Part shown: piece by piece, positions 1 to 64,000 of the stretch
Numbering within the stretch: position 1 is the stretch's first letter
How the letters are laid out: every line of letters begins with the position of its first letter
Assembly (NCBI GenBank): GCA_944362965.1
Contig: CALVTR010000002.1
Location: 16,145-80,144, forward strand
Reading direction: 5' to 3'
DNA from: an uncultured Clostridia bacterium
GTDB taxonomy: Bacteria > Bacillota > Clostridia > Christensenellales > UBA1242
DNA: 64,000 nt
Notes under the pieces: generated by a model
Told to the model about the DNA's origin: nothing
The model's input: the letters and a program-made list of their open reading frames with translations, nothing else
Databases searched by the model: none
Position numbers and translations under genes: made by a program

Positions 1-742
1 CAGTGATACAGTTGACTTGCCCGCCGCCAATATTGAAACATCTCTTCCAGAAAACTTTTGATAAGTCTTTTTCTCTATCTTCCTTTAAAATACTCGCAAT
101 AAGCACTCCGCTGTCATGTGCCGTTGCCCATTCTAGTGGTGCGTTGAAGCATGTATGGAACATAAGCCCATCGCTCATATTATCAGAAAGCATATTTTTG
201 TGAAGCATGGCTGTTTGTCTTAAAACGACCCATGTTTTAATCTTAGACTCAAGAACTCTAAATTCTCCCCTAAGTTTAGTAGCGGAATAAATATCATAAG
301 GGCTTACAAGAAGAGGATCTCCTATTTGACCCCATGCATGTTTATAATTGCGATTACCATAGAGTGCCACTGTTGAAATATGTATGTATTTAGGTTGACT
401 TTCAAGCTCTTCTATAGAAGAGACTAGTGCATTGGCTCCCACTTCATTACACTCTATAGCTTTTTCTGGATGTTGGTCTGAATGTGGTGGAATCACTGCA
501 GCCAAGTTGATGACATAATCACACCCTGCCACCAATTTTTGACACTTAACTTTTTCAGCGATATTGCCATATATTATTTCAAATTTATTTTTAAACTTCT
601 TGTATTTTTTCAAAAGTTTTTTTATACGTTTATCATCTGGTAAAACCAAAAATTTAAATTTGTCTATAAAATCAAGTTTAACAAGCTCTTCAAGAGTAGC
701 CTGCCCCATATTGCCTGTTATACCTGTTACTACAATTTGCAT
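1..742 (-). CDS. NAD-dependent epimerase/dehydratase family protein (extended SDR); 3' end lies beyond the window
   Basis: Absent from the ORF track because there is no stop in the window. My translation from ATG 742 (MQIVVTGITGNMGQATLEEL...) stays open to nt 2. GxxGxxG Rossmann motif, YSATK (YxxxK) motif, AAGGGGA SD upstream. Confidence 0.75.
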   Translation of the reverse strand, partial: MQIVVTGITGNMGQATLEELVKLDFIDKFKFLVLPDDKRIKKLLKKYKKFKNKFEIIYGNIAEKVKCQKLVAGCDYVINLAAVIPPHSDQHPEKAIECNEVGANALVSSIEELESQPKYIHISTVALYGNRNYKHAWGQIGDPLLVSPYDIYSATKLRGEFRVLESKIKTWVVLRQTAMLHKNMLSDNMSDGLMFHTCFNAPLEWATAHDSGVLIASILKEDREKDLSKVFWKRCFNIGGGQVNCIT

Positions 743-842
743 TTTCTTCCCCTTGTTTATAAATCTAATCTATTTTAGCATATAACCAACTCAAATCAAA
801 GTATTTTTTAATAAAAAAAATATATGTTACGAATTTAGGAAT

Positions 843-851
843 TTTATAACA
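843..851 (-). promoter_or_regulatory. extended -10 promoter (TGTTATAAA) for the epimerase gene
   Basis: Minus-strand TGTTATAAAAT about 95 nt upstream of ATG 742. It sits in a 40-nt module that recurs at 2113-2153. Confidence 0.45.
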
Positions 852-882
852 TGTATCAAGTTCAAACAAATAAATCAAGAAA

Positions 883-896
883 GTCCTAATTAGGTC
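883..896. promoter_or_regulatory. palindromic operator candidate O1 (GTCCTAATTAGGTC)
   Basis: One mismatch from the perfect 14-bp palindrome GTCCTAATTAGGAC. Lies between divergent genes upstream of the XRE regulators. Confidence 0.5.
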
Positions 897-931
897 ACAT
901 TTTAAAACTTCTATATTGTTAAAATAAAGTT

Positions 932-945
932 GTCTTAATTAGGAC
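932..945. promoter_or_regulatory. palindromic operator candidate O2 (GTCTTAATTAGGAC)
   Basis: Second near-perfect copy of the same palindrome, 49 bp centre-to-centre from O1 and 20 nt upstream of ATG 966. Confidence 0.5.
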
Positions 946-965
946 ATGATAAATTGGAGTGAGTT

Positions 966-1208
966 ATGACTTTAGGTGAAGCTTTTACAATTCGGCTTAC
1001 AACTTTATTAAAAGAAAAAAATATATCCTTATATAAATTTTTAAAAGATAGTTGTATTGCTAGGTCAACAATCGTTAATATCGCGAAAGGCAATACAAAG
1101 TGCCCTACACTTGCAATTATATACCAAGTGGCTGATGGGCTTGGAATGACGCCCATTGAATTTTTGGATGACCCAGTATTCAAAAGAAAAGATTTAGATT
1201 ATATGTAA
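966..1208 (+). CDS. XRE-family helix-turn-helix transcriptional regulator
   Basis: 80 aa. HTH-like segment ISLYKFLKDSCIARSTIVNIAKG. GGAG SD upstream. Confidence 0.75.
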   Translation: MTLGEAFTIRLTTLLKEKNISLYKFLKDSCIARSTIVNIAKGNTKCPTLAIIYQVADGLGMTPIEFLDDPVFKRKDLDYM

Positions 1209-1216
1209 AACGAAGA

Positions 1217-1540
1217 ATGACTTTGAACAAGAAAATTAATTATGATGAAATTATAAATAGATTGGGCTACTTCCGCACTAAAGCTAATTTGTCTATGCGA
1301 GAATTAAGTTTTAGATTAGGTTATACTGAACAATTTATTAAAAGAATTGAAAACAAAAGTGTTGAACTTAAAGTAAAGACTCTTTTAGATTTTTGTGATG
1401 TTGTAGGTATCACTATCCAGGACTTCTTTTATCTTGGAGATCAATATAATAAAAATGATAAAGATATTTTAGAGCTTATAAGTGACCTTTCTGAAGATGA
1501 CACACAAATGGTGATAGATTTAATTAAAAGACTAAAATAA
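1217..1540 (+). CDS. XRE-family helix-turn-helix transcriptional regulator (second, tandem)
   Basis: 107 aa. LSMRELSFRLGYTEQFIKRIENK HTH. Starts 8 nt after the previous gene. Confidence 0.7.
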   Translation: MTLNKKINYDEIINRLGYFRTKANLSMRELSFRLGYTEQFIKRIENKSVELKVKTLLDFCDVVGITIQDFFYLGDQYNKNDKDILELISDLSEDDTQMVIDLIKRLK

Positions 1541-1568
1541 AACCCTATGGAATTTCCGTAGGGTTTTT
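1539..1568. terminator. bidirectional intrinsic terminator
   Basis: AACCCTATGG/CCGTAGGGTT 10-bp stem (one G-T), A-run before and T-run after. Lies between convergent genes. Confidence 0.7.
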
Positions 1569-1580
1569 CTCTATTTTGAT

Positions 1581-2066
1581 TTAGGCTGCTATCGCTAGAA
1601 TTGCTAGAGCTATAAGATAACATACTAAAAAGGTTAAACCTAATGTTATGATTGAAATTATAAGTTTGAGCCACCATTGTTTAAACCTTTTTATTATAAC
1701 TAAATTGACACAGCTGAAGATTGCACTGATAAGTCCACCAACAGCACCGCCAACGACAGGAACAATCTCACATAGTGCAGCAATGTTTCCCCATATCATA
1801 ATAAAAATGAATGGCAGAATTGAAAGCAGATATTCATACCACTTAACACTTGGAGTAAGTTCTATAGTTTCGCCTTCAAAGGTCATCTTGCAACCCTGAA
1901 TAAAATTGCCTGATAAAGTTGCCGTCTTTTCGTCTTCAGTTTTATAAGTCGTTTTATCAACTTTTGTAAGTGGCTTGCCAGCAATAGATATCTTTTTCTT
2001 TCCCGTCCAAGCACTCTCTTCAAAAACTATTTCACCAAGTTTTTCATTATTTATAACACTTTTCAT
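1581..2066 (-). CDS. membrane protein, unknown function (soluble N-terminal domain plus 3 C-terminal TM helices)
   Basis: 161 aa. AAAGGGG SD. Hydrophobic C-terminal half (LLSILPFIFIMIW..., LIISIITLGLTFLVCYLIALAILAIAA). Confidence 0.65.
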   Translation of the reverse strand: MKSVINNEKLGEIVFEESAWTGKKKISIAGKPLTKVDKTTYKTEDEKTATLSGNFIQGCKMTFEGETIELTPSVKWYEYLLSILPFIFIMIWGNIAALCEIVPVVGGAVGGLISAIFSCVNLVIIKRFKQWWLKLIISIITLGLTFLVCYLIALAILAIAA

Positions 2067-2114
2067 AGATACCCCTTTAACAAATATTTATTATTTAATA
2101 ACAAGATACAACAT

Positions 2115-2123
2115 TTTATAACA
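2115..2123 (-). promoter_or_regulatory. extended -10 promoter (TGTTATAAA) for the 1581-2066 gene
   Basis: Same TGTTATAAAAT motif and flanking module as at 843-851. About 45 nt upstream of ATG 2066. Confidence 0.45.
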
Positions 2124-2226
2124 TATGTCAAGTAAATAATTAAATCAAATAAAAATTATAAGAATTTACTTAGTCATCTTATAAAAAATAAAAATAAAGA
2201 AAAATATTTTTTACTTTGTCTTTGTC

Positions 2227-2264
2227 TATTTTCTGGAGCTAACGGCGGGGATCGAACCCGCGAC
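2227..2264 (-). pseudogene. tRNA-Thr 3'-half fragment (direct repeat of tRNA nt 46-76 plus 7 nt downstream)
   Basis: 38-nt exact copy of 2419-2456 (TATTTTCTGGAGCTAACGGCGGGGATCGAACCCGCGAC). No matching 5' acceptor strand (CGTTAGC on the + strand) nearby. Confidence 0.8.
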
Positions 2265-2425
2265 AGCGTCACATACTTTCTTCGATTGCAACTTGCTCTT
2301 CGCAAGTCTTTACGAGGCGAAAGCATGTTCCTTCTCCCACAAATATTCCTATTTGCGGGGACCCTATCGACAGGTCGCGAACTTGCTTTACCTTATTTTT
2401 AATATTTTTTATTTATCATATTTTC

Positions 2426-2501
2426 TGGAGCTAACGGCGGGGATCGAACCCGCGACCTGTCGATTACGAATCAACTGCTCTACCGACTGAGCCACGTTAG
2501 C
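2426..2501 (-). tRNA. tRNA-Thr (anticodon CGU), CCA encoded
   Basis: Manual cloverleaf: acceptor GCTAACG/CGTTAGC, D arm GCTC/GAGC, anticodon arm GTTGA/TCGAC with loop TTCGTAA, T arm GCGGG-TTCGATC-CCCGC, 76 nt. Confidence 0.9.
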
Positions 2502-2660
2502 ATATGGTGCAAATGCACCTTTGTGTTTACCATAAGTCAAGTTTAAATAAAAATCAATTATAACGCTTTTATACGCTTCTATCTTTTGGCAGATGTCATT
2601 ATATAATTTTATACTATATATAGTATTATGTCTCTCAGATTAGACACCTTATATTGTATT

Positions 2661-3728
2661 TTAGTGGGTTGAGACTAATTTGAATGATACTCGCTCTTCC
2701 TCTTCGTCCTTTGAGAGAACTTCAACTTCTACCTGCTGGTCAAGTTTGACAATCTCATAAATTTGTTTATTGTTTGCTTCGGTTGCATTCTTGATATGAA
2801 GAAGTCCTGTTGCACCATTTTCAAGTTTTATAATTGCTCCAAACTGCAGTATTTTTACAACCACGCCCTTATAGATTGCACCAACATGGAGTTCTTTTAT
2901 TGCAAGAAGGCGCGGGCTTTCTTGAAGTGCTTTAAGGCTTAGAGCAACCTTTTTATTTTCTCTATCAACTTCAATAACTTTGAAATTATACTCCTGCCCT
3001 TCTTTTATAACTTCGTCGGGTTTGCCAATCCTTGAATAGGACATATTTGAAATATGAATAAAGCAGTCAACACCGCCAACGTCTACAAAAGCACCAAAGG
3101 GAAGTATCTTCTTTACTTTTCCGCGAACGACCTTATTGATAAAAATTGAATTCCAAAAAAGTGTTTCATTTGTTTCTTTGATTTTATCTTCAAGAAGTTT
3201 GATGCTTGCTATGATTGATTTTTTGTCTTTATCAATCTCTGTTGCAACCGCTTCAAATTGTTTGCCAACTGTTCTTCTAACATCTTTTGTTGTGTGAGAT
3301 ATTTCAGCGATTGGGACAAACACTGAGTATTCACCAAGCTTTGAATAAAGCCCTTGTCTATCTGCGTTTGTTACAACAAAGGTGAATTTGCTGCCAAGTT
3401 TCAACCTGTTTGCATTTTGAGTAGCGATTGCTATGCCGTCTGCCATAGATTTCGACACGATAAGCATGCCATCATCTGTTTTGTTGTTTGTTATAAGCAC
3501 CTTAAATCTATCGCCTATTTTTAAATTGTCATAGTCATCGACTTCTTCTTTAGGCAGGTATGCGTCATTTTTGCCGCCTATATTAAAGATACAGCCATCG
3601 TCATGTTTTATTACCACAACGCCATCAAAGATTTGTCCACGTTTGTAGTTTGTAAACGTTCTATCAATCGCGGACATATCAAATTTTTCATCGGCAATTT
3701 GTGGTTTTGATTTGTTATTTTCTTCCAT
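2661..3728 (-). CDS. rpsA: S1 RNA-binding domain protein (ribosomal protein S1 homologue, 4 S1 repeats)
   Basis: Four repeats of the S1 pattern (G.I..G.V..I...G.F...G....G..H.S). Next to plsC, as in Firmicutes. Confidence 0.65.
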   Translation of the reverse strand: MEENNKSKPQIADEKFDMSAIDRTFTNYKRGQIFDGVVVIKHDDGCIFNIGGKNDAYLPKEEVDDYDNLKIGDRFKVLITNNKTDDGMLIVSKSMADGIAIATQNANRLKLGSKFTFVVTNADRQGLYSKLGEYSVFVPIAEISHTTKDVRRTVGKQFEAVATEIDKDKKSIIASIKLLEDKIKETNETLFWNSIFINKVVRGKVKKILPFGAFVDVGGVDCFIHISNMSYSRIGKPDEVIKEGQEYNFKVIEVDRENKKVALSLKALQESPRLLAIKELHVGAIYKGVVVKILQFGAIIKLENGATGLLHIKNATEANNKQIYEIVKLDQQVEVEVLSKDEEEERVSFKLVSTH

Positions 3729-3761
3729 GCTTTAAACCTCTATACTTGAAAGTTTATCATT

Positions 3762-4370
3762 TTATTTTTTCTTTGTCAAAGGATTCATTGCAAATTCTCG
3801 TAGTTCGTTCATTTTTGCAGTCACTATGTCCCCTGCTTTATTCATCTCTTCTTCAGTGAGTTTTTTGCCATAGAACTCTTCTAGCGTAAATGGAGTGCCG
3901 ACATATATTCTGTTACGTCTAAACATTTTAGGTTTCTTTGTTATAAAAATTGGAACGATTGGAACTTTTGCCTTGATTGCAAACATGGCTACGCCGTGCT
4001 TAACTTCACCAAGCTCCATATTCTCATTATGAACGCGTGTGCCTTCTGGGAAGATGACAAGCTTTTTATTGTTCTTTAGCACCTTAAGGCAATTTTTTAT
4101 TGCTGTGATATCATTTGCCTGTCTGTCAATCTGTATAGCACCAAACTTTCTTAAGAAAAAGCCCATAAATTTGTTTTTAAAAAGCTCTTTCTTTGCAAGA
4201 TAGTATTTTTTCTCCCAAGTTTTCACGGCAAGCATAACAGCGTCCATATTTGACGTATGATTGCTTGATAAGATACATGCACCTTTAGGTATATTTTTCT
4301 TCCCTATGATTTTAGTTGGAAATAACATCCTTATGAACAGTGCTAAAATTATTTGAACAAAATGAAACAT
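3762..4370 (-). CDS. plsC: 1-acyl-sn-glycerol-3-phosphate acyltransferase
   Basis: NHTSNMD (HxxxxD) and FPEGTR motifs. Start moved to the second Met (MFHFVQ), which has AAGGGGA SD. The track start at 4397 lacks an SD. Confidence 0.8.
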   Translation of the reverse strand: MFHFVQIILALFIRMLFPTKIIGKKNIPKGACILSSNHTSNMDAVMLAVKTWEKKYYLAKKELFKNKFMGFFLRKFGAIQIDRQANDITAIKNCLKVLKNNKKLVIFPEGTRVHNENMELGEVKHGVAMFAIKAKVPIVPIFITKKPKMFRRNRIYVGTPFTLEEFYGKKLTEEEMNKAGDIVTAKMNELREFAMNPLTKKK

Positions 4371-4536
4371 AAATTTCCCCTTTATATTATGATACAACTA
4401 ATTTTTGTTTTAGGCAAAGATTTTAAACAACTTTTTCTATGTAAATTTTGCGGTTTAAGGTTTTATAAAAATCTAAAAATATATTATTATAATTTTGCTT
4501 ACAATTCTATTTTTGTTTAAACAAATTAAACATTTT

Positions 4537-5760
4537 TTAAACCTTGCTATTCTTTAAAATTATCGCATTTGCGGCGGCGTATGCGGTTGAAAAAGCGGTT
4601 TGAAGATTGTAGCCACCTGTTAAGCAGTCAACGTCAAGCACTTCACCAATAAAGTAAAGGTCTGGCACTTTTTTGCTTTCCATAGTTTTAGGGTTTATCT
4701 CTTTTAAGTCTACACCGCCTGCTGTGACAATGCCGCTTTCAATAGGATAAAGTCCGCTAAATGAAAGTGCAAAATTTTTTAGATTGTAAATTATTTTATT
4801 TCGCTCTGCGACTGTGATTGAGTTGACCTTTTTATGCTTATCAATACCGCAGCAGTTTAAAAATATTTCGGTAAGTCTATGCGGCAAAAGACCTTTTATA
4901 ATATATGAGATATCTTTGTTTAAATTGTCTTTGAAATCGCGTAGGATACGCTCTTCTAACTTTTCGTTTGTAAGAGCTGGTTTAAAATCAAGTGAAAGCT
5001 CTATATCTTTATTATTTCCTATAAAGCTTGAAAGAGATAAGGCTATTGGTCCTGTGATTGCATCATGTGTGAACATCATCTCACCAAAAAGGCTTTTTGT
5101 TTTGCCATTGACTACAGCATTTAGCTGAACATTTTTTAGTGACAAGCCTTCAAGGTTACTGCAAAAACTATCTTTTATCTTGATAGGAACAAGAGCTGCT
5201 GACGGCGTAACCACATTTAAATCAAACATTTTTGCAAATTTATATCCATCGCCGCTGCTGCCTGTTGCACTATAACTTTTTCCACCTGTTGCGACTATAA
5301 CTGCGTCAAATTCATATTTTGACTTTTCTGTTTTTATAGCAAAGTTTGACTTTTTATCTATTGTCACAACCTTTTCATTTAGATGCAAATCTAAAAAATT
5401 GTTATCAATATTTTTTACTAAAGTTTTAGTGACATCGCTCGCCTTATCAGAGCACGGAAAGACCCTGCCGCCACGTTCGGTTTTGAGCGGACAACCTAAA
5501 CTTTCAAAAAATTCAATAGTATCTTGGCTGTCAAATTGGTTTATTGCTGAATACATAAACTTCTGTCCATGCACAACGTTTTTTAAGTATCCATCTTTGT
5601 CGCAGTTGTTTGTTACATTGCACCTGCCCTTGCCTGTGATATATATCTTTTTGCCAAGTTTTTCGTTGCCGTCAAAGATAAAGGTTTCTATTCCTGCCTT
5701 TGTGAGAAGTCCTGCTGCAAAAAGTCCGCTTGCTCCGCCACCTATAACTGCAACTTTCAT
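4537..5760 (-). CDS. NAD(P)/FAD-dependent oxidoreductase, HI0933/YhiN (BaiN-like) family
   Basis: N-terminal MKVAVIGGGASGLFAAG dinucleotide fold. Length 407 aa and the C-terminal GG.NLQ.A motif are typical of the family. Confidence 0.7.
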   Translation of the reverse strand: MKVAVIGGGASGLFAAGLLTKAGIETFIFDGNEKLGKKIYITGKGRCNVTNNCDKDGYLKNVVHGQKFMYSAINQFDSQDTIEFFESLGCPLKTERGGRVFPCSDKASDVTKTLVKNIDNNFLDLHLNEKVVTIDKKSNFAIKTEKSKYEFDAVIVATGGKSYSATGSSGDGYKFAKMFDLNVVTPSAALVPIKIKDSFCSNLEGLSLKNVQLNAVVNGKTKSLFGEMMFTHDAITGPIALSLSSFIGNNKDIELSLDFKPALTNEKLEERILRDFKDNLNKDISYIIKGLLPHRLTEIFLNCCGIDKHKKVNSITVAERNKIIYNLKNFALSFSGLYPIESGIVTAGGVDLKEINPKTMESKKVPDLYFIGEVLDVDCLTGGYNLQTAFSTAYAAANAIILKNSKV

Positions 5761-6341
5761 AAATCACCTTTTTCAGTTGAAGATGAACAAGTTTCTAGTT
5801 CAGGATAAAATGAAATGAATATTTTATAGTCTTCTGGGAACTTTTCTTTACTTTCCTGCAATATTGGTTTGACTAGCTTTAAAAATTTTTCCTTTACCTG
5901 TTTTTTCTCTTCTTCTGTGTAGTTTTCCCATCTATTTAGTATTATCTTGCCATCTTTTTCAAGTTGCAAAAGTTTCTCATAGCAATCTTTAATATATTCA
6001 CAATCGTCTTTATTTAGCGTTATATTTTTATCATATGAAAATACATGGCTACCTAACGGATGATTTTCAACTTGTCTCGGAATTTCTATATTGATTTTAA
6101 ATATATAGCAGCCATGTCCTTGATATAATTTTTTAAAGCCTTCAGGTGCTTTTTCATTTAGGACTAAAATATCCTTATCTTTGTTTAAACTATAAGATCT
6201 AAAAGTGCTTGCGCCATACATAAAAGCACATTCATAACTATCAGTAAGATATATTGGCACATTATCTCCATCTCTATTAGATTTATAGTTGGTTATAAGT
6301 TCCTTTAGTTGTCCATTTTGCGTTCCGTGATATAAAATCAT
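5757..6341 (-). CDS. hypothetical protein with N-terminal LYHGT...YLTDSYE..A signature
   Basis: 194 aa, good SD. The stop overlaps the next start (ATGA). See findings. Confidence 0.6.
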   Translation of the reverse strand: MILYHGTQNGQLKELITNYKSNRDGDNVPIYLTDSYECAFMYGASTFRSYSLNKDKDILVLNEKAPEGFKKLYQGHGCYIFKINIEIPRQVENHPLGSHVFSYDKNITLNKDDCEYIKDCYEKLLQLEKDGKIILNRWENYTEEEKKQVKEKFLKLVKPILQESKEKFPEDYKIFISFYPELETCSSSTEKGDL

Positions 6342-6374
6342 TCTTCCTTTCCTTTTACTTATAATTAGTTAGTT

Positions 6375-7073
6375 TTATCTTACAAGACTGTTGAGTTCGG
6401 TTTCTGTTAGGTCTTTATATTCGCCGCGACTTAAGCCACCAAGTTTAACTTCGCCTATGCGGACACGTTTTAGAAGCTTTATATCTCTTCCTATTGCTTC
6501 AAACATGCGTCTTATCTGTCTGTTTTGTCCTTCATCTATAACAACTGAAAGTTTGGTGTTTTTGCCGTCAAAAGACAATCGTTCTACTCTGGCACTTGGC
6601 ATTCTTTCCCCATCAACTACCACGCCTTTACGCATAACCGCAAGTTCGCTTTCCTTTATTTCTCCTTCCACTGTGACGCGATACTCTTTCTCCATATGGT
6701 ATCTAGGATGAGCCACCTTATTAGCAAAGTCGCCATCATTTGTGAGAATTATAAGTCCTTCGGTATCGTAGTCAAGGCGTCCTATTGAGAAAAGTCGTTC
6801 ATCACACTTGACTAGGTCATAGATAGTCTTTCTGCCCTTTTCGTCATGTGCTGTGCATGCATAACCCTTAGGTTTATTGAGCTTTATATACACAAAAGAA
6901 GAAGGAAGGGTTATAACCTTACCTTCTATCGTCACCTTATCTTTCTTTTCGTCAATCACCATACCTTGCGGTGCAACCTTTCCATTGACAAAGACTTTGC
7001 CTTCTTCTATAAGCTTGTCACATTTTCTTCTTGAAGCAACTCCGCTATTGCTTAAAAACTTATTTAATCGCAT
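6375..7073 (-). CDS. rluB: 23S rRNA pseudouridine synthase, RsuA/RluB family
   Basis: N-terminal S4 domain (MRLNKFLSNSGVASRRKCDKLIEEGKV) and catalytic GRLDYDTEGLIILTNDG motif. Confidence 0.85.
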   Translation of the reverse strand: MRLNKFLSNSGVASRRKCDKLIEEGKVFVNGKVAPQGMVIDEKKDKVTIEGKVITLPSSFVYIKLNKPKGYACTAHDEKGRKTIYDLVKCDERLFSIGRLDYDTEGLIILTNDGDFANKVAHPRYHMEKEYRVTVEGEIKESELAVMRKGVVVDGERMPSARVERLSFDGKNTKLSVVIDEGQNRQIRRMFEAIGRDIKLLKRVRIGEVKLGGLSRGEYKDLTETELNSLVR

Positions 7074-7074
7074 T

Positions 7075-8232
7075 TTACCACTGTTCTATTAGGTCTTTTA
7101 ATTTCTCCCAAATAGAATTTCTCCTTACATTTTCCATTGTATATATTTTTTCGCTAAAATGCAAGTCATTATCAATAAAAATTTCAACTTGTCCTATTGC
7201 TCGTCCGCTTTCAACAGGTGCTTCAACACTTTCGTCTATAGTATACTTATATTTGACCTTTTTAAGTTCATCGGTTCTTAGTGGGTAATAATAGCTGCCA
7301 TAAGTGCCAATTTTGACATAATCTTGCTGTCCGCTTTCAACCTTTAGCTTTGTTTTGAAGGCATAGCCGCTTGTAAGGTCAACTAAATGGTATTCTTTAA
7401 ACGCTTTGTCAAGAAGTGCCGCACTTTCTTCAAACATTGGTCCGCAATTTAGCACAACGCACACAACGTCCATGCCGTCACGCTCGCAGCTTGTGACTAG
7501 GCATCTGCCTGCATCGTCTGTGAAGCCTGTTTTAACGCCGTTGCAACCTTCTAGGCTTGAGAGAAGTTTATTCTTATTCTTTAGATATCTATTTTTACCA
7601 TCGCTGTTTGTTATCTTGATATTTTTCGTTGATACTATCTCTTTGAAAGTTGGGTTTTGCATGGCATAGCTTGTGATTAAGGCAAGGTCATAGGCTGTGG
7701 TATAGTGGTTTTTTGAGTCTAGACCATGAGTGTTGTCAAAATGAGAATTTGTGGCACCTATCGCTTGAGCCTTTTTGTTCATCATTTCTATAAATTTTTC
7801 TACGCTGCCGCCGACATACTCGCCTATGGCAACACTTGCGTCATTGCCTGAGATGAGCATAAGACCATATAATAAATCACGCAAGGTGAATTTTTCGCCC
7901 GCTCTTAGATATAAACTTGTGCCACTGACACCAACGGCTCTTGGAGAAATCTCGAACACCTTATTTAAATCTACACCGCTTTCAATCGCCGTTATTGCAG
8001 TCATAATCTTGGTGGTGCTTGCCATAGGAAGTTGGGCGCTCGAATTCTTTTGGGCAAGCACGCGTTGAGAACTTGCTTCCATAACGCACATTGCCTTTGC
8101 TGACGTGTTATAGCTTTCCGCAAAAGTGTTGTTGCTATCAGAAAATAATAAACTCAGTCCGCCTGCGGTTGCTGCGAACAAAAATATCAATACAAACAAA
8201 AGGCAGAGGGCTGACCTAAGTTTATTCTTCAT
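7075..8232 (-). CDS. dacB: D-alanyl-D-alanine carboxypeptidase (serine-type, PBP5 family)
   Basis: SxxK (ASTTK), SxN (SGND) and KTG (KTGFT) motifs. Start set at MKNKLRS (signal peptide, GAAGGTG SD). The longer track ORF would overlap ytfJ by 119 nt. Confidence 0.8.
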   Translation of the reverse strand: MKNKLRSALCLLFVLIFLFAATAGGLSLLFSDSNNTFAESYNTSAKAMCVMEASSQRVLAQKNSSAQLPMASTTKIMTAITAIESGVDLNKVFEISPRAVGVSGTSLYLRAGEKFTLRDLLYGLMLISGNDASVAIGEYVGGSVEKFIEMMNKKAQAIGATNSHFDNTHGLDSKNHYTTAYDLALITSYAMQNPTFKEIVSTKNIKITNSDGKNRYLKNKNKLLSSLEGCNGVKTGFTDDAGRCLVTSCERDGMDVVCVVLNCGPMFEESAALLDKAFKEYHLVDLTSGYAFKTKLKVESGQQDYVKIGTYGSYYYPLRTDELKKVKYKYTIDESVEAPVESGRAIGQVEIFIDNDLHFSEKIYTMENVRRNSIWEKLKDLIEQW

Positions 8233-8641
8233 TATTTTCACCTTCTTGTTCAGCCTTCTTCTCTTCCTGCTCATTGACCTTGGCAAGAAGTGCATTGAAC
8301 ATATTAAGCACGGTTTGATAGAGTGATTTATTTTCAACATTTATAAATCTCACTTCGCCGTTTGACACAATCAAAAAGCCGACCGGAGTTACCGACATAC
8401 CACCGCTTGAACCACCCGCCATTGGGAAGTGGTTTGCAACCCTTCTTGCTGAAAGGTCGGCATACTCACCGCCGCCTACAACATAGCCAACTGCCACCTT
8501 TGAAATAGGTATTATCGTTGTTCCGTCGTCAGTTTCCACCTTTTCGCCTATGATTGTGCTTGAGTCGACTATGGTTTTTATCTTCTCCATTGCACTATCA
8601 ATAAGTCCGTTGATATTTTCATTGCCTGTGTAAAATTTCAT
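8222..8641 (-). CDS. ytfJ: sporulation protein YtfJ (GerW family)
   Basis: 139 aa. IIPISKVAVGYVVGGGEY...GGSSGGMSVTPVGFL pattern typical of YtfJ. AAGGAGAG SD. Confidence 0.75.
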   Translation of the reverse strand: MKFYTGNENINGLIDSAMEKIKTIVDSSTIIGEKVETDDGTTIIPISKVAVGYVVGGGEYADLSARRVANHFPMAGGSSGGMSVTPVGFLIVSNGEVRFINVENKSLYQTVLNMFNALLAKVNEQEEKKAEQEGENNEE

Positions 8642-8724
8642 AACTCTCTCCTTTTTCTTTGACAGAAAAATCTGCCTCTTTTATTTCTTATCTTTTGCAT
8701 AAGTTTGATTCTTATGCAAGAAAA

Positions 8725-9309
8725 TTAGGTTTTATTTGTCTTAAGCTCTCCCGTTTTTGCAAGCTCTGCATGTTTCTTTTTGCTTAAAATGATTGCATTA
8801 AGTAAAGAATACACAACATCAAAAAGCGAAATTGACATTATAAGTTTCACTGCAAATTGACAAACTTCGCGGTTATAGGACACGGTGTCATTAAGTGATA
8901 ATGACGCGGTGGGTTTTTGATTTTTGACATTGGTCAAAAATATTGTTATTGCGAAGTTGACAAGCCCCGCAAGCATGGCGGATAGAAAGGCATCTTTGAC
9001 GCCGATATTATAAAACACTGAAATCTCTTTCAACCTTGTTTTATCTTTTATCTCCTGCAAGAGTGTTTCCATGAAAATAACTTCACTGCTTTGAAAGTCC
9101 ATTTCTTTTGTCTCTATTGCATCGTCACTTTTTGTTATAATCTTCTTTCCCTTAATCCAAAACTGCTCGTGCAGAAGCTTCTTTTTATACAAAAATACGC
9201 CCAGTGCACCAGAAAAATCAAGGACGTTAAAAGATACCCTTGCTTCAAGTTTTATTGGCAGGAAAAACAAAATTATTAGAAAAAATGGAATTAAAAGATA
9301 GTAGTTCAC
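8725..9309 (-). CDS. DUF2953/YtfI-like sporulation membrane protein
   Basis: N-terminal TM helix and position directly upstream of ytfJ, as in Bacillus ytfI-ytfJ. GTG start overlaps the gpr stop. Confidence 0.5.
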   Translation of the reverse strand: MNYYLLIPFFLIILFFLPIKLEARVSFNVLDFSGALGVFLYKKKLLHEQFWIKGKKIITKSDDAIETKEMDFQSSEVIFMETLLQEIKDKTRLKEISVFYNIGVKDAFLSAMLAGLVNFAITIFLTNVKNQKPTASLSLNDTVSYNREVCQFAVKLIMSISLFDVVYSLLNAIILSKKKHAELAKTGELKTNKT

Positions 9310-10055
9310 TTTAGCACCTCGTAGATTGCGTTTGCTATTATTTCGCCTGCTATAGCCACGTTTTCTCGTATGTCCTTTGGTGCTAGGACTAAATCCTGCG
9401 GGCTGTTTTCATTAAGATCGCTTGCAAAAATCATAAATGGCACACCTATTGAAAGGCATGGCACGCCCATAGTGTCTTGGTCAATACGTCTTGAAAATCT
9501 GGCAACACCGCTGCCCGGCGTCATGCCGCTGGTGGTTATTTGAAAAGAGCATCCAAGTCTTTTGGGATTATTTGTTGTTAGGCTATCAATTATTATACAG
9601 TAGTCTATATACATACACTTAACAAGCATTTCAACCATATCAACCGTTTCAATCCCTGTTGAGAAAAAGATATTTGGACAGAATTTATAGATATTATTTG
9701 CCTTATTTAATACGTCTATTGTGATGTTATCAAAAACTTCCTTACCAAGTCTATCTGCCGCAATATCAGGGTTTCCAAGACATACGATAAGAACCTTATC
9801 TTTATGGCGAAGGCGAAGATTTTTCATAAATTTCTTTAGGTGCTCAGATAAATTTTCAGAAATAAAGGCATGACAATCTATGCCATAATCATAAAGTCTT
9901 GGGCAATTCAAAATAAAATATTCCCCTTCACGCATATCGCTTTTTTCATCTTCAACATTCAAAATGCCCGTGCTTATACCAAATTTCTCAAGCTTTTTGA
10001 CAGTATAGCCAACGCTTTCTAGGTCTTTTCCGCACTCATCAATCAAATCATACAT
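9306..10055 (-). CDS. gpr: germination protease GPR (peptidase A25), short form
   Basis: LIVCLGNPDIAADRLG and IIIDSL...FQITTSGMTPGSGV match the GPR GLGN..TPDALGP / IQISDTGI.PGSGV signatures. Divergent from rpsT, as in Bacillus. Confidence 0.7.
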   Translation of the reverse strand: MYDLIDECGKDLESVGYTVKKLEKFGISTGILNVEDEKSDMREGEYFILNCPRLYDYGIDCHAFISENLSEHLKKFMKNLRLRHKDKVLIVCLGNPDIAADRLGKEVFDNITIDVLNKANNIYKFCPNIFFSTGIETVDMVEMLVKCMYIDYCIIIDSLTTNNPKRLGCSFQITTSGMTPGSGVARFSRRIDQDTMGVPCLSIGVPFMIFASDLNENSPQDLVLAPKDIRENVAIAGEIIANAIYEVLK

Positions 10056-10096
10056 AACTATATTTTGATTATTTTTTAAAAAATTATTTATTTTAC

Positions 10097-10125
10097 TTGA
10101 TTTTATTATTTTATTGTGTTATACT
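10097..10125 (+). promoter_or_regulatory. sigma-A-type promoter of rpsT (TTGATT-17-TATACT)
   Basis: -35 at 10097-10102, -10 at 10120-10125, 27 nt before the ATG. Confidence 0.6.
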
Positions 10126-10152
10126 CTTAGAGAAATTTTAAAGGAGAATACT

Positions 10153-10428
10153 ATGCCTAATATTAAATCAGCAGAAAAAAGAGTTAAAATAATTGAAAAG
10201 AAAACTGCTCAAAACAAATCTGTAAAGAGCAAAATTTCAACTTATATTAAAAAATTTAAGGCTGCAATCGAAAATAAAGATATAGAAGTCGCTGAAGTTG
10301 CTTTGGGCGATGTTGTTTCTTTGCTTGACAAAGCAGCTAGTGATAACGTTATACATAAGAATAACGCTGATAGAAGAAAAGCTCACTATGCTAAACTTTT
10401 AGACGACCTTAAAAAAGAAGCTAAATAA
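10153..10428 (+). CDS. rpsT: 30S ribosomal protein S20
   Basis: MPNIKSAEKRVKIIEKK... Start set at the Met with AAAGGAG SD (the track ORF starts 39 nt earlier). Confidence 0.9.
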   Translation: MPNIKSAEKRVKIIEKKTAQNKSVKSKISTYIKKFKAAIENKDIEVAEVALGDVVSLLDKAASDNVIHKNNADRRKAHYAKLLDDLKKEAK

Positions 10429-10523
10429 GTTGAACTTAAAGAAATACAAAATAGAAGGATTAAAAAGTCCTTTTATTTTTTTCAATATTATAAACGTTTT
10501 TTAAAAATCATTTTTTGTTAAAT

Positions 10524-10556
10524 AAAAATCCACCATTTAAGCTAGTGGATTTTTTT
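10524..10556 (+). terminator. intrinsic terminator after rpsT
   Basis: AAAAATCCAC...GTGGATTTTTT stem followed by a T-run. Confidence 0.6.
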
Positions 10557-10640
10557 AAACAATTATACAATTTTTTTAAGAAATATAAAAAAATAGCTTA
10601 AAATTAGTCAAAATACGACAAAAATTATCATAATTATATC

Positions 10641-10669
10641 TTGATTTTTGTGTTTTTGTATGTTACAAT
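10641..10669 (+). promoter_or_regulatory. sigma-A-type promoter (TTGATT-17-TACAAT)
   Basis: -35 at 10641-10646, -10 at 10664-10669, upstream of the 10698 gene. Confidence 0.55.
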
Positions 10670-10697
10670 TATTGCCTATCGCGTAAAGGAAAAGAAT

Positions 10698-11120
10698 ATG
10701 GAAAGTGTATTACAAGAAAAATATAGTGTAACTCGAGAAAAACTAAACTTTAAGAAAATAGATATAAGAAAAACCCAAAATCAAGATTATGGATATCTTA
10801 AAACTAAGAAAATTTTAAAAGAATTTAGTGCGTTAAAAGGAAACTACATTTCAGCTGAAGAGATGTATGCTTTTTCGTTGTCACATAATTCTAGAGAAGA
10901 TATTGAGCTTGTGTATGAAAATATTGCTTGCTCATACTCTGCTGAGTATATCTATAAATTTGCAAACTTCTTTGCAAGCGAACTATCATTAAGGCAGATG
11001 CGTGAACTCTATAGCAGATTTGTTGACACAGGCAATGAAATCTATATAAGCAAATTTATTAAAGATGTTTTGCCTAAAATCAACGCTAAAGATTATTCTG
11101 ATGAAGAAAGATATTGCTAA
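10698..11120 (+). CDS. hypothetical protein
   Basis: 140 aa from MESVLQEK with AAAGGAAAAG SD. No motif recognised. Confidence 0.6.
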   Translation: MESVLQEKYSVTREKLNFKKIDIRKTQNQDYGYLKTKKILKEFSALKGNYISAEEMYAFSLSHNSREDIELVYENIACSYSAEYIYKFANFFASELSLRQMRELYSRFVDTGNEIYISKFIKDVLPKINAKDYSDEERYC

Positions 11121-11155
11121 AAAAATCACGGAAGCAAAATTTCCGTGATTTTTTG
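11121..11155. terminator. bidirectional intrinsic terminator
   Basis: ATCACGGAA/TTCCGTGAT stem flanked by an A-run and a T-run, between convergent genes. Confidence 0.75.
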
Positions 11156-11203
11156 TTGTCTTTAAATATTTTAAGTTATAAGTTGTGATAATTTCAAATT
11201 ATC

Positions 11204-11740
11204 TTAGTAATTTAAGTCAATAAGACCAAATTTGCCATCTTTTCTTCTGTAAAGAACATTGATTTTGCCTGTTTCTGCGTTTAAGAACACATAGAAATCA
11301 TGTCCAAGACGCTCTATAGCAAATCTTGCATCGTCAACAAGCATTGGGTCAAGGTCAAAGGTCTTTTTCTTGTAAATTGTTGGGAGCTCTTCTGGCTCTT
11401 CTTCAATAAACTCGAATGGCAAGAAGTTTTCTTGTTTTGAACCTTTTGCCTTCTTTTCCTTTCTCTTCTCATTATTTCGAACGATTTGTTTTTCAAGTTT
11501 TGGAAGTGCATAGTCTATATTATCATACATATTATCGCTTGATACTTCACTTCTATATAATAAACCTTTGCTTGTGATTGTTATTTCAAGCTTTTCTTGT
11601 TTTGCTTCCTTTTGACATACTACCTTAGCGTTTACGTCATCGTCAAAATACTTTGAAAGTCTTTCTAGTTTTTCATTTAAAATTCTTTCAAGTCTTTGAG
11701 AAACTTTGTAGCCACCTCTTGCTAGAATATCTATTTTCAT
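11204..11740 (-). CDS. hpf: ribosome hibernation promoting factor (long HPF)
   Basis: N-terminal S30AE/YfiA domain (MKIDILARGGYKVSQRLE...) plus C-terminal dimerisation domain (DFYVFLNAETGKINVLYRRKDGKFGLI). TAGGAGG SD. Confidence 0.85.
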   Translation of the reverse strand: MKIDILARGGYKVSQRLERILNEKLERLSKYFDDDVNAKVVCQKEAKQEKLEITITSKGLLYRSEVSSDNMYDNIDYALPKLEKQIVRNNEKRKEKKAKGSKQENFLPFEFIEEEPEELPTIYKKKTFDLDPMLVDDARFAIERLGHDFYVFLNAETGKINVLYRRKDGKFGLIDLNY

Positions 11741-11883
11741 AATATTTCCTCCTATATTTTTATATTAGCAAATTTATAGAAAAAAACAAAATAAATTTAA
11801 GAAATGTTGATTTATTTATTAAAAATATTTAATTAAAACCACTTTCTAACTTGAATTTTTAAATATGCTCGAGCGAAGAAAAA

Positions 11884-11974
11884 GGCGGCGGAAGGAACGC
11901 AAGTTTTTGCGTTCCCATAATAAAACCGCATGGTTTTATTATGAAATTTTGTTTTCAAAATTTGTTCCGCCGCC
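11884..11974. other. closed four-way-junction structured element, copy A
   Basis: 10-bp closing stem GGCGGCGGAA/TTCCGCCGCC around three abutting perfect hairpins (9, 12 and 8 bp; loops GTTT, GCAT, TTTT). Confidence 0.7.
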
Positions 11975-12070
11975 CCTAGTTTCAATCAAGCACAAATACT
12001 TGTAAATTACCATATTTCTTAATTTTAATCAAATTAAGTTTTTATCACAAAACAACTAAAGCTAGACCTA

Positions 12071-14527
12071 TTAGTCATTTGTGAAAGTAAGTTTTCCGTC
12101 TTGCTCGTCAATAATGATTTCCCCTTCATTCTTAAGCTCGCCAAGCAAGATTTTTTCTGCAATTTGGTCTTCAACTTCTTGTTGAATATATCTTTTAAGT
12201 GGTCTTGCACCATACTCTGAATTTGAACCCTTCTCTACGATAAAGGTAAGAGCATCTTCTGTTATCTTAAGTGAAAGGTTCTTCTCTTTAAGTCGTTTAT
12301 TTATATTAGAGATTAGTATCTTGGCAATCTTGACAAGGTCATCATGTGAAAGTGGGTCAAAGATGCAAATAACGTCTATACGATTGATAAATTCTGGTTT
12401 AAACTTGCTTTTTAAGGCGTCCATATAGATAGCTTTTGAGTCAATAACTTCATCATCTTCTTGTCCGCCAAAGCCAAGTTGTTTGCGATGCTCTTTAACT
12501 TCCTTTGCACCTAAGTTGCTTGTCATGATGATGATAGTGTTCTTAAAAGATACCGTTCTGCCCTGACCATCGGTCAAACGCCCATCATCAAGGATTTGAA
12601 GCAGAGCATTTAGAACGTCTGGGTGTGCCTTTTCAATTTCATCAAAGAGCACTACTGAATATGGGTGACGACGAATCTGCTCGGTGAGCTGTCCGCCTTC
12701 GTCATAGCCAACATATCCTGGAGGTGAACCTATGAGTTTTGAAACTGAATGAGGCTCCATATACTCACTCATATCAATACGAACAATGTTGTTTTCGTCA
12801 TCAAACATAGCTTCTGCAATAGCCTTGCAAAGTTCTGTTTTACCAACGCCTGTTTGTCCCATAAATAAGAATGAGCCTATTGGACGCTTGCTATCTTGAA
12901 GTCCTACTCTTGAACGTCTGATTGCCTTAGCAACGGCGTCAACTGCAGCATTTTGACCAACTACACGTTTATGCAAGATATCTTCAAGGTGAAGTAGTCT
13001 GTCTTTTTCGCTTTCTGTTATCTTTGTTACAGGTATACCCGTCCACTTAGATACAACCGCTGCAATTTCATTTGCTCCGATTGAGTTTTTATTTGACTTT
13101 TCCTTTTTAACATCAAACTTCTCTTCTTTCTTCTTTAAGTCATTTTCAAGATTGATTATCTCTGATTGAAGACGAGCAGCCTTTTCGTAGTTACGCTGCA
13201 AACTTGCCTCGTCGCGGCTTGCTGATAGTGATTTGATTTTATCTTCAAGCGACCTTATCTCCTGTGGCTTTAGTGTGTAGTTCACTTTTGCCTTTGAGCT
13301 TGCCTCGTCTATAAGGTCAATAGCCTTATCTGGCAAGCTTCTATCTGAGATATATCTATCAGAAAGAACGGCTGCAGCTTCTATTGCTTCGTCTGTGATT
13401 GTGATTTTATGGAAGGCTTCATAGCTATCTCGGAGCCCTTTTAAAATTTGTATGGTTTGCTCAACCGATGGTGGATTTACCATAATTGGTTGAAAACGTC
13501 GCTCAAGAGCCTTGTCCTTTTCAATGAATTTACGATATTCGTCGGTTGTTGTAGCCCCGATAGTTTGAAGCTCTCCCCTTGCAAGATATGGCTTTAACAT
13601 ATCAGCAGGAGATGTTTCACCTTTCTCTGAGCCTGCTTGGGCAAGAGTGTGAATTTCATCTATAAAGACAATGATATTTTTGCTTGCAATGATGGTTTCA
13701 ATGGCATCTTTGAGTTTTTCTTCCATTGAACCACGATATTTTGTGCCTGCCATAAGTCCGCCTATCTCTAGTGCATAGACAACCTTATCTTTTAAAACTT
13801 CTGGCACGTCACCTGACACGATTGCCTGTGCAAGACCTTCAACGACCGCTGTTTTACCAACGCCCGCCTCACCTATAAGCACAGGGTTATTCTTGGTTTT
13901 ACGGCAAAGAATTTCAACCACACGTTGTATCTCTTCTTCACGACCTATAACTGGGTCGAGTTTATGTTCCTTTGCCTTCAAGGTGATATCTGTGCCCATT
14001 TCAAGCAGTTTGTCAGGCAATGTGCTACCTGCTTGCTTATTTGCCGATTGCTCGCCTTTTTCTTCGCTAGTGTTTGGGCTTGCCGACATAAGTGCTTTTG
14101 TGACCTTATCACGAAGACGCTCTATATCAACGCCATACTGTCCAACAAGTATTCTATAGGCAACGCTGCCTGTGCTTGACAAAAGTGCAAGAAGAAGGTG
14201 CTCTGTGCCAAGAAATGAATGGTTCATTTGAAGAGCTATTTGCTGAGCTATTCTGAATAAATCCTTTGTTCTTGGTGTCATTTCAACTTCGTCTGAAAAA
14301 AGAATATTGTCTTCGCTGACATTGTCTTCAAAGAACTCAAACAAGCTTGGTTCTGTGACGCCAACTTCGGCTAAATACTGGCTGGCAAGGCAATCTTTAA
14401 CGCTTGTTAGCCCATATAAAATATGTTCACTTCCGATTAGGTTTGAGCCAAAACGGAGTGCAAATTTGCTGGCATTTTTTATAACCTTTTGTATGTTATC
14501 TGAAAATGCTGATGATTGATAATTCAT
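12071..14527 (-). CDS. clpC: ATP-dependent Clp protease ATP-binding subunit ClpC
   Basis: 818 aa. Two Clp_N repeats, two AAA+ modules ([16 protein letters not shown]), UVR-like middle region. Follows mcsB. Confidence 0.9.
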
Positions 14528-14531
14528 AATT

Positions 14532-15539
14532 TTAAACCCCCTTTGTTAATTCTCTGACCTTGTTAGATATATACTCCGCTCTTATGATATTTTCCTTTTT
14601 TTTATCATAAAATTCAAAAATTTCTTTTAAATTCGCGCTCATGCCTTCATAATACAATTTTTGATATTTTTCGTCGGAAAATATATCTATAAAGCCTAGC
14701 ACTTGACCAAGCTTTACAAGGGATAAAAGCTCTATCATTTCGTCTTCTTTTAGTATATGGCAGTTTGTAAGCGTTCCATAGGCGCGGCAAATTTTATCTT
14801 TGTATAGGTCATAATCGTTTTCTAGTAGAAGCTCTCTTAGCTCACGTTCCTTACTGCAAACTGAATATATGAACTCGCTGACCTTATCTATGATTTCATC
14901 TTCACTTAGTCCTAGTGAGCCTTGATTTGAAATTTGATAAAAGTAGCCTAGTGCCTTGCTGCCTTCGCCATATATACCGCGAACGGTCAGCCCATCTTCT
15001 TTTGCAAGTGTGATTATTTCGTCTATCTTTCCTGTAAGCTCGCACGCCGGCAAAAAACACATGACAGATGCTCTCATGCCTGTGCCAAGATTTGACGGGC
15101 TTGCTGTGATAAAGCCAAGCTCACTATCAAAGGCGATTGGCATGCTTTTTAGAATTTCGTCATCAATCTTGCTTATACGTCTGTATGGCTTATACAAATT
15201 AAAACCTTTTTCAAGGCATTGCTCACGTATATGGTCTTCTTCATTTATCATGACGATTATCTTTTCATCTTCGCTGATTGCGACTGATGAGATATCTTTA
15301 TTTTCTATAAGCTCCTTACTTATAAGGTGTTTTTCAAAGAGTGCATTACATTCATTGAGTGATAAGTCTTTTAGTGACATACAGTTGAAAACGTCAAACT
15401 CTTCAAGTGTTTTCATGACAGAGTTTGTGATATACTTTGCGTCTATATCACTTTGGAGCTTTGTGTAGAATTTCAATCCTTCTATATTGCGTGCAAGGCG
15501 AATACGCGAAGTGATGGCGATATTATCAAATATTTCCAT
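14532..15539 (-). CDS. mcsB: protein arginine kinase McsB (ATP:guanido phosphotransferase)
   Basis: NEEDHIREQ and GTGMRAS motifs. Start set at MEIFDNIAITSRIRLARN (AAGGTGG SD). Confidence 0.85.
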   Translation of the reverse strand: MEIFDNIAITSRIRLARNIEGLKFYTKLQSDIDAKYITNSVMKTLEEFDVFNCMSLKDLSLNECNALFEKHLISKELIENKDISSVAISEDEKIIVMINEEDHIREQCLEKGFNLYKPYRRISKIDDEILKSMPIAFDSELGFITASPSNLGTGMRASVMCFLPACELTGKIDEIITLAKEDGLTVRGIYGEGSKALGYFYQISNQGSLGLSEDEIIDKVSEFIYSVCSKERELRELLLENDYDLYKDKICRAYGTLTNCHILKEDEMIELLSLVKLGQVLGFIDIFSDEKYQKLYYEGMSANLKEIFEFYDKKKENIIRAEYISNKVRELTKGV

Positions 15540-15696
15540 TGCCACCCACCTTTTTGCCCTTGTGTTTCTTATCGCCATACATCTTTTTTACTGCTAGTTT
15601 TAGCTCGGGTATTTCTTGATAACAATGACTGCAACCAACAAACCCTGTTTGCAGAATTTCATTGTAAGTTGTGTTACAATATGGACATTTGCTCAT
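15526..15696 (-). CDS. mcsA: McsA-like zinc-ribbon protein (short; single CxxC...CxxC unit)
   Basis: MSKCPYCNTTYNEILQTGFVGCSHCY... directly upstream of and overlapping mcsB. Start set at the Met preceded by TGGTATAAT-N6. Confidence 0.6.
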   Translation of the reverse strand: MSKCPYCNTTYNEILQTGFVGCSHCYQEIPELKLAVKKMYGDKKHKGKKVGGNGNI

Positions 15697-15702
15697 GGCT
15701 AT

Positions 15703-15711
15703 ATTATACCA
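15703..15711 (-). promoter_or_regulatory. extended -10 promoter (TGGTATAAT) placed 6 nt before the mcsA ATG (leaderless layout)
   Basis: Minus strand reads TGGTATAAT-ATAGCC-ATG. No SD. Confidence 0.5.
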
Positions 15712-15884
15712 TATTTTTATAATATTTCTAGCAAAATACATATAATTATTTCAATTTTTATTAAGAAGAGCCAAAAGAGACCCAAAGGCAGAAGAAAAAA
15801 GGCTAGAAAAAGAAAGACAAGATAGAATTGACGATTTACAACAATTTTAAAAGACTTGTGGTTCTATAAGATACGAATATATAC

Positions 15885-15930
15885 AAAAAACATATCATTT
15901 GAAGTTTCACTTCACTTTGATATGTTTTTT
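15885..15930. terminator. bidirectional intrinsic terminator
   Basis: AAAAAACATATCA...TGATATGTTTTTT long interrupted hairpin downstream of the 16000-16641 gene. Confidence 0.65.
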
Positions 15931-15999
15931 GTTTGTCTTATATTAAGTTTTATAGGTTTATTTATTAAAGAAATTCGTTATTTGAACTCCACCTTGCTT

Positions 16000-16641
16000 T
16001 TAAATAGGTCCCATAGGAGCAGTGCAAAACATTGCTACTATCGGAGCTACCATCTCTAGCCCAAAAAATATCCAGCCGACCATTTCAACTACCTTGTAAT
16101 TTTCTACTCTGTTATATACTTCGTCAAAGTTCTTTAACACTCCACTTCCGTCATTTATCGTTACAAATTGTTCTACTGTTACAGCTCGCCTAAATTCAAT
16201 TAAATATTGTTCTTCTATCCATTCATACTGTGCTATGTTTATCTCACCATTTTCATACTGATTTCTTGCAGTTACAACAGTGTTTTGATAGAGATTTTTT
16301 AATCTATTCCACTCGTTTTGACTGAGAACAATCTCTTCTGAATTATCCTTGTCGGTCAATACCACTTTGTCTGAATTGTCTTCAACATAATCACATATGG
16401 CATTATTATCACTATATATCTTATGCCCTTCAAAAGCATTTAATTTGTCATCTTCTATATTTCGCAAAACACTTCCTGTTATACCTGCGGTTAGTGGTCC
16501 TAAAGCCAACGCAGCACCAAGTGAACATAACGATACAAAGCCTATTTTGTCTAAAACTGTGCCTATTTTGTTTAAAACTGCTTTTGCTCTCTTTTTTGCC
16601 CGTTCCCTACAAAATTGTTTAAAATATTCGTCTTCTGTCAT
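16000..16641 (-). CDS. hypothetical membrane protein (2 predicted TM segments)
   Basis: 213 aa. AAAGGAG SD 7 nt upstream. TM-like FVSLCSLGAALALGPLTAGITG and GWIFFGLEMVAPIVAMF. Confidence 0.65.
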   Translation of the reverse strand: MTEDEYFKQFCRERAKKRAKAVLNKIGTVLDKIGFVSLCSLGAALALGPLTAGITGSVLRNIEDDKLNAFEGHKIYSDNNAICDYVEDNSDKVVLTDKDNSEEIVLSQNEWNRLKNLYQNTVVTARNQYENGEINIAQYEWIEEQYLIEFRRAVTVEQFVTINDGSGVLKNFDEVYNRVENYKVVEMVGWIFFGLEMVAPIVAMFCTAPMGPI

Positions 16642-16699
16642 TTTCTTTCTCCTTTTAATTTTTTAAATTTAAAAGTCGAAATCTTTTTTATTCTCTAGA

Positions 16700-16748
16700 A
16701 AAACAAAAAAGACAAGACTTTTTTAGCAAAGTCTTGTCTTTGATTTTT
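16700..16748 (-). terminator. strong intrinsic terminator (13-bp stem, T6GT5) inside the leader of the 16000-16641 gene
   Basis: AAGACAAGACTTT/AAAGTCTTGTCTT stem (16709-16740) followed on the minus strand by TTTTTTGTTTTT. Confidence 0.75.
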
Positions 16749-16820
16749 AAGCGGGCTTTTTGCCGTGATGTCGCCTAAAAAACGTTGTGTTTGCAACGCG
16801 ACTACTCCCTTTATGTTTTT

Positions 16821-16848
16821 AGTATAGCACAAAATTTTTATTTGTCAA
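16821..16848 (-). promoter_or_regulatory. sigma-A-type promoter (TTGACA-16-TATACT, TG-extended)
   Basis: -35 at 16843-16848, -10 at 16821-16826. Lies upstream of the terminator above. Confidence 0.55.
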
Positions 16849-16915
16849 CAACTTTTTTAAAATTTTTTTAATTTTTTTGATTTATGCAGTTACAAAGTGA
16901 GCCTATTTTTTATTT

Positions 16916-17266
16916 TTATGACCTTGCTCCGCTTTCAAGCTCTGTTATCAAAAGTTTTATTGAAGCGTCAACTTCACTTTTTATAATTTCCAAATCCTTC
17001 ATAAGTTCACCGCTGTTTAACTTTTTTATGGTATATATCTTGGAGTCAAGAGTGACATCATTTATAGCACGGAAAACATTATCTTGTGCAATATCAAACT
17101 TTTGGATGGTTGCTATTCTGTTTCTAAAGCATGGCAAATCTGTCTTTTCTAGTTTATAAAGTTGTGTAAGCTCTTGCCAAAGTTGGTTTTCTTCTAGTGC
17201 CATCAATATAAGAGTGCACTCATAGTTTAGTCTTATGGCATCATCTCTTGTCACTTTAACTTTCAT
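16916..17266 (-). CDS. hypothetical protein
   Basis: 116 aa from MKVKVTRDD with AGGAG SD. The track ORF starts 45 nt earlier without an SD. Confidence 0.6.
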   Translation of the reverse strand: MKVKVTRDDAIRLNYECTLILMALEENQLWQELTQLYKLEKTDLPCFRNRIATIQKFDIAQDNVFRAINDVTLDSKIYTIKKLNSGELMKDLEIIKSEVDASIKLLITELESGARS

Positions 17267-17352
17267 GTTTTTCTCCTGTCTTATGCAAATAATATACCAT
17301 AAAAATATCATTGTGTCAATAGCAAAAAGATGCTATTAAAGATAGCACCTTT

Positions 17353-19503
17353 CTATTCTTTTTCAATACCTTTCATTGTGAGAGATATTCTCTTCTTAGG
17401 AATGTCAACAGATAGAACTTTGACGTCTACCCTGTCGCCTACTTTCAACACTTCGCTTGGATGTTTGATATATGAATCTGAAATTTGGCTTATGTGAACA
17501 AGTCCATCTTGATGAACGCCAATGTCCACGAATGCACCGAAGTCGACTACGTTACGCACAACACCTGAGAACACCATGCCTTCTTTAAGGTCTTCAAGTG
17601 TGATTACGTCACTTCTTAAAACCGGTTTTGGCATGCTTTCACGAATGTCACGACCCGGTTTAAGTAGCTCGTTTGTGATATCATTGAGAGTTGGAACGCC
17701 TATTTCACATTCTTTTGCAACCTTATCTTCACCCTTCAATTTGATAAGATTTGGTAGGTTTGAAATGTTGCCATTTTTAACATCTTCCTCGCTCATATCA
17801 AAGAGTTTTAGAAGCTTTCTTGTGGCTTCGTAGCTTTCTGGGTGAACAGCGGTGTTATCAAGTATCTCTTCGCCGCCTACAACACGCAAGAAACCTGCAC
17901 ACTGCTCATAGGCTTTTGGACCTAGTTTTGACACCTTCAAAAGTTCTTCCCTATTCTTGAAGCCCTTTGCTTTTGCTCTATAATCAACTATATTCTTAGC
18001 TATAGACATATTAAGCCCTGAAACATAGCTTAAAAGTGATGGGCTTGCTGTGTTTAAGTCAACACCTACACTGTTAACGCAGTCTTCAACAACCCCTGTT
18101 AGCACTTCGGTTAGGCGGTTTTGTGGCATATCATGTTGATATTGACCTACACCTATTGATTTAACGTCAATTTTTATAAGCTCGGCAAGCGGGTCTTGAA
18201 GGCGTCTTGCAATAGAGACTGCTGACCTGAGCGAAACGTCATAGTCTGGGAACTCTTCAGCGCCGAGTTTTGATGCTGAGTAAACTGACGCACCTGCTTC
18301 GCTTACAACCGCATAGCTAACCGGACGTGATACGTGTTTGATAAGCTCGGCAACAAAAATTTCAGCTTCCTTAGAGGCTGTGCCATTGCCGATTGAAATG
18401 ATGTCAACTCTGTCTTTTTCTATAAGTTTTTTGAGCTTTTCAATAGACTCTTCGGTCTTTGATTGTGGTGGTGTTGGATAGACAACTGCTGTGTCTAGCA
18501 CATTGCCATTTGCATCAATAACTGCAATCTTGCAGCCTGTTCTATAAGCTGGGTCAAGCCCCATGATTACATTATTTTTAAGTGGTGCTTCCATAAGAAG
18601 TGGTTTAAGGTTGACTTCAAACATCTTGATTGCCTGCTCGTCTGCCCTATCGGTTAGATTGCTTCGACATTCACGCTCTAGGGCTGGGAACAAAAGTCTA
18701 TCATAGCTGTCTTGCAAGGTCTCTTCCATAAGTTTATCGGTGTCTGAGTTGTTCTTCTTGAAATACTTATAAATAACCTTCATAGTAAGCTCTGGATTTA
18801 TCTCAATTTCAACCTTTAAGCACTTTTCTTTTTCACCACGATTGATTGCAAGTATACGGTGGCTTGGAATGGTTTTAACTTCTTGTTTGAAGCCGTTATA
18901 CATCTCGTATGTTGGGCTGTTCTCGTTCTCAACAAGTTCGCACTTTATAAATGCCTTGTTCTCAAGTAGCTCACGAAGCTCTTTGCGGAGCTCTGCATTG
19001 TCTGACACTCTTTCTGCGACAATATCTTTTGCACCTTGAATTGCATCTTCTACTGTTGGCACTTCTTCTGTGATATATTTTTCAGCTTCCTTTAAAATTT
19101 CGTATGACTTAGACTGAGCTTGCAAAATATCAGCAAGTCCTTCAAGACCTTTTGCAATAGCAACTGATGCCCTAGTTTTACGCTTTGGCTTATATGGTCT
19201 ATAAATATCTTCAACTTCTGTTAAGGTTTTAGCATTCTCGAGAGCTGTTTTTATCTCGTCAGTCCACTTGCCTTGCTCGGTTATAGCCTTCTCAACCTTT
19301 GCTTTTTCATCGTTTAAGTTTCTTAAATATTTAAGTCTATCGGCAAAAGCTCTTAGGGTTTGATCGTCGCAAGTGCCGTGCATTTCCTTTCTATAACGTG
19401 CTATGAATGGTATTGTGCAACCTTCATCAAGAAGGTTTATGATGTTTTGTGAATACTCCTGTTTTAAGCCAAATTCTTGGGCAAGAGTGGTTGTGATGTC
19501 CAT
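17353..19503 (-). CDS. tex: transcription accessory protein Tex (YqgF/HHH/S1 domains)
   Basis: 716 aa. N-terminal TIPFIARYRKE motif and C-terminal S1 domain (GMVFSGVVRNVVDFGAFVDIG..DGLVHISQ). Confidence 0.9.
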   Translation of the reverse strand: MDITTTLAQEFGLKQEYSQNIINLLDEGCTIPFIARYRKEMHGTCDDQTLRAFADRLKYLRNLNDEKAKVEKAITEQGKWTDEIKTALENAKTLTEVEDIYRPYKPKRKTRASVAIAKGLEGLADILQAQSKSYEILKEAEKYITEEVPTVEDAIQGAKDIVAERVSDNAELRKELRELLENKAFIKCELVENENSPTYEMYNGFKQEVKTIPSHRILAINRGEKEKCLKVEIEINPELTMKVIYKYFKKNNSDTDKLMEETLQDSYDRLLFPALERECRSNLTDRADEQAIKMFEVNLKPLLMEAPLKNNVIMGLDPAYRTGCKIAVIDANGNVLDTAVVYPTPPQSKTEESIEKLKKLIEKDRVDIISIGNGTASKEAEIFVAELIKHVSRPVSYAVVSEAGASVYSASKLGAEEFPDYDVSLRSAVSIARRLQDPLAELIKIDVKSIGVGQYQHDMPQNRLTEVLTGVVEDCVNSVGVDLNTASPSLLSYVSGLNMSIAKNIVDYRAKAKGFKNREELLKVSKLGPKAYEQCAGFLRVVGGEEILDNTAVHPESYEATRKLLKLFDMSEEDVKNGNISNLPNLIKLKGEDKVAKECEIGVPTLNDITNELLKPGRDIRESMPKPVLRSDVITLEDLKEGMVFSGVVRNVVDFGAFVDIGVHQDGLVHISQISDSYIKHPSEVLKVGDRVDVKVLSVDIPKKRISLTMKGIEKE

Positions 19504-20462
19504 TAAATTTTCTCCTTTATCTTCTTTATTATTTCTATTACTTTTTCTCGCAGTGGCGAAAAGCCATCGTCTGCAATAAACACCTTCTTATCAAATATGT
19601 TGGAAAGTGGCTCTAAAGAGCTTATTTCGACTTCAATATTGTTCTCTCCTTGCAAGCAACATATTGCGTCTAATAGCAACTTATCATCTATCAAAGAGTC
19701 GTCATGCATAAGATTTGAAGTGTTCAATTTTGCAAGTTTGCCTTCTGCAAGCATATCAATATTATAGCATTTTCCGCTTGAAAAACAAAATTTTAAATCG
19801 TTATAAATGAAATTATATAAATTTATTGCTCCTTTTCCTTCTTCGCCATCGCTGATAGGCGAAAAAATGCAGGTCTCTTCATATTGCTTGATAAGTTTTT
19901 GGTCGTCTTTATCAATAAAGTTTAGTCCATAGAGATAGCACTTTCTATCAAGAAAGCCATAGCTTTCAAGTAGTTCCATAGGTGAGCATTTGTTCATATT
20001 TGCAACCCTGCCAAGCTCTTCTAGTGTCTGCCCTACTTTAAATAAAAGCGGAGTATCAGTCCTTGCTGAGAAGTCTGCAATATCGTTTAAAAAACTTTGA
20101 TTTACGTCTGCTAGGCTTTCTATCTCTAAGATAACGCGGTCGCCGACTAATGCAGATGTTGGCATTGAACCATAAAGGCTAGCATCAACTATCTCTTTGC
20201 CAAGCAGTCCATATTTTTCTAGTGAATTTGTGCCATAAGAAAAGGAAGGAACTTTGATGAAAAGCTCTTTTACCCCCGCCATTTTATTTTTTAAAACCGC
20301 ATAATCTATAAGAGTGGCTAGGTCTTCGTTTGAGAGCTCTTTCAAAATTTTTTGATATAAATCTTGGTCTAAAGTGAAAAACTCGCCAAGAGCTGAATAG
20401 AGCCCATCACAATAAAAGTTTGAAAAGCCGCTTAGCAATACCTTATTTTCCTGTCTTTGCAT
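19503..20462 (-). CDS. amidohydrolase-fold-like protein lacking metal ligands (tentative)
   Basis: 319 aa. The stop shares a base with the tex start (TAATG). Weak resemblance to MtaD-type amidohydrolases. See findings. Confidence 0.4.
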   Translation of the reverse strand: MQRQENKVLLSGFSNFYCDGLYSALGEFFTLDQDLYQKILKELSNEDLATLIDYAVLKNKMAGVKELFIKVPSFSYGTNSLEKYGLLGKEIVDASLYGSMPTSALVGDRVILEIESLADVNQSFLNDIADFSARTDTPLLFKVGQTLEELGRVANMNKCSPMELLESYGFLDRKCYLYGLNFIDKDDQKLIKQYEETCIFSPISDGEEGKGAINLYNFIYNDLKFCFSSGKCYNIDMLAEGKLAKLNTSNLMHDDSLIDDKLLLDAICCLQGENNIEVEISSLEPLSNIFDKKVFIADDGFSPLREKVIEIIKKIKEKI

Positions 20463-20511
20463 AAAACCTCTAATTTTTACCTATTATACAATAAATGGAG
20501 ATTTTTAGCAA

Positions 20512-21702
20512 ATGAAAGAAAGAGTTATTTTGCATTCTGACGTAAATAATTTCTTTGCTTCGGTGGAGTGTGTGACGCGGCCTGAGCTTAAAGATAAGCC
20601 TGTTGCTGTGACCGGAAATCCTGAGAAGCGAAACGGCATTATTCTTGCTAAAAATGAAATTGCAAAAAGCTATGGCGTTAAAACCGCACAAACCATTGGT
20701 GAAGCAAAGGCGATATGCCCTGAGCTTGTCTGTTTACCGCCGCATTATGACGTTTATGAAGAGATAAGTATGCAGCTGCATAGCATATACCTTGATTACA
20801 CAAATTTTGTTGAGCCACTTGGGCTTGATGAGTGCTGGCTGGACGTGACTGATAGCCTTAAATACCTTAAAATGACCGGAAAGCAGATTGCTGACGAGCT
20901 AAGGAAAAAGGTTAAAGACAAGTTTGGCTTTACTGTGTCGGTTGGTGTGTCATTTTCAAAAATATTTGCAAAACTTGGCTCAGATATGCGTAAACCTGAC
21001 TTTACAACCGAGATACCTAAAAGTAAATTTAAAGAGATAACCTACCCACTGCCACTTAACTCTATCGTTGGAATTGGAAGGCGGCTTGAAAAGAAATTTG
21101 CGTCCATTGACGTTAGCACCATTGGCGATTTTGTTAAGCTTGATGATGAATATCTTGACGGGCTTATGGGAATTACTGGGCTTAGGCTTAAACAAGACCT
21201 TTTGGGAGAGCGGCAAGAGCCTGTGGCTGACTATTACACCCTCCCGCCGCCTAAAAGTATAGGAAACGGAACAACAACGCTGAAAGATATTGTGACGAGA
21301 GAGGACGTCAAAAAAGTTGTCTATTTTCTTGCTGAAAAGGTGTCTTATAGGCTTATAAAGCACAAAGTTAAGGCTGGAGTTTTATCTATAACTTTAAAAG
21401 ACAAAGACCTTAAAACCTATCACAAAAGTCAAAAAATTGTGCCAACAAATAAAATTGACAACATTGCAAAGGGCTGCATGGCACTTACTGATAAGATATG
21501 GAAGTATAATTACCCGCTGCGTGCTGTTCGCATAAAAGGCTCAATGCTGACAAGTGCAAATGTGTGGCAGATAAGCATGTTTGACGATGTTAAACCTGAT
21601 ATTTCGGAGACTTTGAAGTTTATCAATGACAAATATGGAAAGATTGAGCTTGCATCAAGCATGGCTGACTTTATAAATAAAAATTCTCATCCGCAAGAGT
21701 GA
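20512..21702 (+). CDS. dinB: DNA polymerase IV (Y-family)
   Basis: ILHSDVNNFFASVE N-terminal motif. LGLDECWLDVT. Confidence 0.85.
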   Translation: MKERVILHSDVNNFFASVECVTRPELKDKPVAVTGNPEKRNGIILAKNEIAKSYGVKTAQTIGEAKAICPELVCLPPHYDVYEEISMQLHSIYLDYTNFVEPLGLDECWLDVTDSLKYLKMTGKQIADELRKKVKDKFGFTVSVGVSFSKIFAKLGSDMRKPDFTTEIPKSKFKEITYPLPLNSIVGIGRRLEKKFASIDVSTIGDFVKLDDEYLDGLMGITGLRLKQDLLGERQEPVADYYTLPPPKSIGNGTTTLKDIVTREDVKKVVYFLAEKVSYRLIKHKVKAGVLSITLKDKDLKTYHKSQKIVPTNKIDNIAKGCMALTDKIWKYNYPLRAVRIKGSMLTSANVWQISMFDDVKPDISETLKFINDKYGKIELASSMADFINKNSHPQE

Positions 21703-21957
21703 AAAACAAAAAAAATGTGGATTTATGTTAAAATATATGAAAAAACATTGAAAACTTCGCAAAATTACAAAATTTGGCAAAGATTTTTATTATTATTTCA
21801 TTTTTATTTTGAATTTGCGTCAATTTGTAATATACTTAGAATAGTTAAAGAATTTTAACTGAAAACAAATTGTATTATAAAAATATCTAAAAATTGTAAA
21901 TTAATTCTATTGAATTGAAATATATATAAATAATAGTAAAAATTATAGGAGAATATT

Positions 21958-22785
21958 ATGAAATATCAAATTTTGGTTGATAGCGCTTCTGACCTTTTGA
22001 GCGACTATGTTAAGGATGAAAATATTGGATTTAAAGTTATACCACTCACAATCAACGTAAACGACAAGGAATATGTTGACAACGACAAGCTTAATGTTGC
22101 TGCAATGCTTGAAGATATGCATCAGTCAAAGAAAAACTCTTCAGCTTGCCCTGCCCCAGAATCTTTTTTGCAGGAGTTTGACAATGCTGAATATACTTTT
22201 ATCGTGACTATCACTTCTAAACTTTCTGGCTGCTATAATGCTGCTTGTGTGGCTAAGCAATCTTATTCTAAACCTGAAAATATTCATGTTATAGATTCAA
22301 AACAAGTTAGCGGAACAGAAATACTTCTTGTTGACAAACTTGTTGAGCTTATTAAGCAAGACCTTTCTTTTGAAGAGATCAAAAAAGCTATTGACGAATA
22401 TAGAGATAAGAAAAGCCTTTACTTTATCTTACAAAAGTTTGATAACCTTGTGAACAATGGAAGAATGAGTAAAATTGCAGGGCTTATTGCAAGCAAACTT
22501 GTAATCCGCCCTATTTGCGTAGCTCATGAAGGTGAAATCAAAATGGCTAAAAAGATTATTGGAATCAAAAATGCCTTTGCAAAACTTGTGCAAATGATCT
22601 CGGAAAAAGCAAAAGACTTCTCTAAAGAAACAATTATCATCACACACTGCTTTGCTGAAGACGAGGCAAACATTATCAAATCTGACCTTGAAAAGAAATG
22701 CAATTTTAAAGAGATAAGAATCCTTCCAATGCGTGGGCTATGCTCTTACTACGCCCTTGAGAAAGGTGTGATTATCTGCCATTAA
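21958..22785 (+). CDS. DegV family fatty-acid-binding protein
   Basis: MKYQILVDSASDL start. 275 aa, typical DegV layout. Confidence 0.8.
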   Translation: MKYQILVDSASDLLSDYVKDENIGFKVIPLTINVNDKEYVDNDKLNVAAMLEDMHQSKKNSSACPAPESFLQEFDNAEYTFIVTITSKLSGCYNAACVAKQSYSKPENIHVIDSKQVSGTEILLVDKLVELIKQDLSFEEIKKAIDEYRDKKSLYFILQKFDNLVNNGRMSKIAGLIASKLVIRPICVAHEGEIKMAKKIIGIKNAFAKLVQMISEKAKDFSKETIIITHCFAEDEANIIKSDLEKKCNFKEIRILPMRGLCSYYALEKGVIICH

Positions 22786-22792
22786 AATAAAA

Positions 22793-22841
22793 GTAGGAAT
22801 TATTGAAAAGTTTTTATTTTTCATGTATTCCTACCTTTTTT
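22793..22841. terminator. bidirectional terminator (long interrupted hairpin)
   Basis: GTAGGAAT...ATTCCTAC with inner TGAAAA/TTTTCA pairing. T-runs on both strands, between convergent genes. Confidence 0.6.
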
Positions 22842-22849
22842 ATAAAGTT

Positions 22850-23725
22850 TTATGATCTGAGACTTATATCTATCGTGCAATTTTCAGTGATATTTATGAT
22901 AGCATAATAGTAAACATATGTAGTGTGTGCATCAGCACTATCTATAATTTCATTATCTATATATAAAATCACTCTTCCTGTATGAATATCTATCACAGAC
23001 TCAAAGCCATAAAAGGTATTTTCAGATGACCAATCAATTTCGTTAACATAAGATTCAAAGTTAGTAGGACCATTATTATATACTATAACACAAATCTTAG
23101 TATTTATTGGAACTGAAATCGTCGTATCTATAGGATTGCTAGAACTAGCACCTGTTTCTATTATTTCAGTATTTCCTTCACCAATTATATAAGCATCAAG
23201 CATATCACCTTGCAAGGTCACTTGAATGCCGGGATCTACATATTCTATAAAGCTTAGTGCTATGTCATCTAAAGTGACACTTGTTGTGCCTGTGTAGGTT
23301 ATAGTTAAGGTTATTGTGCCGGAGATTGTCGGCGTTGTGGCTACGTCTTCTACTGGGGTCGAATTGCCTGTGATTATGCCTGAAATTTCTAGACTTGCGT
23401 TTTGCAAAACTCTATCACAGGTTGCGGTGTAATCCGTTTCTGTGGTGTTTATCATATCTATTTCTATTGCGACAACACCTGAAGTGCTTTCTATGTTGCC
23501 TAAGTTTAAATCTAAGGTTGAATTTATATATCCTGGCATAAAGTTTTCTATTGTCTCTGATTGCAAGCGTATATCTTTAACATAGAGCGTGGTGTCTTCT
23601 ATATTAAAGTTTACTACCCCTTTTAGATTTATCGTTTGGCTTGCTGCATACACTCCAACTAGCAACATAGATAGCATCAACACAAAAGCTGATATTGCTG
23701 AAAATAATTTTACTTTTAGTGACAT
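22850..23725 (-). CDS. secreted/surface protein, unknown function
   Basis: 291 aa from MSLKVKLFSAISAFVLMLSMLLVGVYA (signal peptide; AAAGGAG SD). Thr/Ile-rich beta-like sequence. Shares a TLTIT...L.DI...I.EY..P segment with the 62557-64000 protein. Confidence 0.7.
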   Translation of the reverse strand: MSLKVKLFSAISAFVLMLSMLLVGVYAASQTINLKGVVNFNIEDTTLYVKDIRLQSETIENFMPGYINSTLDLNLGNIESTSGVVAIEIDMINTTETDYTATCDRVLQNASLEISGIITGNSTPVEDVATTPTISGTITLTITYTGTTSVTLDDIALSFIEYVDPGIQVTLQGDMLDAYIIGEGNTEIIETGASSSNPIDTTISVPINTKICVIVYNNGPTNFESYVNEIDWSSENTFYGFESVIDIHTGRVILYIDNEIIDSADAHTTYVYYYAIINITENCTIDISLRS

Positions 23726-23754
23726 ATTATAAACTCCTTTTTCTTGATTTTTAC

Positions 23755-23871
23755 GAGTGGCTTTGCCGCGAGAAGGCACAAAAGGCTGACGAGCCTTTTA
23801 GAAGGCAAAGACTTTTGCCTTCTTGTGCATTTTTCCCAAAATGCACATGCCTTCTCGCGGTAAAGCCGCTC
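23755..23871. other. closed four-way-junction structured element, copy B
   Basis: 24-bp closing stem (23755-23778 / 23848-23871, two G-T pairs) around hairpins 23780-23799, 23800-23823 and 23824-23847 (8, 10 and 10 bp; loops GACG, GACT, TCCC). An extra hairpin lies at 23874-23895. Confidence 0.7.
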
Positions 23872-23906
23872 GCGATAGACGCTGACGCGTCTATCTTTAT
23901 GCTATT

Positions 23907-23934
23907 AGTATACCCCCCCCGCAAACCACGTCAA
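23907..23934 (-). promoter_or_regulatory. sigma-A-type promoter (TTGACG-16-TATACT) whose spacer contains a G8/C8 homopolymer
   Basis: -35 at 23929-23934, -10 at 23907-23912, C8 tract at 23913-23920 abutting the -10. Confidence 0.55.
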
Positions 23935-24061
23935 GCAAATTTAACAAATTTTTTAAATTTTTTTAAAATTTTTTTGTTTTTGGAGATTTTTATACAATAA
24001 TGCCCAGTTTACTTGACCTAAGTTGGTCACATTTTTCGTATTTTGAGATTTTTTATGCATC

Positions 24062-24093
24062 AAAAAAGCGTTAGCGGATGCTAACGTTTTTTT
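24062..24093. terminator. bidirectional intrinsic terminator
   Basis: AAGCGTTAGC-GGAT-GCTAACGTTT stem flanked by A6 and T7. Downstream of the M55 peptidase gene. Confidence 0.75.
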
Positions 24094-24209
24094 GAATTTA
24101 AGAAAGATAAGTGATGAGTGTTTCTATAGAACACAAGAATAATTATCTATACATTATTCTTTTGGTTTTTCTTCTGTTGTAGCTACATTGATTTGGTCTT
24201 GTAGAGAAA

Positions 24210-25001
24210 TTATATACATAAATTGATTATATGTAGGAACTCATCAAGGTCTTTTGCTTTAAATTTAACTGTTTTTCCTTCTAAAATGGAGTTCGGATAA
24301 TTTGCTGCCTTTTTTGCATAAAAATATTTGGCATATTCTATTTCTAAGTCAAATTTACTTGGGCGATAAATCAATTTTTCTTTTATCTCTTCAAAATTAG
24401 ATAAAGCTTGGGTGAGTGCCTTTTTTATTTCTCCATTTACTTTTTGTGGCGATTTGCAGATATAAGATGTGTTTGACAGTTTTTTAGTTATAACACCTAC
24501 TAAATCTGGCAGGCAAGATAAAGCCTCTTCTACTGCTTTTTCGTCACCTGAAATAAAAATAATCGGAATATTATATTTCGCTGCGTTTAATAATGCTAAA
24601 GTTTTTTCACCTATTCTTTTGCCATTTAGTCTTATTTCAAATACTATATCATCACTTATTGTGTGTGAAAGCGGATAAGTTATCTCTCCGCCAGCCGCAT
24701 GATATCCTTCTAAAATTAAGGCATCAAAAGATGAATCTAAACCTGTTAAATTCCTTCCGTCGTCTCCCCTTATAATGTTGCAATAATCTGGTAAATTTTC
24801 AAGCAATATGTTTGTTTCAGTCCAGTGACCATCCTTAATACAAATGTCGTCGAATTTTGTTTTTGCTATTTCGCAAATACCTATAACTTCTTTCGTCATT
24901 ATCTCTCTAAACTGAGCATATTCACTTTTTTCCTGGTTCACTTCGTCCCAAGTCACATTGCCTGCGGTCCCTTCCATATCACATGCTATATACAATTTCA
25001 T
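24210..25001 (-). CDS. M55 family metallopeptidase (DppA-like D-aminopeptidase)
   Basis: MKLYIACDMEGTAGNV N-terminus typical of peptidase M55. Overlaps the trxB stop by 4 nt. Confidence 0.7.
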   Translation of the reverse strand: MKLYIACDMEGTAGNVTWDEVNQEKSEYAQFREIMTKEVIGICEIAKTKFDDICIKDGHWTETNILLENLPDYCNIIRGDDGRNLTGLDSSFDALILEGYHAAGGEITYPLSHTISDDIVFEIRLNGKRIGEKTLALLNAAKYNIPIIFISGDEKAVEEALSCLPDLVGVITKKLSNTSYICKSPQKVNGEIKKALTQALSNFEEIKEKLIYRPSKFDLEIEYAKYFYAKKAANYPNSILEGKTVKFKAKDLDEFLHIINLCI

Positions 25002-25948
25002 GTTTTCTCTCCCTTTAATTTCAAAATATACTTATTGGCTTCGGTGCCGGCGATTGCACCTTCGCCTACCGCAGTGGCAATCTGTTTTATCATATTTTCT
25101 CGCACATCTCCGCAAGCAAAGACGCCTTCCACGCTTGTTTGCATTCTATCATTTGTGATGATATAGCCATTTGGATTGAGCGAGAGTTTATCTTTTAAAA
25201 TTTCGGTGTCTGGTTTTCTGCCGATAGCCACAAAAACGGCATCAACATTAAGAGATTTTTCTTGCCCGTTGAGCGTATAGGTAAGCTTTTCGAGCTTATC
25301 ATTTCCTTCAATATTCTTTGATAGAGCGTTCTTTAAAATCTCAACATTCTTCTTTTCTTGTAGGTCATTTTCTGTATAATTATGCAATTTTAAATAGCTT
25401 TTGGTGAGCACATAGACCTTATTACAAATGTTTGAAAGATACATTGCGTCTGAAAAAGCTGAGTCCCCAGAGCCGACAACTGCAACGTCTTTGTCCTTAA
25501 AAAAGTTGCCGTCACAAAGAGCACAATAACTTACGCCCCTGCCTAAAAATTGTTTTTCGCCGTCAATTTGAAGTTCTCTTGGGTGACTGCCAAGAGCCAA
25601 GATTACCGCCCTTGTTTTGTAGGTATGATTTTTGCAAACAACTTCCTTGACAGTGCCATCTAGTTTATAATCAACCACTTCTTCAAGTTTAACTAGAATA
25701 TCTAGGCTTTTTGCATGGGTTTTAAACTTATCAGCAAGCTCGTTTCCGCTGATTTTAGGAAAGCCAGCATAGTTTTCAATCTCGCCAATAAGGTTAAGTT
25801 GACCGCCTACAAAGACTTTTTCAAGCACCAAGACATCTCGCCCTGCACGTTTTGCATAGATAGCTGCAGAGATGCCTGCAGCCCCACCGCCAACTATGAT
25901 AATATCATAAATTTTATCATCATTTTTTATGATTTCGTCATTATTCAT
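24998..25948 (-). CDS. trxB: thioredoxin-disulfide reductase
   Basis: DIIIVGGGAAGISAAIYA FAD fold, redox CALC (CxxC) motif, second GSGDSA NADPH fold. Confidence 0.85.
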   Translation of the reverse strand: MNNDEIIKNDDKIYDIIIVGGGAAGISAAIYAKRAGRDVLVLEKVFVGGQLNLIGEIENYAGFPKISGNELADKFKTHAKSLDILVKLEEVVDYKLDGTVKEVVCKNHTYKTRAVILALGSHPRELQIDGEKQFLGRGVSYCALCDGNFFKDKDVAVVGSGDSAFSDAMYLSNICNKVYVLTKSYLKLHNYTENDLQEKKNVEILKNALSKNIEGNDKLEKLTYTLNGQEKSLNVDAVFVAIGRKPDTEILKDKLSLNPNGYIITNDRMQTSVEGVFACGDVRENMIKQIATAVGEGAIAGTEANKYILKLKGEKT

Positions 25949-25968
25949 TTTAATCTCCTACCATATAT

Positions 25969-25997
25969 CATACTAAAAAAGAGAACTTATTGTAAAG
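25969..25997 (-). promoter_or_regulatory. sigma-A-type promoter of trxB (TTACAA-17-TATGAT)
   Basis: -35 at 25992-25997, -10 at 25969-25974. Confidence 0.5.
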
Positions 25998-26093
25998 CGA
26001 TTTATTAAGATTTAAACACAAAAATTTGACGAATTTTTAGTTATGTTTTTATACTTTTTTATCCTATATAAATAGTTTTTATCAATTTTATAA

Positions 26094-26127
26094 CATAAAA
26101 GAAGACAACTTGCATAGTTGTCTTCTT
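26094..26127 (-). terminator. intrinsic terminator after rpsI
   Basis: AAGAAGACAACT/AGTTGTCTTCTT 12-bp stem, then TTTTAT on the minus strand. Confidence 0.75.
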
Positions 26128-26133
26128 GAATAA

Positions 26134-26544
26134 TTATCTCTTTGAGAATTGAGAAGCTTTGCGGGCTTTCTTTAAGCCATACTTCTTTCTTTCCTTCATT
26201 CTTGGGTCACGAGTGAGAAGTCCTGCTTCTTTAAGTTCTTTCTTATACATTTCGTCAGCTTTTACAAGAGCTCTTGCAATGCCGTGACTGATTGCACCAG
26301 CTTGACCTGCAACCCCACCGCCAACTACTTTTACGATAACGTCGTATTTATCACCTGAATTTGTGATATCAAATGGACGACGAGCAACTAAGAGAAGAGT
26401 GTCTCTTTGAAGATACTCACCCATGTCTCTTCCATTAACAGTCCATTTGCCATTTCCTGGGAATAATCTTACTCTTGCGATTGATTTTTTTCTTCTTCCA
26501 GTTGAGATAACTTGACTTGTCTTATTAACTTTCTTCTCTGCCAT
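26134..26544 (-). CDS. rpsI: 30S ribosomal protein S9
   Basis: C-terminal ...[25 protein letters not shown] signature. Confidence 0.95.
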
Positions 26545-26987
26545 TAGTCTCTAACTCCTTTTATTTCAACTTTCTCAGGTTTTTGAGCTTGCTCTCTATA
26601 TTCAGCATCCTTATAAACATGAAGTCTTGTGAATTGTTTTCTTCCAAGGCTTGTTTTTGGAAGCATGCCTTTTACAGCAAGTTCTATTGCCTTTCTTGAA
26701 TCTCTTTGCATAAGGGTGCCATAGTTCTCTTCCTTAAGACCACCGATATAGCCTGTGTGCCATCTGTGTTTCTTGTCTGTAAGTTTGTTGCCTGTGAGAA
26801 CAACCTTATCTGAGTTGATAACTACTACAAAGTCTCCGCAATCTACATGAGGAGTATAAATTGTTTTGTTCTTTCCTGTTAAGATATCTGCAACTTGGCT
26901 TGCAACACGACCGAGTGAAACGTTTGCAGCATCTACTAAAAGCCATTTTCTTTCAACTTCTGCTGGCTTTGCCATATATGTTTTCAT
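26544..26987 (-). CDS. rplM: 50S ribosomal protein L13
   Basis: [15 protein letters not shown]... Start at the ATG 6 nt after GGAGG (the track adds a GTG codon). Confidence 0.95.
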
Positions 26988-27111
26988 CACTTTCCTCCGA
27001 AATAAAATTTATCTTTTTATAATCTTTAAAATAGCTTAAACCTTCGGGATTTTACGCTACTTTATCCGCCCTAAAAGGCAAATTTTATTCGCGGGGCTAG
27101 TGCAAACAAAA

Positions 27112-27133
27112 AACGCCTTAAATTTAAGACGTT
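27112..27133 (-). terminator. intrinsic terminator of the 27279-27947 gene
   Basis: AACGTCTT/AAGGCGTT stem (one G-U) followed by TTTTTTG on the minus strand. Confidence 0.55.
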
Positions 27134-27136
27134 TAT

Positions 27137-27165
27137 ATTTTATAAAATAACAGAGCGTTTGTCAA
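27137..27165 (-). promoter_or_regulatory. sigma-A-type promoter of rplM-rpsI (TTGACA-17-TAAAAT)
   Basis: -35 at 27160-27165, -10 at 27137-27142. The predicted start falls inside the 5' arm of the upstream terminator. Confidence 0.55.
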
Positions 27166-27278
27166 GTGTTTTTGCTAGATTTATATAATTTATTTTACAA
27201 AAATTCTAAAAGTAAATTGTTATAGGCTGACCTTATAAGTCGTCAATGAAACAAAACCTTTGAAAAATATGGAGATTA

Positions 27279-27947
27279 TTATGCTTGAGCTTCGACAAGT
27301 TCTTCTTCACTGCGGCGAGCAATCTCATTGTCAGCATAAAAGCCAACAAGATAATCTGTAAGTCTTGTGTAGTATTCAATCTTATCTGAGATTGCCTCTT
27401 GCGCCATTTTTGCACAAACTTCTCTTGCCTTCTCTTTATAAGCATCAATCGCCGCCCTATTGTTACCACATAATTTTGACGCTGTCATCTCAATAAACTC
27501 GGGCGTAAACTTTTCTTGAGCCATTTCAAAGTCAACCACGCTGTTGGTGTAGTTTGTTTTATCGTTGTCTATATTGACGCCACTGTTACGGCTATACTCA
27601 CCTACTTGTGCCTGCAACAAAACCGCCATATCCATAAGTGTTGTTAGCCCTTGTTTGTAGTCTGTTTCATTAAGTTTAATCTCGCTTGGAAGGCTGCCTA
27701 AATATTCTTTCATACAATCTTCATATGAACCTACATCAAAGTATTTTGCATACTTTGGTAATGATTTCATAACATTCTCGAAGAGTTCATTTCCCTGCTC
27801 TTCTGCTGCTCTCTTCCCTGCAAGCTTATTGGTGTTTTTTATGTAACTTTTTATTATTCCATTTGCTAGAGCAAGATACTCTTCTTTATCAATCTCTTCT
27901 TGGCATAAAAGTTTTTTAGTGATGTCGTCTATGTAGTTTATCTGCAT
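27279..27947 (-). CDS. hypothetical protein
   Basis: 222 aa, AAAGGAG SD, helical/acidic composition, no motif recognised. Confidence 0.6.
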   Translation of the reverse strand: MQINYIDDITKKLLCQEEIDKEEYLALANGIIKSYIKNTNKLAGKRAAEEQGNELFENVMKSLPKYAKYFDVGSYEDCMKEYLGSLPSEIKLNETDYKQGLTTLMDMAVLLQAQVGEYSRNSGVNIDNDKTNYTNSVVDFEMAQEKFTPEFIEMTASKLCGNNRAAIDAYKEKAREVCAKMAQEAISDKIEYYTRLTDYLVGFYADNEIARRSEEELVEAQA

Positions 27948-28086
27948 AATTTTCTCCTTTGATTATGATTTTATTATAGCAAGGAAATTTATAATATGCA
28001 AGCATTTTTGCATAATTATGCATAAAAATTTATGATTATGATATTTCCGTGTTTGAAAAATTTTTATAGTTTTTTCTAAAAAACCG

Positions 28087-28115
28087 TTGACTTTCTCTTT
28101 ATTATTATATATAAT
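28087..28115 (+). promoter_or_regulatory. sigma-A-type promoter (TTGACT-17-TATAAT) of the giant-protein operon
   Basis: -35 at 28087-28092, -10 at 28110-28115. Confidence 0.6.
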
Positions 28116-28199
28116 AAGTTTAGTTGATAAATAAACATTATAATATGCAAGTTTTAAGAAGCTAAAGTTATTTATCATTTATACAATTTAGGGGGTATT

Positions 28200-28409
28200 A
28201 TGGTAAACAGTTATGCTGTTGTTGCCATGCAGGACCTTTTAGTCAAAGGTCTGTCAGCCTTTACATTTGTCAATTTTGACCACTCCTTAAACCTACATGA
28301 AAATATTTCACACGGACAAGCCGTGAATACATATATAAAACTGAATATGTCAAAAGTAGACGAGTGTGCTGAGCCCTTAAGTAAGGGGTGCAGAGCATGG
28401 CTAAACTAA
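28200..28409 (+). CDS. small ORF (69 aa) at the head of the operon; coding status uncertain
   Basis: Strong AGGGGG SD 4 nt upstream. Overlaps the next start by 13 nt. No recognisable motif. Confidence 0.35.
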   Translation: MVNSYAVVAMQDLLVKGLSAFTFVNFDHSLNLHENISHGQAVNTYIKLNMSKVDECAEPLSKGCRAWLN

Positions 28410-29893
28410 GAGATAAAAAGATTAATTCTGCCACAGGCAGTGATGATAGAAAACTTAATAATGCAAACAATAATGGTGCGAGCGAGCATCAATCTTTTGT
28501 TGTAGATAACGTAGAGACAAAGTTAGAGCCTAGCAAAGAAGGGCTTTCTTTTTCTGTGTCTGAGACTAGTGAAAGTGATAGCAAAAACGTTTTAGATAAA
28601 AAATCGCAGGATATGGACGCTGCTACCCTTTCAAACAAAGGTGAAGAGCAAAAAAATAGCATTGAAAATGACGATGGGAGTGATGGCGGTGAAAAAGCTG
28701 CCAAAACTGATAGTCAAGAAGATAAAGACACATCGCTCGATGAAGATTATAAGAAGATTGCCGAGCTTATGGAAAATCATAGTCTTAGCACGCAGGCAAC
28801 AAGTTCTAACGTTTCATCTTATGAATATGACGATGAAGGCGTTGATATAAATACAGGTTTTGAGCAAACTGAAATCAAGAAGAGCAAAAAGGTTAAGGTC
28901 TCTAAAAAATCCTTAAAGACTGATGACGAAAAGAAGGCTAAGACAAAGAAAAATGTTAAGCCTAAGAAAGTTGTTAAGAAAAGTTTTAAGCAAAGGATGA
29001 GAACGCTTGGCATATTGCTGGTGCTTGGCGTGTTTACAGGAAGCGGACTTGGCGTGTGGTATTTCAACAGCGTGTTAAGGTCTAACGTAGACTACGGAAA
29101 ATATGATGTTTCCGATTATATTGTTTCCGCTGACGAAGTGCTTGAAGGTGTGTTTGGTATAAGCTCTGACCAAAGTAATTGGCTTGAAAGCATAAGAGCT
29201 TCAGAGCAATATAGAGATTATTCGCCGCTTGACCTTTCCCCTGCTCAGAACTTTATCTTAGCTGAGTTCAATGCTACTCTTGCCAACAACTTCCACGCTG
29301 AAGGCAATGGCGTTGTTTCAACTATTGCAACGCAGTCGGTTTACAGTGAAAAGAACTATGACGGAAATAGATACACCTTTGAAAGTATCAGTAAAGGGCT
29401 TATGAGCATTGCTATCTGCTCCGCTATGGATAAGGGAGCAAATTCGGTTGAGCTTTACTCGGGTTCTGACATTGAGCCTAATGATGCCGTTTGGGGCGAG
29501 CCTGAAATTTACTCTAGTGATGACTACATTGAGCTTGCCGGCTCTACGCCTGATGCAATTCAACCTTATATTATATCTGACAAGACTATTTTAAGTCAGA
29601 CCGAAGTTGTCTATGACGAAGCAACAGGCTACTACTCATTTACTATGGAACTTGACCCTGTGACTAGCGTGCTTAGATATGCAAGACAAGTTAGACAGAC
29701 AAGTGGACTTAGCTCTTACCCTGAATTTGACACGGTTACTCAAACCATCACCATTGATGGAGATTGGAACTTAGTTTCTATTGACGTTCATGAAACTTAT
29801 AGCGTGGTTGCCTTTGGTATACCCGCAAGCTGCACCGGCACTCTTCTGACTTACTACTACTTTAATGTAGACGACGTTGTTCTGCCTGTCTAA
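28397..29893 (+). CDS. bitopic membrane protein: low-complexity cytoplasmic N-terminus, one TM helix, about 270-aa extracytoplasmic domain
   Basis: Start at ATG with AAGGGG SD (the track starts at a GTG 9 nt earlier). S/D/E/K-rich first 200 aa, Lys-rich stretch, then TM helix LGILLVLGVFTGSGLGVWYF. Confidence 0.7.
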   Translation: MAKLRDKKINSATGSDDRKLNNANNNGASEHQSFVVDNVETKLEPSKEGLSFSVSETSESDSKNVLDKKSQDMDAATLSNKGEEQKNSIENDDGSDGGEKAAKTDSQEDKDTSLDEDYKKIAELMENHSLSTQATSSNVSSYEYDDEGVDINTGFEQTEIKKSKKVKVSKKSLKTDDEKKAKTKKNVKPKKVVKKSFKQRMRTLGILLVLGVFTGSGLGVWYFNSVLRSNVDYGKYDVSDYIVSADEVLEGVFGISSDQSNWLESIRASEQYRDYSPLDLSPAQNFILAEFNATLANNFHAEGNGVVSTIATQSVYSEKNYDGNRYTFESISKGLMSIAICSAMDKGANSVELYSGSDIEPNDAVWGEPEIYSSDDYIELAGSTPDAIQPYIISDKTILSQTEVVYDEATGYYSFTMELDPVTSVLRYARQVRQTSGLSSYPEFDTVTQTITIDGDWNLVSIDVHETYSVVAFGIPASCTGTLLTYYYFNVDDVVLPV

Positions 29894-29905
29894 AAGGAGC
29901 TTATT

Positions 29906-32900
29906 ATGAGAAAGATTTTTAAAATTCTGTCTTATTCACTTTTATATTTGATTATTTCAGTGGCATCAGCTTATGGTGTCATAACTATTTCAATGAATAA
30001 TTACACGAACGAGCAAAATTCAACTAGCTCTGGCGGCTCCACTGAAGAGACTGTTATAGCAGAAGAAATTTCCACAATGATAAGCAATATCACAAACTCT
30101 AGTGCTTTGGGGCTTGAACTTGAGATTGAAATAGGTGCTGATGGGCAAAACTTTGAGATTGGCGTCGACGGCGAAATCGACCTTTCTAATGGTTTTGAGA
30201 ACTTGGCAGTAAATGCTGATATAAATATTGCATTTAGTGAGAATAGCTCTTTTGATATCGGCGTTATATATAAGGATGGCAACCTATATTTTGAACTTTT
30301 GAACAATAAATTCTTTATAGCAACCGACAATTTGATGACTTCACTTAGTCAAGTGTTTGGACTTCTTGGTGTTGAGATGCCTGAGCTTGGCATTGATTTG
30401 GACTCGCTTAGCCTTGACAGCATTCTTGGTATGCTTTCTAACTTTGAAAAAGTGAATGGTGAAGACGGCTTGCTTGTGCTTCAAGTGGCTATTCCTGTTG
30501 TAAATCAAATTGACCTTATCTGCACAACCGACTATACACTAACCGGGCTTAGCCTTCCTAAGACTTCTATTGAAGGTATTGAACTTGCTGTAAACGGCAA
30601 TGTAAGTTACCCTGAGGAAGTTGTAATTGATAGTGTTGACAGTAGTGATTATATTGACCTTACTAATGTTATTGACCTTGCGTGCGGGCTTATTGACTTT
30701 ATCTCTCAAGACCAAATTGGGCTTGAATATAATGTAAGTTATAATGATTTGACGATTGCTGGCCGCATCGACGTTGATTTAAATAATATCTCAGCTAAAA
30801 TTACTCTTGCTCTTGGTGATTTAAATGCAAATATAATATATCAAAATGGCATGCTCTACCTTGAAGCTTACAATATCTATGCTAAGTTTGATATTGGGCA
30901 GATTGGAGATGTTTTGACATTGGCTCAAAAATACTTTGACGTTGAGTTGCCTAATGAGCTGATTGCTAGCATTGTGTCTGCTATTGAAAGTGGTGATTTT
31001 AGCGGAATACTTGACAGTGTTGAGCTGCCTGAAATTGACCTTTCTTCTATCGACCTTTCAATACTTGAAAGCATTGTGAAGAATGGTGACACAACTTCTA
31101 TTACAATCACTGATATTGGCAAAATTGACGTGACTTTAAGTGAAGGCAAAATAGCGTCTATTGGATTTGATGGTTTTGGCGCTATGGTTGATGTTAATGT
31201 TTCTAACTATAGCGGATTTACTCTAACTGCCCCTGCTGAAAGCTATATTGATATTGGATTGCTGCTTCCAACGCTTGATAACGTGCTTGCAATTCTTCAA
31301 AACAACACATTCTCTGGACAGATAAATATTGTCTATGGGGAATATCAATTTGACATTGATTACACTATTCACACGCGTGAAGAAAACAGCTTTATCACTC
31401 TTTCAACTAGTGTGTTTGGGCAAGATATTAAGGTAAATATATTAAATAATAAAGTTTACATTGAAATAAGTGAGACTAAGCTTATTTGTGACCTTAATAA
31501 CCTTGAAAATGTTATTGGTAAAGTGCTTGATGCATTTGGAATTGAATTTGATAGTTCTTCTATAACTAGTGGACTTAAGGACTTAATCAATAGCGAAATC
31601 AATCCACTTTTAATTACAGGTCTTGTTGAAAATGAAAATGGTGTAACTATTGTTTTACTTGATAAACTGGCAATAACTTTAACAAATGGCTCTAGCGAGC
31701 TTAAGATTGATGTAAACTATCAAGACTTGAAGGTTAGCGGCAATGTTATAGGAAGCATACAAGAACTTACAGCCCCAACCATTGATGAAAGTGAGTACTC
31801 ACCTATTGAAGATATCGTTGACAGTGTGATAAATGTATATAACTACGTTTTAGCTAAGACTTTCTATCTAAGTTTTGATGCAAGTTATCAAGATATTGCT
31901 ATAGTTGGTGCGTTAAACTATGATGAAAGCGGGCTTTCTCTTACTGCAACACTGAGCTATCAAAACTTAACTGCAAATGTTATGCTTTCTGAAAACAAAG
32001 TTTACATCACTGCAGAAAACATCAAGCTTGTGTTTGACTTAAATGACATTGATTATGTTAAATCCTTCTTAAATGACTACTTCGGTGTTGATGTTGAAGG
32101 CATGCTTGATGAAATTTTAGGCAAAGTTGGAATTAGTCTTGATAGTAGCAATGATTCTAGCAACTTAATTTCGGACATCTTAAGCGGAATTGACCTTGAG
32201 ACTATCATAAGCGGTGCAAGCTTTAATATCTCATCTGACACAATCACTCTTTCTGCTCTTGATGGACTTAATGTCAATATTGCTCTTGAAGAAAATATGA
32301 TTACAAGTATTTCTCTTAGCTACAATATTTCAAGTGAAGAACAAACTGCGATTTCAGCCAATGTTACAATTGAAAATTCAAAAAATGAATTTTCTATTGT
32401 AAATGAAAGTGAATATATTGATGTTATTGAACTTCTTGATATTGTAAAAGCTCTCATTGACTTTGCAAGTCAAGACCAAATGGCTGTAAATTATCAAGTT
32501 AACTACAATGATGTAGATGTAAATGGAAAAATTGACTTAAATGTTGCAGAGAAATCCGCAAAGATATCAATCAATATAAATGATTTAATGGCAAACATTA
32601 TCTATGAAAGCGGTTCGCTTTATCTTGAAGCTTACAACATCTATGCTAGGTTTGATATTGGGCAGATTGGAGACGTTTTGACCTTGGTTGAAAAATATTT
32701 TGATGTTACACTGCCTAATGAGTTGATTGCTAGCGTTGTATCTGCTATTGAAAGTGGCGATTTTAGTGGAATACTTGATAGCATTGAACTGCCTTCTATT
32801 GACCTTGGCTCTATTGACCTTTCAATACTTGAGAGCATTGTGAAGAATGGTGACACAACTTCTATTACAATCACTGATATTGGCAAGATTGACGTGACTT

Positions 32901-35900
32901 TAAATGAAGGCAAAATAGCGTCTATAGGTTTTGATGGTTTTGGCGCTGTGGTTGATGTTAATGTTTCTAACTATAGCGGATTTACTCTAACTGCCCCTGC
33001 TGAAAGCTATATTGATATTGGATTGCTGCTTCCAACGCTTGATAACGTGCTTGCAATTCTTCAAAACAACACATTCTCTGGACAGATAAATATTGTCTAT
33101 GGGGAATATCAATTTGACATTGATTACACTATTCACACGCGTGAAGAAAACAGCTTTATCACTCTTTCAACTAGTGTGTTTGGGCAAGATATTAAGGTAA
33201 ATATATTAAATAATAAAGTTTACATTGAAATAAGTGAGACTAAGCTTATTTGTGACCTTAATAACCTTGAAAATGTTATTGGTAAAGTGCTTGATGCATT
33301 TGGAATTGAATTTGATAGTTCTTCTATAACTAGTGGACTTAAGGACTTAATCAATAGCGAAATCAACCCACTTTTAATCACAAGCTTTGTTGAAAATGAA
33401 AATGGTTTGACTATAGTTTTACTTGATAAACTTACAATAACTCTCACAAATGGCTCTAGCGAGCTTAAGGTTGATGCAAGTTATCAAGACTTAAAGCTGA
33501 GTGCAAACGTTATTGGAAGTGAGCAAGAGCTTTCTGCTCCAGCCATTGTTGAAAGTGAATACACACCTATTGAAGATATTGTTGACAGTGTGATAAATGT
33601 TTATAACTACGTTTTAGCCAAGACTTTCTATCTAAGTTTTGATGCAAGCTATCAAGATATTGCTATAGTTGGTGCGTTAAATTATGATGAAAGTGGGCTC
33701 TCTCTTACTGCAACACTGAGCTATCAAAGCCTATCTGCAAATGTTATGCTTTATGAAAACAAAGTATATATCACAGCAGAAAATATCAAACTTGTGTTTG
33801 ACTTAAATGACCTTGAATATGTTAAGACATTCTTAAATGACTATTTCGGTGTTGATATTGAAGGCAAGCTTGATGAAATATTAGGCAAAGTTGGAATTAG
33901 TCTTGATAGTAGTGATAGTGGCAATATGATATCTGACATTTTAAGCGGACTTGACCTTGAGGCTATCATAAGTGGTGCAAGTTTCAATATCTCATCTGAT
34001 GCAATCACCCTTTCTGCTCTTGATGGACTTAACGTGAATATTTCCCTTACAGAAAACATGATTGACACAATTAGTGTTGAGTATATGCTTGTAAATGGAG
34101 AAAATAGCTCGCCTATCAGTGCAAATATTAAAGTTGAACAAATCGCAAGTATCTTTAACCCTGTTGGAGATTATACTGATATTACGACTATATTAGACTA
34201 CGTTGGACTGCTTTTAGATTATGTTAGCACAAAACAGATGCAATTTGGCATTGCGGCAAGTTATGGTGATATAAATGTTGAAGGTAAAATTCAACTTGAT
34301 TTAACTTCTCAACTTCTTATGAGTGCTAGTCTAAACTCAAATGACATCGACAACTTTGATATTTCTGCAAATATTGAAGACGGAATGCTCTACTTTGATT
34401 ATAGTGGGCTCTGCTTAAAGATTGATAACAACAACTTTAAAGAGCTTCTCGTTATTGTGCTTGAAGTTCTTGGAATTGATGCAAATAGCATACCTTTCCT
34501 TGAAGATATCGACCTTGACCTTGATTTCTCTCAAATTGAAACTGACATTGCTTCGCTTGAAATAAGCATTGACGACATAGTAAATATCTTGAAAATGGTG
34601 AAGAAAATTGACGTGACAGGAGACAGTCTTGATATTATTCTTGACGGAAAGGCAATCTATAACAATGAAAACGCAAGTGACCTTACAATCTCTCTTATTA
34701 AAGAAAATGGTGCTATTAAGTCTTTGACGCTTTCTAATATATATCTTGATGAAACGCTTGAAACAAAGATTGACGCTACCCTTACTTTTGAAACGCTAAG
34801 TGATTTTGCTTATGTTGATCAAACCAAAAATTATATTGATATTTCAGGCTCTAACGAGCTTATCAAGGCTCTTATCAATATGACAACTGATACTGACTTC
34901 CATGTTCAAGGTTCATTTGATATCTTGGGTTCGCTTGCTGGTATTGATATCTCTTGGAACGTTCCATTTGATATCAAAATCAACGTTGTGGGCAAAGGTG
35001 ACATTGAACTTTATGGCGTGGTTGGAGAAATCCCGACTATGATTGGCGTTAATAACGACGTGCCTTATGAGTTTGGTGATACTGAAAGTGGCTCTGACAG
35101 ATACCTATATATCTACTATAAGGATGGCTATATCTATCTTTATAGAAGTGAAAAAGTTGATATCATGTTTGGCGCTAGCTATAGAACTTATGAAAAGAGC
35201 ACAAAAATTTCAATAGACACCTTCCTTGCTGACCCTATGTATTATATTCAATACTGCTTTGGTTTTACTGACACTATTATGAATGCAATTATTGAGTCTA
35301 TGAACAATCCACGCACGGAGCCGATGGACTTTGGCAACATTATTAAGTCTTTCACTGTTCAAGATAATAAGAACTTCACGATTGACCTTAATATGCATGA
35401 GCTTACAAACAACCCTGACCTTGACAGTCTTATTGTTTCACTTGGAATTGAACAGACTGCTGAGGGAAAGAACTATGTTGGCAAACTGCAACTTAGTCTT
35501 TACATGCCACTTGCTGATATATTCACACTTACCCTATCAACGAGCGATGCTCAAATTGTTGACTATGGAACAGAAGTTGATATGAGCCCACTTTATGACT
35601 TTATTAATAACTATCAATACGCAAGCGAGACAGAGTGGGAAGCAAGCAATGGCAACTGGCAGATGTCTGGGGAAATACTCTATCAAATAAATTTTGAAAC
35701 AAATTGCGACGAGACGCTTGAGTCACAAAGTTATCATTATAAAGATAGTTTAGCTCTGCCAACACTTTCTGACTATGTTGTTGACGATGGGCTTACACAT
35801 AAGAGTTATCACTTTGCGGGTTGGTTTGAAGATGAAACTTTCTTGACACAATTTACAAGTGATACAATGCCTAGAAAAGATATGACCTTATATGCTAAGT

Positions 35901-36892
35901 GGGAAGTCGTAACACAAAACTACTATACAATAACCTTCGTTACTAATAGTGATGATAAAATTGATAGCATAACTAAACTTGAAGGCGAAAGTATAGATAT
36001 ACCTAGCCTTACAACTAAAGAAATTACTGAAAGTAACTTCACTTCTTACTATGAATTTGGTGGCTGGTTTACAACTGAAGATTTTGAAGAAGGGTCGCAA
36101 TTCAACTTAACCGCAATGCCTTCTCAAAATACCACCCTTTATGCTAAGTGGAACTTAATTAGAACTGAGTATACACGCTCAGTAAACGTCTATGATGGCG
36201 ATGAACTTTTGGCTACGCTGCGTGTTAAAGTTGGAGATACAATAGACTTCTCGTCTATAGAAAAGGTCAATGAGACAACTAAGTTCTATCTTGACAAGTC
36301 TTTCACAGCAGAGATGACCGACTTTACAATGCCTAACAATGACCTTGATATCTATATCAGAAATATGTATACACTGACCTTTACAAGTGATTATGGAAAC
36401 ACTGAAACTGTTATAGTGCATCTCTATCAAGGCGAGCAAATAGAAGTTCCTGTTCAAAGTAGTTATGTTTTTGATGACGGGCAAACCGCTAGAATAACAT
36501 ATACTTTCAATGGCTATAATAGCGATATAGTTATGCCAAATCATGATACAACCTATAGTGCAGATTGGACCGTTGATGAAAAACATTATTACACAGTTTC
36601 ATTTGACCTGAGATGGTATCTTGTTATGGGTTGCACAGCTGGTAGCAAGATGAAAAATTCGCCTTCTCCTATTGATTCATTCAAGGTTTTAGAGGGAACA
36701 ACTATTGACTTAACGCAGTATGCTCCAACCTGCACAGCATACTTGACTGCAATTCCAATAGACGCAAAGAACTTTAAAGCAACGTCTTGGGGAACAAGTG
36801 CATGGGGTGACTACACTTCTGGTGGAAGCGGTTTCACAACAATTACTATCACAGGTGACACAACCTTATATGCTTGCTGGGAAAGAGTTTAA
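29906..36892 (+). CDS. 2,328-aa N-terminally anchored surface protein: about nine ~190-aa modules plus five C-terminal Listeria-Bacteroides (Flg_new-type) repeats
   Basis: AAGGAG SD. Signal-anchor ILSYSLLYLIISVASAYGVITI. C-terminal repeats carry F.GWF...MP...LYAKW. Uninterrupted ORF. Confidence 0.85.
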   Translation: MRKIFKILSYSLLYLIISVASAYGVITISMNNYTNEQNSTSSGGSTEETVIAEEISTMISNITNSSALGLELEIEIGADGQNFEIGVDGEIDLSNGFENLAVNADINIAFSENSSFDIGVIYKDGNLYFELLNNKFFIATDNLMTSLSQVFGLLGVEMPELGIDLDSLSLDSILGMLSNFEKVNGEDGLLVLQVAIPVVNQIDLICTTDYTLTGLSLPKTSIEGIELAVNGNVSYPEEVVIDSVDSSDYIDLTNVIDLACGLIDFISQDQIGLEYNVSYNDLTIAGRIDVDLNNISAKITLALGDLNANIIYQNGMLYLEAYNIYAKFDIGQIGDVLTLAQKYFDVELPNELIASIVSAIESGDFSGILDSVELPEIDLSSIDLSILESIVKNGDTTSITITDIGKIDVTLSEGKIASIGFDGFGAMVDVNVSNYSGFTLTAPAESYIDIGLLLPTLDNVLAILQNNTFSGQINIVYGEYQFDIDYTIHTREENSFITLSTSVFGQDIKVNILNNKVYIEISETKLICDLNNLENVIGKVLDAFGIEFDSSSITSGLKDLINSEINPLLITGLVENENGVTIVLLDKLAITLTNGSSELKIDVNYQDLKVSGNVIGSIQELTAPTIDESEYSPIEDIVDSVINVYNYVLAKTFYLSFDASYQDIAIVGALNYDESGLSLTATLSYQNLTANVMLSENKVYITAENIKLVFDLNDIDYVKSFLNDYFGVDVEGMLDEILGKVGISLDSSNDSSNLISDILSGIDLETIISGASFNISSDTITLSALDGLNVNIALEENMITSISLSYNISSEEQTAISANVTIENSKNEFSIVNESEYIDVIELLDIVKALIDFASQDQMAVNYQVNYNDVDVNGKIDLNVAEKSAKISININDLMANIIYESGSLYLEAYNIYARFDIGQIGDVLTLVEKYFDVTLPNELIASVVSAIESGDFSGILDSIELPSIDLGSIDLSILESIVKNGDTTSITITDIGKIDVTLNEGKIASIGFDGFGAVVDVNVSNYSGFTLTAPAESYIDIGLLLPTLDNVLAILQNNTFSGQINIVYGEYQFDIDYTIHTREENSFITLSTSVFGQDIKVNILNNKVYIEISETKLICDLNNLENVIGKVLDAFGIEFDSSSITSGLKDLINSEINPLLITSFVENENGLTIVLLDKLTITLTNGSSELKVDASYQDLKLSANVIGSEQELSAPAIVESEYTPIEDIVDSVINVYNYVLAKTFYLSFDASYQDIAIVGALNYDESGLSLTATLSYQSLSANVMLYENKVYITAENIKLVFDLNDLEYVKTFLNDYFGVDIEGKLDEILGKVGISLDSSDSGNMISDILSGLDLEAIISGASFNISSDAITLSALDGLNVNISLTENMIDTISVEYMLVNGENSSPISANIKVEQIASIFNPVGDYTDITTILDYVGLLLDYVSTKQMQFGIAASYGDINVEGKIQLDLTSQLLMSASLNSNDIDNFDISANIEDGMLYFDYSGLCLKIDNNNFKELLVIVLEVLGIDANSIPFLEDIDLDLDFSQIETDIASLEISIDDIVNILKMVKKIDVTGDSLDIILDGKAIYNNENASDLTISLIKENGAIKSLTLSNIYLDETLETKIDATLTFETLSDFAYVDQTKNYIDISGSNELIKALINMTTDTDFHVQGSFDILGSLAGIDISWNVPFDIKINVVGKGDIELYGVVGEIPTMIGVNNDVPYEFGDTESGSDRYLYIYYKDGYIYLYRSEKVDIMFGASYRTYEKSTKISIDTFLADPMYYIQYCFGFTDTIMNAIIESMNNPRTEPMDFGNIIKSFTVQDNKNFTIDLNMHELTNNPDLDSLIVSLGIEQTAEGKNYVGKLQLSLYMPLADIFTLTLSTSDAQIVDYGTEVDMSPLYDFINNYQYASETEWEASNGNWQMSGEILYQINFETNCDETLESQSYHYKDSLALPTLSDYVVDDGLTHKSYHFAGWFEDETFLTQFTSDTMPRKDMTLYAKWEVVTQNYYTITFVTNSDDKIDSITKLEGESIDIPSLTTKEITESNFTSYYEFGGWFTTEDFEEGSQFNLTAMPSQNTTLYAKWNLIRTEYTRSVNVYDGDELLATLRVKVGDTIDFSSIEKVNETTKFYLDKSFTAEMTDFTMPNNDLDIYIRNMYTLTFTSDYGNTETVIVHLYQGEQIEVPVQSSYVFDDGQTARITYTFNGYNSDIVMPNHDTTYSADWTVDEKHYYTVSFDLRWYLVMGCTAGSKMKNSPSPIDSFKVLEGTTIDLTQYAPTCTAYLTAIPIDAKNFKATSWGTSAWGDYTSGGSGFTTITITGDTTLYACWERV
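30650..34171 (+). repeat. two tandem in-frame repeats of 1,764 and 1,758 bp inside the giant gene
   Basis: Units 30650-32413 and 32414-34171 (aa 249-836 and 837-1422). 31185-31602 is identical to 32949-33366 (418 bp) by direct comparison. Confidence 0.9.
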
Positions 36893-36906
36893 TTAATTTA
36901 AATAAC

Positions 36907-36942
36907 AAAAAAATAACAGAGAATTATCTCTGTTATTTTTTT
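36907..36942. terminator. bidirectional intrinsic terminator
   Basis: AAATAACAGAG/CTCTGTTATTT stem with A- and T-runs, between the giant gene and minE. Confidence 0.8.
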
Positions 36943-37171
36943 AAAATGGTATGTAGCCATAGGGTTTTATGCGTTCGGCAGAGAACTCTATGAAAAATAT
37001 GTTCTTGTTTTTGTCTTTCTTAAACCGCACTTTTAGGTCGCTATTTAATTCTATATAGCTTTCAATAAGCGGTTTAAGCTCATCTTGCAGCACTTCGCAT
37101 ATGTGCTGCGGGTCTGGCATTTTATCATTTTTTAAGATATTATCTATTCTTTTTGCTATTCTATATTCCAT
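36941..37171 (-). CDS. minE: cell division topological specificity factor MinE-like
   Basis: 76 aa. C-terminal pattern LKPLIESYIELNSDLKVRFKKDKNKNIFFIEFSAE parallels the MinE topological domain. Downstream of minD. AAAGGAG SD. Confidence 0.6.
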   Translation of the reverse strand: MEYRIAKRIDNILKNDKMPDPQHICEVLQDELKPLIESYIELNSDLKVRFKKDKNKNIFFIEFSAERIKPYGYIPF

Positions 37172-37241
37172 TGTTTTCTCCTTTTATATTTATTTTTTAA
37201 TAAATCCGCATGAAAAAACTTGAGCTTTAAATAAAACTTTG

Positions 37242-37424
37242 GGCGGAGCAGAAAAAGGCACAAAAGCGTGAGAGTAGCACTCACAAAAGAAAGCAAACTT
37301 AAGAATAAAAGCAAACTTATCAGCCCTTAAATGGTGAACATGCAAGGTTACAGGTCTACGCATGCTTTCTTTTAAAAAATTAAATGAAATTTAATTTTTG
37401 CTTTTGTGCCGATTGCTGTTTGCC
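37242..37424. other. closed four-way-junction structured element, copy E (expanded)
   Basis: Closing stem GGCACAAAAGC (37257-37267) / GCTTTTGTGCC (37400-37410). Hairpins 37268-37284, 37285-37373 (11-bp base with a 67-nt insert) and 37375-37399. An outer second stem pairs 37242-37251 with 37416-37424. Confidence 0.65.
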
Positions 37425-37562
37425 TATTCCATACCGATTGTTGTTTTCTTTATAAAGATAGTTTCAGCTTAATACAGTTTCAAATAATAAAAAATATACA
37501 AATTAAAGATGAAAGATTTTATAAAAACACGATATTTTTTTAATGTGAGCTAAAAAAACTTT

Positions 37563-38354
37563 TTATACATGCTTTTTTATGTTTCGCTTTATATAGCCCA
37601 TTAGTCCACGATACTTATATGTGCAATCAAAAATTTTCTTTGAGCCGTTGTGAATATTCTCACTTAGCAGTGTGAAAGCCCTTGCACTTTCTATTGATTG
37701 CACTCGTCCGCCAAGTGAGTTTGATGCCCCTATTGCGTCATCTTCTGGAATGACGCCAAGAAGTGGCAGGTTTAACGCCCTGACTATATTTTCAACGGTC
37801 ATCATTTCGCCATTTAAAAGTAGGTCTCCCCGCACTCTATTTATAACTAAGCCTTTATATTCAATATCATACTCATCTAAAAGCCCTATAACCTTATCGG
37901 CATCTCTGATTGATGAAAGGTGCGGAGTTACCACAATTATAGCTTCATTCGCTGGAAACACCGCCCTATGAAAGCCCGCTTCAACACCTGCTGGGCAATC
38001 TATCAAGATATAGTCAAAACTTGTGTCAAGCTGGTCAATCACATTTTTGATATGCTCGCCCATTATATTTGTTTTGTTATAGGCATGAGCTGAAGGCAAT
38101 ATATAAAGTGATGAGATATTCTTGTCTTGAACAAGAGCCTGGCGTGGTCTGCATCTGCCCATAATCACATCTGTGATATCAAAAACAACTTGGTCTTCAA
38201 CTCCCATGACAACGTCAAGATTATTAAGACCGATATCAACATCAAAAAGCACCACTCTGAAGCCAAGTTTTGCTAGATACATGCCTAGATTTGCACATAT
38301 TGTTGTTTTACCTACACCGCCTTTGCCGCTTGTCAAAACAATCTTTCTTGCCAT
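37563..38354 (-). CDS. minD: septum site-determining ATPase MinD
   Basis: MARKIVLTSGKGGVGKTT deviant Walker A. C-terminal amphipathic helix (LMGYIKRNIKK). AAGGAG SD. The track start 39 nt earlier is rejected. Confidence 0.85.
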   Translation of the reverse strand: MARKIVLTSGKGGVGKTTICANLGMYLAKLGFRVVLFDVDIGLNNLDVVMGVEDQVVFDITDVIMGRCRPRQALVQDKNISSLYILPSAHAYNKTNIMGEHIKNVIDQLDTSFDYILIDCPAGVEAGFHRAVFPANEAIIVVTPHLSSIRDADKVIGLLDEYDIEYKGLVINRVRGDLLLNGEMMTVENIVRALNLPLLGVIPEDDAIGASNSLGGRVQSIESARAFTLLSENIHNGSKKIFDCTYKYRGLMGYIKRNIKKHV

Positions 38355-38493
38355 TTTTATCTCCTTGACTTTAATTTTAGCAAAGCATGGCAAATAAATA
38401 AAGTGAAGAAATGTCGTTTTTGCCTTGTTTTTGTCTTATTTTAGGCATTTATAAACTCTATTTTGTTTCAATGATTTTGGCTATTGATAATAA

Positions 38494-38525
38494 CAAAAAA
38501 GATAGACTTATGTTGTCTATCTTTT
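38494..38525 (-). terminator. intrinsic terminator after the mreB-like gene
   Basis: AAAGATAGAC/GTCTATCTTT stem followed by TTTTTTG on the minus strand. Confidence 0.7.
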
Positions 38526-38527
38526 AA

Positions 38528-39529
38528 CTATGTGTTTTCATATATCTTTTGCAAAAGTTCTGGGTCGTCAAGCAGTTTGCCTGCACCTAAGATTGAAACA
38601 TTTTCGCCATCTTCAACTATTCTAAATGGATAGCGGAAGTTTTGTCTTAAATATTTATCAAGCCCTGCAATTTGACTCATTCCCCCAACAAATAAAACGC
38701 CATTGTTTATGATATCGGTTGTTATTTCTGGCGGCAGAGATGTGATTGTAACGTCAAGTGACCTTATAATTTCGTCAAAGAATGGTTCAAGCACCACAAG
38801 CAAATCATTGGATGAAATTATGTATGAGCGTGGAACTTTGCTTTCTATATCAACTCCTGTGACTTCCATATTTAAGGTGTCATTTGGATAAAGGCTGCCA
38901 ACTTCAATTTTTAGCCGCTCGCTTGTGCCTAAGCCGATGACTAGACCCTGATTATAGGCTATGGTGTCTGCAATAGCAACGTCTACAGCACGTCCACCCA
39001 GTCCTAGTGTTGCACCTTTTATTATAGAGTTCATATTTACAACGGCAATATCTGTGTTTGCTCCGCCAATATTTACTATCATATTTGTTTTTGTTGAGCT
39101 GATATTCTTGCCTGCTCCGATACATGAGCATATAACCGTTGGGATTAAGATGACTTCTTTAAAACCAAGTTCATAAAGGAGAGATAAGAAGGTGTCTTTA
39201 TCTTTTTGAGATAGCCCGCAATTTATAAGCACCATTATTGAATCACGTTTCTTTTTGAAGTCTAGTTTTGCAAAGAAATATTCAAGGAGTGCTTTCAAAT
39301 ATTCATAATTTTTTATCTGTCCGTTTGATATTGGGCTGAAAACTTCAACACTATCATTGGTCTTGCCCATCATCTTTTTAGCTTCGCTGCCAAGCCCTAT
39401 AATTTGATAGCCTTGTGGCGTTGGCTCTGCCGCCACCAAAGTAGGTTCACAAAGGACAAAGCCATAGTCTTTAACATAGATTTTTGTGTTTGAACCGCCT
39501 ATCTCAATCGCATACTTATATTTGTTCAT
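38528..39529 (-). CDS. MreB/Mbl-family actin-like protein
   Basis: Phosphate-1 IEIGGSNTKIY, phosphate-2 VNIGGANTDIAV, LGGRAVD, adenosine VGGMSQIAGLDKYL. Confidence 0.7.
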   Translation of the reverse strand: MNKYKYAIEIGGSNTKIYVKDYGFVLCEPTLVAAEPTPQGYQIIGLGSEAKKMMGKTNDSVEVFSPISNGQIKNYEYLKALLEYFFAKLDFKKKRDSIMVLINCGLSQKDKDTFLSLLYELGFKEVILIPTVICSCIGAGKNISSTKTNMIVNIGGANTDIAVVNMNSIIKGATLGLGGRAVDVAIADTIAYNQGLVIGLGTSERLKIEVGSLYPNDTLNMEVTGVDIESKVPRSYIISSNDLLVVLEPFFDEIIRSLDVTITSLPPEITTDIINNGVLFVGGMSQIAGLDKYLRQNFRYPFRIVEDGENVSILGAGKLLDDPELLQKIYENT

Positions 39530-39630
39530 ATCTGTCTCTCCATTAAAAATTTTCTGTCATTTAAAATTTTACTAAAAAACTGCATTAAAACTTACTTATA
39601 AAGATAAAAAGGCATTCTTTTATAAATGCC

Positions 39631-41112
39631 CTATATTATCTGTAAACTTTTCTTGTATACCTTTCTGTAATCTTGGGCAACCTTCATCCCCTCAAGTATC
39701 TCATAAGTTGCATCGCCTTCAACAACTGTTTTCATGATAATTGAATCACCTAAGATATCGCAAACTATATCTTGAATTATTGGTTTTTGTGATGCGTTGA
39801 GTGCAACCGCAAGCTTGACAATTATTCCAAGTTTTCTTACAGCGTCTAGGTCTTCTTCTGTTAAGATATCTTTGTATTTAATCCAATCATTGAGTGAAAA
39901 GTCATCTAAGTTCTGGCATACGCAGATAAAGCCTGCAATAAGAAGCTCTCTATGAGTAACACCCGCTAATTCTGAATAAACTATCTTTTCAAAACCATAT
40001 TTTGTGTAATTTTCGCTATTGATGCACTTGCCACAGTCATACATATATGATGCAATTCTAAGTGGTTTTACATAGAATCTTGGTAATTTGTGCATAACTT
40101 TGAGTTGTTTAAATAGTATTGTTGCCATGTTGTATACATGACTATTTATTGAAAACTCGTCATTGTTAAATTCATAGTAGCTTTCAAGTGAATTTGAAAG
40201 AAGGTCATTGAATTTTTCTTGACTTGCATTTAAAATATTGATTTGAAGTAGTCCTGCCCTTAAATTTGCAGTTGAAATTGTGACTTCTTTGATTGACAAA
40301 AGCTCAAATATAGCCTTTATTATTGCAAAGCCCACAACAATTCTATCTGCACTATCATAGTCTATACCCTTGATTTTTTTAATCTTATCAAGGTCAAGTC
40401 CTTTTACAAACTGATATGTTTTTTCCATATTAGATGATGTGAGTTGGAAATTGTTGTCTACGTCTAGTGGATAGCGTTGAATCTTCTTTGCTATTCTTCC
40501 CATTGAAATAAAGCTGTCGCCAAGCCCTACAAACTTGCTATCTTCTTCTAAATCTTGTAAAACGCCGTCAAGTGCTATCTTCTTCTTTATTTCGTCAACA
40601 GTTTTATCAGCGTTTCCTTCTATCTTTGTGTTGTATGTGCCGATTGGCAATATACTGCTGCCGAGTATTGCACGCCTATTATATTTTACAATATAAGAAA
40701 CATAAGCTCCAACATATACAAACACGCCTTTTGCACTATCTATGCTATTGACAACGGCATTGAATAGATTTTTGATATAATCTTCATCGCTGAGTATAAC
40801 AAAGTTAAGACCTGTGTTATTATAGATTTCATCTAAAAATCCCCTATAATTTCTTGCCTTCAAAATAACATTTGTTGTCACTGCTATTATTTTGCCCACG
40901 CTGTAGCTTTCTATCATCTTTCGATAAACCTTAAGCACTTCCAAAAGTTCATTCTTTGTGTTAGGGTTTATTAGCTCGTCTTTATCAAGCTCTTCACCTA
41001 GTGCGACATTTTGATTTTTGCAAAGCGACAGCATACTCTTGCCATTGCTAACTTTATATATAGATAACTTGAGTGCCTTTTCATTAAGCTCAATTATTGC
41101 TACTTTTTCCAT
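39631..41112 (-). CDS. Ppx/GppA-family-like protein with degenerate catalytic motifs
   Basis: 493 aa with ASKHA-fold N-terminal half plus an HD-like C-terminal half. It reads AIIELNEKALKLSIY where I recall DLGSNS, and MYDCGK where I recall HD. Confidence 0.5.
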   Translation of the reverse strand: MEKVAIIELNEKALKLSIYKVSNGKSMLSLCKNQNVALGEELDKDELINPNTKNELLEVLKVYRKMIESYSVGKIIAVTTNVILKARNYRGFLDEIYNNTGLNFVILSDEDYIKNLFNAVVNSIDSAKGVFVYVGAYVSYIVKYNRRAILGSSILPIGTYNTKIEGNADKTVDEIKKKIALDGVLQDLEEDSKFVGLGDSFISMGRIAKKIQRYPLDVDNNFQLTSSNMEKTYQFVKGLDLDKIKKIKGIDYDSADRIVVGFAIIKAIFELLSIKEVTISTANLRAGLLQINILNASQEKFNDLLSNSLESYYEFNNDEFSINSHVYNMATILFKQLKVMHKLPRFYVKPLRIASYMYDCGKCINSENYTKYGFEKIVYSELAGVTHRELLIAGFICVCQNLDDFSLNDWIKYKDILTEEDLDAVRKLGIIVKLAVALNASQKPIIQDIVCDILGDSIIMKTVVEGDATYEILEGMKVAQDYRKVYKKSLQII

Positions 41113-41287
41113 CTTTACCTCTACTTAAATCTATAGCTTCTACTGGGCAACTTGCCTGACATGCCCCGCATCTTATACACTTATTTGTGTCAATAACTGC
41201 TTTGCCATCGCTGTCAAAGCTTATTGCACCAACTGGGCAAATGGCAACGCAAGTTCCGCATCCGATACACTTTGTTTTGTCTACCAC
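41090..41287 (-). CDS. 2x[4Fe-4S] ferredoxin
   Basis: CIGCGTCVAICP and CIRCGACQASCP. Start set at a GTG 8 nt after GGAGG (the track ORF starts 42 nt earlier). The 3' end overlaps the next gene by 23 nt. Confidence 0.75.
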   Translation of the reverse strand: MVDKTKCIGCGTCVAICPVGAISFDSDGKAVIDTNKCIRCGACQASCPVEAIDLSRGKDGKSSNN

Positions 41288-41338
41288 GTTATATTCCTCC
41301 GTCTGAGACATTTTAGCATATTTTCGCAAGAATGTAAA

Positions 41339-41713
41339 CTAATTTTTAAACACTTTTATAACTTCAAATATAGATAATATACACAAAAAGACGCCAAAAG
41401 CAATTTTTAACACCTTGCTTGGCAAAAAACCAGCAAGAAGAGCTGATAAACATGAAAAAATAACGCCGCTTATGATGATATAAAATATACCTTTAGTCTG
41501 CAGGTAGCCATTTTTGTAGTGAATAATTAGTGCAAACACTGCCATAACTAAAAATGAGACCAAATTTATACCTTGACAGAGCTTCTGGTCAAGCCCTAAA
41601 AAAATTGTAAGCAAGGGTATCAAAATAGTTCCGCCACCCATGCCAAGACCGCCAAAGATGCCAGCTAAAAATCCAAAGAGAACATATAAAAAAATCGTTA
41701 AATAGATGCTCAT
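41339..41713 (-). CDS. half-size TSUP (TauE/SafE, DUF81) membrane protein, 4 TM
   Basis: 124 aa. G-rich first helix FGGLGMGGGTILIPLL. Confidence 0.7.
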   Translation of the reverse strand: MSIYLTIFLYVLFGFLAGIFGGLGMGGGTILIPLLTIFLGLDQKLCQGINLVSFLVMAVFALIIHYKNGYLQTKGIFYIIISGVIFSCLSALLAGFLPSKVLKIAFGVFLCILSIFEVIKVFKN

Positions 41714-42240
41714 AATATTAGTTTTATACCCCCTGCTAGCATAATTATTGCAAATATCAGTCTGATTGCTTTAGGCGGCAAAAACTTTAAAGCAAACGCA
41801 CCGAGTAGCCCGCCTGCTACCACGCCAAGCCCAATGGTCAAAAGTGGAAAGGACTGAATATAGCCATTGATTACATAAATAAACGCAGAGATTAGGCTGA
41901 GTGGAAAGATAACAGCAATAGCTGTTGCATGAGACTGCTTTGCATCAAGTGAAAGCACCTTCTGCAAGATGGGCACGCAAATCATGCCGCCACCGCCGCC
42001 AAAAAATCCATTTAAAAAACCTATCGCTGCACCGCTTAGGAAAAGCAAAAGTTTTTCTTTTTTAGAAAATTTTTTGCCGATTTTTCGCGAATTTGCTTTA
42101 TTTTCTTTTCTCTCCTTTTTATTCGGCAAATTTTGCACGACAAATCTATTTTTTCTAAAATTTTTTCTTATAATGTCTTTAGCTTTTGCACAATTTAAAT
42201 TACGGCATATTTTCTTTATGCACTCGTTATTATTTATCAT
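41710..42240 (-). CDS. half-size TSUP (TauE/SafE, DUF81) membrane protein, 4 TM, with basic N-terminal extension
   Basis: FFGGGGGMICVPIL motif. ATGA overlap with the downstream half. No SD; CATAAT lies 6 nt upstream of the ATG. Start uncertain. Confidence 0.6.
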   Translation of the reverse strand: MINNNECIKKICRNLNCAKAKDIIRKNFRKNRFVVQNLPNKKERKENKANSRKIGKKFSKKEKLLLFLSGAAIGFLNGFFGGGGGMICVPILQKVLSLDAKQSHATAIAVIFPLSLISAFIYVINGYIQSFPLLTIGLGVVAGGLLGAFALKFLPPKAIRLIFAIIMLAGGIKLIL

Positions 42241-42272
42241 ACAATTATTATGAATAAATATGTAAAAATTAT

Positions 42273-42301
42273 TTGATTATAAAGAAAAAATGTTGTATAC
42301 T
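42273..42301 (+). promoter_or_regulatory. sigma-A-type promoter (TTGATT-17-TATACT)
   Basis: -35 at 42273-42278, -10 at 42296-42301, upstream of the 1,142-aa gene. Confidence 0.6.
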
Positions 42302-42381
42302 ACTAAGGTAAATGTCTACGGCATGATATATTTTTTTGTTTTATGCCAAGATTGCTTAACTATTTTTAAAAAGGTGGATTT

Positions 42382-45300
42382 ATGATTAAAACTAGAAATA
42401 AACTTAAGTCAACTAAATCAAAACTTTTAAAGTTATGTGTCGCTTTTTTGTTTCCTTTTACACTCTTAGGCGGACTTGCTTCAATCTCTTCGGTAACTGA
42501 TGCGGCAACTGCTGATTATGTGACCTATTATCAAGAAAGTGTTAGTGTGACAAACCCTTCCTTTGAAGAAGGCTCAACCCCTTACGCAACAGGCAACTCA
42601 CTTTCTGGTTGGACGGCTATAGAATCATCTTCTACAGCTCAAGGTATGCTTATTGACGTTGGCTCTGGCACTTCAAGTGATGGTAGCACCAATACAACCT
42701 TTTCTAATTATCAAGACGTGTATATGCTTCAATCTAACCCTGGCTCTAGAGGTGACGACAACAGAATTTTGATGATCAACTCAAAGCATAACAGTTCTGA
42801 CTCTAATGTCTACGCTTCAAAAGGTTACAGGTCTAGTTCAATCACGCTTGATGCAAACTCATACTATAGATTTACTGTTTCTGCTAAGACAATGACCAAT
42901 GGTGATGACAGTGCTTATGCTTCAATCTATGTTTCAGGGCTTGTTGATAGTGACGGCAATTCTATTGAAGCTGGAGTTGAAAACATCACTTCTAATGTAT
43001 GGAGCGAATACTACATCTTTGTTGCTACAGGTGATGAAAGTCAAACAGTAACTATTGACCTTTATCTTGGTGGCAACGACTCTATGACAAGCACTGGCGT
43101 TGTTTTCTTTGATGAAGTCAACGTTAACAGATACTCTGAAAATGCTTTCTATGATTCTTGCTATGAGTTTAATTATGCAGGTGTTGATACCCTTGACGAT
43201 TTAAATAATAGATGCTGCTTTGTTATTGACACGTTGCAAGATAACTCTGCTGTGATTGACACAACTGGTTATAATTTTGACTTTGAAGATAAAATAGCAT
43301 CTGCAAACACACTTGGTGAGAGTTGGACAAGAGTTGGAAGCTCTAGTGGTCATGCAATTATCGCAGATGTCCGCAATATGCAACCTGCTGATTTTACAGC
43401 GTTGACTGGCGGCTATTCTTATGTTGGTGATGACCTAAGTTATGGAAACAGCCAAACTCTCATTCTTTACACTGGCGAAGATGGCGGTTATGTTGGCGTT
43501 GAATCAAAAGATTTTGACATAAAAGCACACGTAATTTATAAAATTTCAGTAAATATGAAAGTTTCTGACACTATGTCAAGCGGTGCTTTCTATGTTAAAG
43601 TTCAAGAAAATGACAGTATTTATAGTCTTTACCCTAACCTTTTGACTGACGATGAAGATGATAGCAACAGCTCACTTCAATATTACGCTCTTCAAAATGG
43701 GCAGACAAGTGGTTATTCTTCAAATGTTGATAATAATTTTGTCAACGACTATCAAACTATAGAAATTTACGTTAAAGGACATTCTCTATATGATAGTTCT
43801 ATCAATATTCAGCTTTGGCTTGGCGATTCAACAACTTCGGCAAATGGCTGTGTTGTTGTTGACAATATCACAATCGAATATGCCACAAATGAAGAATATG
43901 CTGCAGCATCAAATAGTGTTGAGCTTGCTTCATTCTCGTCTACTCCTTCTAGTATTACAAACTCATATTTCAACGTTACAAACAATGATGAGCACGCTTT
44001 AAACTACCCTATCGCTGCATCTGATTGGACAACTGCGGTTGAAGATGAAAGATATAACGAAAGTGGCATTATCTACCTTTATAATGCTGAGCACTACAAA
44101 GAAACTTACGCTGGCAAGTATAGTTGGGCTAGAATATATCCTGGACACCCTAATAACACAACAGGCGTTGACCTGCCAAATAACGTTTATATGATGTATA
44201 ACAATAGAAATAGCTATCAATCACTCACGTCGGCTAGCTACAACCTTGCAAGCAATTCATACTATAAACTTTCATTTGATTATTATAACCAAGACATATC
44301 AAATCTAAATCCTTCAGAGATAAAAGTTGAAGTGATTGACGGAAATGGCATCACGCTGTTCTCACAAGACGGTATTGCAAGCACTGGCAGATGGAACTCA
44401 ATGAATATCTACTTCCACACTGCTGAGACCGTTTCTCATGATATTCAAGTTGTTGTTTCACTTGGAAGTGAAGATAATAAGGTGGCTGGAATTGTTTATC
44501 TTGACAATTTCATTGTTGAAAGTTCTAGTGAAGATGAGTTTAATTCAACTGATGCATATTACAAAGCAGACTTAACCGATTATTACCTTAACTTAACAGT
44601 AAACGGCGAAGTTTCAAATGAAATTCAAACTTCACCTGCATATAACCTTAGCATTGACCAGATTTATGATAGTAACCTGACAGATGCTGACGAGGCAAAT
44701 TGTGCAGCAGCTGGTATTATAAGTGGAAGTGATAACCCATATGGTGAAGATTATAAACTTAACGATTCAAATTATCTTGCAATTCAAACAAAATATGCAA
44801 GTAGTGCAACTTTGACATCTGCCTATACACTTTCTTTGACTTCTGGTTCATACTACAAATTGACATTTGACCTTGCAACAATATTCAACGTGGGTGCTGA
44901 TAACGCAAGCACTGACGAACATGAATGTGCTTATGGTGTTACTGTTACTATTGACGGCTATGACGCAATCACAGAAATCGTCAATGATGGGCAACTTCAT
45001 GAGTATACAATTTATTTAAGTGCATCGGCTGACTCAACCCCTACTATCGCTTTTACTCTTGTTTCTGATTGCAATGAAACTCTTGGTCTTGCACTGATAA
45101 CTCACATTGATTTCACTTCTGTTGAAGAAACAGAATACACAAATGCAAGCATTTCACCTGTTTATAATCAGCGTGTATTTGTTGCAGAAGCTAGTGCGAC
45201 TGAAGATGACACAACTACTGACGACGATACTTCAGACGACACTACAACTGATGACACTACCCCAAGTAACACTGCTTGGTTTGCAATTCCTTCAATAATC

Positions 45301-45810
45301 TTTGCAGTGGCTATTCTTGTTGCGATTATTGGATTTGCATTAAGACATGTTAAACTTAAGAAGATTGAAAGAATTAGAAAGGAAAGCTATGATAGAAAAT
45401 TATCTGCTAACCACGACGTAATTCTCGTTGAAGCCCAAAAGAGAAGAGACAAAGAAGTAGCGGACCTTATGCAAGCTAAGAAAGTTCTTGAAGGTGACAG
45501 AGCTAAGCTTGAACAAGAACACAAGGATTTTGTTAAAGAAAATCAACTTGCAAGCAAAGGCAAGATCTCTAGAGAACTTGAAAAAGAACTTAAAACTTAT
45601 AACCTTAATATCATTAGAATTGACGAAAAAATCAATATAATTAAGGAAAAAATTGACACCGTTATGTCGGCTGACTACCTGCTCTCACTTGAGCGAAAGA
45701 TAGTTGCTGAAGAAGATGACGCTTATAGAAAAGAGAAAAAAGCTTACAAAGCAAGTCTTAAAAATAAAGGCGTAAATAATAAGCCTAGTGATAACGGCGA
45801 AAATAAATAG
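42382..45810 (+). CDS. 1,142-aa type-I membrane protein: signal peptide, four CBM-like jelly-roll modules, T/D-rich linker, TM helix, coiled-coil cytoplasmic tail
   Basis: AAGGTGG SD. Signal peptide ending SVTDA-A. Modules end in FFDEVNV, VVDNITI, YLDNFIV, ITHIDFT. TM helix AWFAIPSIIFAVAILVAIIGFAL. K/E-rich tail. Confidence 0.8.
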   Translation: MIKTRNKLKSTKSKLLKLCVAFLFPFTLLGGLASISSVTDAATADYVTYYQESVSVTNPSFEEGSTPYATGNSLSGWTAIESSSTAQGMLIDVGSGTSSDGSTNTTFSNYQDVYMLQSNPGSRGDDNRILMINSKHNSSDSNVYASKGYRSSSITLDANSYYRFTVSAKTMTNGDDSAYASIYVSGLVDSDGNSIEAGVENITSNVWSEYYIFVATGDESQTVTIDLYLGGNDSMTSTGVVFFDEVNVNRYSENAFYDSCYEFNYAGVDTLDDLNNRCCFVIDTLQDNSAVIDTTGYNFDFEDKIASANTLGESWTRVGSSSGHAIIADVRNMQPADFTALTGGYSYVGDDLSYGNSQTLILYTGEDGGYVGVESKDFDIKAHVIYKISVNMKVSDTMSSGAFYVKVQENDSIYSLYPNLLTDDEDDSNSSLQYYALQNGQTSGYSSNVDNNFVNDYQTIEIYVKGHSLYDSSINIQLWLGDSTTSANGCVVVDNITIEYATNEEYAAASNSVELASFSSTPSSITNSYFNVTNNDEHALNYPIAASDWTTAVEDERYNESGIIYLYNAEHYKETYAGKYSWARIYPGHPNNTTGVDLPNNVYMMYNNRNSYQSLTSASYNLASNSYYKLSFDYYNQDISNLNPSEIKVEVIDGNGITLFSQDGIASTGRWNSMNIYFHTAETVSHDIQVVVSLGSEDNKVAGIVYLDNFIVESSSEDEFNSTDAYYKADLTDYYLNLTVNGEVSNEIQTSPAYNLSIDQIYDSNLTDADEANCAAAGIISGSDNPYGEDYKLNDSNYLAIQTKYASSATLTSAYTLSLTSGSYYKLTFDLATIFNVGADNASTDEHECAYGVTVTIDGYDAITEIVNDGQLHEYTIYLSASADSTPTIAFTLVSDCNETLGLALITHIDFTSVEETEYTNASISPVYNQRVFVAEASATEDDTTTDDDTSDDTTTDDTTPSNTAWFAIPSIIFAVAILVAIIGFALRHVKLKKIERIRKESYDRKLSANHDVILVEAQKRRDKEVADLMQAKKVLEGDRAKLEQEHKDFVKENQLASKGKISRELEKELKTYNLNIIRIDEKINIIKEKIDTVMSADYLLSLERKIVAEEDDAYRKEKKAYKASLKNKGVNNKPSDNGENK

Positions 45811-45821
45811 GATTTAAGTTA

Positions 45822-45853
45822 AAAAAAGTGTGCCTTAAGTGCACACTTTTTTG
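45822..45853 (+). terminator. intrinsic terminator
   Basis: AAAGTGTGC/GCACACTTT stem followed by TTTTTG. Confidence 0.8.
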
Positions 45854-46081
45854 TTTAATAATAAAAATAATAAAATATTTTTGTTTTTTATTTAAAATAA
45901 TTAAATATTCATAATTAGACAAATTAAATAAAAAAATATTAAATAATTTAATAGGGAATTTAAAAACAAATATATTTAAAGTCAAAATAAGAATTTTTAA
46001 AATATTTTTTAATTTTTAATTAATTTATTTGAAAAAATAAGTATTTTTTATATAATAATTATATATTTATAAGGAGCTATT

Positions 46082-46711
46082 ATGGAAAAGATTACAAGTA
46101 TGGATGTTGTTAAGGGTGCGTTTAATTATTATGATTTATCTAAATATATTTCAGCTGAAGAGATAGAGCAGCTAGCAAGCGAAGTTGACCAAATGCTAGA
46201 GCAAAAAATGAATTTTTATAAAGTTTTAGATTTTGTATATGAAAAACTTACAAAGCTGAAAGGTGATATCGATAAAAAATATTGTAGAAAACTAGTATCT
46301 GATATTTTTATAAATATGGCGTCCATTGATGACCTAAACGAATTTATTGAAAACCCTATTTTGAAAGATAAAATAAATATGAATTTAGATTATAGAATGC
46401 TCACCCTTCATGTGCATGATGGATTTATTGTTGAAAGCAATTTAGTTGCAGGAATGACTTTTATAAACAATAAATTCTTTTATGGTATTGAAGAGCAAGA
46501 TTTGCTTGAAAGTTTCTGCGATTTTGTGACTGACAATAAGACGCTATATGTGCAATTTTCAAAGAAAAGAATTTTAGGTTTATTTTTCCTTGACCCTTAT
46601 ATGTCATATTTTAAAACTTACAAGAAAAAAGATGGCAGGCTTGAAAAACTGAAAAAGAAAAAAGATGTTGAAATGATATTTGACAACAAAGAAATTTTAT
46701 ATAAAAAATAA
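46082..46711 (+). CDS. hypothetical protein (orphan, flanked by extremely AT-rich spacers)
   Basis: 209 aa, AAGGAG SD, no motif recognised. Confidence 0.6.
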   Translation: MEKITSMDVVKGAFNYYDLSKYISAEEIEQLASEVDQMLEQKMNFYKVLDFVYEKLTKLKGDIDKKYCRKLVSDIFINMASIDDLNEFIENPILKDKINMNLDYRMLTLHVHDGFIVESNLVAGMTFINNKFFYGIEEQDLLESFCDFVTDNKTLYVQFSKKRILGLFFLDPYMSYFKTYKKKDGRLEKLKKKKDVEMIFDNKEILYKK

Positions 46712-46765
46712 ATTTTAATTTAAAAAATAATTTAATTTATAATTTTAATTTAACTTTATTATATT

Positions 46766-46795
46766 AAAAAAAGAGACTATAAAAGTCTCTTTTTA
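46766..46795. terminator. bidirectional intrinsic terminator
   Basis: AGAGACT/AGTCTCT stem flanked by A7 and T5. Confidence 0.7.
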
Positions 46796-46865
46796 TTATT
46801 ATAAAATAGTATTTTATTTTTAGATTTTACTTAAAAATTTTGAGTTTAGGTTTGATAGTTTAAGT

Positions 46866-47390
46866 TTAGTCTTCGTCGTCATCGTCGTAGTCATAATCGT
46901 CGTCATCATCGTCATCGCTGTCGTCAATATCGTCACTATCTTCGTCGTCATCGTCATCTTCGTCATCGTCTTCGTCGAAGTCTTCATCATCAAAGCTTAT
47001 ATCGTCTTCGTCGTCAGCAAAGTCAATATCAGGCGTGATATCGTCATCATCAAGCAAGCTTGATTTTGTGATGTCATTGACAGATGCCATGTCACCTGTT
47101 TCATCATCCATAGTCATAACATCGTCATTATCGTCGCGGACAATATAATCTTCCCAATCAGAGTTGAGTTCGCCGTCTTCATTTTGATGCTCCTTAAGGC
47201 AGCTTGCACACATGATTTCGTCTGGTTGAATATAGTTTGTTTTGCAAATTGGGCAAAGCTCTAGGTCTATATCGTCAACATAATCCTTCTTTGCTTCCAT
47301 TTCTGCTTTGCAAACAGAACAATATTTATCCTTTTTTTGTATATAGTTTAGTTCACATCTAGGACATCTAATATAAACTGGTTTTTTCAT
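46866..47390 (-). CDS. double zinc-ribbon protein with about 100-aa poly-Asp/Glu tail
   Basis: CPRCELNYIQ...CSVC and CPICKTNYIQ...CASC. The C-terminal third is almost entirely D/E. AAGGAGAG SD. Confidence 0.75.
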   Translation of the reverse strand: MKKPVYIRCPRCELNYIQKKDKYCSVCKAEMEAKKDYVDDIDLELCPICKTNYIQPDEIMCASCLKEHQNEDGELNSDWEDYIVRDDNDDVMTMDDETGDMASVNDITKSSLLDDDDITPDIDFADDEDDISFDDEDFDEDDDEDDDDDEDSDDIDDSDDDDDDDYDYDDDDED

Positions 47391-47550
47391 ATTCTCTCCT
47401 TAAAACTTTTTCAAGTTTGCAAATGAATGATTGTTTTTATCTATTCATTTTGCTTAACACATTATACATATATAATTTAAAAATGTCTATTATTTTTTAA
47501 TAATTTTTAAATTTTTTTTGAGATTTTTGTAGGACTAATTTTTCTTTATT

Positions 47551-48177
47551 TTAATCCTTTAAGTTCATTTCTGCTTGGCTTTTTCTAAGGTATAATGGCA
47601 GAAGCTCTGACTCTTTTATAAACTCACCTTTCTCTGCCTTCAGTTTGCTTAGAGACAAAAGTTCTTCGCAAGTCGGATGGACTGTGATTTCTGTGACATT
47701 CTCTTCAGAAAGGCTGACTTTAACCCCCTGCAAACTTGACAGTGTTTCGCCATCGATCACCCTTTCGTCTTCTAGCTTTTTGCCGTTCTTATCATATTTG
47801 CACACGTAAAATAGTCCGCTTAGTGCATTGATTACGCAGTAGAAATCTTCCGCTGCGTCGTTATTTGTTATATATGAATATGCCATAAGGTCAAAGGTTG
47901 TGAGACTTATTATCTTTTTCTCATCCTTGCTGCCTGCAAGCAAGCCTTTTACAAGAGCTATACCAATTCTAAGCCCTGTGAAAGAACCTGGTCCGACCAC
48001 GACTGAGTATGTATCGTTTTCTTGAATAGTTTTGCCTATTTCATCTAAGCTTTTATCAATATTTAAAAGTAAGTTTTCTGAATGCTTACAATTTGCGTCC
48101 ATTGATTTGAATGCCTTTTTCCCGTCTATCTCTATCCCTATTAGTGCTTCCTTATATGCTGATGACAATGCAATCAT
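47551..48177 (-). CDS. tsaB: tRNA t6A biosynthesis protein TsaB
   Basis: VVVGPGSFTGLRIGIALVKGL motif. Overlaps tsaE by 4 nt. Confidence 0.8.
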   Translation of the reverse strand: MIALSSAYKEALIGIEIDGKKAFKSMDANCKHSENLLLNIDKSLDEIGKTIQENDTYSVVVGPGSFTGLRIGIALVKGLLAGSKDEKKIISLTTFDLMAYSYITNNDAAEDFYCVINALSGLFYVCKYDKNGKKLEDERVIDGETLSSLQGVKVSLSEENVTEITVHPTCEELLSLSKLKAEKGEFIKESELLPLYLRKSQAEMNLKD

Positions 48178-48611
48178 TTGACCGCTCCTATACTTATCTT
48201 TCTTTTATCCCCGTCTAACTTTTCAATTTTGACTTCTATATGTTGGCAATTTATTAATCCTTCTACTTGATTTGGCCATTCAACAAACACGATGCCGTCT
48301 ATATTTTTAAGGTCAAAGTATTCGTCAAAGCCAAGTTCTTCGGCTTCTTCCTTAGATGAGAGTCTATACATATCAAAATGATAGACAGGAAATTTTCCGC
48401 CTTCATAGACGTTCAAAAGTGTGAAGGTTGGACTGGTGACAAGTGCGTTGCTGCCTAGTCCCTTGACAAAGCCTTTGACAAAATGGGTTTTGCCCGCTCC
48501 TAAGTCGCCTTCTAGTGTAAATACTACGCCCTTGCCTACAGTGCCTGCTAGTTTTTCTGCCACAAGCATTGTTTCTTCTTCATTATTTGTTATTACTGAA
48601 AATATATTCAT
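48174..48611 (-). CDS. tsaE: tRNA t6A biosynthesis ATPase TsaE
   Basis: GDLGAGKTHFVKG P-loop. Start at MNIFSV with AGGAG SD. Confidence 0.8.
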   Translation of the reverse strand: MNIFSVITNNEEETMLVAEKLAGTVGKGVVFTLEGDLGAGKTHFVKGFVKGLGSNALVTSPTFTLLNVYEGGKFPVYHFDMYRLSSKEEAEELGFDEYFDLKNIDGIVFVEWPNQVEGLINCQHIEVKIEKLDGDKRKISIGAVK

Positions 48612-48678
48612 GTTGCTCCTAATTGCCTTAATTAAATACATATATATTGTAGCACATTTGGGCTTTATATTAAAATTT

Positions 48679-49245
48679 TTATTGCAAGTTTTCCTGTGTT
48701 TTTGCTTTATTTCTCCGCTTCATATAGTATCTATAAAGGTAAATGCCTAGCACTGCAAAGATTACGCCAAGTGCTATGCCAACTAAAGTGTCAGAGAGAT
48801 AGTGGACACCTAGCACCATTCGAGAGTAGGCTATCAAAAATGGAAACAGCACGCAAAAAATACCGCCTAATATCTTTGTGGTTTTGTATTTAGACGTGGT
48901 TAAAATATTATAAAACAAAAAGGTTGCAAAAAGCCCGCCGCATAAACTATGCCCTGACGGCATACTATAGCCGCTTTCACCCCCATAATTTAATATTTGC
49001 GGGTTGTTCACGAATGGTCTATCTCGAGCTATTATTAGTTTTAAGAGCTGATTAAAAACTGATGCAACTACAAATGTCACTGCAAAGACGTAGCTAAGCT
49101 TTCGCTGTTTTATAAATAAAATGGCAAAGACTATTATAAACCCTAAGTAGCTGCCTAGCATTGTTATAAATTGAAATAGTGATATCCAGCCTATGCTTGC
49201 ATTTGTTTGCAAAAACTCTATTAAGTTCGTTTCAAATTCATTCAT
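48679..49245 (-). CDS. PAP2-family phosphatase (undecaprenyl-diphosphate / PG-phosphate phosphatase type)
   Basis: KLIIARDRP, PSGH and SRMVLGVHYLSD motifs. Start at MNEFETN, preceded by TATAAT-N6 (leaderless layout). Confidence 0.75.
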   Translation of the reverse strand: MNEFETNLIEFLQTNASIGWISLFQFITMLGSYLGFIIVFAILFIKQRKLSYVFAVTFVVASVFNQLLKLIIARDRPFVNNPQILNYGGESGYSMPSGHSLCGGLFATFLFYNILTTSKYKTTKILGGIFCVLFPFLIAYSRMVLGVHYLSDTLVGIALGVIFAVLGIYLYRYYMKRRNKAKTQENLQ

Positions 49246-49414
49246 ATATCTATTATAACAAATTTTCTTTAAAAACAAACTTTAATCATGAGTTTTATCT
49301 AAATTTTGTCATAAATAAATTTAAGTTGACATAAAAAAAGTGGCTAAGCCACATATTTTATATTTTAAAAAATTTATTTGTTTTTTTCGGTCGCGATGTT
49401 TTCCTGCAGCCTGA

Positions 49415-50002
49415 TTATTTTAATTTGCTTATGCTGTAGCCATCGTCTATATCATAAAAAGTGGTTTCAAGGTCGCTATCATGGCTGAGAGTGTCGATAA
49501 ATTTCCTTAAATTTACCACCATTGAGCGATGTTTATGTGGCACTTTGCCATCTGCTTGCACAAAGCCATGCAAATAGATATTATCGGTAAATAGGATGCC
49601 GCCACCATTAAGCAAGCATTTTAAATAGGGATAATACTTTATATACTGCCCTTTTGCTCCGTCAAGAAATATTAGATCAAATTTTTCATTTTTAGAACAA
49701 AGCTCTTCTATGACCTTTTGTGCGTCATCAAGATAGAATGTCACCCTATCACTAACTGCATACTTTTGAAAATTCTCTTCGGCTTTCTCTGCTCGCTCTT
49801 CATCTTTTTCAATGGTGTGAAGTTTAGCATTGCAGCTTTTTAGCATCAATATGCCAGAATAGCCTATTGCTGTGCCAATCTCAAGTATTTTGTTTGGGCT
49901 GAGTGAGTGACACAGCTCAGTCAGTTTTTTTGCCGTTTGGTCTCTGACTATTGGAATATAATTCACCTTAGCATAAGCCTTTATCTCGTCCATATTATCC
50001 AT
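49415..50002 (-). CDS. class I SAM-dependent O-methyltransferase (YrrM/TrmR-like)
   Basis: ILEIGTAIGYSGILM SAM motif, FDLIFLDGAK. About 195 aa, typical of the family. Confidence 0.7.
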   Translation of the reverse strand: MDNMDEIKAYAKVNYIPIVRDQTAKKLTELCHSLSPNKILEIGTAIGYSGILMLKSCNAKLHTIEKDEERAEKAEENFQKYAVSDRVTFYLDDAQKVIEELCSKNEKFDLIFLDGAKGQYIKYYPYLKCLLNGGGILFTDNIYLHGFVQADGKVPHKHRSMVVNLRKFIDTLSHDSDLETTFYDIDDGYSISKLK

Positions 50003-50011
50003 AAAAGCACC

Positions 50012-51670
50012 TTAGTCAAGAGTTACTATAGTGAGAATCATTGGACGACGTTTTGTGCGTCTATAGATAAAGTTTGAGATATTTCGCTTAAGTGATGCAC
50101 GTATTACCGCTGGTTCTACTCCGCGAAGGTCGGTCTCCTTGAGTGAGGCGATGATGCTTGCCTTAGCGTCTTGAACAAAGCTTTCTTGCTCATCAGCGTA
50201 TACCACACCCCTTGTGATTATAAATGGGTCGCCTGTAACTTCGCCTGCAACATTGTTGATAGTAACACATACAACGCATATACCATCTTCTGAAAGCTGT
50301 TTACGCTCTCTAAGAACATTGCTGTCCATATCGCCAATGCCCATACCATCAACAAGGCGTTGTCCTGCCTTGACGAAGCCAACTTCCTTAAGTGAATTTG
50401 GTCCAAGTTCCACTTGAAGTCCTAAGCTTGGAAGAAGGATATTCCTTTCGTCCATGCCAAGTGTCATTGCAAGCTCTTTATGAGTTTTTAAGTGTCTATA
50501 TTCACCATGTATTGGCATGAAGAACTTAGGTTTTACAAGGCTGTGCATGAGTTTTAACTCTTCTTGGCAAGCGTGCCCTGAGGTGTGAACTTCTGCAAGT
50601 TCGTCATAAATGACATCTGCGCCAAGTTTGTAAAGTGCATTGATAACGTTGTATACATTCTTCTCATTGCCCGGAATTGGTGATGCTGACAAGATTACCA
50701 GGTCATTTGGTCTTATCTTTACGCTCTTAAATTCGCCAGCCGCCATACGTGTTAGTGCACTCATTGGCTCGCCTTGACTGCCTGTGGTCATGATAAGAAC
50801 TTCCTTATCGTCAAGTTTGTCAACCTTTTCAAGCTCTACAATGTTCTCGCGATTGAAAGTAAGCTCGCCTATCTTCATGGCAACTTCGCTGACATTTATC
50901 ATACTTCTGCCAGTGAAGGCTATCTTTCTGTTATATTTCTCTGCAATATCCATGATTTGCTGCATTCTGTGAATGTTTGAAGCAAAGGTTGCAACGATAA
51001 TTCTGTTATTTGGATGATTTTTGATTATCTCGTCAAGAGTTCGCCCTACCGACTTCTCGCTCATAGAATAGCCTTTGCGGCATACGTTGGTGCTTTCACA
51101 TAAAAGTAAGTTTACACCTTTTCTTCCGATTTCACCAAGACGTGGAAGGTCGGTCATAACGCCGTCAATAGGCTCATAGTCAACCTTGAAGTCACCTGTG
51201 TGGACAACTGTTCCAACTGGGGTTGTGATTGAAAAGGCAAGAGAGCCTGCTATTGAATGGCTGACCTTGATAAACTCTATTGAAAAAGAACCTATCTTTA
51301 AAACATTCTTTGGCTTGACTGATATTGCCTTGTATTTTACCTTTGGATACTCTTTCATCTTGTTTTCAACGAGTGCTAAGGTAAGTCTTGTGCCATAGAT
51401 TGGAACGTTGATTTGTTGCAAGAAAAATGGCACTGCTCCGATATGGTCTTCATGACCATGTGTCAAAAGCAAAGCTTTGATTTTTGCCTTATTCTCAATT
51501 AGATATGACATATCTGGAATAACTATATCTACGCCAGGTAGGTCATCGTCTGGGAAAGTAAGTCCAGCGTCAACGACTATGATTTCGTCGTTATACTCAA
51601 AGGCTGTCATGTTTTTGCCTATTTCGCCTACTCCCCCTAAAAATGTTATTTTTAGTTTGTTATTATTCAC
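50012..51670 (-). CDS. rnj: ribonuclease J
   Basis: Metallo-beta-lactamase HGHEDHIGA motif, beta-CASP layout, 552 aa. GTG start after AAGGAG. Confidence 0.85.
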   Translation of the reverse strand: MNNNKLKITFLGGVGEIGKNMTAFEYNDEIIVVDAGLTFPDDDLPGVDIVIPDMSYLIENKAKIKALLLTHGHEDHIGAVPFFLQQINVPIYGTRLTLALVENKMKEYPKVKYKAISVKPKNVLKIGSFSIEFIKVSHSIAGSLAFSITTPVGTVVHTGDFKVDYEPIDGVMTDLPRLGEIGRKGVNLLLCESTNVCRKGYSMSEKSVGRTLDEIIKNHPNNRIIVATFASNIHRMQQIMDIAEKYNRKIAFTGRSMINVSEVAMKIGELTFNRENIVELEKVDKLDDKEVLIMTTGSQGEPMSALTRMAAGEFKSVKIRPNDLVILSASPIPGNEKNVYNVINALYKLGADVIYDELAEVHTSGHACQEELKLMHSLVKPKFFMPIHGEYRHLKTHKELAMTLGMDERNILLPSLGLQVELGPNSLKEVGFVKAGQRLVDGMGIGDMDSNVLRERKQLSEDGICVVCVTINNVAGEVTGDPFIITRGVVYADEQESFVQDAKASIIASLKETDLRGVEPAVIRASLKRNISNFIYRRTKRRPMILTIVTLD

Positions 51671-51831
51671 GTTTTGTCTCCTTTTATTGTTTATTTTTTA
51701 TATATATTCTTACAAATGAGTTTCAGCCTTCTAAAAGTTATGTCTGTCTTGTATTTAAACTAAAATACAAGACAAAATCATGAAAACATAAATTTTCATT
51801 TATATCGTTACATTAAAAAAGCAATCTTAGT

Positions 51832-52755
51832 TTATAAGATATACTTTGCGTCTTCAATTTTATCAACTTCCTCAAGACGTTTTGGTGAAAGAATTGTGTC
51901 GCTATCAACATAGAAACGCATCCCTTGACTTGAGAAGAACATCACCATTTCAAAGATATGAATTAGTGGTGAGATGAGCGGAAGTATTATGATTATTGAG
52001 TAAAGCCCTAGAACAACTGAAAGGACTATTGCAAGAAGGAAGATTATAAATGCTGTTGAAAATACCCTTGCACCCCTTCTTAGCACGGCACGCATGCCTA
52101 TCATAAACGATTTGAATACATTTTGATTATATACCACTTTAGCTGGTGCCCAGCCTGCATTGAAGGTCTCTTTGAACGCCATCAAAAGTGCTGGAACGAT
52201 GACAAAGGCAAATGGCATGATATAATCAAAGATTGCGTTATCTACGCGTGTAAGTCCCCACATACTTAGCACGATAAGTGCGTTGAATGGCATGCAATAA
52301 AAGACCTTTATTATTGAATAGGTCAAAGAATTTTTGAGTGTCTTTAGGTATGTGCCTGAGAAGCTTTGTTTTTGACATGATGACATATAGCCATACATCA
52401 TTTCACAAGTTACGTATTTGCCGATATTGAGCAAAAGTGGAAGCAAGATAAAAGATACTAGGCAAAAATAAATGCCTATACCTGCATTTGTGAAAATCTC
52501 TCTAAAGAATATGAGAACAAAGTCTATTGCGGCGGTCAGTCCGTTTGCTAGGCTGGAGCCGTAGAGTGTGCCGGTGTCAAATGTTCCGCTTAAGTTTGAC
52601 TCATTGTAAGCTATTATGCCTGCATCAAGGTAGCTGTTATAAAAAACACATAGAAGGGCTATGCATAAACCGATTGATAAAATATGGTATACAAGAAGCT
52701 TCCATACCTTATCAAAGTTTGCACATAATAATCTGACTGAATTTTTAAACATCAT
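51832..52755 (-). CDS. polytopic membrane protein, unknown function
   Basis: 307 aa with about 6 hydrophobic segments. Confidence 0.6.
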   Translation of the reverse strand: MMFKNSVRLLCANFDKVWKLLVYHILSIGLCIALLCVFYNSYLDAGIIAYNESNLSGTFDTGTLYGSSLANGLTAAIDFVLIFFREIFTNAGIGIYFCLVSFILLPLLLNIGKYVTCEMMYGYMSSCQKQSFSGTYLKTLKNSLTYSIIKVFYCMPFNALIVLSMWGLTRVDNAIFDYIMPFAFVIVPALLMAFKETFNAGWAPAKVVYNQNVFKSFMIGMRAVLRRGARVFSTAFIIFLLAIVLSVVLGLYSIIIILPLISPLIHIFEMVMFFSSQGMRFYVDSDTILSPKRLEEVDKIEDAKYIL

Positions 52756-52807
52756 AATCTTTGATTTCTCTCTTACAATATAAATAATTCTATAAGGTGT
52801 TTTAGTA

Positions 52808-52899
52808 GCTGCTCGGAAATGCCACTTTGAAAAAGTGGCAAAAGTTGCCTGAAGGGCAACTTTTTAAAATTTTAAATTAAAATTTTATTTCCGAGCAGC
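52808..52899. other. closed four-way-junction structured element, copy C
   Basis: 13-bp closing stem GCTGCTCGGAAAT/ATTTCCGAGCAGC around hairpins 52821-52839, 52840-52864 and 52866-52886 (8, 10 and 8-9 bp). Confidence 0.7.
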
Positions 52900-52983
52900 G
52901 TGCTTACCTAAGAAAAAGGTTGTGTCATGACTGCAAGCCCTGAACAACAAAAATATTATATTCTACCTTATAAACTTACTATT

Positions 52984-53012
52984 ATTATACAATAAAAATT
53001 TATATATTGCAA
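52984..53012 (-). promoter_or_regulatory. sigma-A-type promoter (TTGCAA-17-TATAAT)
   Basis: -35 at 53007-53012, -10 at 52984-52989. Gives a leader of about 220 nt that contains copy C. Confidence 0.55.
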
Positions 53013-53060
53013 GAAAATCTAAAATATAAACATGAAAAAATTGGCAAATTATGTGAAAAT

Positions 53061-53525
53061 TTAGTTTATAGAAAGGATTTTATAAGAAATTTCGCCACCT
53101 TCCATCTTTACTTTGATAGTGTCGCCTTTCTTATGACCAAGAAGAGCTGAACCAACAGGTGAAATATTGCTGATAATTCCATTTGCTGGGTCACTTTCAG
53201 TTGAACCTAAAATCTTATATTGAAGCTCTTCATCGAACTCTTCATCATAAAGCTTTACAGTTGAGCCAATGCTTACTGTATCACTTGCACCTTCTTGTTT
53301 ATCTATAATTTGACAAGTGAGAAGTATATCTTCCATTTCGCGGATTTCTGCTTCCACTTGAGCTTGTTCTTCTTTTGCTGCATCATATTCAGAGTTCTCT
53401 GAAAGGTCTCCAAATTCTCTTGCTGCACCTATTTTTTTGCTTACTTCCACCCTTCTTACAGTCTTATAGTAATTGAGCTTTTCTTCAAGTTGTTTCTTTC
53501 CTTCTCTTGTTAAAACATGAACCAT
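53061..53525 (-). CDS. greA: transcription elongation factor GreA
   Basis: LTREGKKQLEEKL...FGDLSENSEYDAAKEEQ coiled-coil N-terminus and C-terminal FKBP-like domain. Confidence 0.9.
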   Translation of the reverse strand: MVHVLTREGKKQLEEKLNYYKTVRRVEVSKKIGAAREFGDLSENSEYDAAKEEQAQVEAEIREMEDILLTCQIIDKQEGASDTVSIGSTVKLYDEEFDEELQYKILGSTESDPANGIISNISPVGSALLGHKKGDTIKVKMEGGEISYKILSIN

Positions 53526-53670
53526 AATTAGAACTCCTTTTAAAAGTTTTCGATAAATTATAATCTCTTTTTGTTTCTAAGTCAAGTTTTTTGTGACCAA
53601 TTTTTAAACTTTTTTGTCGCCTTAGTATTATTTTCTCATATTTGTTTACACTAAAAGCGGAGGTATTATT

Positions 53671-54093
53671 ATGCTTACTATTCTCTCTTTTATACTTACA
53701 ATCTTAGGCTGTATAAACTGGCTTTTAGTTGGTCTTTTGCAATATGACTTTGTGGCTGGAATTTTCGGCTATCAGTCTAGCATACTTTCAAGAATTGTCT
53801 ATATCATCATTGGAATTGCAAGTTTATTTTTAGTTTTTAAGCTTATCAAAGGCAAAGGAACGATTGCTGTTTTTTCTCGTAGAAATAAAAAGGACCTTGC
53901 AAAGAACATTCAAAAAATGGGCAAAAAAGATGATGAAGAAGAACATGAAAGTGCTTATGCAATGCAAAAACTTAATGTTGAAGCTGGACGCGAGCAATAT
54001 AATGACGAATATGATAGCGACAGTTTTGATGACAGGAACGAGCAAAGACCACGCGGACTTTTTAACGAACACTTTGACGACAGAGATTTTTGA
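53671..54093 (+). CDS. DUF378 membrane protein with acidic C-terminal extension
   Basis: LGCINWLLVGLLQYDFVAGIFG motif. GGAGG SD. Confidence 0.7.
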   Translation: MLTILSFILTILGCINWLLVGLLQYDFVAGIFGYQSSILSRIVYIIIGIASLFLVFKLIKGKGTIAVFSRRNKKDLAKNIQKMGKKDDEEEHESAYAMQKLNVEAGREQYNDEYDSDSFDDRNEQRPRGLFNEHFDDRDF

Positions 54094-54184
54094 TTGAACG
54101 CTTTTATTTTATGTTGCCTGTCTTAGTTTGATTACAAAAAACTTGACAAAGAGCTTAAATATTTATATGTAAAAGGAGATAAAA

Positions 54185-54268
54185 ATGCAACGCAATTTAT
54201 CAATTCTTGCCCTGCTTACTCTATTTGTGGGCTGTCTGTTTTCTATTCTATTTTTTAACCTATTATAA
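54185..54268 (+). CDS. 27-aa hydrophobic peptide (MQRNLSILALLTLFVGCLFSILFFNLL)
   Basis: Below the track cutoff. AAAGGAG SD 6 nt upstream, TTGACA-17-TATGTA promoter candidate about 35 nt upstream, terminator hairpin (54278-54310) downstream. Confidence 0.45.
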   Translation: MQRNLSILALLTLFVGCLFSILFFNLL

Positions 54269-54297
54269 TACACAATAAAAAGCCGTCATAATGATTT

Positions 54298-54345
54298 GAT
54301 GGCTTTTTTGTTATATCTAAAGATGGCTTTTTTGTTATATCTAAA
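54298..54345. repeat. perfect tandem duplication, 2 x 24 nt (GATGGCTTTTTTGTTATATCTAAA)
   Basis: 54298-54321 equals 54322-54345. It duplicates the 3' arm and T-run of the adjacent terminator. Confidence 0.85.
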
Positions 54346-54375
54346 TTTGTCCTTAAAATCTTGGATTAATTTATT

Positions 54376-54834
54376 TTATTTATGATATTTGCTGCCACTA
54401 TTTATCATAAAAGCACGGTATATTTGCTCTAGCAAGACCACTCTTGCAAGATTGTGTGGAAGTGTTATTTTCCCAAATGATATTCTCTCGTCCACACTTT
54501 TCTTGACTTCTTCGCTTACACCATATGAGCCGCCTATGATAAAGGTTAGCGTGCTTATTTGTTGACTTAAAAGTTCTATCTTTTTTGCAAGGTCTTCGCT
54601 TGACACTTCCCTGCCCTTCACGTCAAGCAAAATATTCTTGCCTGCAAGGTTTGATAAAATTTCTGTTCCTTCACTTTGCAAAATTTTTGCAGTGTCTTGA
54701 TATTTGTTTTGCTCGGCAAGTTCTATTACAGAAAGTTTGCAAAATTTTTGCAGTCTTTTTTTGTATTCATTGCAGGCGTCAGTCCAATACTTTTCTTTTA
54801 AATTGCCAACGCAGACAAGCCTTATATTTATCAT
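54376..54834 (-). CDS. rlmH: 23S rRNA (pseudouridine1915-N3)-methyltransferase RlmH
   Basis: MINIRLVCVGNLKEKYWTDACNEYKKRL, SPOUT C-terminus (LPHNLARVVLLEQIYRA). Confidence 0.85.
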   Translation of the reverse strand: MINIRLVCVGNLKEKYWTDACNEYKKRLQKFCKLSVIELAEQNKYQDTAKILQSEGTEILSNLAGKNILLDVKGREVSSEDLAKKIELLSQQISTLTFIIGGSYGVSEEVKKSVDERISFGKITLPHNLARVVLLEQIYRAFMINSGSKYHK

Positions 54835-55970
54835 AGCACACCTATTATAAACGTCATCAAGGTGACCGCACCTGTCAAGATAAAACAGGTCACAAGCAAA
54901 ACTAGCGACAAGGTGTCTAGTTTGAACGGCGTGTCTTCTTTGAGCATTTGATTGTCTATCTCGCTTGAATTGTCGGTTTCAATGGACGTTGACATGAAGA
55001 TTTTATCAAAATTTTCAAGGTCTTCTTCATGGGTTGTTTTTGTGCCTTCGGCTAGCTCTTTCACTTCACTTTGAAAAGCAGTTCTCATCATTTCCGTGAA
55101 CAATGCTTCTTGCAGGTTATGCATACGTTTGAGTGCGGTCTCCTTATAAAGAGCCTTTGAAAGCGCCTTTAGTGCCATGACGAGCAAAATAACTAAAATT
55201 ATCACAAAAAGTAGTGCCACGATAAAGTTGTTTTGGAAATTGTATTGAAGCCATGTAAACATATTGCCGAAGCCCAAGCCATTGGCGTTTGAAAAGCCCA
55301 TAAATAGACTTAGTGCGTTGTTTGTAAAGTGTATGATCATGGCTGGATAGATTGTGTCGCAAAGCGTGGTGAGATAGCCGAGATACAGCCCTATGCAAGT
55401 TGCGTAGAAGAACTGCTCTATATTCATGTGCATAAGACCAAATAAAAGTGATGAGATTATTATTGCCTTTTTGCTGCCTAAGTTTGATAGACCTTTGAGT
55501 AGCATTCCCCTATGTGCTGTCTCTTCGCAGATTCCCGGCAAGATTGCGGTTACCACCAAGTTGACTAGAAATAGCCAGAAAGGATATGAACCGCCACCTG
55601 AGCTTGTGGTAAAAGTATAACCAAGTGCCGACAAAATGGCATTAAAGAAAGTTGCAACAAAGACATTTAAAATATATACTATGATACCTATTAAGAAAGA
55701 ATATAAAACTGCTTTCCATGAAATCTTTTTATAGCCATAATATTTGAACACATCCTTGACTTTTGCTTTTTGAACACCCTTGAACATAAATATAGATATA
55801 GCAAAAAGCATGCCGATTTGAACAAAAGCATTGACTAGATAAGTTCCTATTGTTCCTAAAAAATTAAGAACACCAAATTGTGATAACATTCTTATAATCA
55901 CAAACAAGAATACGATGGCTGTGTAACAAATTATCGTGTTTCTTGTTGTTTTATTTCTAACATTCATCAT
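54831..55970 (-). CDS. CPBP family intramembrane glutamic endopeptidase (CAAX protease-like)
   Basis: EETAHRG, FGLMH and HFTNN motifs. Polytopic. Confidence 0.75.
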   Translation of the reverse strand: MMNVRNKTTRNTIICYTAIVFLFVIIRMLSQFGVLNFLGTIGTYLVNAFVQIGMLFAISIFMFKGVQKAKVKDVFKYYGYKKISWKAVLYSFLIGIIVYILNVFVATFFNAILSALGYTFTTSSGGGSYPFWLFLVNLVVTAILPGICEETAHRGMLLKGLSNLGSKKAIIISSLLFGLMHMNIEQFFYATCIGLYLGYLTTLCDTIYPAMIIHFTNNALSLFMGFSNANGLGFGNMFTWLQYNFQNNFIVALLFVIILVILLVMALKALSKALYKETALKRMHNLQEALFTEMMRTAFQSEVKELAEGTKTTHEEDLENFDKIFMSTSIETDNSSEIDNQMLKEDTPFKLDTLSLVLLVTCFILTGAVTLMTFIIGVL

Positions 55971-56212
55971 TTTTCTCCAATTTTTTATGTTACAATTTTA
56001 ATGACGTCATTTTCAGTTTGTTGTGGCGTTAATTCAAACCACACTTACATATTAGTACAAATTTCCCACGCTGTAAAGAGGGATTTTATTTTTTTGAGAA
56101 AAAATATTTTGTTTGAAAAAGTAGAATTTCTGCTGTTTTTAACAATCTTTGTCATATTTTGTCGATTTTGTTTTCTTATGACCACTTTTGCTTGATTATA
56201 CAACAAAATTTG

Positions 56213-57187
56213 TTAACCTAGAAAAGCAAACAATGTTATAAACAACATCATTGCAAGAGCAACACCTATTGATATATATATGAAAATTGATGTTTTTGTA
56301 GAAGTCTTTTCCACTTCTTCTTTGCTTTTATGTTTAAAATAAAATCTATCTATAATATAAACTATTGCAACAGTTATGCCAAGCAGCAAGATGGCAATAA
56401 GATAGAACCACCATGTGTCTGGCAAGGCAAGAGAGAAACTTGTGACATTTTGAAGATATGCAAACAAAATAACTAGGAAGTTGTTTATAAAATGCACGAG
56501 CATTGACGAGACAAGTGAGCCTGTTCTTAAAACTAGCCATGCCATAATTGAGCCTAGCAAGAATGGATATACAAGTTGTTGTAGATTTTGGTGCATAAGT
56601 GCAAACATAAAGGCAGACATAAAGATAGCTTGCACGTCGTTAAAACGCGTGCGAAGTCCGTTTAAAATTATTCCCCTAAATAATAACTCTTCTGTTATGG
56701 CTGGGATTATGCAGGTTACAACAACTGATAGTGCGAAAACACCAAAGCTCATAGGATTTGCAAGTGTTTCTGTTGTTCCATCTTTCATTGGAAAGCCTAT
56801 TGCTTCTAGGATATTGTTAACTACATCAATAAAATTATATAAGCCAAAAAGAGGAATTAAGCCAACTGCAATTATCAAAAGATATGTATGCCACTTCATC
56901 TTGAAATTAAGATTTATGGCTTTATATTCTATTCTTTGTGTTTTGTTGTAAATTAAATATAGAAATACATAGCAGATTGCGGTTACCACGCCGTAGACTG
57001 CGTTAAACCATATACTATTTGTTATATCCGCCGCTTCGTCGCCATTTACGCCAGCAATTAAATTTGCAATAAGTGAGAATATAAGTGACAAGAGAATTGG
57101 CAAAATAAGGGCAAATAAAAATACCTTTCCGCTGTCACCATCATTATAAAAGTTGCGTCTATCGTAGACTTTTGCGTTTTTATCCAT
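56213..57187 (-). CDS. CPBP family intramembrane glutamic endopeptidase (second paralogue)
   Basis: TEELLFRG, FALMHQN and HFINN motifs. Start at MDKNAKV, preceded by TGTATAAT-N6 (leaderless layout). Confidence 0.75.
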   Translation of the reverse strand: MDKNAKVYDRRNFYNDGDSGKVFLFALILPILLSLIFSLIANLIAGVNGDEAADITNSIWFNAVYGVVTAICYVFLYLIYNKTQRIEYKAINLNFKMKWHTYLLIIAVGLIPLFGLYNFIDVVNNILEAIGFPMKDGTTETLANPMSFGVFALSVVVTCIIPAITEELLFRGIILNGLRTRFNDVQAIFMSAFMFALMHQNLQQLVYPFLLGSIMAWLVLRTGSLVSSMLVHFINNFLVILFAYLQNVTSFSLALPDTWWFYLIAILLLGITVAIVYIIDRFYFKHKSKEEVEKTSTKTSIFIYISIGVALAMMLFITLFAFLG

Positions 57188-57266
57188 TGTTTTATTATAC
57201 AATAATATTTTGTAAAAGACAAACAAAGTGCTTTACTTTAAGACAAAATTTTATTAAAATCTTAGT

Positions 57267-57710
57267 ATGATAGATTTTATGGAAGAAGCAATTAAACAGG
57301 CAGAGATTGCCTTAAAGCACGATGAAGTGCCTATTGGTGCGGTGATTGTTAAAGACGGCAAAGTTATTGCAAAAGGATACAACAAAAGAGAAAAGACTCA
57401 AAATGCGCTGATGCATGCTGAGATTATCGCAATAAAAAAAGCCTGCCGAAAACTTAAATCCTGGCGACTTGATGGTTGCACTATTTTTGTGACGCTTGAG
57501 CCCTGCCCTATGTGCAGCGGAGCTATTGCAAATGCTAGAATTGCCCGTCTTGTTTATGCCTGCAAAGAAAAATCGTCTGGAGACAGCCTTTGTGAGAAGA
57601 TACTTTCAAGTACGCGGCTAAACCACAAAGTTGAAATTATTTATGATGAAAAGTATAGCGAAAAATGCAGCAGGATTTTAAGCGAATTTTTTAAAGGCAA
57701 GAGAAAATAA
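57267..57710 (+). CDS. tadA: tRNA-specific adenosine deaminase
   Basis: HAEIIAI and PCPMCSGA zinc motifs. The start could also be the Met at 57279. Confidence 0.85.
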   Translation: MIDFMEEAIKQAEIALKHDEVPIGAVIVKDGKVIAKGYNKREKTQNALMHAEIIAIKKACRKLKSWRLDGCTIFVTLEPCPMCSGAIANARIARLVYACKEKSSGDSLCEKILSSTRLNHKVEIIYDEKYSEKCSRILSEFFKGKRK

Positions 57711-57856
57711 ATTTTTAAATTTAATTATTTTTTAAATTTTTATTTTATTTTTACAATTTATTTTTATCTTTATTTATTTATATCCTTTATTTTTTATTTA
57801 GTTATATTTAATAATATTTTTTTATTTATATTTTTTAATAAAACCGCATGAAAAAA

Positions 57857-57941
57857 GCTCGGAAACGCATGCCATAGGCTTGCAAAAAGAAAGTTTCTAC
57901 TTTCTTTTTAAAAAATTGATTTATCAATTTTTGTTTCCGAG
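57857..57941. other. closed four-way-junction structured element, copy D
   Basis: 10-bp closing stem GCTCGGAAAC/GTTTCCGAGC around hairpins 57867-57883, 57884-57909 and 57910-57931 (7 bp with one T-T, 11 bp, 9 bp), with zero junction nucleotides. Confidence 0.7.
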
Positions 57942-57984
57942 CAATTTATAAAAAACAATATTTTTTAGCGACTATTTAAATTTA

Positions 57985-58470
57985 TTATAAGAGTTTCATA
58001 AGCTCTTCATTGTATTCTTCTTCGCTTATTTTGTCTTCCGCTCTCATCTTCTTAAGGCGAGCTATTTTTTCTGTTTTTGTTTCATTTATAATCTCAACAT
58101 TGTCGCCCACCTTGACAGATTTTTCCTTATCAGGCTTTATCCACACCCAATCTGAAATAAACATTGTAATTATTAGAAGAACACTTGAAACAGAAAGTAG
58201 GTTTACAATAATTGATATCACAAGAGCTGTCATATAATAGCCATGGCGTTGGCGAAAGAGTTTTCCGTTCTTCCATATAGCCATGATAAGAAGCACGGCA
58301 ACCGCTAAGCAACAAGCGATTGTTATAAAATCATAGACTACATAAAAAACTGGACTACGAACAGCTGAGTCTGTTCTAAACCAATCTACTAATGAATAAA
58401 TTTCCCATGCGACGTCTACAAAATTAAATATTATAGCCACAATTATAAGCCACTTTTTTGTTGTGTTCAT
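57985..58470 (-). CDS. membrane protein with C-terminal SHOCT domain
   Basis: Start at MNTTKKW (AAGGAG SD). 4 TM segments. C-terminal KISEEEYNEELMKLL SHOCT-like tail. Confidence 0.65.
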   Translation of the reverse strand: MNTTKKWLIIVAIIFNFVDVAWEIYSLVDWFRTDSAVRSPVFYVVYDFITIACCLAVAVLLIMAIWKNGKLFRQRHGYYMTALVISIIVNLLSVSSVLLIITMFISDWVWIKPDKEKSVKVGDNVEIINETKTEKIARLKKMRAEDKISEEEYNEELMKLL

Positions 58471-58589
58471 AATTCTCCTTTTTATAAAATCAAATATACT
58501 AAATATTCTAGCATTAGCATAAAAATAAGTCAAATCATTTTGATGTTTTATTATTTTATGCTAAAATCTTATCGTTAAGAAGGTGTGAA

Positions 58590-59390
58590 ATGAATAAAAT
58601 TGTTGTAATTACTGGCGGTTCAATGGGAATTGGCAAAGCAACTGCCACTCTATTTAGACAAAAAGGCGACATTGTGCTTAGCGTTGCAAGGCAAATTGAT
58701 GAAGAGTTTCCTGATTTTAGCTATGTTGCTGATATATCTAATGAAGAACAAGTTAAAAATATTATAACTCAAATTGGAGAAAAATATCACAAGATTGATG
58801 TTCTTGTCAATAACGCTGGTATTGGCGTCAACGGTGCACTTGAGCTTGTGCCTTCAAATGTATTCGAAAACACTATGCATGTGAATATTGAAGGTGCTTA
58901 TCTTGTGACTAAATTCGCCCTGCCATATATGCAAAAAGGAGCCAAAATTATCAATATCTCAAGCGTTTCTGGGCTGTTTGCCTCGCCGTTTAGAAGCCTT
59001 TACTGTTTTTCAAAGTCTGCCATCCAAATGATGACTATGTGTCAACGAATGGAGCTTTCAAAGGCAAAAATAGATGTTTGTGCTGTTTGCCCTGGTGAAG
59101 TTAAAACAGGATTTATGAAAAGACGTGTGAGAATTGAAGACACAAACGAGCGTTACGGCAAGCAAGTTGAACGTGCCTTTGCCTTTCTAGATAAACACGA
59201 TGAAGGCAAGCGTATGCCACCAGAAAAAGTTGCCAAAGCCATATACAAACAAGCAAAACGCAAAAAATCGAAGCCTTTTGTTATTGTTGGCGGAAGCTTT
59301 AAACTTATCTATCTTGGCGTTAAATTGTTGCCAACAAGCTGGGTGCTGGCTCTTACAAATAAGTTTATGGGCGGCGGCAATATAGATTAA
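58590..59390 (+). CDS. SDR family oxidoreductase
   Basis: TGGSMGIGKA cofactor motif, NNAG, YCFSK (YxxxK). Confidence 0.8.
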   Translation: MNKIVVITGGSMGIGKATATLFRQKGDIVLSVARQIDEEFPDFSYVADISNEEQVKNIITQIGEKYHKIDVLVNNAGIGVNGALELVPSNVFENTMHVNIEGAYLVTKFALPYMQKGAKIINISSVSGLFASPFRSLYCFSKSAIQMMTMCQRMELSKAKIDVCAVCPGEVKTGFMKRRVRIEDTNERYGKQVERAFAFLDKHDEGKRMPPEKVAKAIYKQAKRKKSKPFVIVGGSFKLIYLGVKLLPTSWVLALTNKFMGGGNID

Positions 59391-59545
59391 ATTTACTTAA
59401 ATATTCAATTATTTTATTTAAAAATAATTTTTATATTTAAAATATTTTTTCTATTTTAAAACATTTGTATCAAATTTTTCTCTATTTATATTTAAAATTT
59501 AATTTTTTTAAATATAAAAACTTATTAAATTTATTGTAAATTATT

Positions 59546-59580
59546 AAAAAATAACATAGCGTGCTGCTATGTTATTTTAT
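59546..59580. terminator. intrinsic terminator after groEL (bidirectional shape)
   Basis: AATAACATAGC/GCTATGTTATT stem flanked by A- and T-runs. Confidence 0.75.
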
Positions 59581-59581
59581 T

Positions 59582-61493
<1,912 letters not shown>

Positions 61494-61574
61494 ATTCATT
61501 CTCTCCTTTTTCATATTTTTATACGCAAATTTTGTGGCGTTTTCCTTTTGTAAAAACAAAAATTTTACATATAA

Positions 61575-61602
61575 ATTATACAATATTGCTGGCAAAAGAC
61601 AA
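61575..61602 (-). promoter_or_regulatory. sigma-A-type promoter of groES-groEL (TTGTCT-16-TATAAT)
   Basis: -35 at 61597-61602, -10 at 61575-61580. Inverted repeat TGTAAAA-N7-TTTTACA at 61549-61569 just downstream. Confidence 0.5.
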
Positions 61603-61683
61603 ACTAAATTACAAAATATTTCTTTCATAGAATGTTGTTTTTTGTCATACACTAAATTAGCATATAAAGGAGTAAAAACGCAA

Positions 61684-62457
61684 GTGCAGGTGCCAAAAAA
61701 GTTTAATTTTTCGTTTTTTAAGTCTAAAAAATTCTTTATTATATCACTTTGTGTGGTGTTTTTGATTGCTTGCACTATTGTCGCAAATTATCTATCGCTT
61801 GCTCTTGTTCGGACAAATAGCACAAATGAAAGTGTCAGCTCAAGCGCCTTTGATGTATATATGCTCACTCTTGCAAAGTCGCAAGTGAAAGCGGAAGCTC
61901 AAGTCTTGGCAGGCGACTATCAAAAAGTGGGAGCTGGCGGTTATATTTGGGAACAAGATGGCTATTTCTATGTTGTTTCAAGTGTGTATATAAATAAAAA
62001 TGATGCAACCCTTGTGCAAAATAGCGTGAAGGCAAATCAAGGTTTTGATAGCGAAATTATCACAGTGCATTTTGATGAGATTGTGGTGAATGGCAGCTTT
62101 ACAGCAGATGAAAAGAAAGTGATTGCTAAGGCAATTAGTGCGTGTTATGACTTCTATTACAATATTTATGATGTTGCTATCAGTCTTGACACAGCGGTTT
62201 ATAACGAAATCTCGGCAAGGCTTGCGGTCAATAATGCACACAATAGTTTGAGCAATGTCTATGACGATTTTAACACCCTTTTTGACGGCAAAAGCGGAAA
62301 CCTAGAAGAACTTGGCACGCTTCTTGAAAAAGCCCTTGCAATAAGTCAAGAGCTTTGTGGTGGCACGCCTGAAAACAATAACCAAACCTATTCCTCTGTG
62401 CTTAAATATAGATATACCGAGATTTTAGGCGTGCTTTATGAGTTTATAAATGGGTGA
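61684..62457 (+). CDS. membrane-anchored protein with SPOR-like domain (tentative)
   Basis: GTG start after AAAGGAG. TM helix FFIISLCVVFLIACTIVANYL. VYMLTLAKS...GAGGYIWEQDGYFYVVSSVY.NKNDA resembles a SPOR repeat. Confidence 0.5.
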   Translation: MQVPKKFNFSFFKSKKFFIISLCVVFLIACTIVANYLSLALVRTNSTNESVSSSAFDVYMLTLAKSQVKAEAQVLAGDYQKVGAGGYIWEQDGYFYVVSSVYINKNDATLVQNSVKANQGFDSEIITVHFDEIVVNGSFTADEKKVIAKAISACYDFYYNIYDVAISLDTAVYNEISARLAVNNAHNSLSNVYDDFNTLFDGKSGNLEELGTLLEKALAISQELCGGTPENNNQTYSSVLKYRYTEILGVLYEFING

Positions 62458-62464
62458 AGATATA

Positions 62465-62497
62465 AAAACTAGGGTTTTAAGTTTTTCCCTAGTTTTT
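62465..62497. terminator. bidirectional intrinsic terminator
   Basis: AAACTAGGG/CCCTAGTTT stem with a 12-nt loop. A- and T-runs. Confidence 0.65.
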
Positions 62498-62556
62498 ATG
62501 TTATAAATTTTATAATGATTTTGTGTTTTCAAATTTTCTTCAAGTTTTTTAAAATA

Positions 62557-64000
62557 TCAAAGCTCATCTACTGAAAATTTGAAAGCTGCTCGTGCCACAT
62601 TACCGTCGTTGTAGACACCACTACCGTTATCGATATTGCCCGACGTACTAACACCATAAGCAGCATAACTAATAGACAAATAAGGCGAACGGAGCCAATA
62701 AGAATATCCCCACTCTCTATCTGTATCACTACTTGTTGTGCCATTTCCACTCAATAAGGTGTAGGCTTCATAATATGATAAGAGCCAGAATTTGTCTGTA
62801 TCTTCTCTACTATAGGTTATTGTTGCTCCTGTCCAATCATCTGGTGAACCTTTAGGAAAATCTACATCCTGTGGATTTGTTGCTGAACTTGACATGTCTG
62901 TATATAGGTCTCCGAGTGTTCTGCCTATTATCTGTGTGTATACTATATCATTATCTGGATCTATATGTAGGTCGGTGAACATGTTTGACATATATGATGC
63001 GTTATTTGATGGCGAGTATACCGTTCCTGCGTATGTTGTATCGGTATCATAATACTTGCTTACAAGTTCTTCACTGTTCATATATTGTCTAATATTGCTT
63101 GTTGAATAGTCATTAGCGTCTATATTTTTCCAGCCATTTAATTGATGTTTGAATGGTGATGCATTTAAATAATCGTTATTCCATGAACAATATAAGCCAC
63201 CTTCGTTATTACTTTCAAAACTGCTAAAGTAACTTTCTAAGATAAAGTATCCTTCTCCTGTTGGTCGCGTGTTTCTGTCAAACTCATAGTGATAAGCAAC
63301 AGGGGCTGTTTCTGTATCTGCGTTATATGGGGTCTCTTCTTCCGCAAAGTATCTCCAACGTAAATACTCGCTTTCTCGTTTGCCTTCGGCGTTGTCTGAT
63401 GTGGTTGAGTATGTTCCCATCTCTACATACCAATAGCCTTCTCCGGTATATTCACTTACTTCACCTTCGGATGTTACTTGGAGTAAATATTCTCCCATAT
63501 CTGCAAACTCTACTTCTAAGCCTGAGATTGTTGTTGCTGAACCTGTGTTATTGTTGACTGTTATTGTTAAATCTTTGCTTTCTCCACTTGTCAATTCTTC
63601 ACTTGGGTTCTTTGGCAAGTATAGACTTGTTGAGCTTATGGTCACTCCACTTGTATTTACCCATGATACCTTGTTCTTGATATAGTTTGCACTAAGTGAT
63701 GTCATGGAAATTGTAAGGGTTGTTTCGCCTGTTGCAAACTCTATGCTTGATAGGTCTATCAATGCACTTGGTCCATTGAATTGCGTCAATGTGTTTTGTG
63801 TGGAGTTGTTTTCTGTTGTTACTGAAGTTACATAAACAACAGGTTCAATGTATTCGTCTATTGTGACTATTATTCCTTCAAGGTCTACTACACTTGAATT
63901 TGGTGCGGTTATGGTTAAGATAAGTGAGCCGTCTATTGGTGTTGACGCGTCAAAGTTTTTATAGCCGTCTGAATCTGTGTCAGTCAAATTATTTGTTGCT
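62557..64000 (-). CDS. large secreted/surface protein, C-terminal part (5' end beyond the window); C-terminal YWLRSP-type (DUF6273-like) domain
   Basis: The frame stays open upstream of the track's TTG to nt 64000. C-terminal FWLLS..EA...YWLRSP signature. The N-terminal part resembles the 22850-23725 protein. Confidence 0.7.
   Translation of the reverse strand, partial: ATNNLTDTDSDGYKNFDASTPIDGSLILTITAPNSSVVDLEGIIVTIDEYIEPVVYVTSVTTENNSTQNTLTQFNGPSALIDLSSIEFATGETTLTISMTSLSANYIKNKVSWVNTSGVTISSTSLYLPKNPSEELTSGESKDLTITVNNNTGSATTISGLEVEFADMGEYLLQVTSEGEVSEYTGEGYWYVEMGTYSTTSDNAEGKRESEYLRWRYFAEEETPYNADTETAPVAYHYEFDRNTRPTGEGYFILESYFSSFESNNEGGLYCSWNNDYLNASPFKHQLNGWKNIDANDYSTSNIRQYMNSEELVSKYYDTDTTYAGTVYSPSNNASYMSNMFTDLHIDPDNDIVYTQIIGRTLGDLYTDMSSSATNPQDVDFPKGSPDDWTGATITYSREDTDKFWLLSYYEAYTLLSGNGTTSSDTDREWGYSYWLRSPYLSISYAAYGVSTSGNIDNGSGVYNDGNVARAAFKFSVDEL

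Follow-up and report, generated by a model that had tools for sequence, protein, structure and literature searches.

REP, BIME, Correia, BOX and other structured repeats scattered through bacterial genomes influence how stable mRNAs are and where they terminate, as well as operon polarity and the rearrangement of genomes. To our knowledge, the known repeats of this kind are all single hairpins or long imperfect stem-loops with a conserved sequence. The REP element is a single imperfect hairpin of 20–40 nt that has a conserved sequence and a 5′ GTAG/GTGG head and is mobilised by RAYT. REPs are transcribed within mRNAs, where they act as decay barriers or terminators (reviewed in PMC2817692, PMC3184786). 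Bacterial MITEs (Correia/NEMIS, BOX, RUP, ERIC) form one long imperfect hairpin and have near-identical copies, target-site duplications and a parent IS. Those MITEs whose transcripts fold are transcribed together with genes, and some have a modular or mosaic make-up (PMC3184786, PMC2229807). What is conserved in the present elements is a shape of higher order, namely a four-way junction without gaps, and both sequence and positions turn over between sister species.

The window, i.e., the whole stretch of 64,000 nucleotides that was analysed, contains five such elements, copies A to E. Copy A (11884–11974) comprises the 91 bases separating clpC and hpf and forms a near-perfect cross of four helices. 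An earlier sequence-only reading had proposed a closed four-way junction here, and the layout is read directly from the sequence: a closing stem of 10 bp surrounds three perfect hairpins that abut one another, and G11964 is the sole unpaired junction base. The 5′ arm of the closing stem, GGCGGCGGAA (11884–11893), pairs with the 3′ arm, TTCCGCCGCC (11965–11974). Enclosed are the GC-richest hairpin (11894–11915; 9 bp, loop GTTT), which is last along the direction of the minus-strand genes, a middle hairpin (11916–11943; 12 bp, loop GCAT) and an AT-rich hairpin (11944–11963; 8 bp, loop TTTT, 10% GC), which is first in that direction. Folding of both strands bears out the stems and loops that had been proposed. 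As RNA, the junction is both the MFE and the centroid structure of either strand, with energies of -50.7 and -49.5 kcal/mol (z -9.8 and -10.5), a stability matched by none of 200 shuffles. DNA parameters give -38.5 kcal/mol (z -13.4).

Directly 3′ of the copy A closing stem on the gene (minus) strand is TTTTTCTTC (11875–11883), as had been read before, and this is a possible U-tract terminating the clpC operon. The same sequence also lies within the internal loop beneath a weaker second-tier outer stem. Copy A is on the clpC side of the spacer, upstream of the hpf promoter-like site. No other terminator-like sites for minus-strand genes are present in the spacers that hold copies A and E. Copy A is missing from the clpC–hpf spacers (56–82 nt) of five sister lineages whose Hpf proteins are 86–91% identical, and no hairpin of any kind was found in these sister spacers. 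A gain of ∼250 nt in the source species would have put the junction and TTTTTCTTC between clpC and the hpf promoter, and most likely would uncouple hpf from read-through of the clpC operon. A raiA motif RNA might be expected near hpf/raiA, and copy A is upstream of hpf; this identity was rejected on the absence of an Rfam match and on the position of copy A on the clpC side of the hpf promoter-like site.

Four further sites had been proposed to share the layout, all of them intergenic. Folding confirms their structure (z -4.3 to -12.5), and all five sites, copy A included, do lie outside genes. Copy B (23754–23872, minus strand, z -12.5) has a 25-bp closing stem and hairpins of 8, 10 and 10 bp. 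It is in the 5′ leader of a gene for a 291-aa secreted protein (22850–23725), 28 nt ahead of the ATG. An AT-rich, AAAATT-like hairpin next to the 3′ arm had been claimed for every copy; this is an overstatement for copy B, where the hairpin in question, TGTGCATTTT..., has 38% GC and is only mildly AT-rich. Beside copy B is a minus-strand block (23874–23934) with a promoter-like TTGACG-N16-TATACT (23907–23934), a poly-G run inside it (23913–23920) that varies among strains, and a small leader hairpin (23874–23895). This block is duplicated ahead of another element, copy H. One metagenome contig set breaks beside copy B, at the duplicated promoter and not at the junction.

Copy C (37242–37424, minus strand, z -4.3) is degenerate and is flanked by minD and a 76-aa gene. 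Its closing stem is two-tiered: the inner stem, GGCACAAAAGC, pairs 37257–37267 with 37400–37410, and there is an outer stem in addition. The loop of the middle hairpin carries an insert of ∼60 nt, 76 nt are missing in two strains (2 of 11 sequences), and a pair-breaking SNP is also present; copy C is decaying. On the minus strand TTTTTCTGC (37248–37256) follows the inner stem. A 37-nt flank of copy C, TTTTTTCATGCGGATTTATTAAAAAATAAATATAAAA (37182–37218, minus strand), is 92% identical to a flank of copy E.

Copy D (52808–52899, minus strand, z -9.1) consists of a 12–13-bp closing stem, GCTGCTCGGAAAT, with arms GCTCGGAAAT/ATTTCCGAGC, and three perfect hairpins. It is ∼85 nt downstream of a conserved promoter-like TTGCAA-N17-TATAAT (52984–53012) and ∼50 nt ahead of the ATG of a 307-aa gene. 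Copy E (57857–57942, minus strand, z -8.2) has the closing stem GCTCGGAAAC/GTTTCCGAGC and three hairpins, one with an A.A mismatch. It is found between the convergent tadA and 161-aa genes, and TTTTTT is next on the minus strand. The closing stems of D and E are those originally given, and the sites themselves are real; copy E ends at 57942 and not 57941. The 37-nt flank of copy E, TTTTTTCATGCGGTTTTATTAAAAAATATAAATAAAA (57820–57856, minus strand), is the one in common with copy C, and its 15-mer is found in hairpin 2 of copy A.

The repeats were counted by structure, because MAFFT does not align divergent copies by structure. A strict filter for perfect four-way junctions (three hairpins, 0–3 unpaired junction bases) was run on RNALfold output. 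In the real window it recovered three of the five sites, the other two being relaxed matches, and in eight block-shuffled windows (512 kb) there were none. Strict three-way junctions occurred at the chance level (one real vs. ∼0.9 per shuffle), and the structure filter found no five-way junctions. When the whole window was folded in sliding steps, six windows exceeded -3 sd; they included all of the five sites except 37242–37424, and the three windows of top stability were all junction sites. Three more strict copies, F, G and H, are present in the next 8 kb beyond the end of the window. The source species thus has at least eight elements, ∼8 per 82 kb or about one per 10 kb, and G and H share one spacer.

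The proposal of a recurrent, same-orientation family is therefore supported by further copies in the same species and in relatives, but the family has more than the five members first put forward. Strict copies number 7 per 313 kb in close Clostridia, compared with one in 452 kb and one in 619 kb outside this group, and control loci of ∼0.6 Mb, mostly Bacilli, gave one weak candidate. A scan of relatives had been suggested as a check of the family; related uncultured Clostridia do carry copies of their own, but these are at different, non-orthologous sites. L013 has a tandem array of elements, and L038 a GC-rich version between two cistrons in a 51% GC genome. The unit measures 73–120 nt, with arms of 8–12 bp and loops of 3–5 nt, and perfect closing stems of 10–25 bp recur at eight sites. 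No conserved loop or junction bases able to mark a binding site were seen among the elements compared.

Several copies share parts of their sequences. The closing stems fall into subfamilies: D and E share GCTCGGAAA...TTTCCGAGC plus a CTTTTTAAAA junction, G and H share AGCGAATG, A and F share GGCGG..GAA, and B and C share GGCACAAAAG. The 37-nt flank common to C and E (92% identity) has an E-value of 9e-10, and B and H have a 119-nt promoter and leader in common (95%). Mosaic sharing had been inferred from the 15-mer AATAAAACCGCATG, and this 15-mer is indeed present both in hairpin 2 of copy A and in the left flank of copy E; on the minus strand, the loop and 3′ arm of the copy A middle hairpin, CATGCGGTTTTATTA, are identical to the copy E flank. 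In a control for this match, 14 or more nt were shared by chance in 0.15% of random window pairs. CCGCATG was rejected as an enriched motif (4 sites vs. 3 expected), and only the longer shared segments are significant. No two of the copies compared share more than short segments.

Site occupancy differs between species. Copy D is missing from the same spacer in L011, L012 and L013, and the copy E site in L011 is a plain hairpin. Conversely, L013 carries a copy behind rlmH, a position taken in the window by a plain terminator. The shared segments and the differences in occupancy show that the copies are related by descent and have been gained and lost between closely related species. Their absence from orthologous spacers of sister species marks a fast-turnover dispersed repeat and not a conserved RNA gene. 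In the flanks of 14 elements there were no target-site duplications or direct repeats at the stem borders and no conserved flanks. The pair GGCTTACGCC/GGCTAACGCC flanking copy H was considered as a target-site duplication and is better read as part of a bulged outer stem. No transposase or recombinase gene was seen in ∼82 kb, and no presence/absence or inversion polymorphism among 5–11 strain sequences per site. An inverton (invertible promoter) was ruled out on the single orientation in all of these sequences. With no near-identical copies, target-site duplications or transposase in ∼82 kb, mobility is inferred only from the shared segments and from presence and absence.

It had also been proposed that pairing is kept while primary sequence changes, and both the alleles of copy E and the leaders of B and H agree with this. 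A second allele of copy E in other strains is set apart by compensated 1-nt insertions, one in either arm, at two of its hairpins and by a compensated substitution, T:A to C:G. The placement of alignment gaps conflicts with compensated insertions, and these changes were therefore enumerated by hand. Copies B and H occupy the same leader position, and in both of them the long closing stem and the three perfect hairpins persist, the hairpin sequences being unrelated. In the L013 array the units keep the stem and linker, and the hairpins are swapped. Strain-variable columns are 0 of 302 inside A, B and D vs. 30 of 920 in the flanks. The allele and paralogue comparisons show that base pairing is actively maintained as the sequence turns over. 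G.U pairs make up 8 of 547 predicted junction pairs (1.5%), compared with ∼3% in canonical terminators of the genome. An asymmetry of G.U vs. A.C was considered for identifying the functional strand and was abandoned; imperfect pairs are too few and 1.5% is not clearly different from ∼3%. By a hand count, the outer stems of B and C contain four wobble pairs; all are G.T when read on the plus strand and hence A.C mismatches on the gene strand. As the stems are Watson–Crick on both strands, they are equally expected from a purely DNA-level process.

Copies are found only in spacers: in 3′ regions, in the intervals separating cistrons, in 5′ leaders and, in one case, between divergent genes. Two of those in the window, B and D, are in 5′ leaders downstream of promoter-like sites and not at gene ends, and these upstream sites are conserved in relatives or paralogues. 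For B, D and H, all in leaders, termination would silence the gene. Copy F, the one between divergent genes, appears to be upstream of both promoter-like sites, which were read by eye. When read in the sense of the neighbouring gene, ∼12 of 14 elements begin with their AT-richest hairpin, a count that includes L022, and F if it is assigned to the nearest gene. L022 and F are on the opposite chromosome strand from the remaining elements. GC skew indicates that the gene strand is the leading strand, and replication and transcription orientation are consequently confounded for most copies.

A T-run follows the closing stem in three of the eight copies of the source species, A (TTTTTCTTC), C (TTTTTCTGC) and E (TTTTTT). 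It is absent at B, D, F, G and H, in agreement with its reported lack at the 23754 and 52808 copies, and among clear copies in relatives none has a T-run immediately behind its closing stem. The T-runs of A and C may simply have been inherited as part of the two-tier stem. The canonical bidirectional terminators of the window resemble the single hairpins of the junctions, with an A-run, a perfect stem, a short loop and a T-run. Copy A had been viewed as able to terminate clpC, with termination not being a sufficient explanation of its architecture; this view is upheld.

The best explanation as a whole, to which an even chance is given, is that of lineage-specific dispersed structured repeats, REP/BIME- or MITE-like, that act as a structural block in mRNA. 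Three terminator-like hairpins are clamped by a GC-rich closing stem, so that each strand, taken singly, can fold into a four-way junction with hardly a gap. The elements would be transcribed within neighbouring mRNAs. Where a U-run follows, the compact junction would form an intrinsic terminator, as after the clpC operon (A) and between convergent genes (E); without a U-run, it would, in leaders and intercistronic spacers, be a barrier to exonucleolytic or 5′-end-dependent decay. The spread of the copies and their homogenisation are envisaged at the DNA level, by duplication or recombination between copies and by palindrome-correcting template switching. The most likely, though unproven, job of the elements is a structural block at transcript ends and in leaders, and some copies are probably terminators or RNA-decay barriers, function and mobility alike being inferred. 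There are no expression data, hence transcription, 3′ ends and effects on stability are all inferences. Points that count against a dispersed mRNA block are the few T-runs (3 of 8), the position of F between divergent genes, the decay of C, the hand-counted A.C mismatches on the gene strand and the Watson–Crick pairing of both strands.

Other explanations differ in whether RNA has any part. If the structure were an ordinary intrinsic terminator region, with hairpins side by side by accident and chance complementarity of the flanks, the likeness of the single hairpins to the normal bidirectional terminators of the genome would follow, as would the T-run after copy A at the end of the clpC operon. 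This is highly improbable and is already contradicted by the shuffling controls (no strict junction in 512 kb) and by copies in 5′ leaders downstream of promoter-like sites; the 10–25-bp perfect closing stems at eight sites, the sequence common to several copies and the lack of a hairpin in sister clpC–hpf spacers are not accounted for either. Less easily set aside, though still unlikely, is a DNA-level element without RNA function, either a substrate of a structure-specific recombinase or HUH-type transposase or selfish palindromic DNA. The junction would arise as a double cruciform or when the DNA is single-stranded, as in the lagging-strand template or in an intermediate of transposition or conjugation; a selfish version would be kept perfect by template-switch correction, and spacer positions would be merely tolerated insertions. 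Both strands fold equally well, with DNA parameters too, and the stems are almost entirely Watson–Crick (8 G.U in 547 predicted pairs), but the canonical terminators of the genome are nearly as Watson–Crick, with ∼3% G.U. The compensated single-base insertions in both arms match a product of quasipalindrome template switching, a mechanism described previously (PMC7202029, PMC3820800), and hairpin 2 of copy A resembles a palindromised C/E flank. Template switching alone, however, cannot explain exactly three hairpins, gap-free junctions and an AT-to-GC polarity that follows the gene. The TIR-like closing-stem subfamilies, the L013 tandem array, the difference in site occupancy between species and the location of F between divergent genes all fit a DNA element, but target-site duplications and conserved flanking cleavage motifs were not found, a transposase or recombinase gene is absent from ∼82 kb, and 5–11 strains per site display no presence/absence or inversion polymorphism.

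It is doubtful, but possible, that the elements are shape-specific RNAs, whereby the junction itself, and not its sequence, is recognised by a protein or nuclease of the clade and has spread by benefit to the host. Candidates for the partner are an enzyme that binds junctions or is specific for dsRNA, or the tRNA-processing machinery, to which the element would look like a cloverleaf, and the use might be punctuation, processing or protection of transcripts. Such recognition is in keeping with the strict number of three hairpins (three-way junctions are not enriched and five-way ones are absent), with the junction kept at the same position in the paralogous B and H leaders while the hairpins have fully turned over, and with the compensated changes between E alleles. 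A polarity that tracks local gene direction and the GC-rich L038 version between two cistrons of a 51% GC genome are also consistent with it. Yet orthologous sites do not retain the elements, even in species whose flanking proteins are ∼90% identical, copy C is decaying, and no conserved loop or junction bases offer a binding mark. ARAGORN and the Rfam tRNA models do not recognise the elements, and no candidate partner gene was identified. A broader hypothesis, also unlikely and put forward tentatively, is a new sequence-independent signal: a perfect four-helix junction that is read by a dedicated protein or nuclease and marks transcript boundaries, or else is the structured single-stranded DNA end of a new mobile element. 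Within this group of uncultured gut Clostridia, the boundary uses would be 3′-end formation, leader processing and intercistronic punctuation. Reading of the shape by a protein would amount to a new recognition principle for bacterial RNA or single-stranded DNA; if it is kept only by palindrome correction at the DNA level, it would be a striking natural case of the building of a complex structure. The elements are found in leaders of phase-variable surface-protein genes and between two stress genes, clpC and hpf, and the uncultured gut bacteria that carry them are abundant.

As far as tested, the element matches no known class, as had been supposed. In the whole window, the sole match to Rfam 15 at the gathering threshold is a tRNA-Thr (2429–2501), and in E-value mode (E ≤10) the spacers of A and B gave at best 9–21 bits vs. 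thresholds of 34–382 (E ≥0.5). The tRNA cloverleaf has a 7-bp acceptor stem and D, anticodon and T arms with conserved loops. A tRNA or cloverleaf identity was rejected: ARAGORN calls only the tRNA-Thr, and the elements have 8–12-bp arms and 3–5-nt loops without conserved loop bases. A ‘distant’ blastn of copy A against plasmid and phage collections found no match. A phage link was likewise discarded, the closing-stem pattern in viral contigs amounting to 16 chance matches with no junction. In JGI metagenomes, the D/E closing-stem pattern has at least 120 matches, and those listed were long simple palindromes, chance matches and the D+E locus (L255), an outcome that does not speak against further copies. 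In the literature searched, no pertinent account of repeats shaped as four-way junctions or cloverleaves, or of branched terminators, came to light. The attC site of integrons is a single bulged hairpin with R″/L″-L′/R′ boxes, in cassette arrays beside an integrase; the bulge-free four-way junction, its housekeeping-gene neighbours and the lack of a visible integrase exclude this class.

Closer likenesses are to mobile palindromes and terminators. Double-hairpin elements of chytrid and fungal mitochondria and the GC clusters of yeast mitochondria are mobile, multi-hairpin and palindromic, are found in spacers of AT-rich genomes, and have a secondary structure conserved more than the sequence. 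They are, however, organellar and have two hairpins that no closing stem encloses, and nothing points to a relationship. Bidirectional intrinsic (Rho-independent) terminators share the layout of the internal hairpins, and in A, C and E there is a T-run after the GC-rich closing stem; one hairpin suffices for a terminator, whereas here three are clamped by a fourth helix. As with bacterial MITEs, the repeats are intergenic and non-autonomous, and the MITE criterion of shared terminal inverted repeats is met by the perfect closing stems of the subfamilies. They differ from MITEs in being closed four-way junctions for which no duplications or near-identical copies were found. The REP/BIME elements of Enterobacteria and Pseudomonas are likewise extragenic, palindromic on both strands and found at 3′ ends and between cistrons, with species-specific positions and, in some cases, clusters or arrays. 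REPs have many copies per genome, and the present elements number eight in the ∼82 kb available. No shared GTAG/GTGG-type head motif was found in flanks or stems, and no RAYT (TnpA-REP) Pfam family among the genes called in the loci examined, which are not the whole genome. In contrast to REP, the present unit of 73–120 nt places three hairpins within a closing stem and has little sequence conservation. Whether as a boundary signal or as the end of a mobile element, a junction read by its shape would be the four-way equivalent of REP/RAYT or of tRNA punctuation, for which no bacterial example is known.

Copy A, in the clpC-hpf spacer at positions 11884-11974, is a closed four-way junction. A 10 bp closing stem (GGCGGCGGAA/TTCCGCCGCC) encloses three perfect hairpins set back to back, of 9, 12 and 8 bp with loops of 4 nt each, and the junction has only one unpaired base; read directly, the sequence matches the description in the sequence-only reading. 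The junction is both the minimum free energy and the centroid structure on both strands (ViennaRNA), with RNA energies of -50.7 and -49.5 kcal/mol on the two strands (z -9.8 and -10.5) and -38.5 kcal/mol (z -13.4) with DNA parameters. The four other sites proposed to carry the same layout do fold alike as RNA: copy B at 23754-23872, copy D at 52808-52899, copy E at 57857-57942 and, as a degenerate junction, copy C at 37242-37424. When the whole window is folded in sliding segments, the three with the greatest stability are A, B and D, and these together with E are among the six that lie beyond -3 sd.

RNALfold output was screened with strict criteria: a closing stack of 6 bp or more, three or more branches that are each an uninterrupted hairpin, and no more than 4 unpaired bases at the junction. 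Only A, B and D pass in the window; relaxed criteria additionally admit E and a weak candidate within a coding region. Four-way junctions are absent from eight block-wise dinucleotide shuffles of the window, and three-way junctions are found at about 0.9 per shuffle versus one strict example in the real window. The excess is thus specific to the three-hairpin layout. An imperfect three-way structure at 8861-8990 (-42.6 kcal/mol), inside a conserved 194-aa open reading frame (8725-9309), is probably due to chance, because three-way junctions occur at the shuffled rate.

The window has a GC content of 35.5% and encodes, among others, McsB/ClpC, Hpf, GPR spore protease, YtfJ, MinD, MreB, GreA, RNase J and GroES/EL. 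The nearest species representatives are uncultured gut Clostridia MAGs with GreA identity of no more than 92%, and the window proteins have identical counterparts on many contigs of gut metagenomes, both human and animal. Most genes are on the minus strand, including all neighbours of the five copies except tadA and a 2328-aa gene; GC skew indicates that this is also the leading strand. The 2328-aa protein (29906-36892) displays Flg_new / Listeria-Bacteroides repeats and is of variable length, being called as 1741 aa in some same-species strains.

Look-ups with the proteins at the window ends yielded ∼18 kb of additional same-species sequence. Three further perfect junctions, copies F, G and H, are present in the 8 kb beyond coordinate 64000 (locus L148), with closing stems GGGCGGAAAGCTT, CGCAAGCGAATGG and CAAGAGCGAATGT, respectively, the last extended by ∼12 further bulged pairs. 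This brings the count to eight elements in ∼82 kb. A scan of 80 greA loci of other species with the four-way-junction structure filter detected seven strict junctions per 313 kb in close relatives (L013, L018 and L022). In L013, four tandem 73-nt units are found after clpX (3616-4190, each repeat of ∼148 nt consisting of the junction and a 75-nt linker), and one copy is found 20 nt after rlmH. Other Clostridia have one strict junction in 452 kb, a GC-rich element without any gap at 8746-8828 of L038, a Clostridiales MAG of 51% GC. It is situated between two cistrons, starting 5 nt past a stop codon and lying ∼10 nt ahead of the AAGGAG of the next gene; AT-rich genomes are thus not the only ones with this layout. 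Mostly-Bacilli loci gave one weak coding-region match in 619 kb, and no five-way junctions were found in any of the scanned loci. The family, proposed from five members, thus has others both past the window end and in relatives.

Although the copies look unrelated in sequence at first, they share collinear segments above the background, in which random pairs of 210-nt windows share at least 12 nt in 0.7% of trials and at least 14 nt in 0.15%. This substantiates an earlier suggestion that pieces are shared mosaically. D and E have both closing-stem arms and the CTTTTTAAAA junction in common. C and E share the hairpin-2 arms, the TTTTAAAAAATT junction and 37 nt of 3′ flank with 92% identity (E 9e-10). 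B and C have GGCACAAAAG in common, GCAAGCGA-type stems are found in G, H and L013c, and GGCGG..GAA is common to A, F and the outer stem of C. The duplicated promoter and leader ahead of B and H are 95% identical over 119 nt. A 15-mer is shared by copy A and the flank of E; on the gene strand, the middle hairpin of A has this 15-mer as its loop and 3′ arm and, judged from sequence, appears as if it were a palindromised copy of the E flank.

The elements turn over rapidly between species. The clpC-hpf spacer is 330 nt in the window species, including copy A, versus 56-82 nt in five sister lineages (Hpf 86-91% identical), where it displays only the hpf promoter-like sequence and no hairpin. Copy D is absent from the spacer between greA and the 307-aa gene in L011, L012 and L013, in which a promoter-like TTGCAA-N17-TATAAT is conserved. 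After rlmH, L013 has a junction and the window a plain terminator, and no four-way junction was found around hpf in 120 kb of sister loci. Occupied sites thus differ between sister species; the elements are therefore no conserved cis-regulators tied to given genes, and their behaviour is that of dispersed repeats. At the site of copy E, L011 has ∼150 nt with one plain hairpin (5725-5775; AATAATTATTGAC-[AAGTATTTATGCG]-GTCAATAATT) followed by a T-run. Its loop and 3′ arm are similar both to hairpin 2 of copy A and to the flank CATGCGGTTTTATT found at C and E, a likeness that hints at an origin of the junctions at, or adjoining, older terminator hairpins.

Within the species, copy A is invariant in 8 sequences, D in 10 and B in 6. 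Variable alignment columns number 0 of 302 within these copies versus 30 of 920 in the flanks, though the events are not fully independent. On the minus strand, 40-60 nt upstream of copy A, a 10-nt indel and ∼10 SNPs at 12005-12035 define two spacer haplotypes (L002 and L004 versus the rest). Copy E has two alleles, compared here on the gene strand. From allele 1 to allele 2, the AT hairpin changes from AAAAATTGA-TAAA-TCAATTTTT to AAAAATTTGA-TAAA-TCAAATTTTT, each arm gaining one base; the middle hairpin changes from AAAAAGAAAGT-AGAA-ACTTTCTTTTT to AAAAAAGAAAGC-TCAT-GCTTTCTTTTTT, with one pair added, T:A changed to C:G and the loop replaced. A single change turns an A.A mismatch of the GC hairpin into a T:A pair, and the innermost pair of the closing stem is lost. 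Variable columns amount to 28% in the surrounding spacer versus 16% inside the junction. B and H, at equal positions in paralogous leaders, have the outer 5′ arm CGAGCGGCTT... in common, and both display a long closing stem and three perfect hairpins whose sequences are unrelated. In the L013 array, unit 1 matches units 2-4 in closing stem and linker but differs from them in hairpins 2 and 3. The compensated changes in E, the B/H pair and the array all bear out the claim that sequence differs and pairing is kept. Not every copy is protected, as copy C has a ∼60-nt insertion in the middle-hairpin loop in all strains, lacks 76 nt across its 3′ half in 2 of 11 sequences (L101, L105) and carries a pair-breaking stem SNP in one strain (L104).

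On the gene strand, copy A comes 97 nt past the stop codon of clpC and precedes the hpf promoter-like site, with TTTTTCTTC after it; the spacer has no other minus-strand terminator-like site. Copy E, 43 nt past a 161-aa gene that is convergent with tadA, is followed by TTTTTT, with no other structure in its spacer. Copy C is between minD and a 76-aa gene and has TTTTTCTGC after its inner stem; the canonical terminator of its operon is further along (36906-36943). Copy B is downstream of the canonical dppA terminator (24067-24088) and a promoter-like TTGACG-N16-TATACT, 28 nt ahead of the ATG of a secreted-protein gene, a context mirrored by H. For copy D, a conserved promoter-like site is ∼85 nt upstream and an ATG comes ∼50 nt further on; G follows a peptidase M1 gene and F is between divergent genes. 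T-runs are thus found only at the three copies that follow the 3′ end of a gene. The motif GCC-TTTTTCT is common to A and C, where it sits in a two-tier stem's internal loop, and their T-run may be inherited rather than independently selected; copies of relatives have none immediately behind the stem. The order of hairpins along the adjacent gene begins with the AT-richest, and usually ends with the GC-richest, in about 12 of 14 elements. Among these are L022 and, given assignment to the gene closest to it, F; neither is on the majority strand. The pattern speaks weakly for a tie to transcription over one to the replichore.

The promoter-like sequence near copy B (23907-23934, minus strand) has a spacer poly-G run (23913-23920) of 7, 8 or 9 G by strain. 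It is duplicated with its leader at L148 ∼6950-6985, ahead of a paralogous open reading frame (MSLKVKL...) just past the window end, a pattern suggestive of slipped-strand phase variation in a secreted or surface protein family. At ∼23935-23985, three independent metagenome contigs (L114, L116, L117) stop at the start of the duplicated block and another (L120) ∼50 nt before, probably representing repeat-induced assembly breaks. Adjoining copy D, antisense to the leader, is a 22-codon open reading frame (MTASPEQQKYYILPYKLTIIIQ; 52927-52995, plus strand) with an AAAAAGG site ahead, which is probably spurious.

The findings are consistent with a family of structured repeats akin to REP elements and MITEs, in which each unit is a four-way junction made up of terminator-like hairpins. 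The single hairpins are built like the ordinary bidirectional terminators of this genome, of which the window has about a dozen: an A-run, a perfect 9-17-bp stem, a short loop and a T-run. The shuffling controls, together with the copies located in leaders, rule out an ordinary cluster of terminators. Dispersal by descent, fast gain and loss, and confinement to spacers are all evident in the comparisons, as is maintenance of pairing, the mechanism of which is open. Pairing could be maintained by selection on RNA, by DNA-level palindrome correction via template switching (PMC7202029; PMC3820800), or by both; template switching would neatly account for the compensated insertions and the almost exclusively Watson-Crick pairing. 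At the RNA level, A and E may act as terminators, and leader and intercistronic copies might be barriers to decay. These roles are inferred from position, polarity, T-runs and analogy with REP, and function is untested. For copy A, the most tangible effect would be that its insertion isolates hpf from read-through out of clpC, which seems possible in sister species. Two other readings remain open: a selfish element or one that works at the DNA level alone, and a dedicated shape-recognition system. It is doubtful, though possible, that the family is categorically new, either as a signal that a dedicated reader recognises by its shape or as a new single-stranded DNA mobile element.

The view that no described class has this architecture has held up as far as the following searches reach, which turned up neither a catalogued RNA family or repeat class nor a paper on closed four-way-junction repeats. 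At gathering thresholds, Rfam matches only a tRNA-Thr in the window, and at E<=10 it has no meaningful match to the spacers with copies A and B. ARAGORN detects no tRNA-like gene at the elements, blastn of copy A against plasmid and phage collections gave no match, and full-text literature searches found no description of such elements. The D/E closing-stem pattern was found in viral contigs only as chance palindromes and, among the metagenome matches listed, only at the D and E locus itself. Structure and family are robust and unusual, and it is striking that shape is kept while sequence and sites are not; function and mobility are inferences. The nearest kinds are REP/BIME, MITEs and bidirectional terminators, and the family fails at least one defining test of each. 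It belongs with the dispersed structured intergenic repeats, an already known kind.

Follow-up and report, generated by a model that had tools for sequence, protein, structure and literature searches.

Results

The leader of gene 22850-23725

The window, by which is meant the whole 64-kb stretch of DNA that was analysed, carries on its minus strand a gene for a 291-aa protein with a large branched structure, element B, in its 5' leader. The features at this locus are the following.

22850..23725, minus strand: downstream gene, encoding a 291-aa protein with a signal-peptide-like N-terminus
23734..23739, minus strand: Shine-Dalgarno sequence AAGGAG, unpaired in all predicted folds
23754..23872, minus strand: cloverleaf element B, in which a closing stem and three perfect hairpins make a four-way junction (polarity in mRNA sense)
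23755..23778: closing-stem arm of B, the 5' side on the plus strand and the 3' arm on the mRNA
23780-23799: hairpin AAAAGGCT-GACG-AGCCTTTT of B, 8 bp, slot 3 on the mRNA
23800-23823: hairpin AGAAGGCAAA-GACT-TTTGCCTTCT of B, 10 bp, slot 2
23824-23847: hairpin TGTGCATTTT-TCCC-AAAATGCACA of B, 10 bp, slot 1 on the mRNA, the AT-rich slot
23848..23871: closing-stem arm of B, the 3' side on the plus strand and the 5' arm on the mRNA
23874..23895, minus strand: 5'-proximal leader hairpin, 9 bp, loop TGAC
23907..23934, minus strand: sigma-70-type promoter TTGACG-N16-TATACT, serving gene 22850-23725
23913..23920, minus strand: homopolymer in the promoter spacer, C8 on the plus strand and G8 on the coding strand, with a length that differs between samples
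24069..24086, minus strand: ordinary intrinsic terminator of the upstream M55 peptidase gene

The preliminary description had assigned a secreted product to gene 22850-23725, and the N-terminal segment of the protein does resemble a signal peptide. The 291-aa protein fell into no Pfam or NCBIfam family, exact look-ups of it and of its paralog P0021 gave no match, and its homologs have variable C-terminal domains. As had also been proposed, B lies between a good minus-strand promoter and the ribosome-binding site of this gene, and the promoter itself (TTGACG-16-TATACT at 23934-23907) was recovered independently. Because the M55 peptidase gene ends in its own terminator, B belongs to the next transcription unit. 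A scan of species-representative genomes with the M55 peptidase gave, among the matches listed, two archaeal loci that are irrelevant here.

Checking of the sequence together with folding confirmed the four-way junction in every structural detail, and the stem, the three hairpins, their loops and the 9-bp fourth hairpin that were described previously all agree with both. Element B is 119 nt long and contains 53 bp, with 0.89 of its bases paired, and the only unpaired nucleotide inside the junction is a single C at 23779. The closing stem (23755-23778 / 23848-23871) has 24 bp, extended on the plus strand to 25 bp through 23754/23872, and includes the two expected positions that are G-T on the plus strand and A-C on the minus strand. 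The arm at 23755..23778 is a near-perfect reverse complement of its partner and is unlike the equivalent arm in relatives; the outer part of the arm at 23848..23871, GCGAGCGGCTT..CCGC, is conserved among orthologous leaders. The arms of the slot-2 hairpin (23800-23823) repeat the inner octamer of the closing stem, such that AGAAGGCA stands at 23771 and 23800 and its complement at 23816-23823 and 23848-23855, in agreement with the preliminary description. The minimum free energy of B was -98.4 kcal/mol on the plus strand (z = -16.2; 0 of 200 shuffles folded as well) and -94.0 kcal/mol on the minus strand (z = -13.0), and B is the most stable 160-nt fold in the window. Downstream of its closing stem the coding strand reads UAAAAAUCAAG, with no U-tract, and on that ground a plain intrinsic terminator was rejected for B.

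Alternative folds and antisense transcription

It had been suggested that the repeated octamer permits two mutually exclusive folds, between which the leader would toggle in the manner of a riboswitch or attenuator. The presence of two copies each of the octamer and its complement, and the location of B in the 5' UTR, are in line with such a model. However, forcing either of the alternative octamer pairings costs 19-22 kcal/mol, their ensemble probability is at most 1e-12, and they are absent from all co-transcriptional prefixes. The ribosome-binding site is free in every fold and so is never sequestered, no terminator-like site was found on the minus strand within B, and the junction has essentially no unpaired nucleotides that could form a binding pocket. 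The junction pairing is not conserved in orthologous leaders, which carry a different element, other modules or nothing, and the octamer duplication is missing from the other family members described below. An Rfam search of B returned no family even at permissive thresholds, giving only noise such as microRNA-precursor models on the long palindrome. A riboswitch or attenuator was sought in B through competing structures, through an expression platform, and through ortholog conservation or a curated match, and was rejected on all three. The likelihood that the leader toggles between two folds is close to negligible, and judging from the modelled structures B is not a ligand- or signal-responsive switch.

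The two wobble positions of the closing stem would be G-U pairs in a plus-strand RNA versus A-C on the minus strand, and had been taken to favour a plus-strand transcript. An antisense RNA over B that regulates gene 22850-23725 could also draw on a promoter-like TTAACA-17-TATATT at 23577-23605 and on a terminator-like hairpin with a T-rich tail at 23874-23895, both on the plus strand. This reading is left without support because the promoter-like site is of a kind that occurs at chance frequency (5 found versus 4.5 expected). In addition, the wobble argument fails to generalise: the few wobble pairs of the family lie on either strand, those of other members being on the gene-sense strand as often as not, and one of the B mismatches resembles an incomplete compensatory change relative to the 5' arm of relatives. 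The putative terminator hairpin, for its part, is the same hairpin that orthologs keep at the 5' end of the sense mRNA. We consider regulation by an antisense RNA highly unlikely.

The promoter and the 5'-proximal hairpin

The promoter at 23907..23934 is conserved at the loci of relatives L033, L037, L038, L039 and L040. Its poly-G tract, the sole G/C run of at least 6 in the 64 kb, is conserved in orthologs as well, with alleles of G7, G8, G9 and CG6 across contigs, three of which break at the -35 box. The variation in length shifts the -35/-10 spacer from 15 to 17 nt. Phase-variable promoters of this type are recognised by a homopolymer tract that lies between the -35 and -10 boxes and differs in length within a population, and the alleles recovered show such a tract here; the poly-G spacer variation upstream of B is best described as putative promoter phase variation. 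An invertible promoter segment was rejected, as no inverted alleles were present in 7-10 assemblies. The 5'-proximal hairpin (23874-23895), unlike the cloverleaf, is kept in orthologs, with one compensatory change from G-C to A-T. Comparison of the leaders indicates that the conserved parts of B's leader are the poly-G promoter and this hairpin.

A family of intergenic elements with three hairpins

The label "copy B" in the preliminary description was apt, since the folds that come next in stability in the window are built alike. This architecture is common to the three most stable folds, and a fourth copy, D, was found under relaxed criteria. The other members in the window are as follows.

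11884..11974, minus strand: family member A, between clpC and hpf; closing stem of 10 bp, hairpins of 8, 12 and 9 bp
52808..52899, minus strand: family member C, between greA and a 307-aa gene; closing stem of 12-13 bp, three hairpins
57857..57942, minus strand: family member D, between convergent gene ends; closing stem of 10 bp, one imperfect hairpin

On the coding strand the closing stem of A is followed by a U-tract, TTTTTCTT, and in D UUUUUU comes directly after the closing stem on the minus strand. Member C lies downstream of the promoter TTGCAA-17-TATAAT. The closing stems of C and D are related in sequence; A, B and C have no BLAST-detectable similarity to one another, which is unusual for MITEs.

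Highly paired multiloops were detected with the RNAfold multiloop parser in this clade and in controls, and 13 of the 15 have exactly three branches. The clade sequence (196 kb) contributed 11 three-branch multiloops and 1 two-branch multiloop, versus 2 and 1 in 701 kb of unrelated controls, this negative control being 68 too-distant loci from a metagenome scan with a trxB-like protein. The same scan gave one same-species contig only. The paired fraction of the elements is 0.82-0.90, and that of dinucleotide shuffles never exceeded 0.81. Most elements are about 79-93 nt long with about 40 bp (full range 79-129 nt), and across the family the closing stems are inverted repeats of 7-32 bp. A tRNA cloverleaf has 7-nt loops and characteristic arm lengths; the family hairpins have loops of 3-5 nt and stems of 7-12 bp, ARAGORN and Rfam gave only tRNA-Thr at 2426-2501, and a tRNA-like cloverleaf was rejected.

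The three hairpins differ in composition. Slot 1 has a GC content of 0.19 and carries ATTTT/AAAAT in 8 of 10 elements, AAAG is found in slot 2 in 5 of 10, and the GC content of slot 3 is 0.51. Most elements have a common polarity from an AT-rich to a GC-rich hairpin. In a small dataset of about 12 independent elements, hairpin 1 has a lower GC content than hairpin 3 in 9 of 10 elements oriented with their flanking genes (p = 0.011). Polarity relative to genes cannot be told apart here from polarity relative to replication, the minus strand being the leading one. Elements L040a and L040b have common hairpins in inverted order. The slot-specific features and the polarity, with these common hairpins and the related closing stems of C and D, speak for common descent. 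The positions occupied include those after clpC, greA, ybaB and trxB, between convergent genes and in 5' UTRs. In alignable homologous stems, by our own count, there are five fully compensated pair changes versus two single changes. In summary, B is a member of a previously undescribed family of intergenic repeats of about 90 nt, each with a stem and exactly three hairpins, in an uncultured Clostridia lineage, and a literature search yielded no description of the closing stem plus three-hairpin architecture.

Turnover of the elements among relatives

In a related strain (L114), a 135-nt unit consisting of a cloverleaf and a tail forms a 2.8-copy tandem array inserted after AAAATAAA, and another copy lies 17 kb away within an ORF remnant, for a total of 4 copies at 2 loci. 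The unit is inserted at ATAAA, ends in ATAAA and is flanked by ...ATAAA on both sides. L112 and L113, whose Hpf protein is the same as that of L114, lack an insertion at these sites. The clpC-hpf spacer is 330 nt long with element A here versus 57-82 nt in three relatives. At the site orthologous to that of B, a different three-hairpin cloverleaf is present in L038 and L040 and other modules in L033 and L039, and L037 lacks a leader altogether. Leader modules differ despite identical proteins, both between L038 and L039 and between L033 and L034-36.

Several properties of MITEs are therefore present: filled and empty sites in close relatives (L114, the clpC-hpf spacer and the B site), and terminal inverted repeats in small (under about 300 bp), non-coding elements. 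Similar copies at unrelated sites occur in the L114 subfamily; C and D share closing-stem sequence only. On these comparisons the L114 subfamily appears to be mobile, with MITE-like behaviour similar to that of bcr1. Because no second copy of the B sequence was found in the sequence searched, as was also the case for A and C, mobility of B itself is something that we infer from the family and from the turnover at its site. The searches for B, C and the L114 unit in plasmids and phages and for the middle hairpin of B in viral contigs gave no match, and none of the copies in the window could be linked to a transposase or a target-site duplication.

Discussion

Comparison with known systems

REP, BOX, bcr, Correia and other small structured repeats influence where transcripts end, how stable mRNAs are and how genes are expressed, and are usually found by sequence similarity. 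Among known repeats, those nearest to the present family are bcr1 and similar MITE-like structured elements of Firmicutes, with BOX and REP/BIME as looser counterparts. The bcr1-bcr3 repeats (Group A, B. cereus group) are likewise intergenic repeats of 100-160 nt in Firmicutes whose distribution differs between close strains. The bcr1 element is about 155 bp long with 5-bp TTTAT direct repeats, has a cruciform-like structure that compensatory changes preserve, and in many cases is transcribed as part of a UTR or operon spacer (PMC3184786, PMC6542083, PMC6199540, PMC3446304). The family shares with it the predicted branched fold with compensatory changes and the frequent location in 5' or 3' UTRs or operon spacers, and TTTAT is the reverse complement of the ATAAA that is the target and the end of the L114 unit. 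There are also clear differences, in that bcr1 has two independent stem-loops as opposed to three hairpins, the stems here are far more perfect, and copies in the same genome are mostly unrelated in primary sequence. In addition, bcr is restricted to the B. cereus group, whereas the host here is an uncultured Clostridia MAG lineage. Copies of bcr are reported on B. cereus plasmids (PMC6542083), whereas the family elements have no similarity to any plasmid record, a comparison in which bcr is known from the descriptions in reviews.

The BOX elements of Streptococcus pneumoniae (boxA-boxB(n)-boxC) and the RUP and SPRITE elements are modular, MITE-like, intergenic and transcribed, with stable multi-helix folds predicted, and can affect how nearby genes are expressed. 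SPRITE resembles a terminator and is found preferentially where genes converge (PMC3184786), and the sites of D and L037b are of this type. BOX differs, by its description, in having conserved sequence and a variable number of boxB units, compared with the fixed three hairpins and unconserved sequence here. REP/BIME with RAYT resemble the family as palindromic extragenic units that occur in mosaics and are transcribed within operons. REP/BIME have been implicated in mRNA stabilisation and termination, and their structure matters to the mobilising HUH-type enzyme. A REP itself consists of one imperfect palindrome, 20-40 nt in length, that bears a conserved GTAG/CGTC head, and hundreds of similar copies occur (PMC3733652).

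Integron attC sites resemble the family in that a folded single-strand structure rather than a sequence is recognised, and in that copies are alike in shape and diverse in sequence. They are, to our knowledge, the only well-studied precedent for mobile-DNA sites with the same shape and different sequence. However, attC is a single imperfect hairpin with extrahelical bases and R/L boxes, located at the 3' ends of cassette ORFs in arrays beside intI, whereas in the present family the stems are perfect, the inner hairpins number three and the neighbours are housekeeping genes, and an attC identity was rejected on these grounds. A retron ncRNA was rejected because there is no reverse transcriptase gene among the annotated neighbours. 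Phase-variable promoters with homopolymer spacers are represented by Neisseria porA/opc and Haemophilus hif. Similar to these, the putatively phase-variable promoter ahead of B has poly-G between -35 and -10 whose length differs between and within samples; it differs from them in lying upstream of an uncharacterised surface-protein family in an uncultured Clostridia lineage.

Origin and role of the elements

We favour, with a probability of roughly 0.6, the explanation that B belongs to a lineage-specific family of small intergenic repeats, oriented and defined by their structure, which are gained, lost and exchanged, and that it serves as a non-switch leader module. Members of the family would undergo gain, loss and exchange, with at least one subfamily transposed and tandemly amplified, and their stems would remain paired as the sequence diverges. 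B would sit inside a pre-existing 5' UTR stem of a surface-protein gene, at a hotspot of module swapping, and would be transcribed from the promoter with the length-variable poly-G spacer. On the mRNA it probably acts solely as a very stable structure that leaves the ribosome-binding site free. At most it may shield or insulate the transcript from RNases together with the conserved 5'-proximal hairpin, and otherwise it would be near neutral. Copies with a U-tract behind them, A and D, could double as terminators.

Alternatively, selection for an RNA or a DNA function could account for the strict count of three hairpins, the perfection of the stems and the uniform polarity. If the elements were host-selected RNA modules rather than selfish or mobile ones, they would be devices for transcript boundaries or stability, kept wherever useful, in which the compact junction blocks 5'-3' (RNase J) and 3'-5' exonucleases, insulates cistrons or, with a U-tract, terminates. 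The orientation consistent with flanking genes, the positions typical of transcript punctuation, the T-rich tails behind the closing stems of A, D and L050, and the preservation of stems by compensatory change all agree with this, as does the invariance of elements within species while their flanks carry SNPs. For C, having zero SNPs is not significant (a chance of about 0.12 of 0 when 1.8 are expected). On the other hand, the same spacers in close relatives are without elements, L114 shows tandem amplification, with one copy breaking an ORF remnant, the loops have no GNRA, UUCG or other conserved motifs, and a coding-strand U-tract is absent from B and C. Selection as a host RNA module seems to us possible but rather doubtful. 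A role at the level of DNA, with a branched cruciform or a single-stranded DNA fold as the structure-specific site on which a recombinase, a transposase that reads hairpins or a polymerase that switches templates would act, is improbable in our estimation. Such an activity would drive the swapping of leader modules, and orientation would be tied to replication, not transcription. It is compatible with folds that are nearly equally stable on both strands, with the single orientation of all four window copies on the leading strand, and with module exchange between contigs that encode identical proteins. Furthermore, the mRNA 3' arm of B appears re-templated from the 5' arm relative to relatives, and the end of the L114 unit is the target pentanucleotide, which favours tandem insertion. 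However, no recombinase or transposase was identified, and B, A and C were each found in a single orientation in all of their 7-10 independent assemblies. The non-palindromic loops of 3-5 nt do not separate DNA from RNA, because any single-stranded fold needs them.

A further, speculative idea, which we put forward tentatively and would not expect to hold, is that the shape of a stem with exactly three hairpins is itself heritable and recognised, making these a structure-specified, sequence-free class of mobile or self-renewing elements. An enzyme might read the four-way junction in single-stranded DNA or RNA, as IntI reads attC, or fold-back or template-switch synthesis might keep re-perfecting the palindromes. 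If true, this would explain why copies in the same genome are alike in architecture, size, polarity and pairing with almost no common sequence, and hosts would co-opt copies as terminators and as leader modules of contingency genes.

As a family of structured repeats that are gained, lost and exchanged, the elements expose a blind spot in the repeat annotation of uncultured Firmicutes. Sequence-similarity searches would miss them because the copies share shape, size and polarity but little sequence. Element B also warns against calling every very stable leader structure a riboswitch. Known switches in Clostridia are mostly invertible promoters, and a by-product of the analysis is an apparent homopolymer-based promoter phase variation in a surface-protein family of gut-type Clostridia. 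The family itself offers a compact natural system for the question of how palindromes remain perfect during divergence.

Structure and gene context of element B

Folding of 23745-23905 on both strands showed that the cloverleaf element B is closed by a stem of 24-25 bp (23754/5-23778 with 23848-23871/2), inside which stand three perfect hairpins, of 8 bp (loop GACG), 10 bp (GACT) and 10 bp (TCCC). The lone unpaired junction base is 23779, and a separate 9-bp hairpin lies beside the element at 23874-23895. The octamer AGAAGGCA is found at 23771 and 23800, and its complement at 23816-23823 and 23848-23855. The four-way junction given in the preliminary description, with the octamer and its complement each present twice, was thus confirmed in every structural detail by the sequence and by folding on both strands. 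The MFE of the region was -98.4 kcal/mol on the plus strand (z = -16.2) and -94.0 kcal/mol on the minus strand (z = -13.0), values that none of 200 dinucleotide shuffles of the region approached, and a sliding RNAfold scan identified B as the most stable 160-nt segment in the 64-kb window. The features around B are as follows.

24086-24069, minus strand: ordinary terminator of the M55 peptidase gene, followed by an AT-rich stretch
23934-23907, minus strand: strong promoter TTGACG-N16-TATACT, upstream of B
23874-23895, minus strand: 9-bp hairpin that begins ~12 nt past the -10 box and precedes the cloverleaf
3′ of the cloverleaf, minus strand: UAAAAAUCAAGAAAAAGGAG with the RBS, followed by the ATG of the 291-aa protein

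Because the order on the minus strand runs from promoter to hairpin, cloverleaf, RBS and ATG, B lies in the 5′ UTR of gene 22850-23725, as had been proposed. The encoded 291-aa protein has a signal-peptide-like N-terminus.

The promoter spacer of this gene carries a G8 run (C8 on the plus strand, 23913-23920), which is conserved upstream of orthologs with 59-68% protein identity; no other G/C run in the 64 kb reaches a length of 6. The alleles G7, G8, G9 and CG6 were observed across contigs, with the rest of the 480-nt spacer identical, so that the -35/-10 spacer measures 15 to 17 nt; the -35 box is the exact break point of three more contigs. The observed length polymorphism probably represents homopolymer-driven promoter phase variation of a clostridial surface-protein family, which would act on expression, and B appears to adjoin such a promoter. 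Contigs L015, L017, L018, L029 and L034-L036 end at the poly-G tract or within a cloverleaf hairpin. Both kinds of sequence split short-read assemblies and are therefore probably under-represented in MAGs.

A family of three-hairpin elements

The second and third most stable segments of the window share this unusual architecture, in which a closing stem surrounds exactly three simple hairpins with hardly any nucleotides at the junction. The suggestion that more than one copy exists was borne out by three further window elements with the architecture of B.

11884-11974, minus strand: element A, between a clpC-like gene and hpf
52808-52899, minus strand: element C, between greA and a 307-aa gene of unknown function
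57857-57942, minus strand: element D, between convergent gene ends, from a relaxed scan

The relaxed scan was set against three dinucleotide shuffles of the window, in which the fraction paired was never above 0.81, compared with 0.82-0.90 for the elements. A, B and C had no match in Rfam and no detectable sequence similarity to one another; the closing stems of C and D are related (GCTGCTCGGAAAT and GCTCGGAAAC), and their hairpins differ. On the coding strand of the gene that precedes them, A and D each run into a U-tract, and they resemble branched terminators.

A detector was used in which local windows were folded and multiloops were kept if all branches were unbranched stem-loops. In its strict form, all 9 distinct elements from the window and four related loci had exactly three hairpins, as did the single match in 701 kb of unrelated metagenome loci. 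In its relaxed form (bulges allowed, at least 0.82 paired), 11 three-branch elements and 1 two-branch element were found in the 196-kb clade set, and 2 three-branch elements (in contigs L050 and L053) and 1 two-branch element in the control set. Elements are typically 79-93 nt long with ~40 bp, and B and L040b are longer solely because their closing stems are longer. When the elements are oriented with the flanking genes, hairpin length falls and GC content rises from hairpin 1 (mean GC 0.19; ATTTT or AAAAT in 8 of 10) through an intermediate hairpin 2 (AAAG in 5 of 10) to hairpin 3 (mean GC 0.51); in 9 of the 10 independent elements, hairpin 1 had a lower GC content than hairpin 3 (p = 0.011). 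The hairpin loops showed no preference for GNRA, UUCG or any other sequence. The slot-wise composition and the fixed architecture indicate that the cloverleaves are diverged members of one oriented family and not chance palindromes. GC and AT skew take negative values on the plus strand, which makes the minus strand the leading one as well; the polarity of the elements relative to transcription is therefore inseparable from that relative to replication.

The layout of three hairpins and the polarity from AT-rich to GC-rich recur in the elements at L050 1666-1756 and L053 6922-7026, whose contigs are otherwise unrelated (trxB-like identity 42-44%), so the class extends beyond the lineage of the window. 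The sole two-branch highly paired multiloop of the clade set (L038 4377-4445) lies ~100 nt upstream of a 16S rRNA gene start, and may be an rRNA leader structure, not a family member.

Occurrence, gain and loss

The flanking genes (McsB-ClpC-Hpf, GPR spore protease, YtfJ, GreA and RNase J) and the record names of the Hpf homologs ("MAG: Clostridia/Clostridiales bacterium") assign the window to a lineage of uncultured, spore-forming Clostridia. A, B and C are unchanged in 7-10 independent metagenome assemblies each and are thus not assembly artefacts. The clpC-hpf spacer is 330 nt with element A in the window (11741-12070), and 57-82 nt with no structured element in three relatives (L110, L112 and L116; Hpf 83-90% identity). 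In the same species, contigs L002 and L004 have a 10-nt indel and several substitutions in this spacer, which together reshape a promoter-like region just upstream of A.

Contig L114, from a related strain, contains a cloverleaf subfamily with conserved sequence, whose 135-nt unit consists of an 83-nt cloverleaf (ACTATGTGATG...CATCACATAGT) and a ~53-nt tail ending ...ATAATATAAA. The unit forms a 2.8-copy tandem array directly after AAAATAAA, between a trxB-like gene and degV (190-612), and another copy 17 kb off interrupts an ORF remnant (17565-17712). In L112 and L113, whose Hpf protein is the same, these sites are empty. The L114 copies differ from each other by compensatory stem changes. 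Over the alignable homologous stems (the 5′ hairpin, the L040a/b hairpins, the L114 copies and the closing stem of B), five fully compensated pair changes were counted versus two single changes. The compensated changes indicate either that pairing is under selection or that one arm serves as template from which the other is copied anew.

Other repeats were observed in the window. Within 2227-2501 (minus strand), the 3′ half of tRNA-Thr(CGT) and its trailer recur as an exact 38-nt copy about 150 nt after the tRNA, and the sequence between them had no Rfam match; two or three ~190-nt tRNA-Thr units stand in tandem at ~17000-17400 in L112-L115. This duplication could be a tRNA-linked repeat, or a scar left at an att site by a small integrative element. 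At 30817-34102, direct repeats (196-300 nt, 77-86% identity, ~1762 nt apart) suggest tandem paralogous genes, and a degenerate GTC/ATC-rich periodic repeat of 9-15 nt (46858-47048) is probably minus-strand coding sequence for an acidic (Asp/Glu-rich), low-complexity stretch.

Module exchange in orthologous leaders

The leaders of the fetched orthologous loci of gene 22850-23725 were compared with the window. The poly-G promoter, the 5′-proximal hairpin (with one compensatory G-C to A-T change, window/L040 versus L033/L038/L039), the outer part of the stem 5′ arm (GCGAGCGGCTT..CCGC) and the ...CTCG(T/C)AAAAATCAAG-RBS segment were kept. The interior between these conserved parts is wholly different among loci: cloverleaf B in the window; another cloverleaf, AGAGCGAATAT[GTAAATTTTTGC...][GAAAGGC...][ACAAACTCC...]ATATTCGCTCT, in L038 and L040; and, in L033 and L039, one to three copies of the repeat module ...GTCGGACAATCG(C/T)CAA(G/A)CATTTGG..., which folds weakly (z = -2.9 for L033). 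In L037 the leader is essentially absent. Identical proteins were found with different leaders (L038 versus L039, and likewise L033 versus L034-36). The comparison marks the position of B as a hotspot for the swapping of small structured modules.

A second short-repeat module family, with the core ...GTCGGACA(A/G)TCG(T/C)CAAACATTTGG(T)TTGC... in both orientations, was seen in the leaders and upstream regions of the B-gene orthologs, with one to three copies (L033 4880-4965; L039 ~180-340; L040 2050-2215 and 1440-1500; L037 4540-4660). Mixed with cloverleaves, these modules resemble a BIME-style mosaic.

Alternative readings of element B

The repeated octamer had been read as allowing two mutually exclusive folds. 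When the closing-arm octamer was forced onto the complementary arm of the middle hairpin, or the reverse, the structures were 19-22 kcal/mol less stable on either strand, and the ensemble probability of the alternative octamer pairs was 1e-12 or less. In folds of mRNA prefixes, each hairpin of B forms locally once transcribed and the closing stem forms last, while the Shine-Dalgarno sequence remains unpaired throughout the leader folds and the prefixes. The junction is without unpaired nucleotides able to make a binding pocket. With no credible alternative fold, no RBS occlusion and a module that is not conserved at the site, the riboswitch or attenuator reading is not supported. In the other family members the closing stem contains no repeat of a hairpin arm, and the repeated octamer of B is more probably a relic of the origin of this copy than a switch. 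A conserved regulatory RNA was likewise set aside because the interior of the orthologous leaders differs completely, which is the outcome that the preliminary description had named as refuting its own reading.

The two G-T positions do give B a slightly better fold on the plus strand, but this preference does not extend to the family as a whole. Wobble pairs are rare across its members and are found on either strand: those in B and C favour the antisense strand, and those in the elements L037a, L037b and L040b favour the gene-sense strand. Compared with the 5′ arm of the relatives (GGCTTCGCCGC), the arm of B (GGCTTTACCGC, paired with GCGGCAAAGCC) has one complete and one half-complete compensatory change, which suffices to explain an A-C mismatch. 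A promoter-like site on the plus strand (23577-23605) is of a kind that matches at chance frequency in the window. An antisense RNA reading of B is not supported.

Relation to known repeats and interpretation

The closest described analogues of the cloverleaves are the bcr1 and Group A BCR repeats of the Bacillus cereus group. These are MITE-like, ~155 bp long and associated with 5-bp TTTAT direct repeats (reverse complement ATAAA), vary in distribution between close strains, and are often transcribed within UTRs or operon spacers (PMC3184786, PMC6542083, PMC6199540, PMC3446304). By sequence, in comparisons with plasmid records, the cloverleaves fall outside this family, and they differ from bcr1 in their three hairpins, their near-perfect stems and the little sequence common to copies in one genome. 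BOX/SPRITE and REP/BIME are further comparators, and integron attC, in which shape and not sequence is recognised, is a conceptual one; the features that define each of these systems were checked as far as possible. Literature searches found no description of the cloverleaf architecture.

B is a small structured intergenic repeat of a known class, with an unusually strict three-hairpin shape. Our preferred reading, to which we assign a probability of roughly 0.6, is that B is a passenger module in the leader of a contingency gene, drawn from a structured, turnover-prone repeat family; any specific effect of B on expression is less probable than this. The family would spread or be renewed as a MITE-like element, with hairpins that evolve fast yet stay paired through selection or fold-back templating, and B would have inserted into a leader stem that was already present, or taken the place of its interior. 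As part of the mRNA, B would be an inert, very stable block. Stem-loops at the 5′ end of Bacillus mRNAs protect against 5′-end-dependent decay and, by analogy, B and the conserved 5′-proximal hairpin may shield the transcript from such decay. The copies with U-tracts (A after clpC, and D after a 182-aa gene) probably terminate transcription. Sequence conservation in the cloverleaf family is unusually low, and the family would be of more interest if the shape itself is recognised or regenerated.

Follow-up and report, generated by a model that had tools for sequence, protein, structure and literature searches.

Most members of the LolA/LprG/RseB superfamily bind acyl chains or other hydrophobic ligands. 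The known members (LolA, LolB, LprG, LppX, RseB) are composed of one or two domains with the fold of an unclosed antiparallel beta half-barrel carrying helical lids, and LprG, whose transporter is the MFS pump Rv1410c, is a membrane-tethered envelope protein in a bacterium outside the classical Gram-negative plan. In Firmicutes, proteins with this fold can serve non-lipid roles, as reported for GerS of C. difficile (bioRxiv 10.1101/2025.01.13.632879) and SsdC/YdcC of B. subtilis (PMC7769602), both of which consist of one small unit and act on peptidoglycan enzymes during sporulation or germination. Very long surface proteins with a tandem-repeat rod have been described as fibrillar adhesins or Periscope proteins (SasG, Aap, Sgo_0707; PMC8201768, PMC9210967), whose stalk domains are taken to include the Flg_new repeat (PMC9210967). 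Great length is also found in the bridge-like lipid transport proteins (TamB, YhdP and YdbH of the AsmA family; VPS13/BLTP), which combine an N-terminal membrane anchor with a repetitive, beta-rich and rather hydrophobic extracytoplasmic region.

The locus analysed here belongs to an uncultured Clostridia bacterium (GCA_944362965.1, contig CALVTR010000002.1) and lies within a stretch of 64,000 nt, the whole of which is called the window below. An earlier note on this DNA had described a three-gene operon, but the locus is better read as a leader RNA followed by two genes, which encode a membrane protein (the partner) and a giant modular protein (Table 1). The gene pair is conserved in uncultured gut Clostridia. 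According to structure predictions, its products would form a fibre of about ten LolA-fold modules rooted in the membrane, an architecture that appears undescribed. The features of the locus as a whole are not due to chance.

Both products are predicted to share the half-barrel (6 + 5 strands) and the helical lids of the LolA superfamily and, like LprG, would be tethered in an envelope outside the classical Gram-negative plan; no outer-membrane marker was found in the Pfam-scanned part of the window, where the genes are typical of Firmicutes. They differ from the superfamily in that sequence or profile similarity is absent, the anchor is a transmembrane helix in place of a lipid, nine modules are strung in one chain, and no transporter of LolCDE or MFS type is a conserved neighbour in the contexts examined. 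GerS and SsdC likewise are LolA-type folds of the Firmicute envelope without sequence similarity to LolA, and SsdC also has an N-terminal transmembrane tether, but both are non-repetitive and lack a giant partner, and no relationship to them was detected by sequence. The giant resembles the fibrillar adhesins in its length, its tandem-repeat rod, the lineage-dependent copy number and a near-identical internal DNA repeat. In contrast to them, its rod unit is a predicted LolA fold of ~190 aa, where theirs is a small domain of Ig-like or beta-sandwich type, its N-terminus would root it in the membrane without LPXTG or another wall anchor, it has no known adhesive domain (Pfam recognised only Flg_new), its gene is single-copy, syntenic and stable in length within species-level clusters, and it has an obligatory LolA-fold membrane partner. 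With the bridge-like proteins the giant shares the N-terminal anchor and the character of the extracytoplasmic region, whereas its modelled modules are discrete lidded half-barrels and not repeating beta-groove units, its length is unconstrained, and the window gives no sign of an outer membrane. Neither a Pfam match to AsmA, TamB or DUF490 nor a TamB or AsmA structure among the 50 Foldseek matches listed was obtained.

Table 1. Features of the locus (positions in the window; a dot marks features without strand)
Feature	Position	Strand	Remarks
ATAATATGCAAG, copy 1	27991..28002	+	partly conserved across species
Perfect 14-bp palindrome TGCATAATTATGCA	28009..28022	.	candidate operator; divergent intergenic region
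Sigma-70-type promoter TTGACT-17-TATAAT	28087..28115	+	11/12 matches, best of the region
ATAATATGCAAG, copy 2	28140..28151	+	just 3′ of the −10 box; conserved in closest relatives only
Structured 5′ leader RNA, ~235 nt, nine helices	28186..28420	+	covariation, covariance-model matches
69-aa ORF	28200..28409	+	lies in the leader; unlikely to be a protein gene, leader peptide at most
Partner, cytoplasmic head, aa 1–195	28397..28981	+	disordered, S/D/E/K-rich, pLDDT <50
Partner, transmembrane helix, aa ~203–227	29003..29077	+	hydrophobicity; modelled helix aa 197–227
Partner, ectodomain, aa 228–498, and stop codon	29078..29893	+	LolA/LprG-like half-barrel predicted
AAGGAG ribosome-binding site of the giant gene	29894..29899	+	directly after the partner TAA stop
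Giant protein gene, 2,328 aa	29906..36892	+	homologues 26–98% identical
Giant, N-terminal hydrophobic segment, aa ~4–29	29915..29992	+	conserved motif ASAYGVI
Giant, rod, eight modules of ~180–210 aa	30053..34753	+	self-similarity
Giant, tandem super-repeat, 1,764 nt / 588 aa	30635..34165	+	aa 244–831 versus 832–1419, three modules each
Giant, terminal module M9, aa 1617–1905	34754..35620	+	larger, LolA-like layout, best-conserved part of the giant
Giant, C-terminal Flg_new region (Listeria-Bacteroides / InlB B-repeat), about five repeats	35621..36889	+	PF09479, TIGR02543
Bidirectional terminator hairpin	36906..36943	.	between the giant gene and convergent minE

Predicted architecture of the partner and the giant protein

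The partner ORF has two possible starts (28388/28397–29893, giving 501 or 498 aa) and encodes a predicted bitopic membrane protein, whose homologues are 40–100% identical. Its cytoplasmic head, in which a Lys-rich stretch (judged by composition) adjoins the membrane, differs in length and sequence among homologues and is poorly conserved. The most conserved segment of the protein is the transmembrane helix, which carries the glycine-zipper-like motif LGxFTGSGLGVWYFN with G211, G215, L218, G219 and Y222 invariant. The AlphaFold2 model of the ectodomain (pLDDT >90 for aa 230–498) consists of helices and a long antiparallel sheet, and in the Foldseek search it matched LprG (3mh8, E 2.8e-5, probability 1.0, target TM-score 0.52), further matches, with probabilities of up to 1.0, being LolA-LolB (8orn), RseB, VioE and ependymin. 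Outside the membrane the partner is therefore predicted to form a half-barrel of LolA/LprG type.

As read previously, the giant gene follows the partner after a gap of 12 nt, in the order TAA stop, AAGGAG, ATG. The reading of its product as a modular envelope protein was supported. The N-terminal segment is a signal anchor or else a signal peptide; it might be cleaved after A-S-A, in which case the partner would be the sole membrane anchor. Self-similarity with a period of ~190 aa revealed nine modules (M1–M9), in agreement with the number estimated before. The rod modules span aa 50–247 (M1), 248–445 (M2), 446–626 (M3), 627–835 (M4), 836–1033 (M5), 1034–1214 (M6), 1215–1422 (M7) and 1423–1616 (M8), the boundaries of M1–M6 being set by sequence periodicity alone. 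The two copies of the super-repeat are 57% identical at their edges and grow more alike towards the centre, where identity is 100% over 418 nt, and a homologue of 1,741 aa (P0003, 94% identical) is without one of the copies. M9, for which Pfam and NCBIfam gave no family match, contains the near-invariant loop GEIPxxxGVNNDVPYxFGDTESGxDR. The tail was recognised as Flg_new at 61.4 bits against a cut-off of 27 in Pfam (PF09479) and at 39.7 against 20.95 in NCBIfam (TIGR02543), and a local HMM recovered the five claimed copies, three strong and two weak; the protein ends with ...LYACWERV. Sortase, SLH, choline-binding and enzyme families were absent from the Pfam and NCBIfam results, as anticipated, and no LPXTG, LysM or GW wall anchor was found in the Pfam search. 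With a GRAVY of +0.24 (homologue median 0.01; Flg_new tail −0.45) the rod seems, from its composition, unusually hydrophobic for an extracellular protein.

A fragment of the giant covering M7–M9 (aa 1215–2010) was modelled with AlphaFold2 at a mean pLDDT of 81.6. In the models, M7, M8 and M9 each comprise a helix, six strands, lid helices and five strands, while the lid segments of the rod modules have low confidence and may be flexible. Foldseek matched the fragment to LolA (2w7q, 9azz, 7z6w), LprG and RseB with probability 1.0; the query was the whole three-module fragment, so the LolA matches, which came from four species, are matches of the fragment and may derive from any of its modules. 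Target TM-scores were modest (0.36–0.52), and the LolA assignment comes from predicted structures only. In Pfam and NCBIfam neither the partner nor the rod matched LolA, LppX_LprAFG, MucB_RseB or LolA_like at E up to 1, and single-sequence and profile searches of PDB sequences gave no LolA-type relative of either. The predictions thus support a LolA-like nature, at the level of fold, of the M7–M9 fragment and of the partner ectodomain; the half-barrel had been guessed for the giant, and its appearance in the partner was unexpected. M1–M6 were assigned as the same modules as M7–M9 by sequence similarity.

Conservation and setting of the gene pair

The giant belongs to a family of at least 843 clusters at 50% identity, none of which is annotated; the earlier view that the pair fits no assignable system held, as Pfam, NCBIfam and PDB-sequence searches returned no curated family. 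The co-occurrence check proposed in the note showed the two proteins to be true partners: the partner gene lies directly 5′ of the giant gene in each of the 36 species-level loci that offered enough DNA, and in 15 of 187 family representatives a partner-like domain is fused into the giant right after its transmembrane segment (E 1e-21 to 4e-36), between anchor and rod, the cytoplasmic head missing from most of these forms. Since it is fused after the giant's anchor in these representatives and adjacent elsewhere, the partner can be regarded as a detached basal module. Both genes are under purifying selection (pN/pS about 0.2–0.4).

Among 150 representatives, 127 have an N-terminal hydrophobic segment and 144 contain M9 exactly once. 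Flg_new-type repeats, in 1–10 copies, occur in each of the 137 tails of at least 100 aa, and 7 representatives have none. The number of modules is species-specific and ranges from ~3 to 20 across homologues, with M9 ending anywhere from aa 431 to aa 4154, the low end probably representing truncated sequences. Among closer relatives, the N-terminal module region is less conserved than M9 and the partner ectodomain. The conservation of M9 in bacteria of different hosts points to a ligand of bacterial, not host, origin. Within 90%-identity clusters, giant length is constant over dozens of assemblies, where short-read assemblies may have collapsed repeats; this constancy argues against a fast-varying stalk of the periscope type. 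Like genes of a housekeeping function, the pair occurs in single copy, keeps its synteny and is passed on vertically, a pattern that is unusual for adhesins.

The genes minE-minD-mreB adjoin the pair here and in all syntenic loci. The link to min and mre may reflect only vertical inheritance, because the gene neighbourhood varies outside the syntenic clade. No conserved neighbouring transporter was found in the contexts examined; in one of the eight (L042, a fused member) the gene adjoins an ABC ATPase and an FtsX/MacB-type permease, in a setting that also includes ftsW-murG-murB-ftsZ.

Possible functions of the fibre

With high confidence we take the partner and the giant to be parts of one structure, whether split or fused, and this structure is very probably a membrane-rooted extracellular fibre. 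The partner would serve as the detached membrane-proximal module, docking at the base of the giant via its ectodomain and/or its transmembrane helix, and the two proteins would together form a wall-crossing fibre of tens of nanometres, with the RNA leader as a switch. The rod would act mainly as a spacer of species-specific length, holding the end module and the Flg_new repeats at the wall surface or past it, and there the end module would bind a conserved ligand that is probably bacterial; hydrophobic ligands may also occupy the LolA-type pockets. The contact between partner and giant, the packing of the domains and the shape of the cavities are inferred. The whole explanation, a two-protein envelope fibre under the control of an RNA leader, seems to us about evenly balanced between right and wrong. 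That the rod is mainly a spacer is a tentative reading, a little short of an even chance: the range of M9 end positions, the identical core of the duplication, the stronger conservation of M9 and the partner ectodomain, the stalk role of Flg_new and the non-lipid roles of GerS and SsdC count for it, while the LolA fold and the hydrophobic rod suit lipid binding at least as well. The single-copy, syntenic state of the pair and the stable length within clusters count against a fibre of this kind. As to function, we lean slightly towards a spacer fibre that presents the conserved end module, rather than towards a lipid relay.

In such a relay, which is possible but rather unlikely, the ten LolA-fold modules (the partner and the nine of the giant) would carry a hydrophobic molecule (fatty acid, phospholipid, glycolipid, lipoprotein acyl chains, sterol or quinone) from the cytoplasmic membrane to the surface or outside of the cell, or the reverse way. 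No energy would be spent outside the cell; the cargo would be handed from pocket to pocket or slide along a continuous groove, the tethered partner module loading or unloading it at the bilayer. It would be the monoderm counterpart of the bridge-like lipid transporters or of LprG-type export. The superfamily matched by the partner ectodomain and the giant fragment consists mostly of ligand-binding proteins, a highly conserved transmembrane helix places the basal module directly at the membrane, the low-confidence lids of the rod may be flexible, and the hydrophobicity of the rod is unusual outside the cell, all of which speak for lipid handling; so does a single-copy, syntenic core-genome locus with a dedicated riboswitch-like leader. 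However, a second membrane as destination appears to be lacking, and the module number varies several-fold between species. The ABC/FtsX pair, of the permease type of LolCDE, accompanies the fused member mentioned above, but a transporter is not a conserved neighbour. The sequence signature of lipid-binding families is absent from the Pfam and NCBIfam results as well, and LolA folds of Firmicutes can be protein-binding regulators, as in GerS and SsdC. It is more doubtful still that single-membrane bacteria have here a novel class of lipid-transfer fibre, a covalent chain of LolA-fold modules that is rooted in the membrane by a detachable LolA-fold base module, reaches through the wall and beyond it, and has its synthesis set by a new riboswitch-like leader sensing the metabolite concerned; if so, lipids or other hydrophobic molecules would be scavenged or exported by passive movement along the pockets of the fibre.

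An envelope regulator or tether, whose LolA-fold domains would act by protein–protein or protein–wall contacts like RseB, SsdC and GerS, is improbable. It could scaffold or activate peptidoglycan enzymes, set the distance from the membrane to the wall or S-layer, or sense envelope stress, and the disordered cytoplasmic head of the partner would relay information inward. GerS and SsdC provide the precedent, and the cell-shape and division genes next to the pair, the conservation of M9 across hosts and the length of the head are in line with such a role. Against it, the fibre is estimated to be far longer than the wall is thick, with several-fold differences from species to species, the head shows poor conservation and is missing from most fused forms, and the neighbourhood is variable outside the syntenic clade.

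The leader RNA and upstream elements

The first "gene" of the operon described earlier is most likely a structured 5′ leader masking the ribosome-binding site and start codon of the partner gene. Helix 9 of this RNA pairs with the partner Shine-Dalgarno site and helix 2 with its AUG. In the alignment of 29 species, which was fitted to the RNA model and is thus biased towards structure, compensatory changes were found at 39 of 54 base pairs, 88.7% of the cells were paired as against 37–48% in slid controls, and none of 500 shuffles reached the observed scores. Compensatory changes were seen also in a smaller set of eight species. Of the 42 split-type loci searched with the covariance model, 41 gave a match directly 5′ of the partner gene, and blocks of 17–19 nt within the leader are invariant.

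The 69-aa ORF does exist as reported. Its pS is 0.10–0.31, compared with 0.46–0.78 in the flanking genes, and its pN/pS is 0.4–1.3, synonymous sites being conserved as strongly as non-synonymous ones, so that conservation of the leader is at the nucleotide level. Nor is the ORF a constant member of the locus: it is broken or absent in three loci (L009, L010, L013) that retain the RNA, and gene callers give no such ORF in three distant ones (L001, L002, L044), where the RNA model still matches. From the synonymous conservation and the persistence of the RNA where the ORF is broken, we concluded that this ORF behaves as non-coding RNA. That it encodes a functional small protein subunit of a three-protein operon is very improbable, since, although it is intact at 60–70 aa behind a strong GGGGG ribosome-binding site in eight of ten close sub-clade species and its stop overlaps the partner start, which would permit translational coupling, the silent-site conservation, the invariant blocks, the covarying helices and the survival of the RNA after loss of the ORF oppose it, and no protein family in Pfam or NCBIfam was matched. 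At most, it is a leader peptide inside the RNA element.

The leader resembles translational riboswitches and other leaders sequestering the ribosome-binding site in being a conserved multi-helix 5′ element with compensatory changes, in which the helices at the 3′ end take in the Shine-Dalgarno site and the start codon of the gene that follows. Unlike known riboswitches, it lies outside all families of Rfam 15 (4,227 families; no match at E up to 1 in 27900–28500 on either strand), and it overlaps an open reading frame in one sub-clade. We regard it as a previously undescribed structured RNA. The conserved promoter drives a leader of ~275 nt, whose covarying helices pair with the ribosome-binding site and AUG of the partner gene; some signal would open the RNA and so allow translation.

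The promoter proposed in the note proved the best of the region, its −35 (CGTTGAC) and −10 (TATATAAT) boxes being identical across six species. The palindrome TGCATAATTATGCA was found at its described place, and its block is kept in six species with small variants. Two copies of ATAATATGCAAG are present in the window versus 0.03 expected by chance; the first lies where it was placed before, while the second was found 8 nt away from the 28132–28143 given for it.

Organisation of the locus and its leader RNA

All three ORFs that the earlier note had described (69, 498 and 2,328 aa) were found. The proposed promoter, TTGACT-17-TATAAT, was the top sigma-70 match of the region and both of its boxes were identical in six related species. 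The gene of the 2,328-aa modular protein (giant) follows an AAGGAG motif, as claimed, which lies directly after the TAA stop codon of the gene of the 498-aa bitopic membrane protein (partner), and its ATG is located 12 nt past this stop. The reported palindrome was also present in a conserved block, and the motif ATAATATGCAAG does occur twice, against 0.03 occurrences expected by chance, with its second copy at a corrected position.

Features of the locus and its surroundings in window coordinates
Feature	Position	Strand	Remark
ORF with positional orthologue in locus L004	21958-22785	+	
222-aa acidic protein	27279-27947	-	divergent
Palindrome	28009-28022		
Promoter	28087-28115		
ATAATATGCAAG, second copy	28140-28151		
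Leader RNA	28186-28420	+	about 235 nt, overlaps the 69-aa ORF
69-aa ORF	28200-28409	+	ORF calling
Partner gene	28397-29893	+	498 aa from ATG; in-frame GTG at 28388
Partner transmembrane helix	29003-29077		
Giant gene	29906-36892	+	2,328 aa; ORF calling
Giant N-terminal segment	29915-29992		
Copies of the 1,764-nt repeat	30635-34165		
AT-rich hairpin	36906-36943		17 pairs including 3 G-C; between giant gene and convergent minE
76-aa ORF, MinD/ParA-type ATPase, mreB	36941-39529	-	convergent
1,142-aa envelope protein	42382-45810	+	

The locus had been read as a three-gene operon, of which the two protein genes stood, whereas the first "gene" is better explained as a structured RNA. When the window was compared with its relatives, synonymous divergence in the 69-aa ORF was 0.10-0.31, against 0.46-0.78 for the partner and giant genes of these genomes; the corresponding pN/pS values were 0.4-1.3 and 0.2-0.4. 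The leader region contained invariant blocks of 17-19 nt. RNAalifold analysis of eight species predicted nine helices in this region. Compensatory changes were seen in six of the eight pairs of helix 3, the hairpin CACGG-ACAAG-CCGUG covaries, and helix 2, where GCCAU pairs with AUGGC at the start codon of the partner gene, takes the form GCCAC/GUGGC in one locus (L012). Helix 9 (GCCCUU/AAGGGG) covers the Shine-Dalgarno site of the partner gene. In the eight-species alignment 94.6% of the cells were paired compared with 34-50% when the pairing partners were slid, and the covariation score was reached by none of 500 shuffles. Folding of the single window sequence by minimum free energy also recovered the long-range helices (z = -2.2).

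A covariance model built from the eight leader sequences was run on 42 loci of the split type, where partner and giant are separate genes, and it detected the leader directly 5′ of the partner gene in 41 of them (L001, L002, L004-L041 and L044). These include distant loci in which no 69-aa ORF was called or detected (L001, L002, L044 and L015-L041), as well as L009, L010 and L013, where the ORF is broken or undetectable and the RNA is retained. No leader was found with the model in the loci of more divergent members, either fused, with the partner-like domain inside the giant (L042, L045-L047), or split (L043). Among 29 species, double changes occurred in 39 of 54 pairs and 88.7% of the cells were paired (37-48% in slid controls), values reached by none of 500 shuffles in an alignment that was fitted to the model, which flatters these numbers. 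A pattern scan of metagenomes yielded leader copies at 5 loci, the covariance model applied to related loci being far more productive, and the Rfam search returned no family. From these comparisons we conclude that the operon consists of a predicted structured leader and two genes. The leader most likely gates translation of the partner and could be a new riboswitch or regulatory leader; in the close sub-clade the 69-aa ORF may still act as a leader peptide. The leader is a well-supported new structured element, and its ligand or binding factor would offer a direct path to the function of the putative fibre that the two proteins form.

The giant protein family and its membrane partner

Self-comparison of the giant bore out the proposed module periodicity of about 190 aa, which is old, and showed that a block of three modules has more recently been duplicated in tandem (aa 244-831 vs 832-1419). 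Tandem Repeats Finder reported no repeat in the gene, the 1,764-nt period being above its limit, and the copies were measured by alignment instead: their identity is 57% at the edges and increases to 100% in the central 418 nt. This gradient suggests ongoing gene conversion between the copies rather than a single recent duplication, or it may reflect an assembly artefact; the length of 2,328 aa was the same in nine independent assemblies of a related species.

Homologues of the giant (26-98% identity) all came from MAGs of uncultured Clostridia. An exhaustive profile search with modules 7-9 gave 843 clusters at 50% identity with E values up to 1e-3, of which 451 had E values of 1e-30 or below; the listed lengths span 667-4,623 aa, the shortest probably being fragments. 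The plan was constant across 150 representatives: an N-terminal hydrophobic segment (detected in 127, many of the remainder being truncated), a variable rod, one larger terminal module (M9) and a tail. M9 (aa 1617-1905 in the giant of the window) is present in a single copy per protein and is the best-conserved part of the giant. It ends between aa 431 and aa 4154 among the representatives, the low end probably coming from truncated sequences, and it lies 2.0 to 6.7 kb from the giant start in the genomic loci. The C-terminal Flg_new repeats noticed earlier were the sole curated-family match, with three strong and two weak copies, and nothing beyond them emerged when the three products were compared with Pfam and NCBIfam; a SepX/GlpR match to the low-complexity head of the partner was dismissed (E 0.019, 14.8 bits vs a cut-off of 160). 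Flg_new-type repeats were found in 1-10 copies in all 137 tails of at least 100 aa, and seven representatives stop right after M9, among them P0030, which is a complete gene.

In the partner, conservation (40-100% identity) extends over the transmembrane helix and the ectodomain but not over the cytoplasmic head. It is strongest in the helix, LGxFTGSGLGVWYFN, which is glycine-zipper-like (GxxxGxGxG-type), and the N-terminal segment of the giant carries the conserved small-residue motif ASAYGVI. These motifs fit helix-helix packing in the membrane, or alternatively the A-S-A of the giant may be a conserved signal-peptidase site. That the membrane protein is the partner of the giant, as the earlier note proposed, was supported by both adjacency and fusion. 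Among 37 species-level genomes, the partner match was immediately followed by the giant N-terminus in 36 of the 36 loci with downstream DNA, M9 followed wherever the contig was long enough, and the flanks were the same. Furthermore, 15 of 187 family members (e.g., P0243, P0135, P0032 and P0030) carry a partner-like domain within the giant itself, immediately behind its single transmembrane segment; these domains matched the profile of the ectodomain with E values of 1e-21 to 4e-36. A profile search with the ectodomain for named relatives found only unannotated members of the same family. Since the domain is fused into these giants, the two proteins very probably make up one structure, whose membrane-proximal module, the partner, became a separate protein in this clade.

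Directly downstream of P0135, a 4,623-aa fused member, an ABC ATPase and a 630-aa FtsX/MacB-type permease (LolCDE permease type) are encoded (L042, 21996-24593). The pair was rejected as a general transporter partner, since it was found beside P0135 only, among the contexts examined.

Predicted fold and possible function of the putative fibre

In the AlphaFold2 model of the partner, based on a 48-sequence alignment, aa 230-498 had pLDDT above 90, and Foldseek matched it in the PDB to LprG (E 2.8e-5, probability 1.0, target TM-score 0.52), then to the LolA-LolB complex, RseB, VioE and ependymin. Giant aa 1215-2010 were modelled with a mean pLDDT of 81.6, and all three modules in it (M7-M9) consist of a helix, six strands, lid helices and five strands. 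This fragment, queried as a whole, matched LolA from four species, LprG and RseB at probability 1.0; its TbpB, usher and porin matches were disregarded (TM-scores 0.06-0.15). The idea that the modules are LolA-like thus held at the level of fold, in predicted structures and with modest TM-scores, and extends to the partner. No meaningful match to PDB sequences came from searches with single sequences or with profiles, and both proteins failed the sequence test for each LolA-type family, without a sequence or profile link to any of these or to a solved structure. The hhalign probability between the partner and the rod modules was 0.4%, thus sequence comparison does not reveal homology behind the fold that they share.

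Together, the analyses show the partner, with its predicted LolA-fold outside domain, and the N-anchored chain of predicted LolA-fold modules as parts of one structure. That it is a single structure, split or fused, is held with high confidence, and that it forms an extracellular membrane-rooted fibre is only slightly less probable. Its ends (partner and M9) are conserved, and the number of modules between them varies. If each module measures roughly 4 nm, as we estimate from LolA, the fibre would reach a length of about 40-50 nm here, which would exceed the thickness of a Gram-positive wall, and the rod as a spacer would position M9 and the Flg_new repeats.

We tentatively and slightly favour the rod being mainly a spacer over its being a lipid relay, because species show no constraint on rod length, closer relatives conserve M9 and the partner ectodomain better than the N-terminal module region, Flg_new is a stalk-type domain, and LolA folds of Firmicutes can be protein-binding regulators (GerS, SsdC). 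A relay, in which the rod would move hydrophobic molecules along the LolA-fold modules, appears unlikely yet deserves weight: besides the predicted fold itself, the base module hugs the membrane, the lid segments are of low confidence in the model, the rod is hydrophobic in composition, length is constant within species-level clusters, and the gene pair has a single-copy, housekeeping-like synteny and a dedicated riboswitch-like leader. However, no transporter is conserved near the gene pair in the contexts examined, the ABC/FtsX pair beside P0135 being a single case. An envelope regulator or tether is improbable.

Considering known systems, the locus would work like fibrillar surface proteins and possibly like lipid carriers, yet falls outside both families as defined. 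The giant differs from fibrillar adhesins in having neither a wall anchor nor a known adhesive domain, and it matches neither AsmA/TamB in sequence nor TamB-type proteins in structure. Both the fold and the general class of long repetitive surface proteins are already known; what is new is that predicted LolA-fold modules are concatenated, that their base module is either split off or fused, and that an RNA leader is present. Literature searches brought up no relevant work on LolA-like proteins that are giant or arranged in tandem, nor any description of a lipid-carrier fold concatenated nine or more times with such a base module. A truly new lipid-transfer device is a rather doubtful prospect. 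The architecture is either a new surface-fibre building block or a new route for hydrophobic molecules across the Gram-positive wall, and either would interest envelope biologists. The gene pair occupies about 8.5 kb of a small genome at a position conserved across a large lineage of uncultured gut Clostridia, and the family, from human, mouse and ruminant gut samples, comprises at least 843 clusters at 50% identity. It is effectively unannotated, those members that have a name being called "hypothetical" or, from the Flg_new tail only, "InlB B-repeat-containing".

Genes flanking the locus

The locus is preceded by rplM-rpsI and faces a convergent 76-aa ORF, a MinD/ParA-type ATPase gene and mreB. 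The 76-aa ORF is minE-like, the weak MinE match coming from its orthologues. GC content is about 36% without a compositional break and the context is chromosomal; a mobile-element or phage origin was rejected, as the locus lies between rplM-rpsI and minE-minD-mreB in the syntenic clade. The three convergent genes are present in every syntenic locus, while the fused locus L042 instead sits after ftsW-murG-murB-ftsZ; genes for shape and division thus recur as neighbours, which may or may not be of significance.

The divergent 222-aa acidic protein, without a family match, is kept only in the closer sub-clade (23-77% identity). It could share the regulation of the operon or be its regulator, because the conserved palindrome sits between its gene and the operon promoter. 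Further upstream, the window contains an ORF whose positional orthologue in L004 is annotated with a DegV (fatty-acid-binding) domain, an annotation of the L004 gene and not of the window ORF, which is of relevance because use of exogenous fatty acids would bear on the lipid-relay idea. Downstream, the window encodes another large envelope protein without annotation (1,142 aa, no Pfam match). Its signal peptide and repeated beta-rich segments are joined by an acidic linker rich in T/D, and it also has a C-terminal transmembrane helix with a cytoplasmic tail rich in Lys and Glu. This protein is kept at the same position in L001, L002, L004 and L044, with 49-63% identity where measured.
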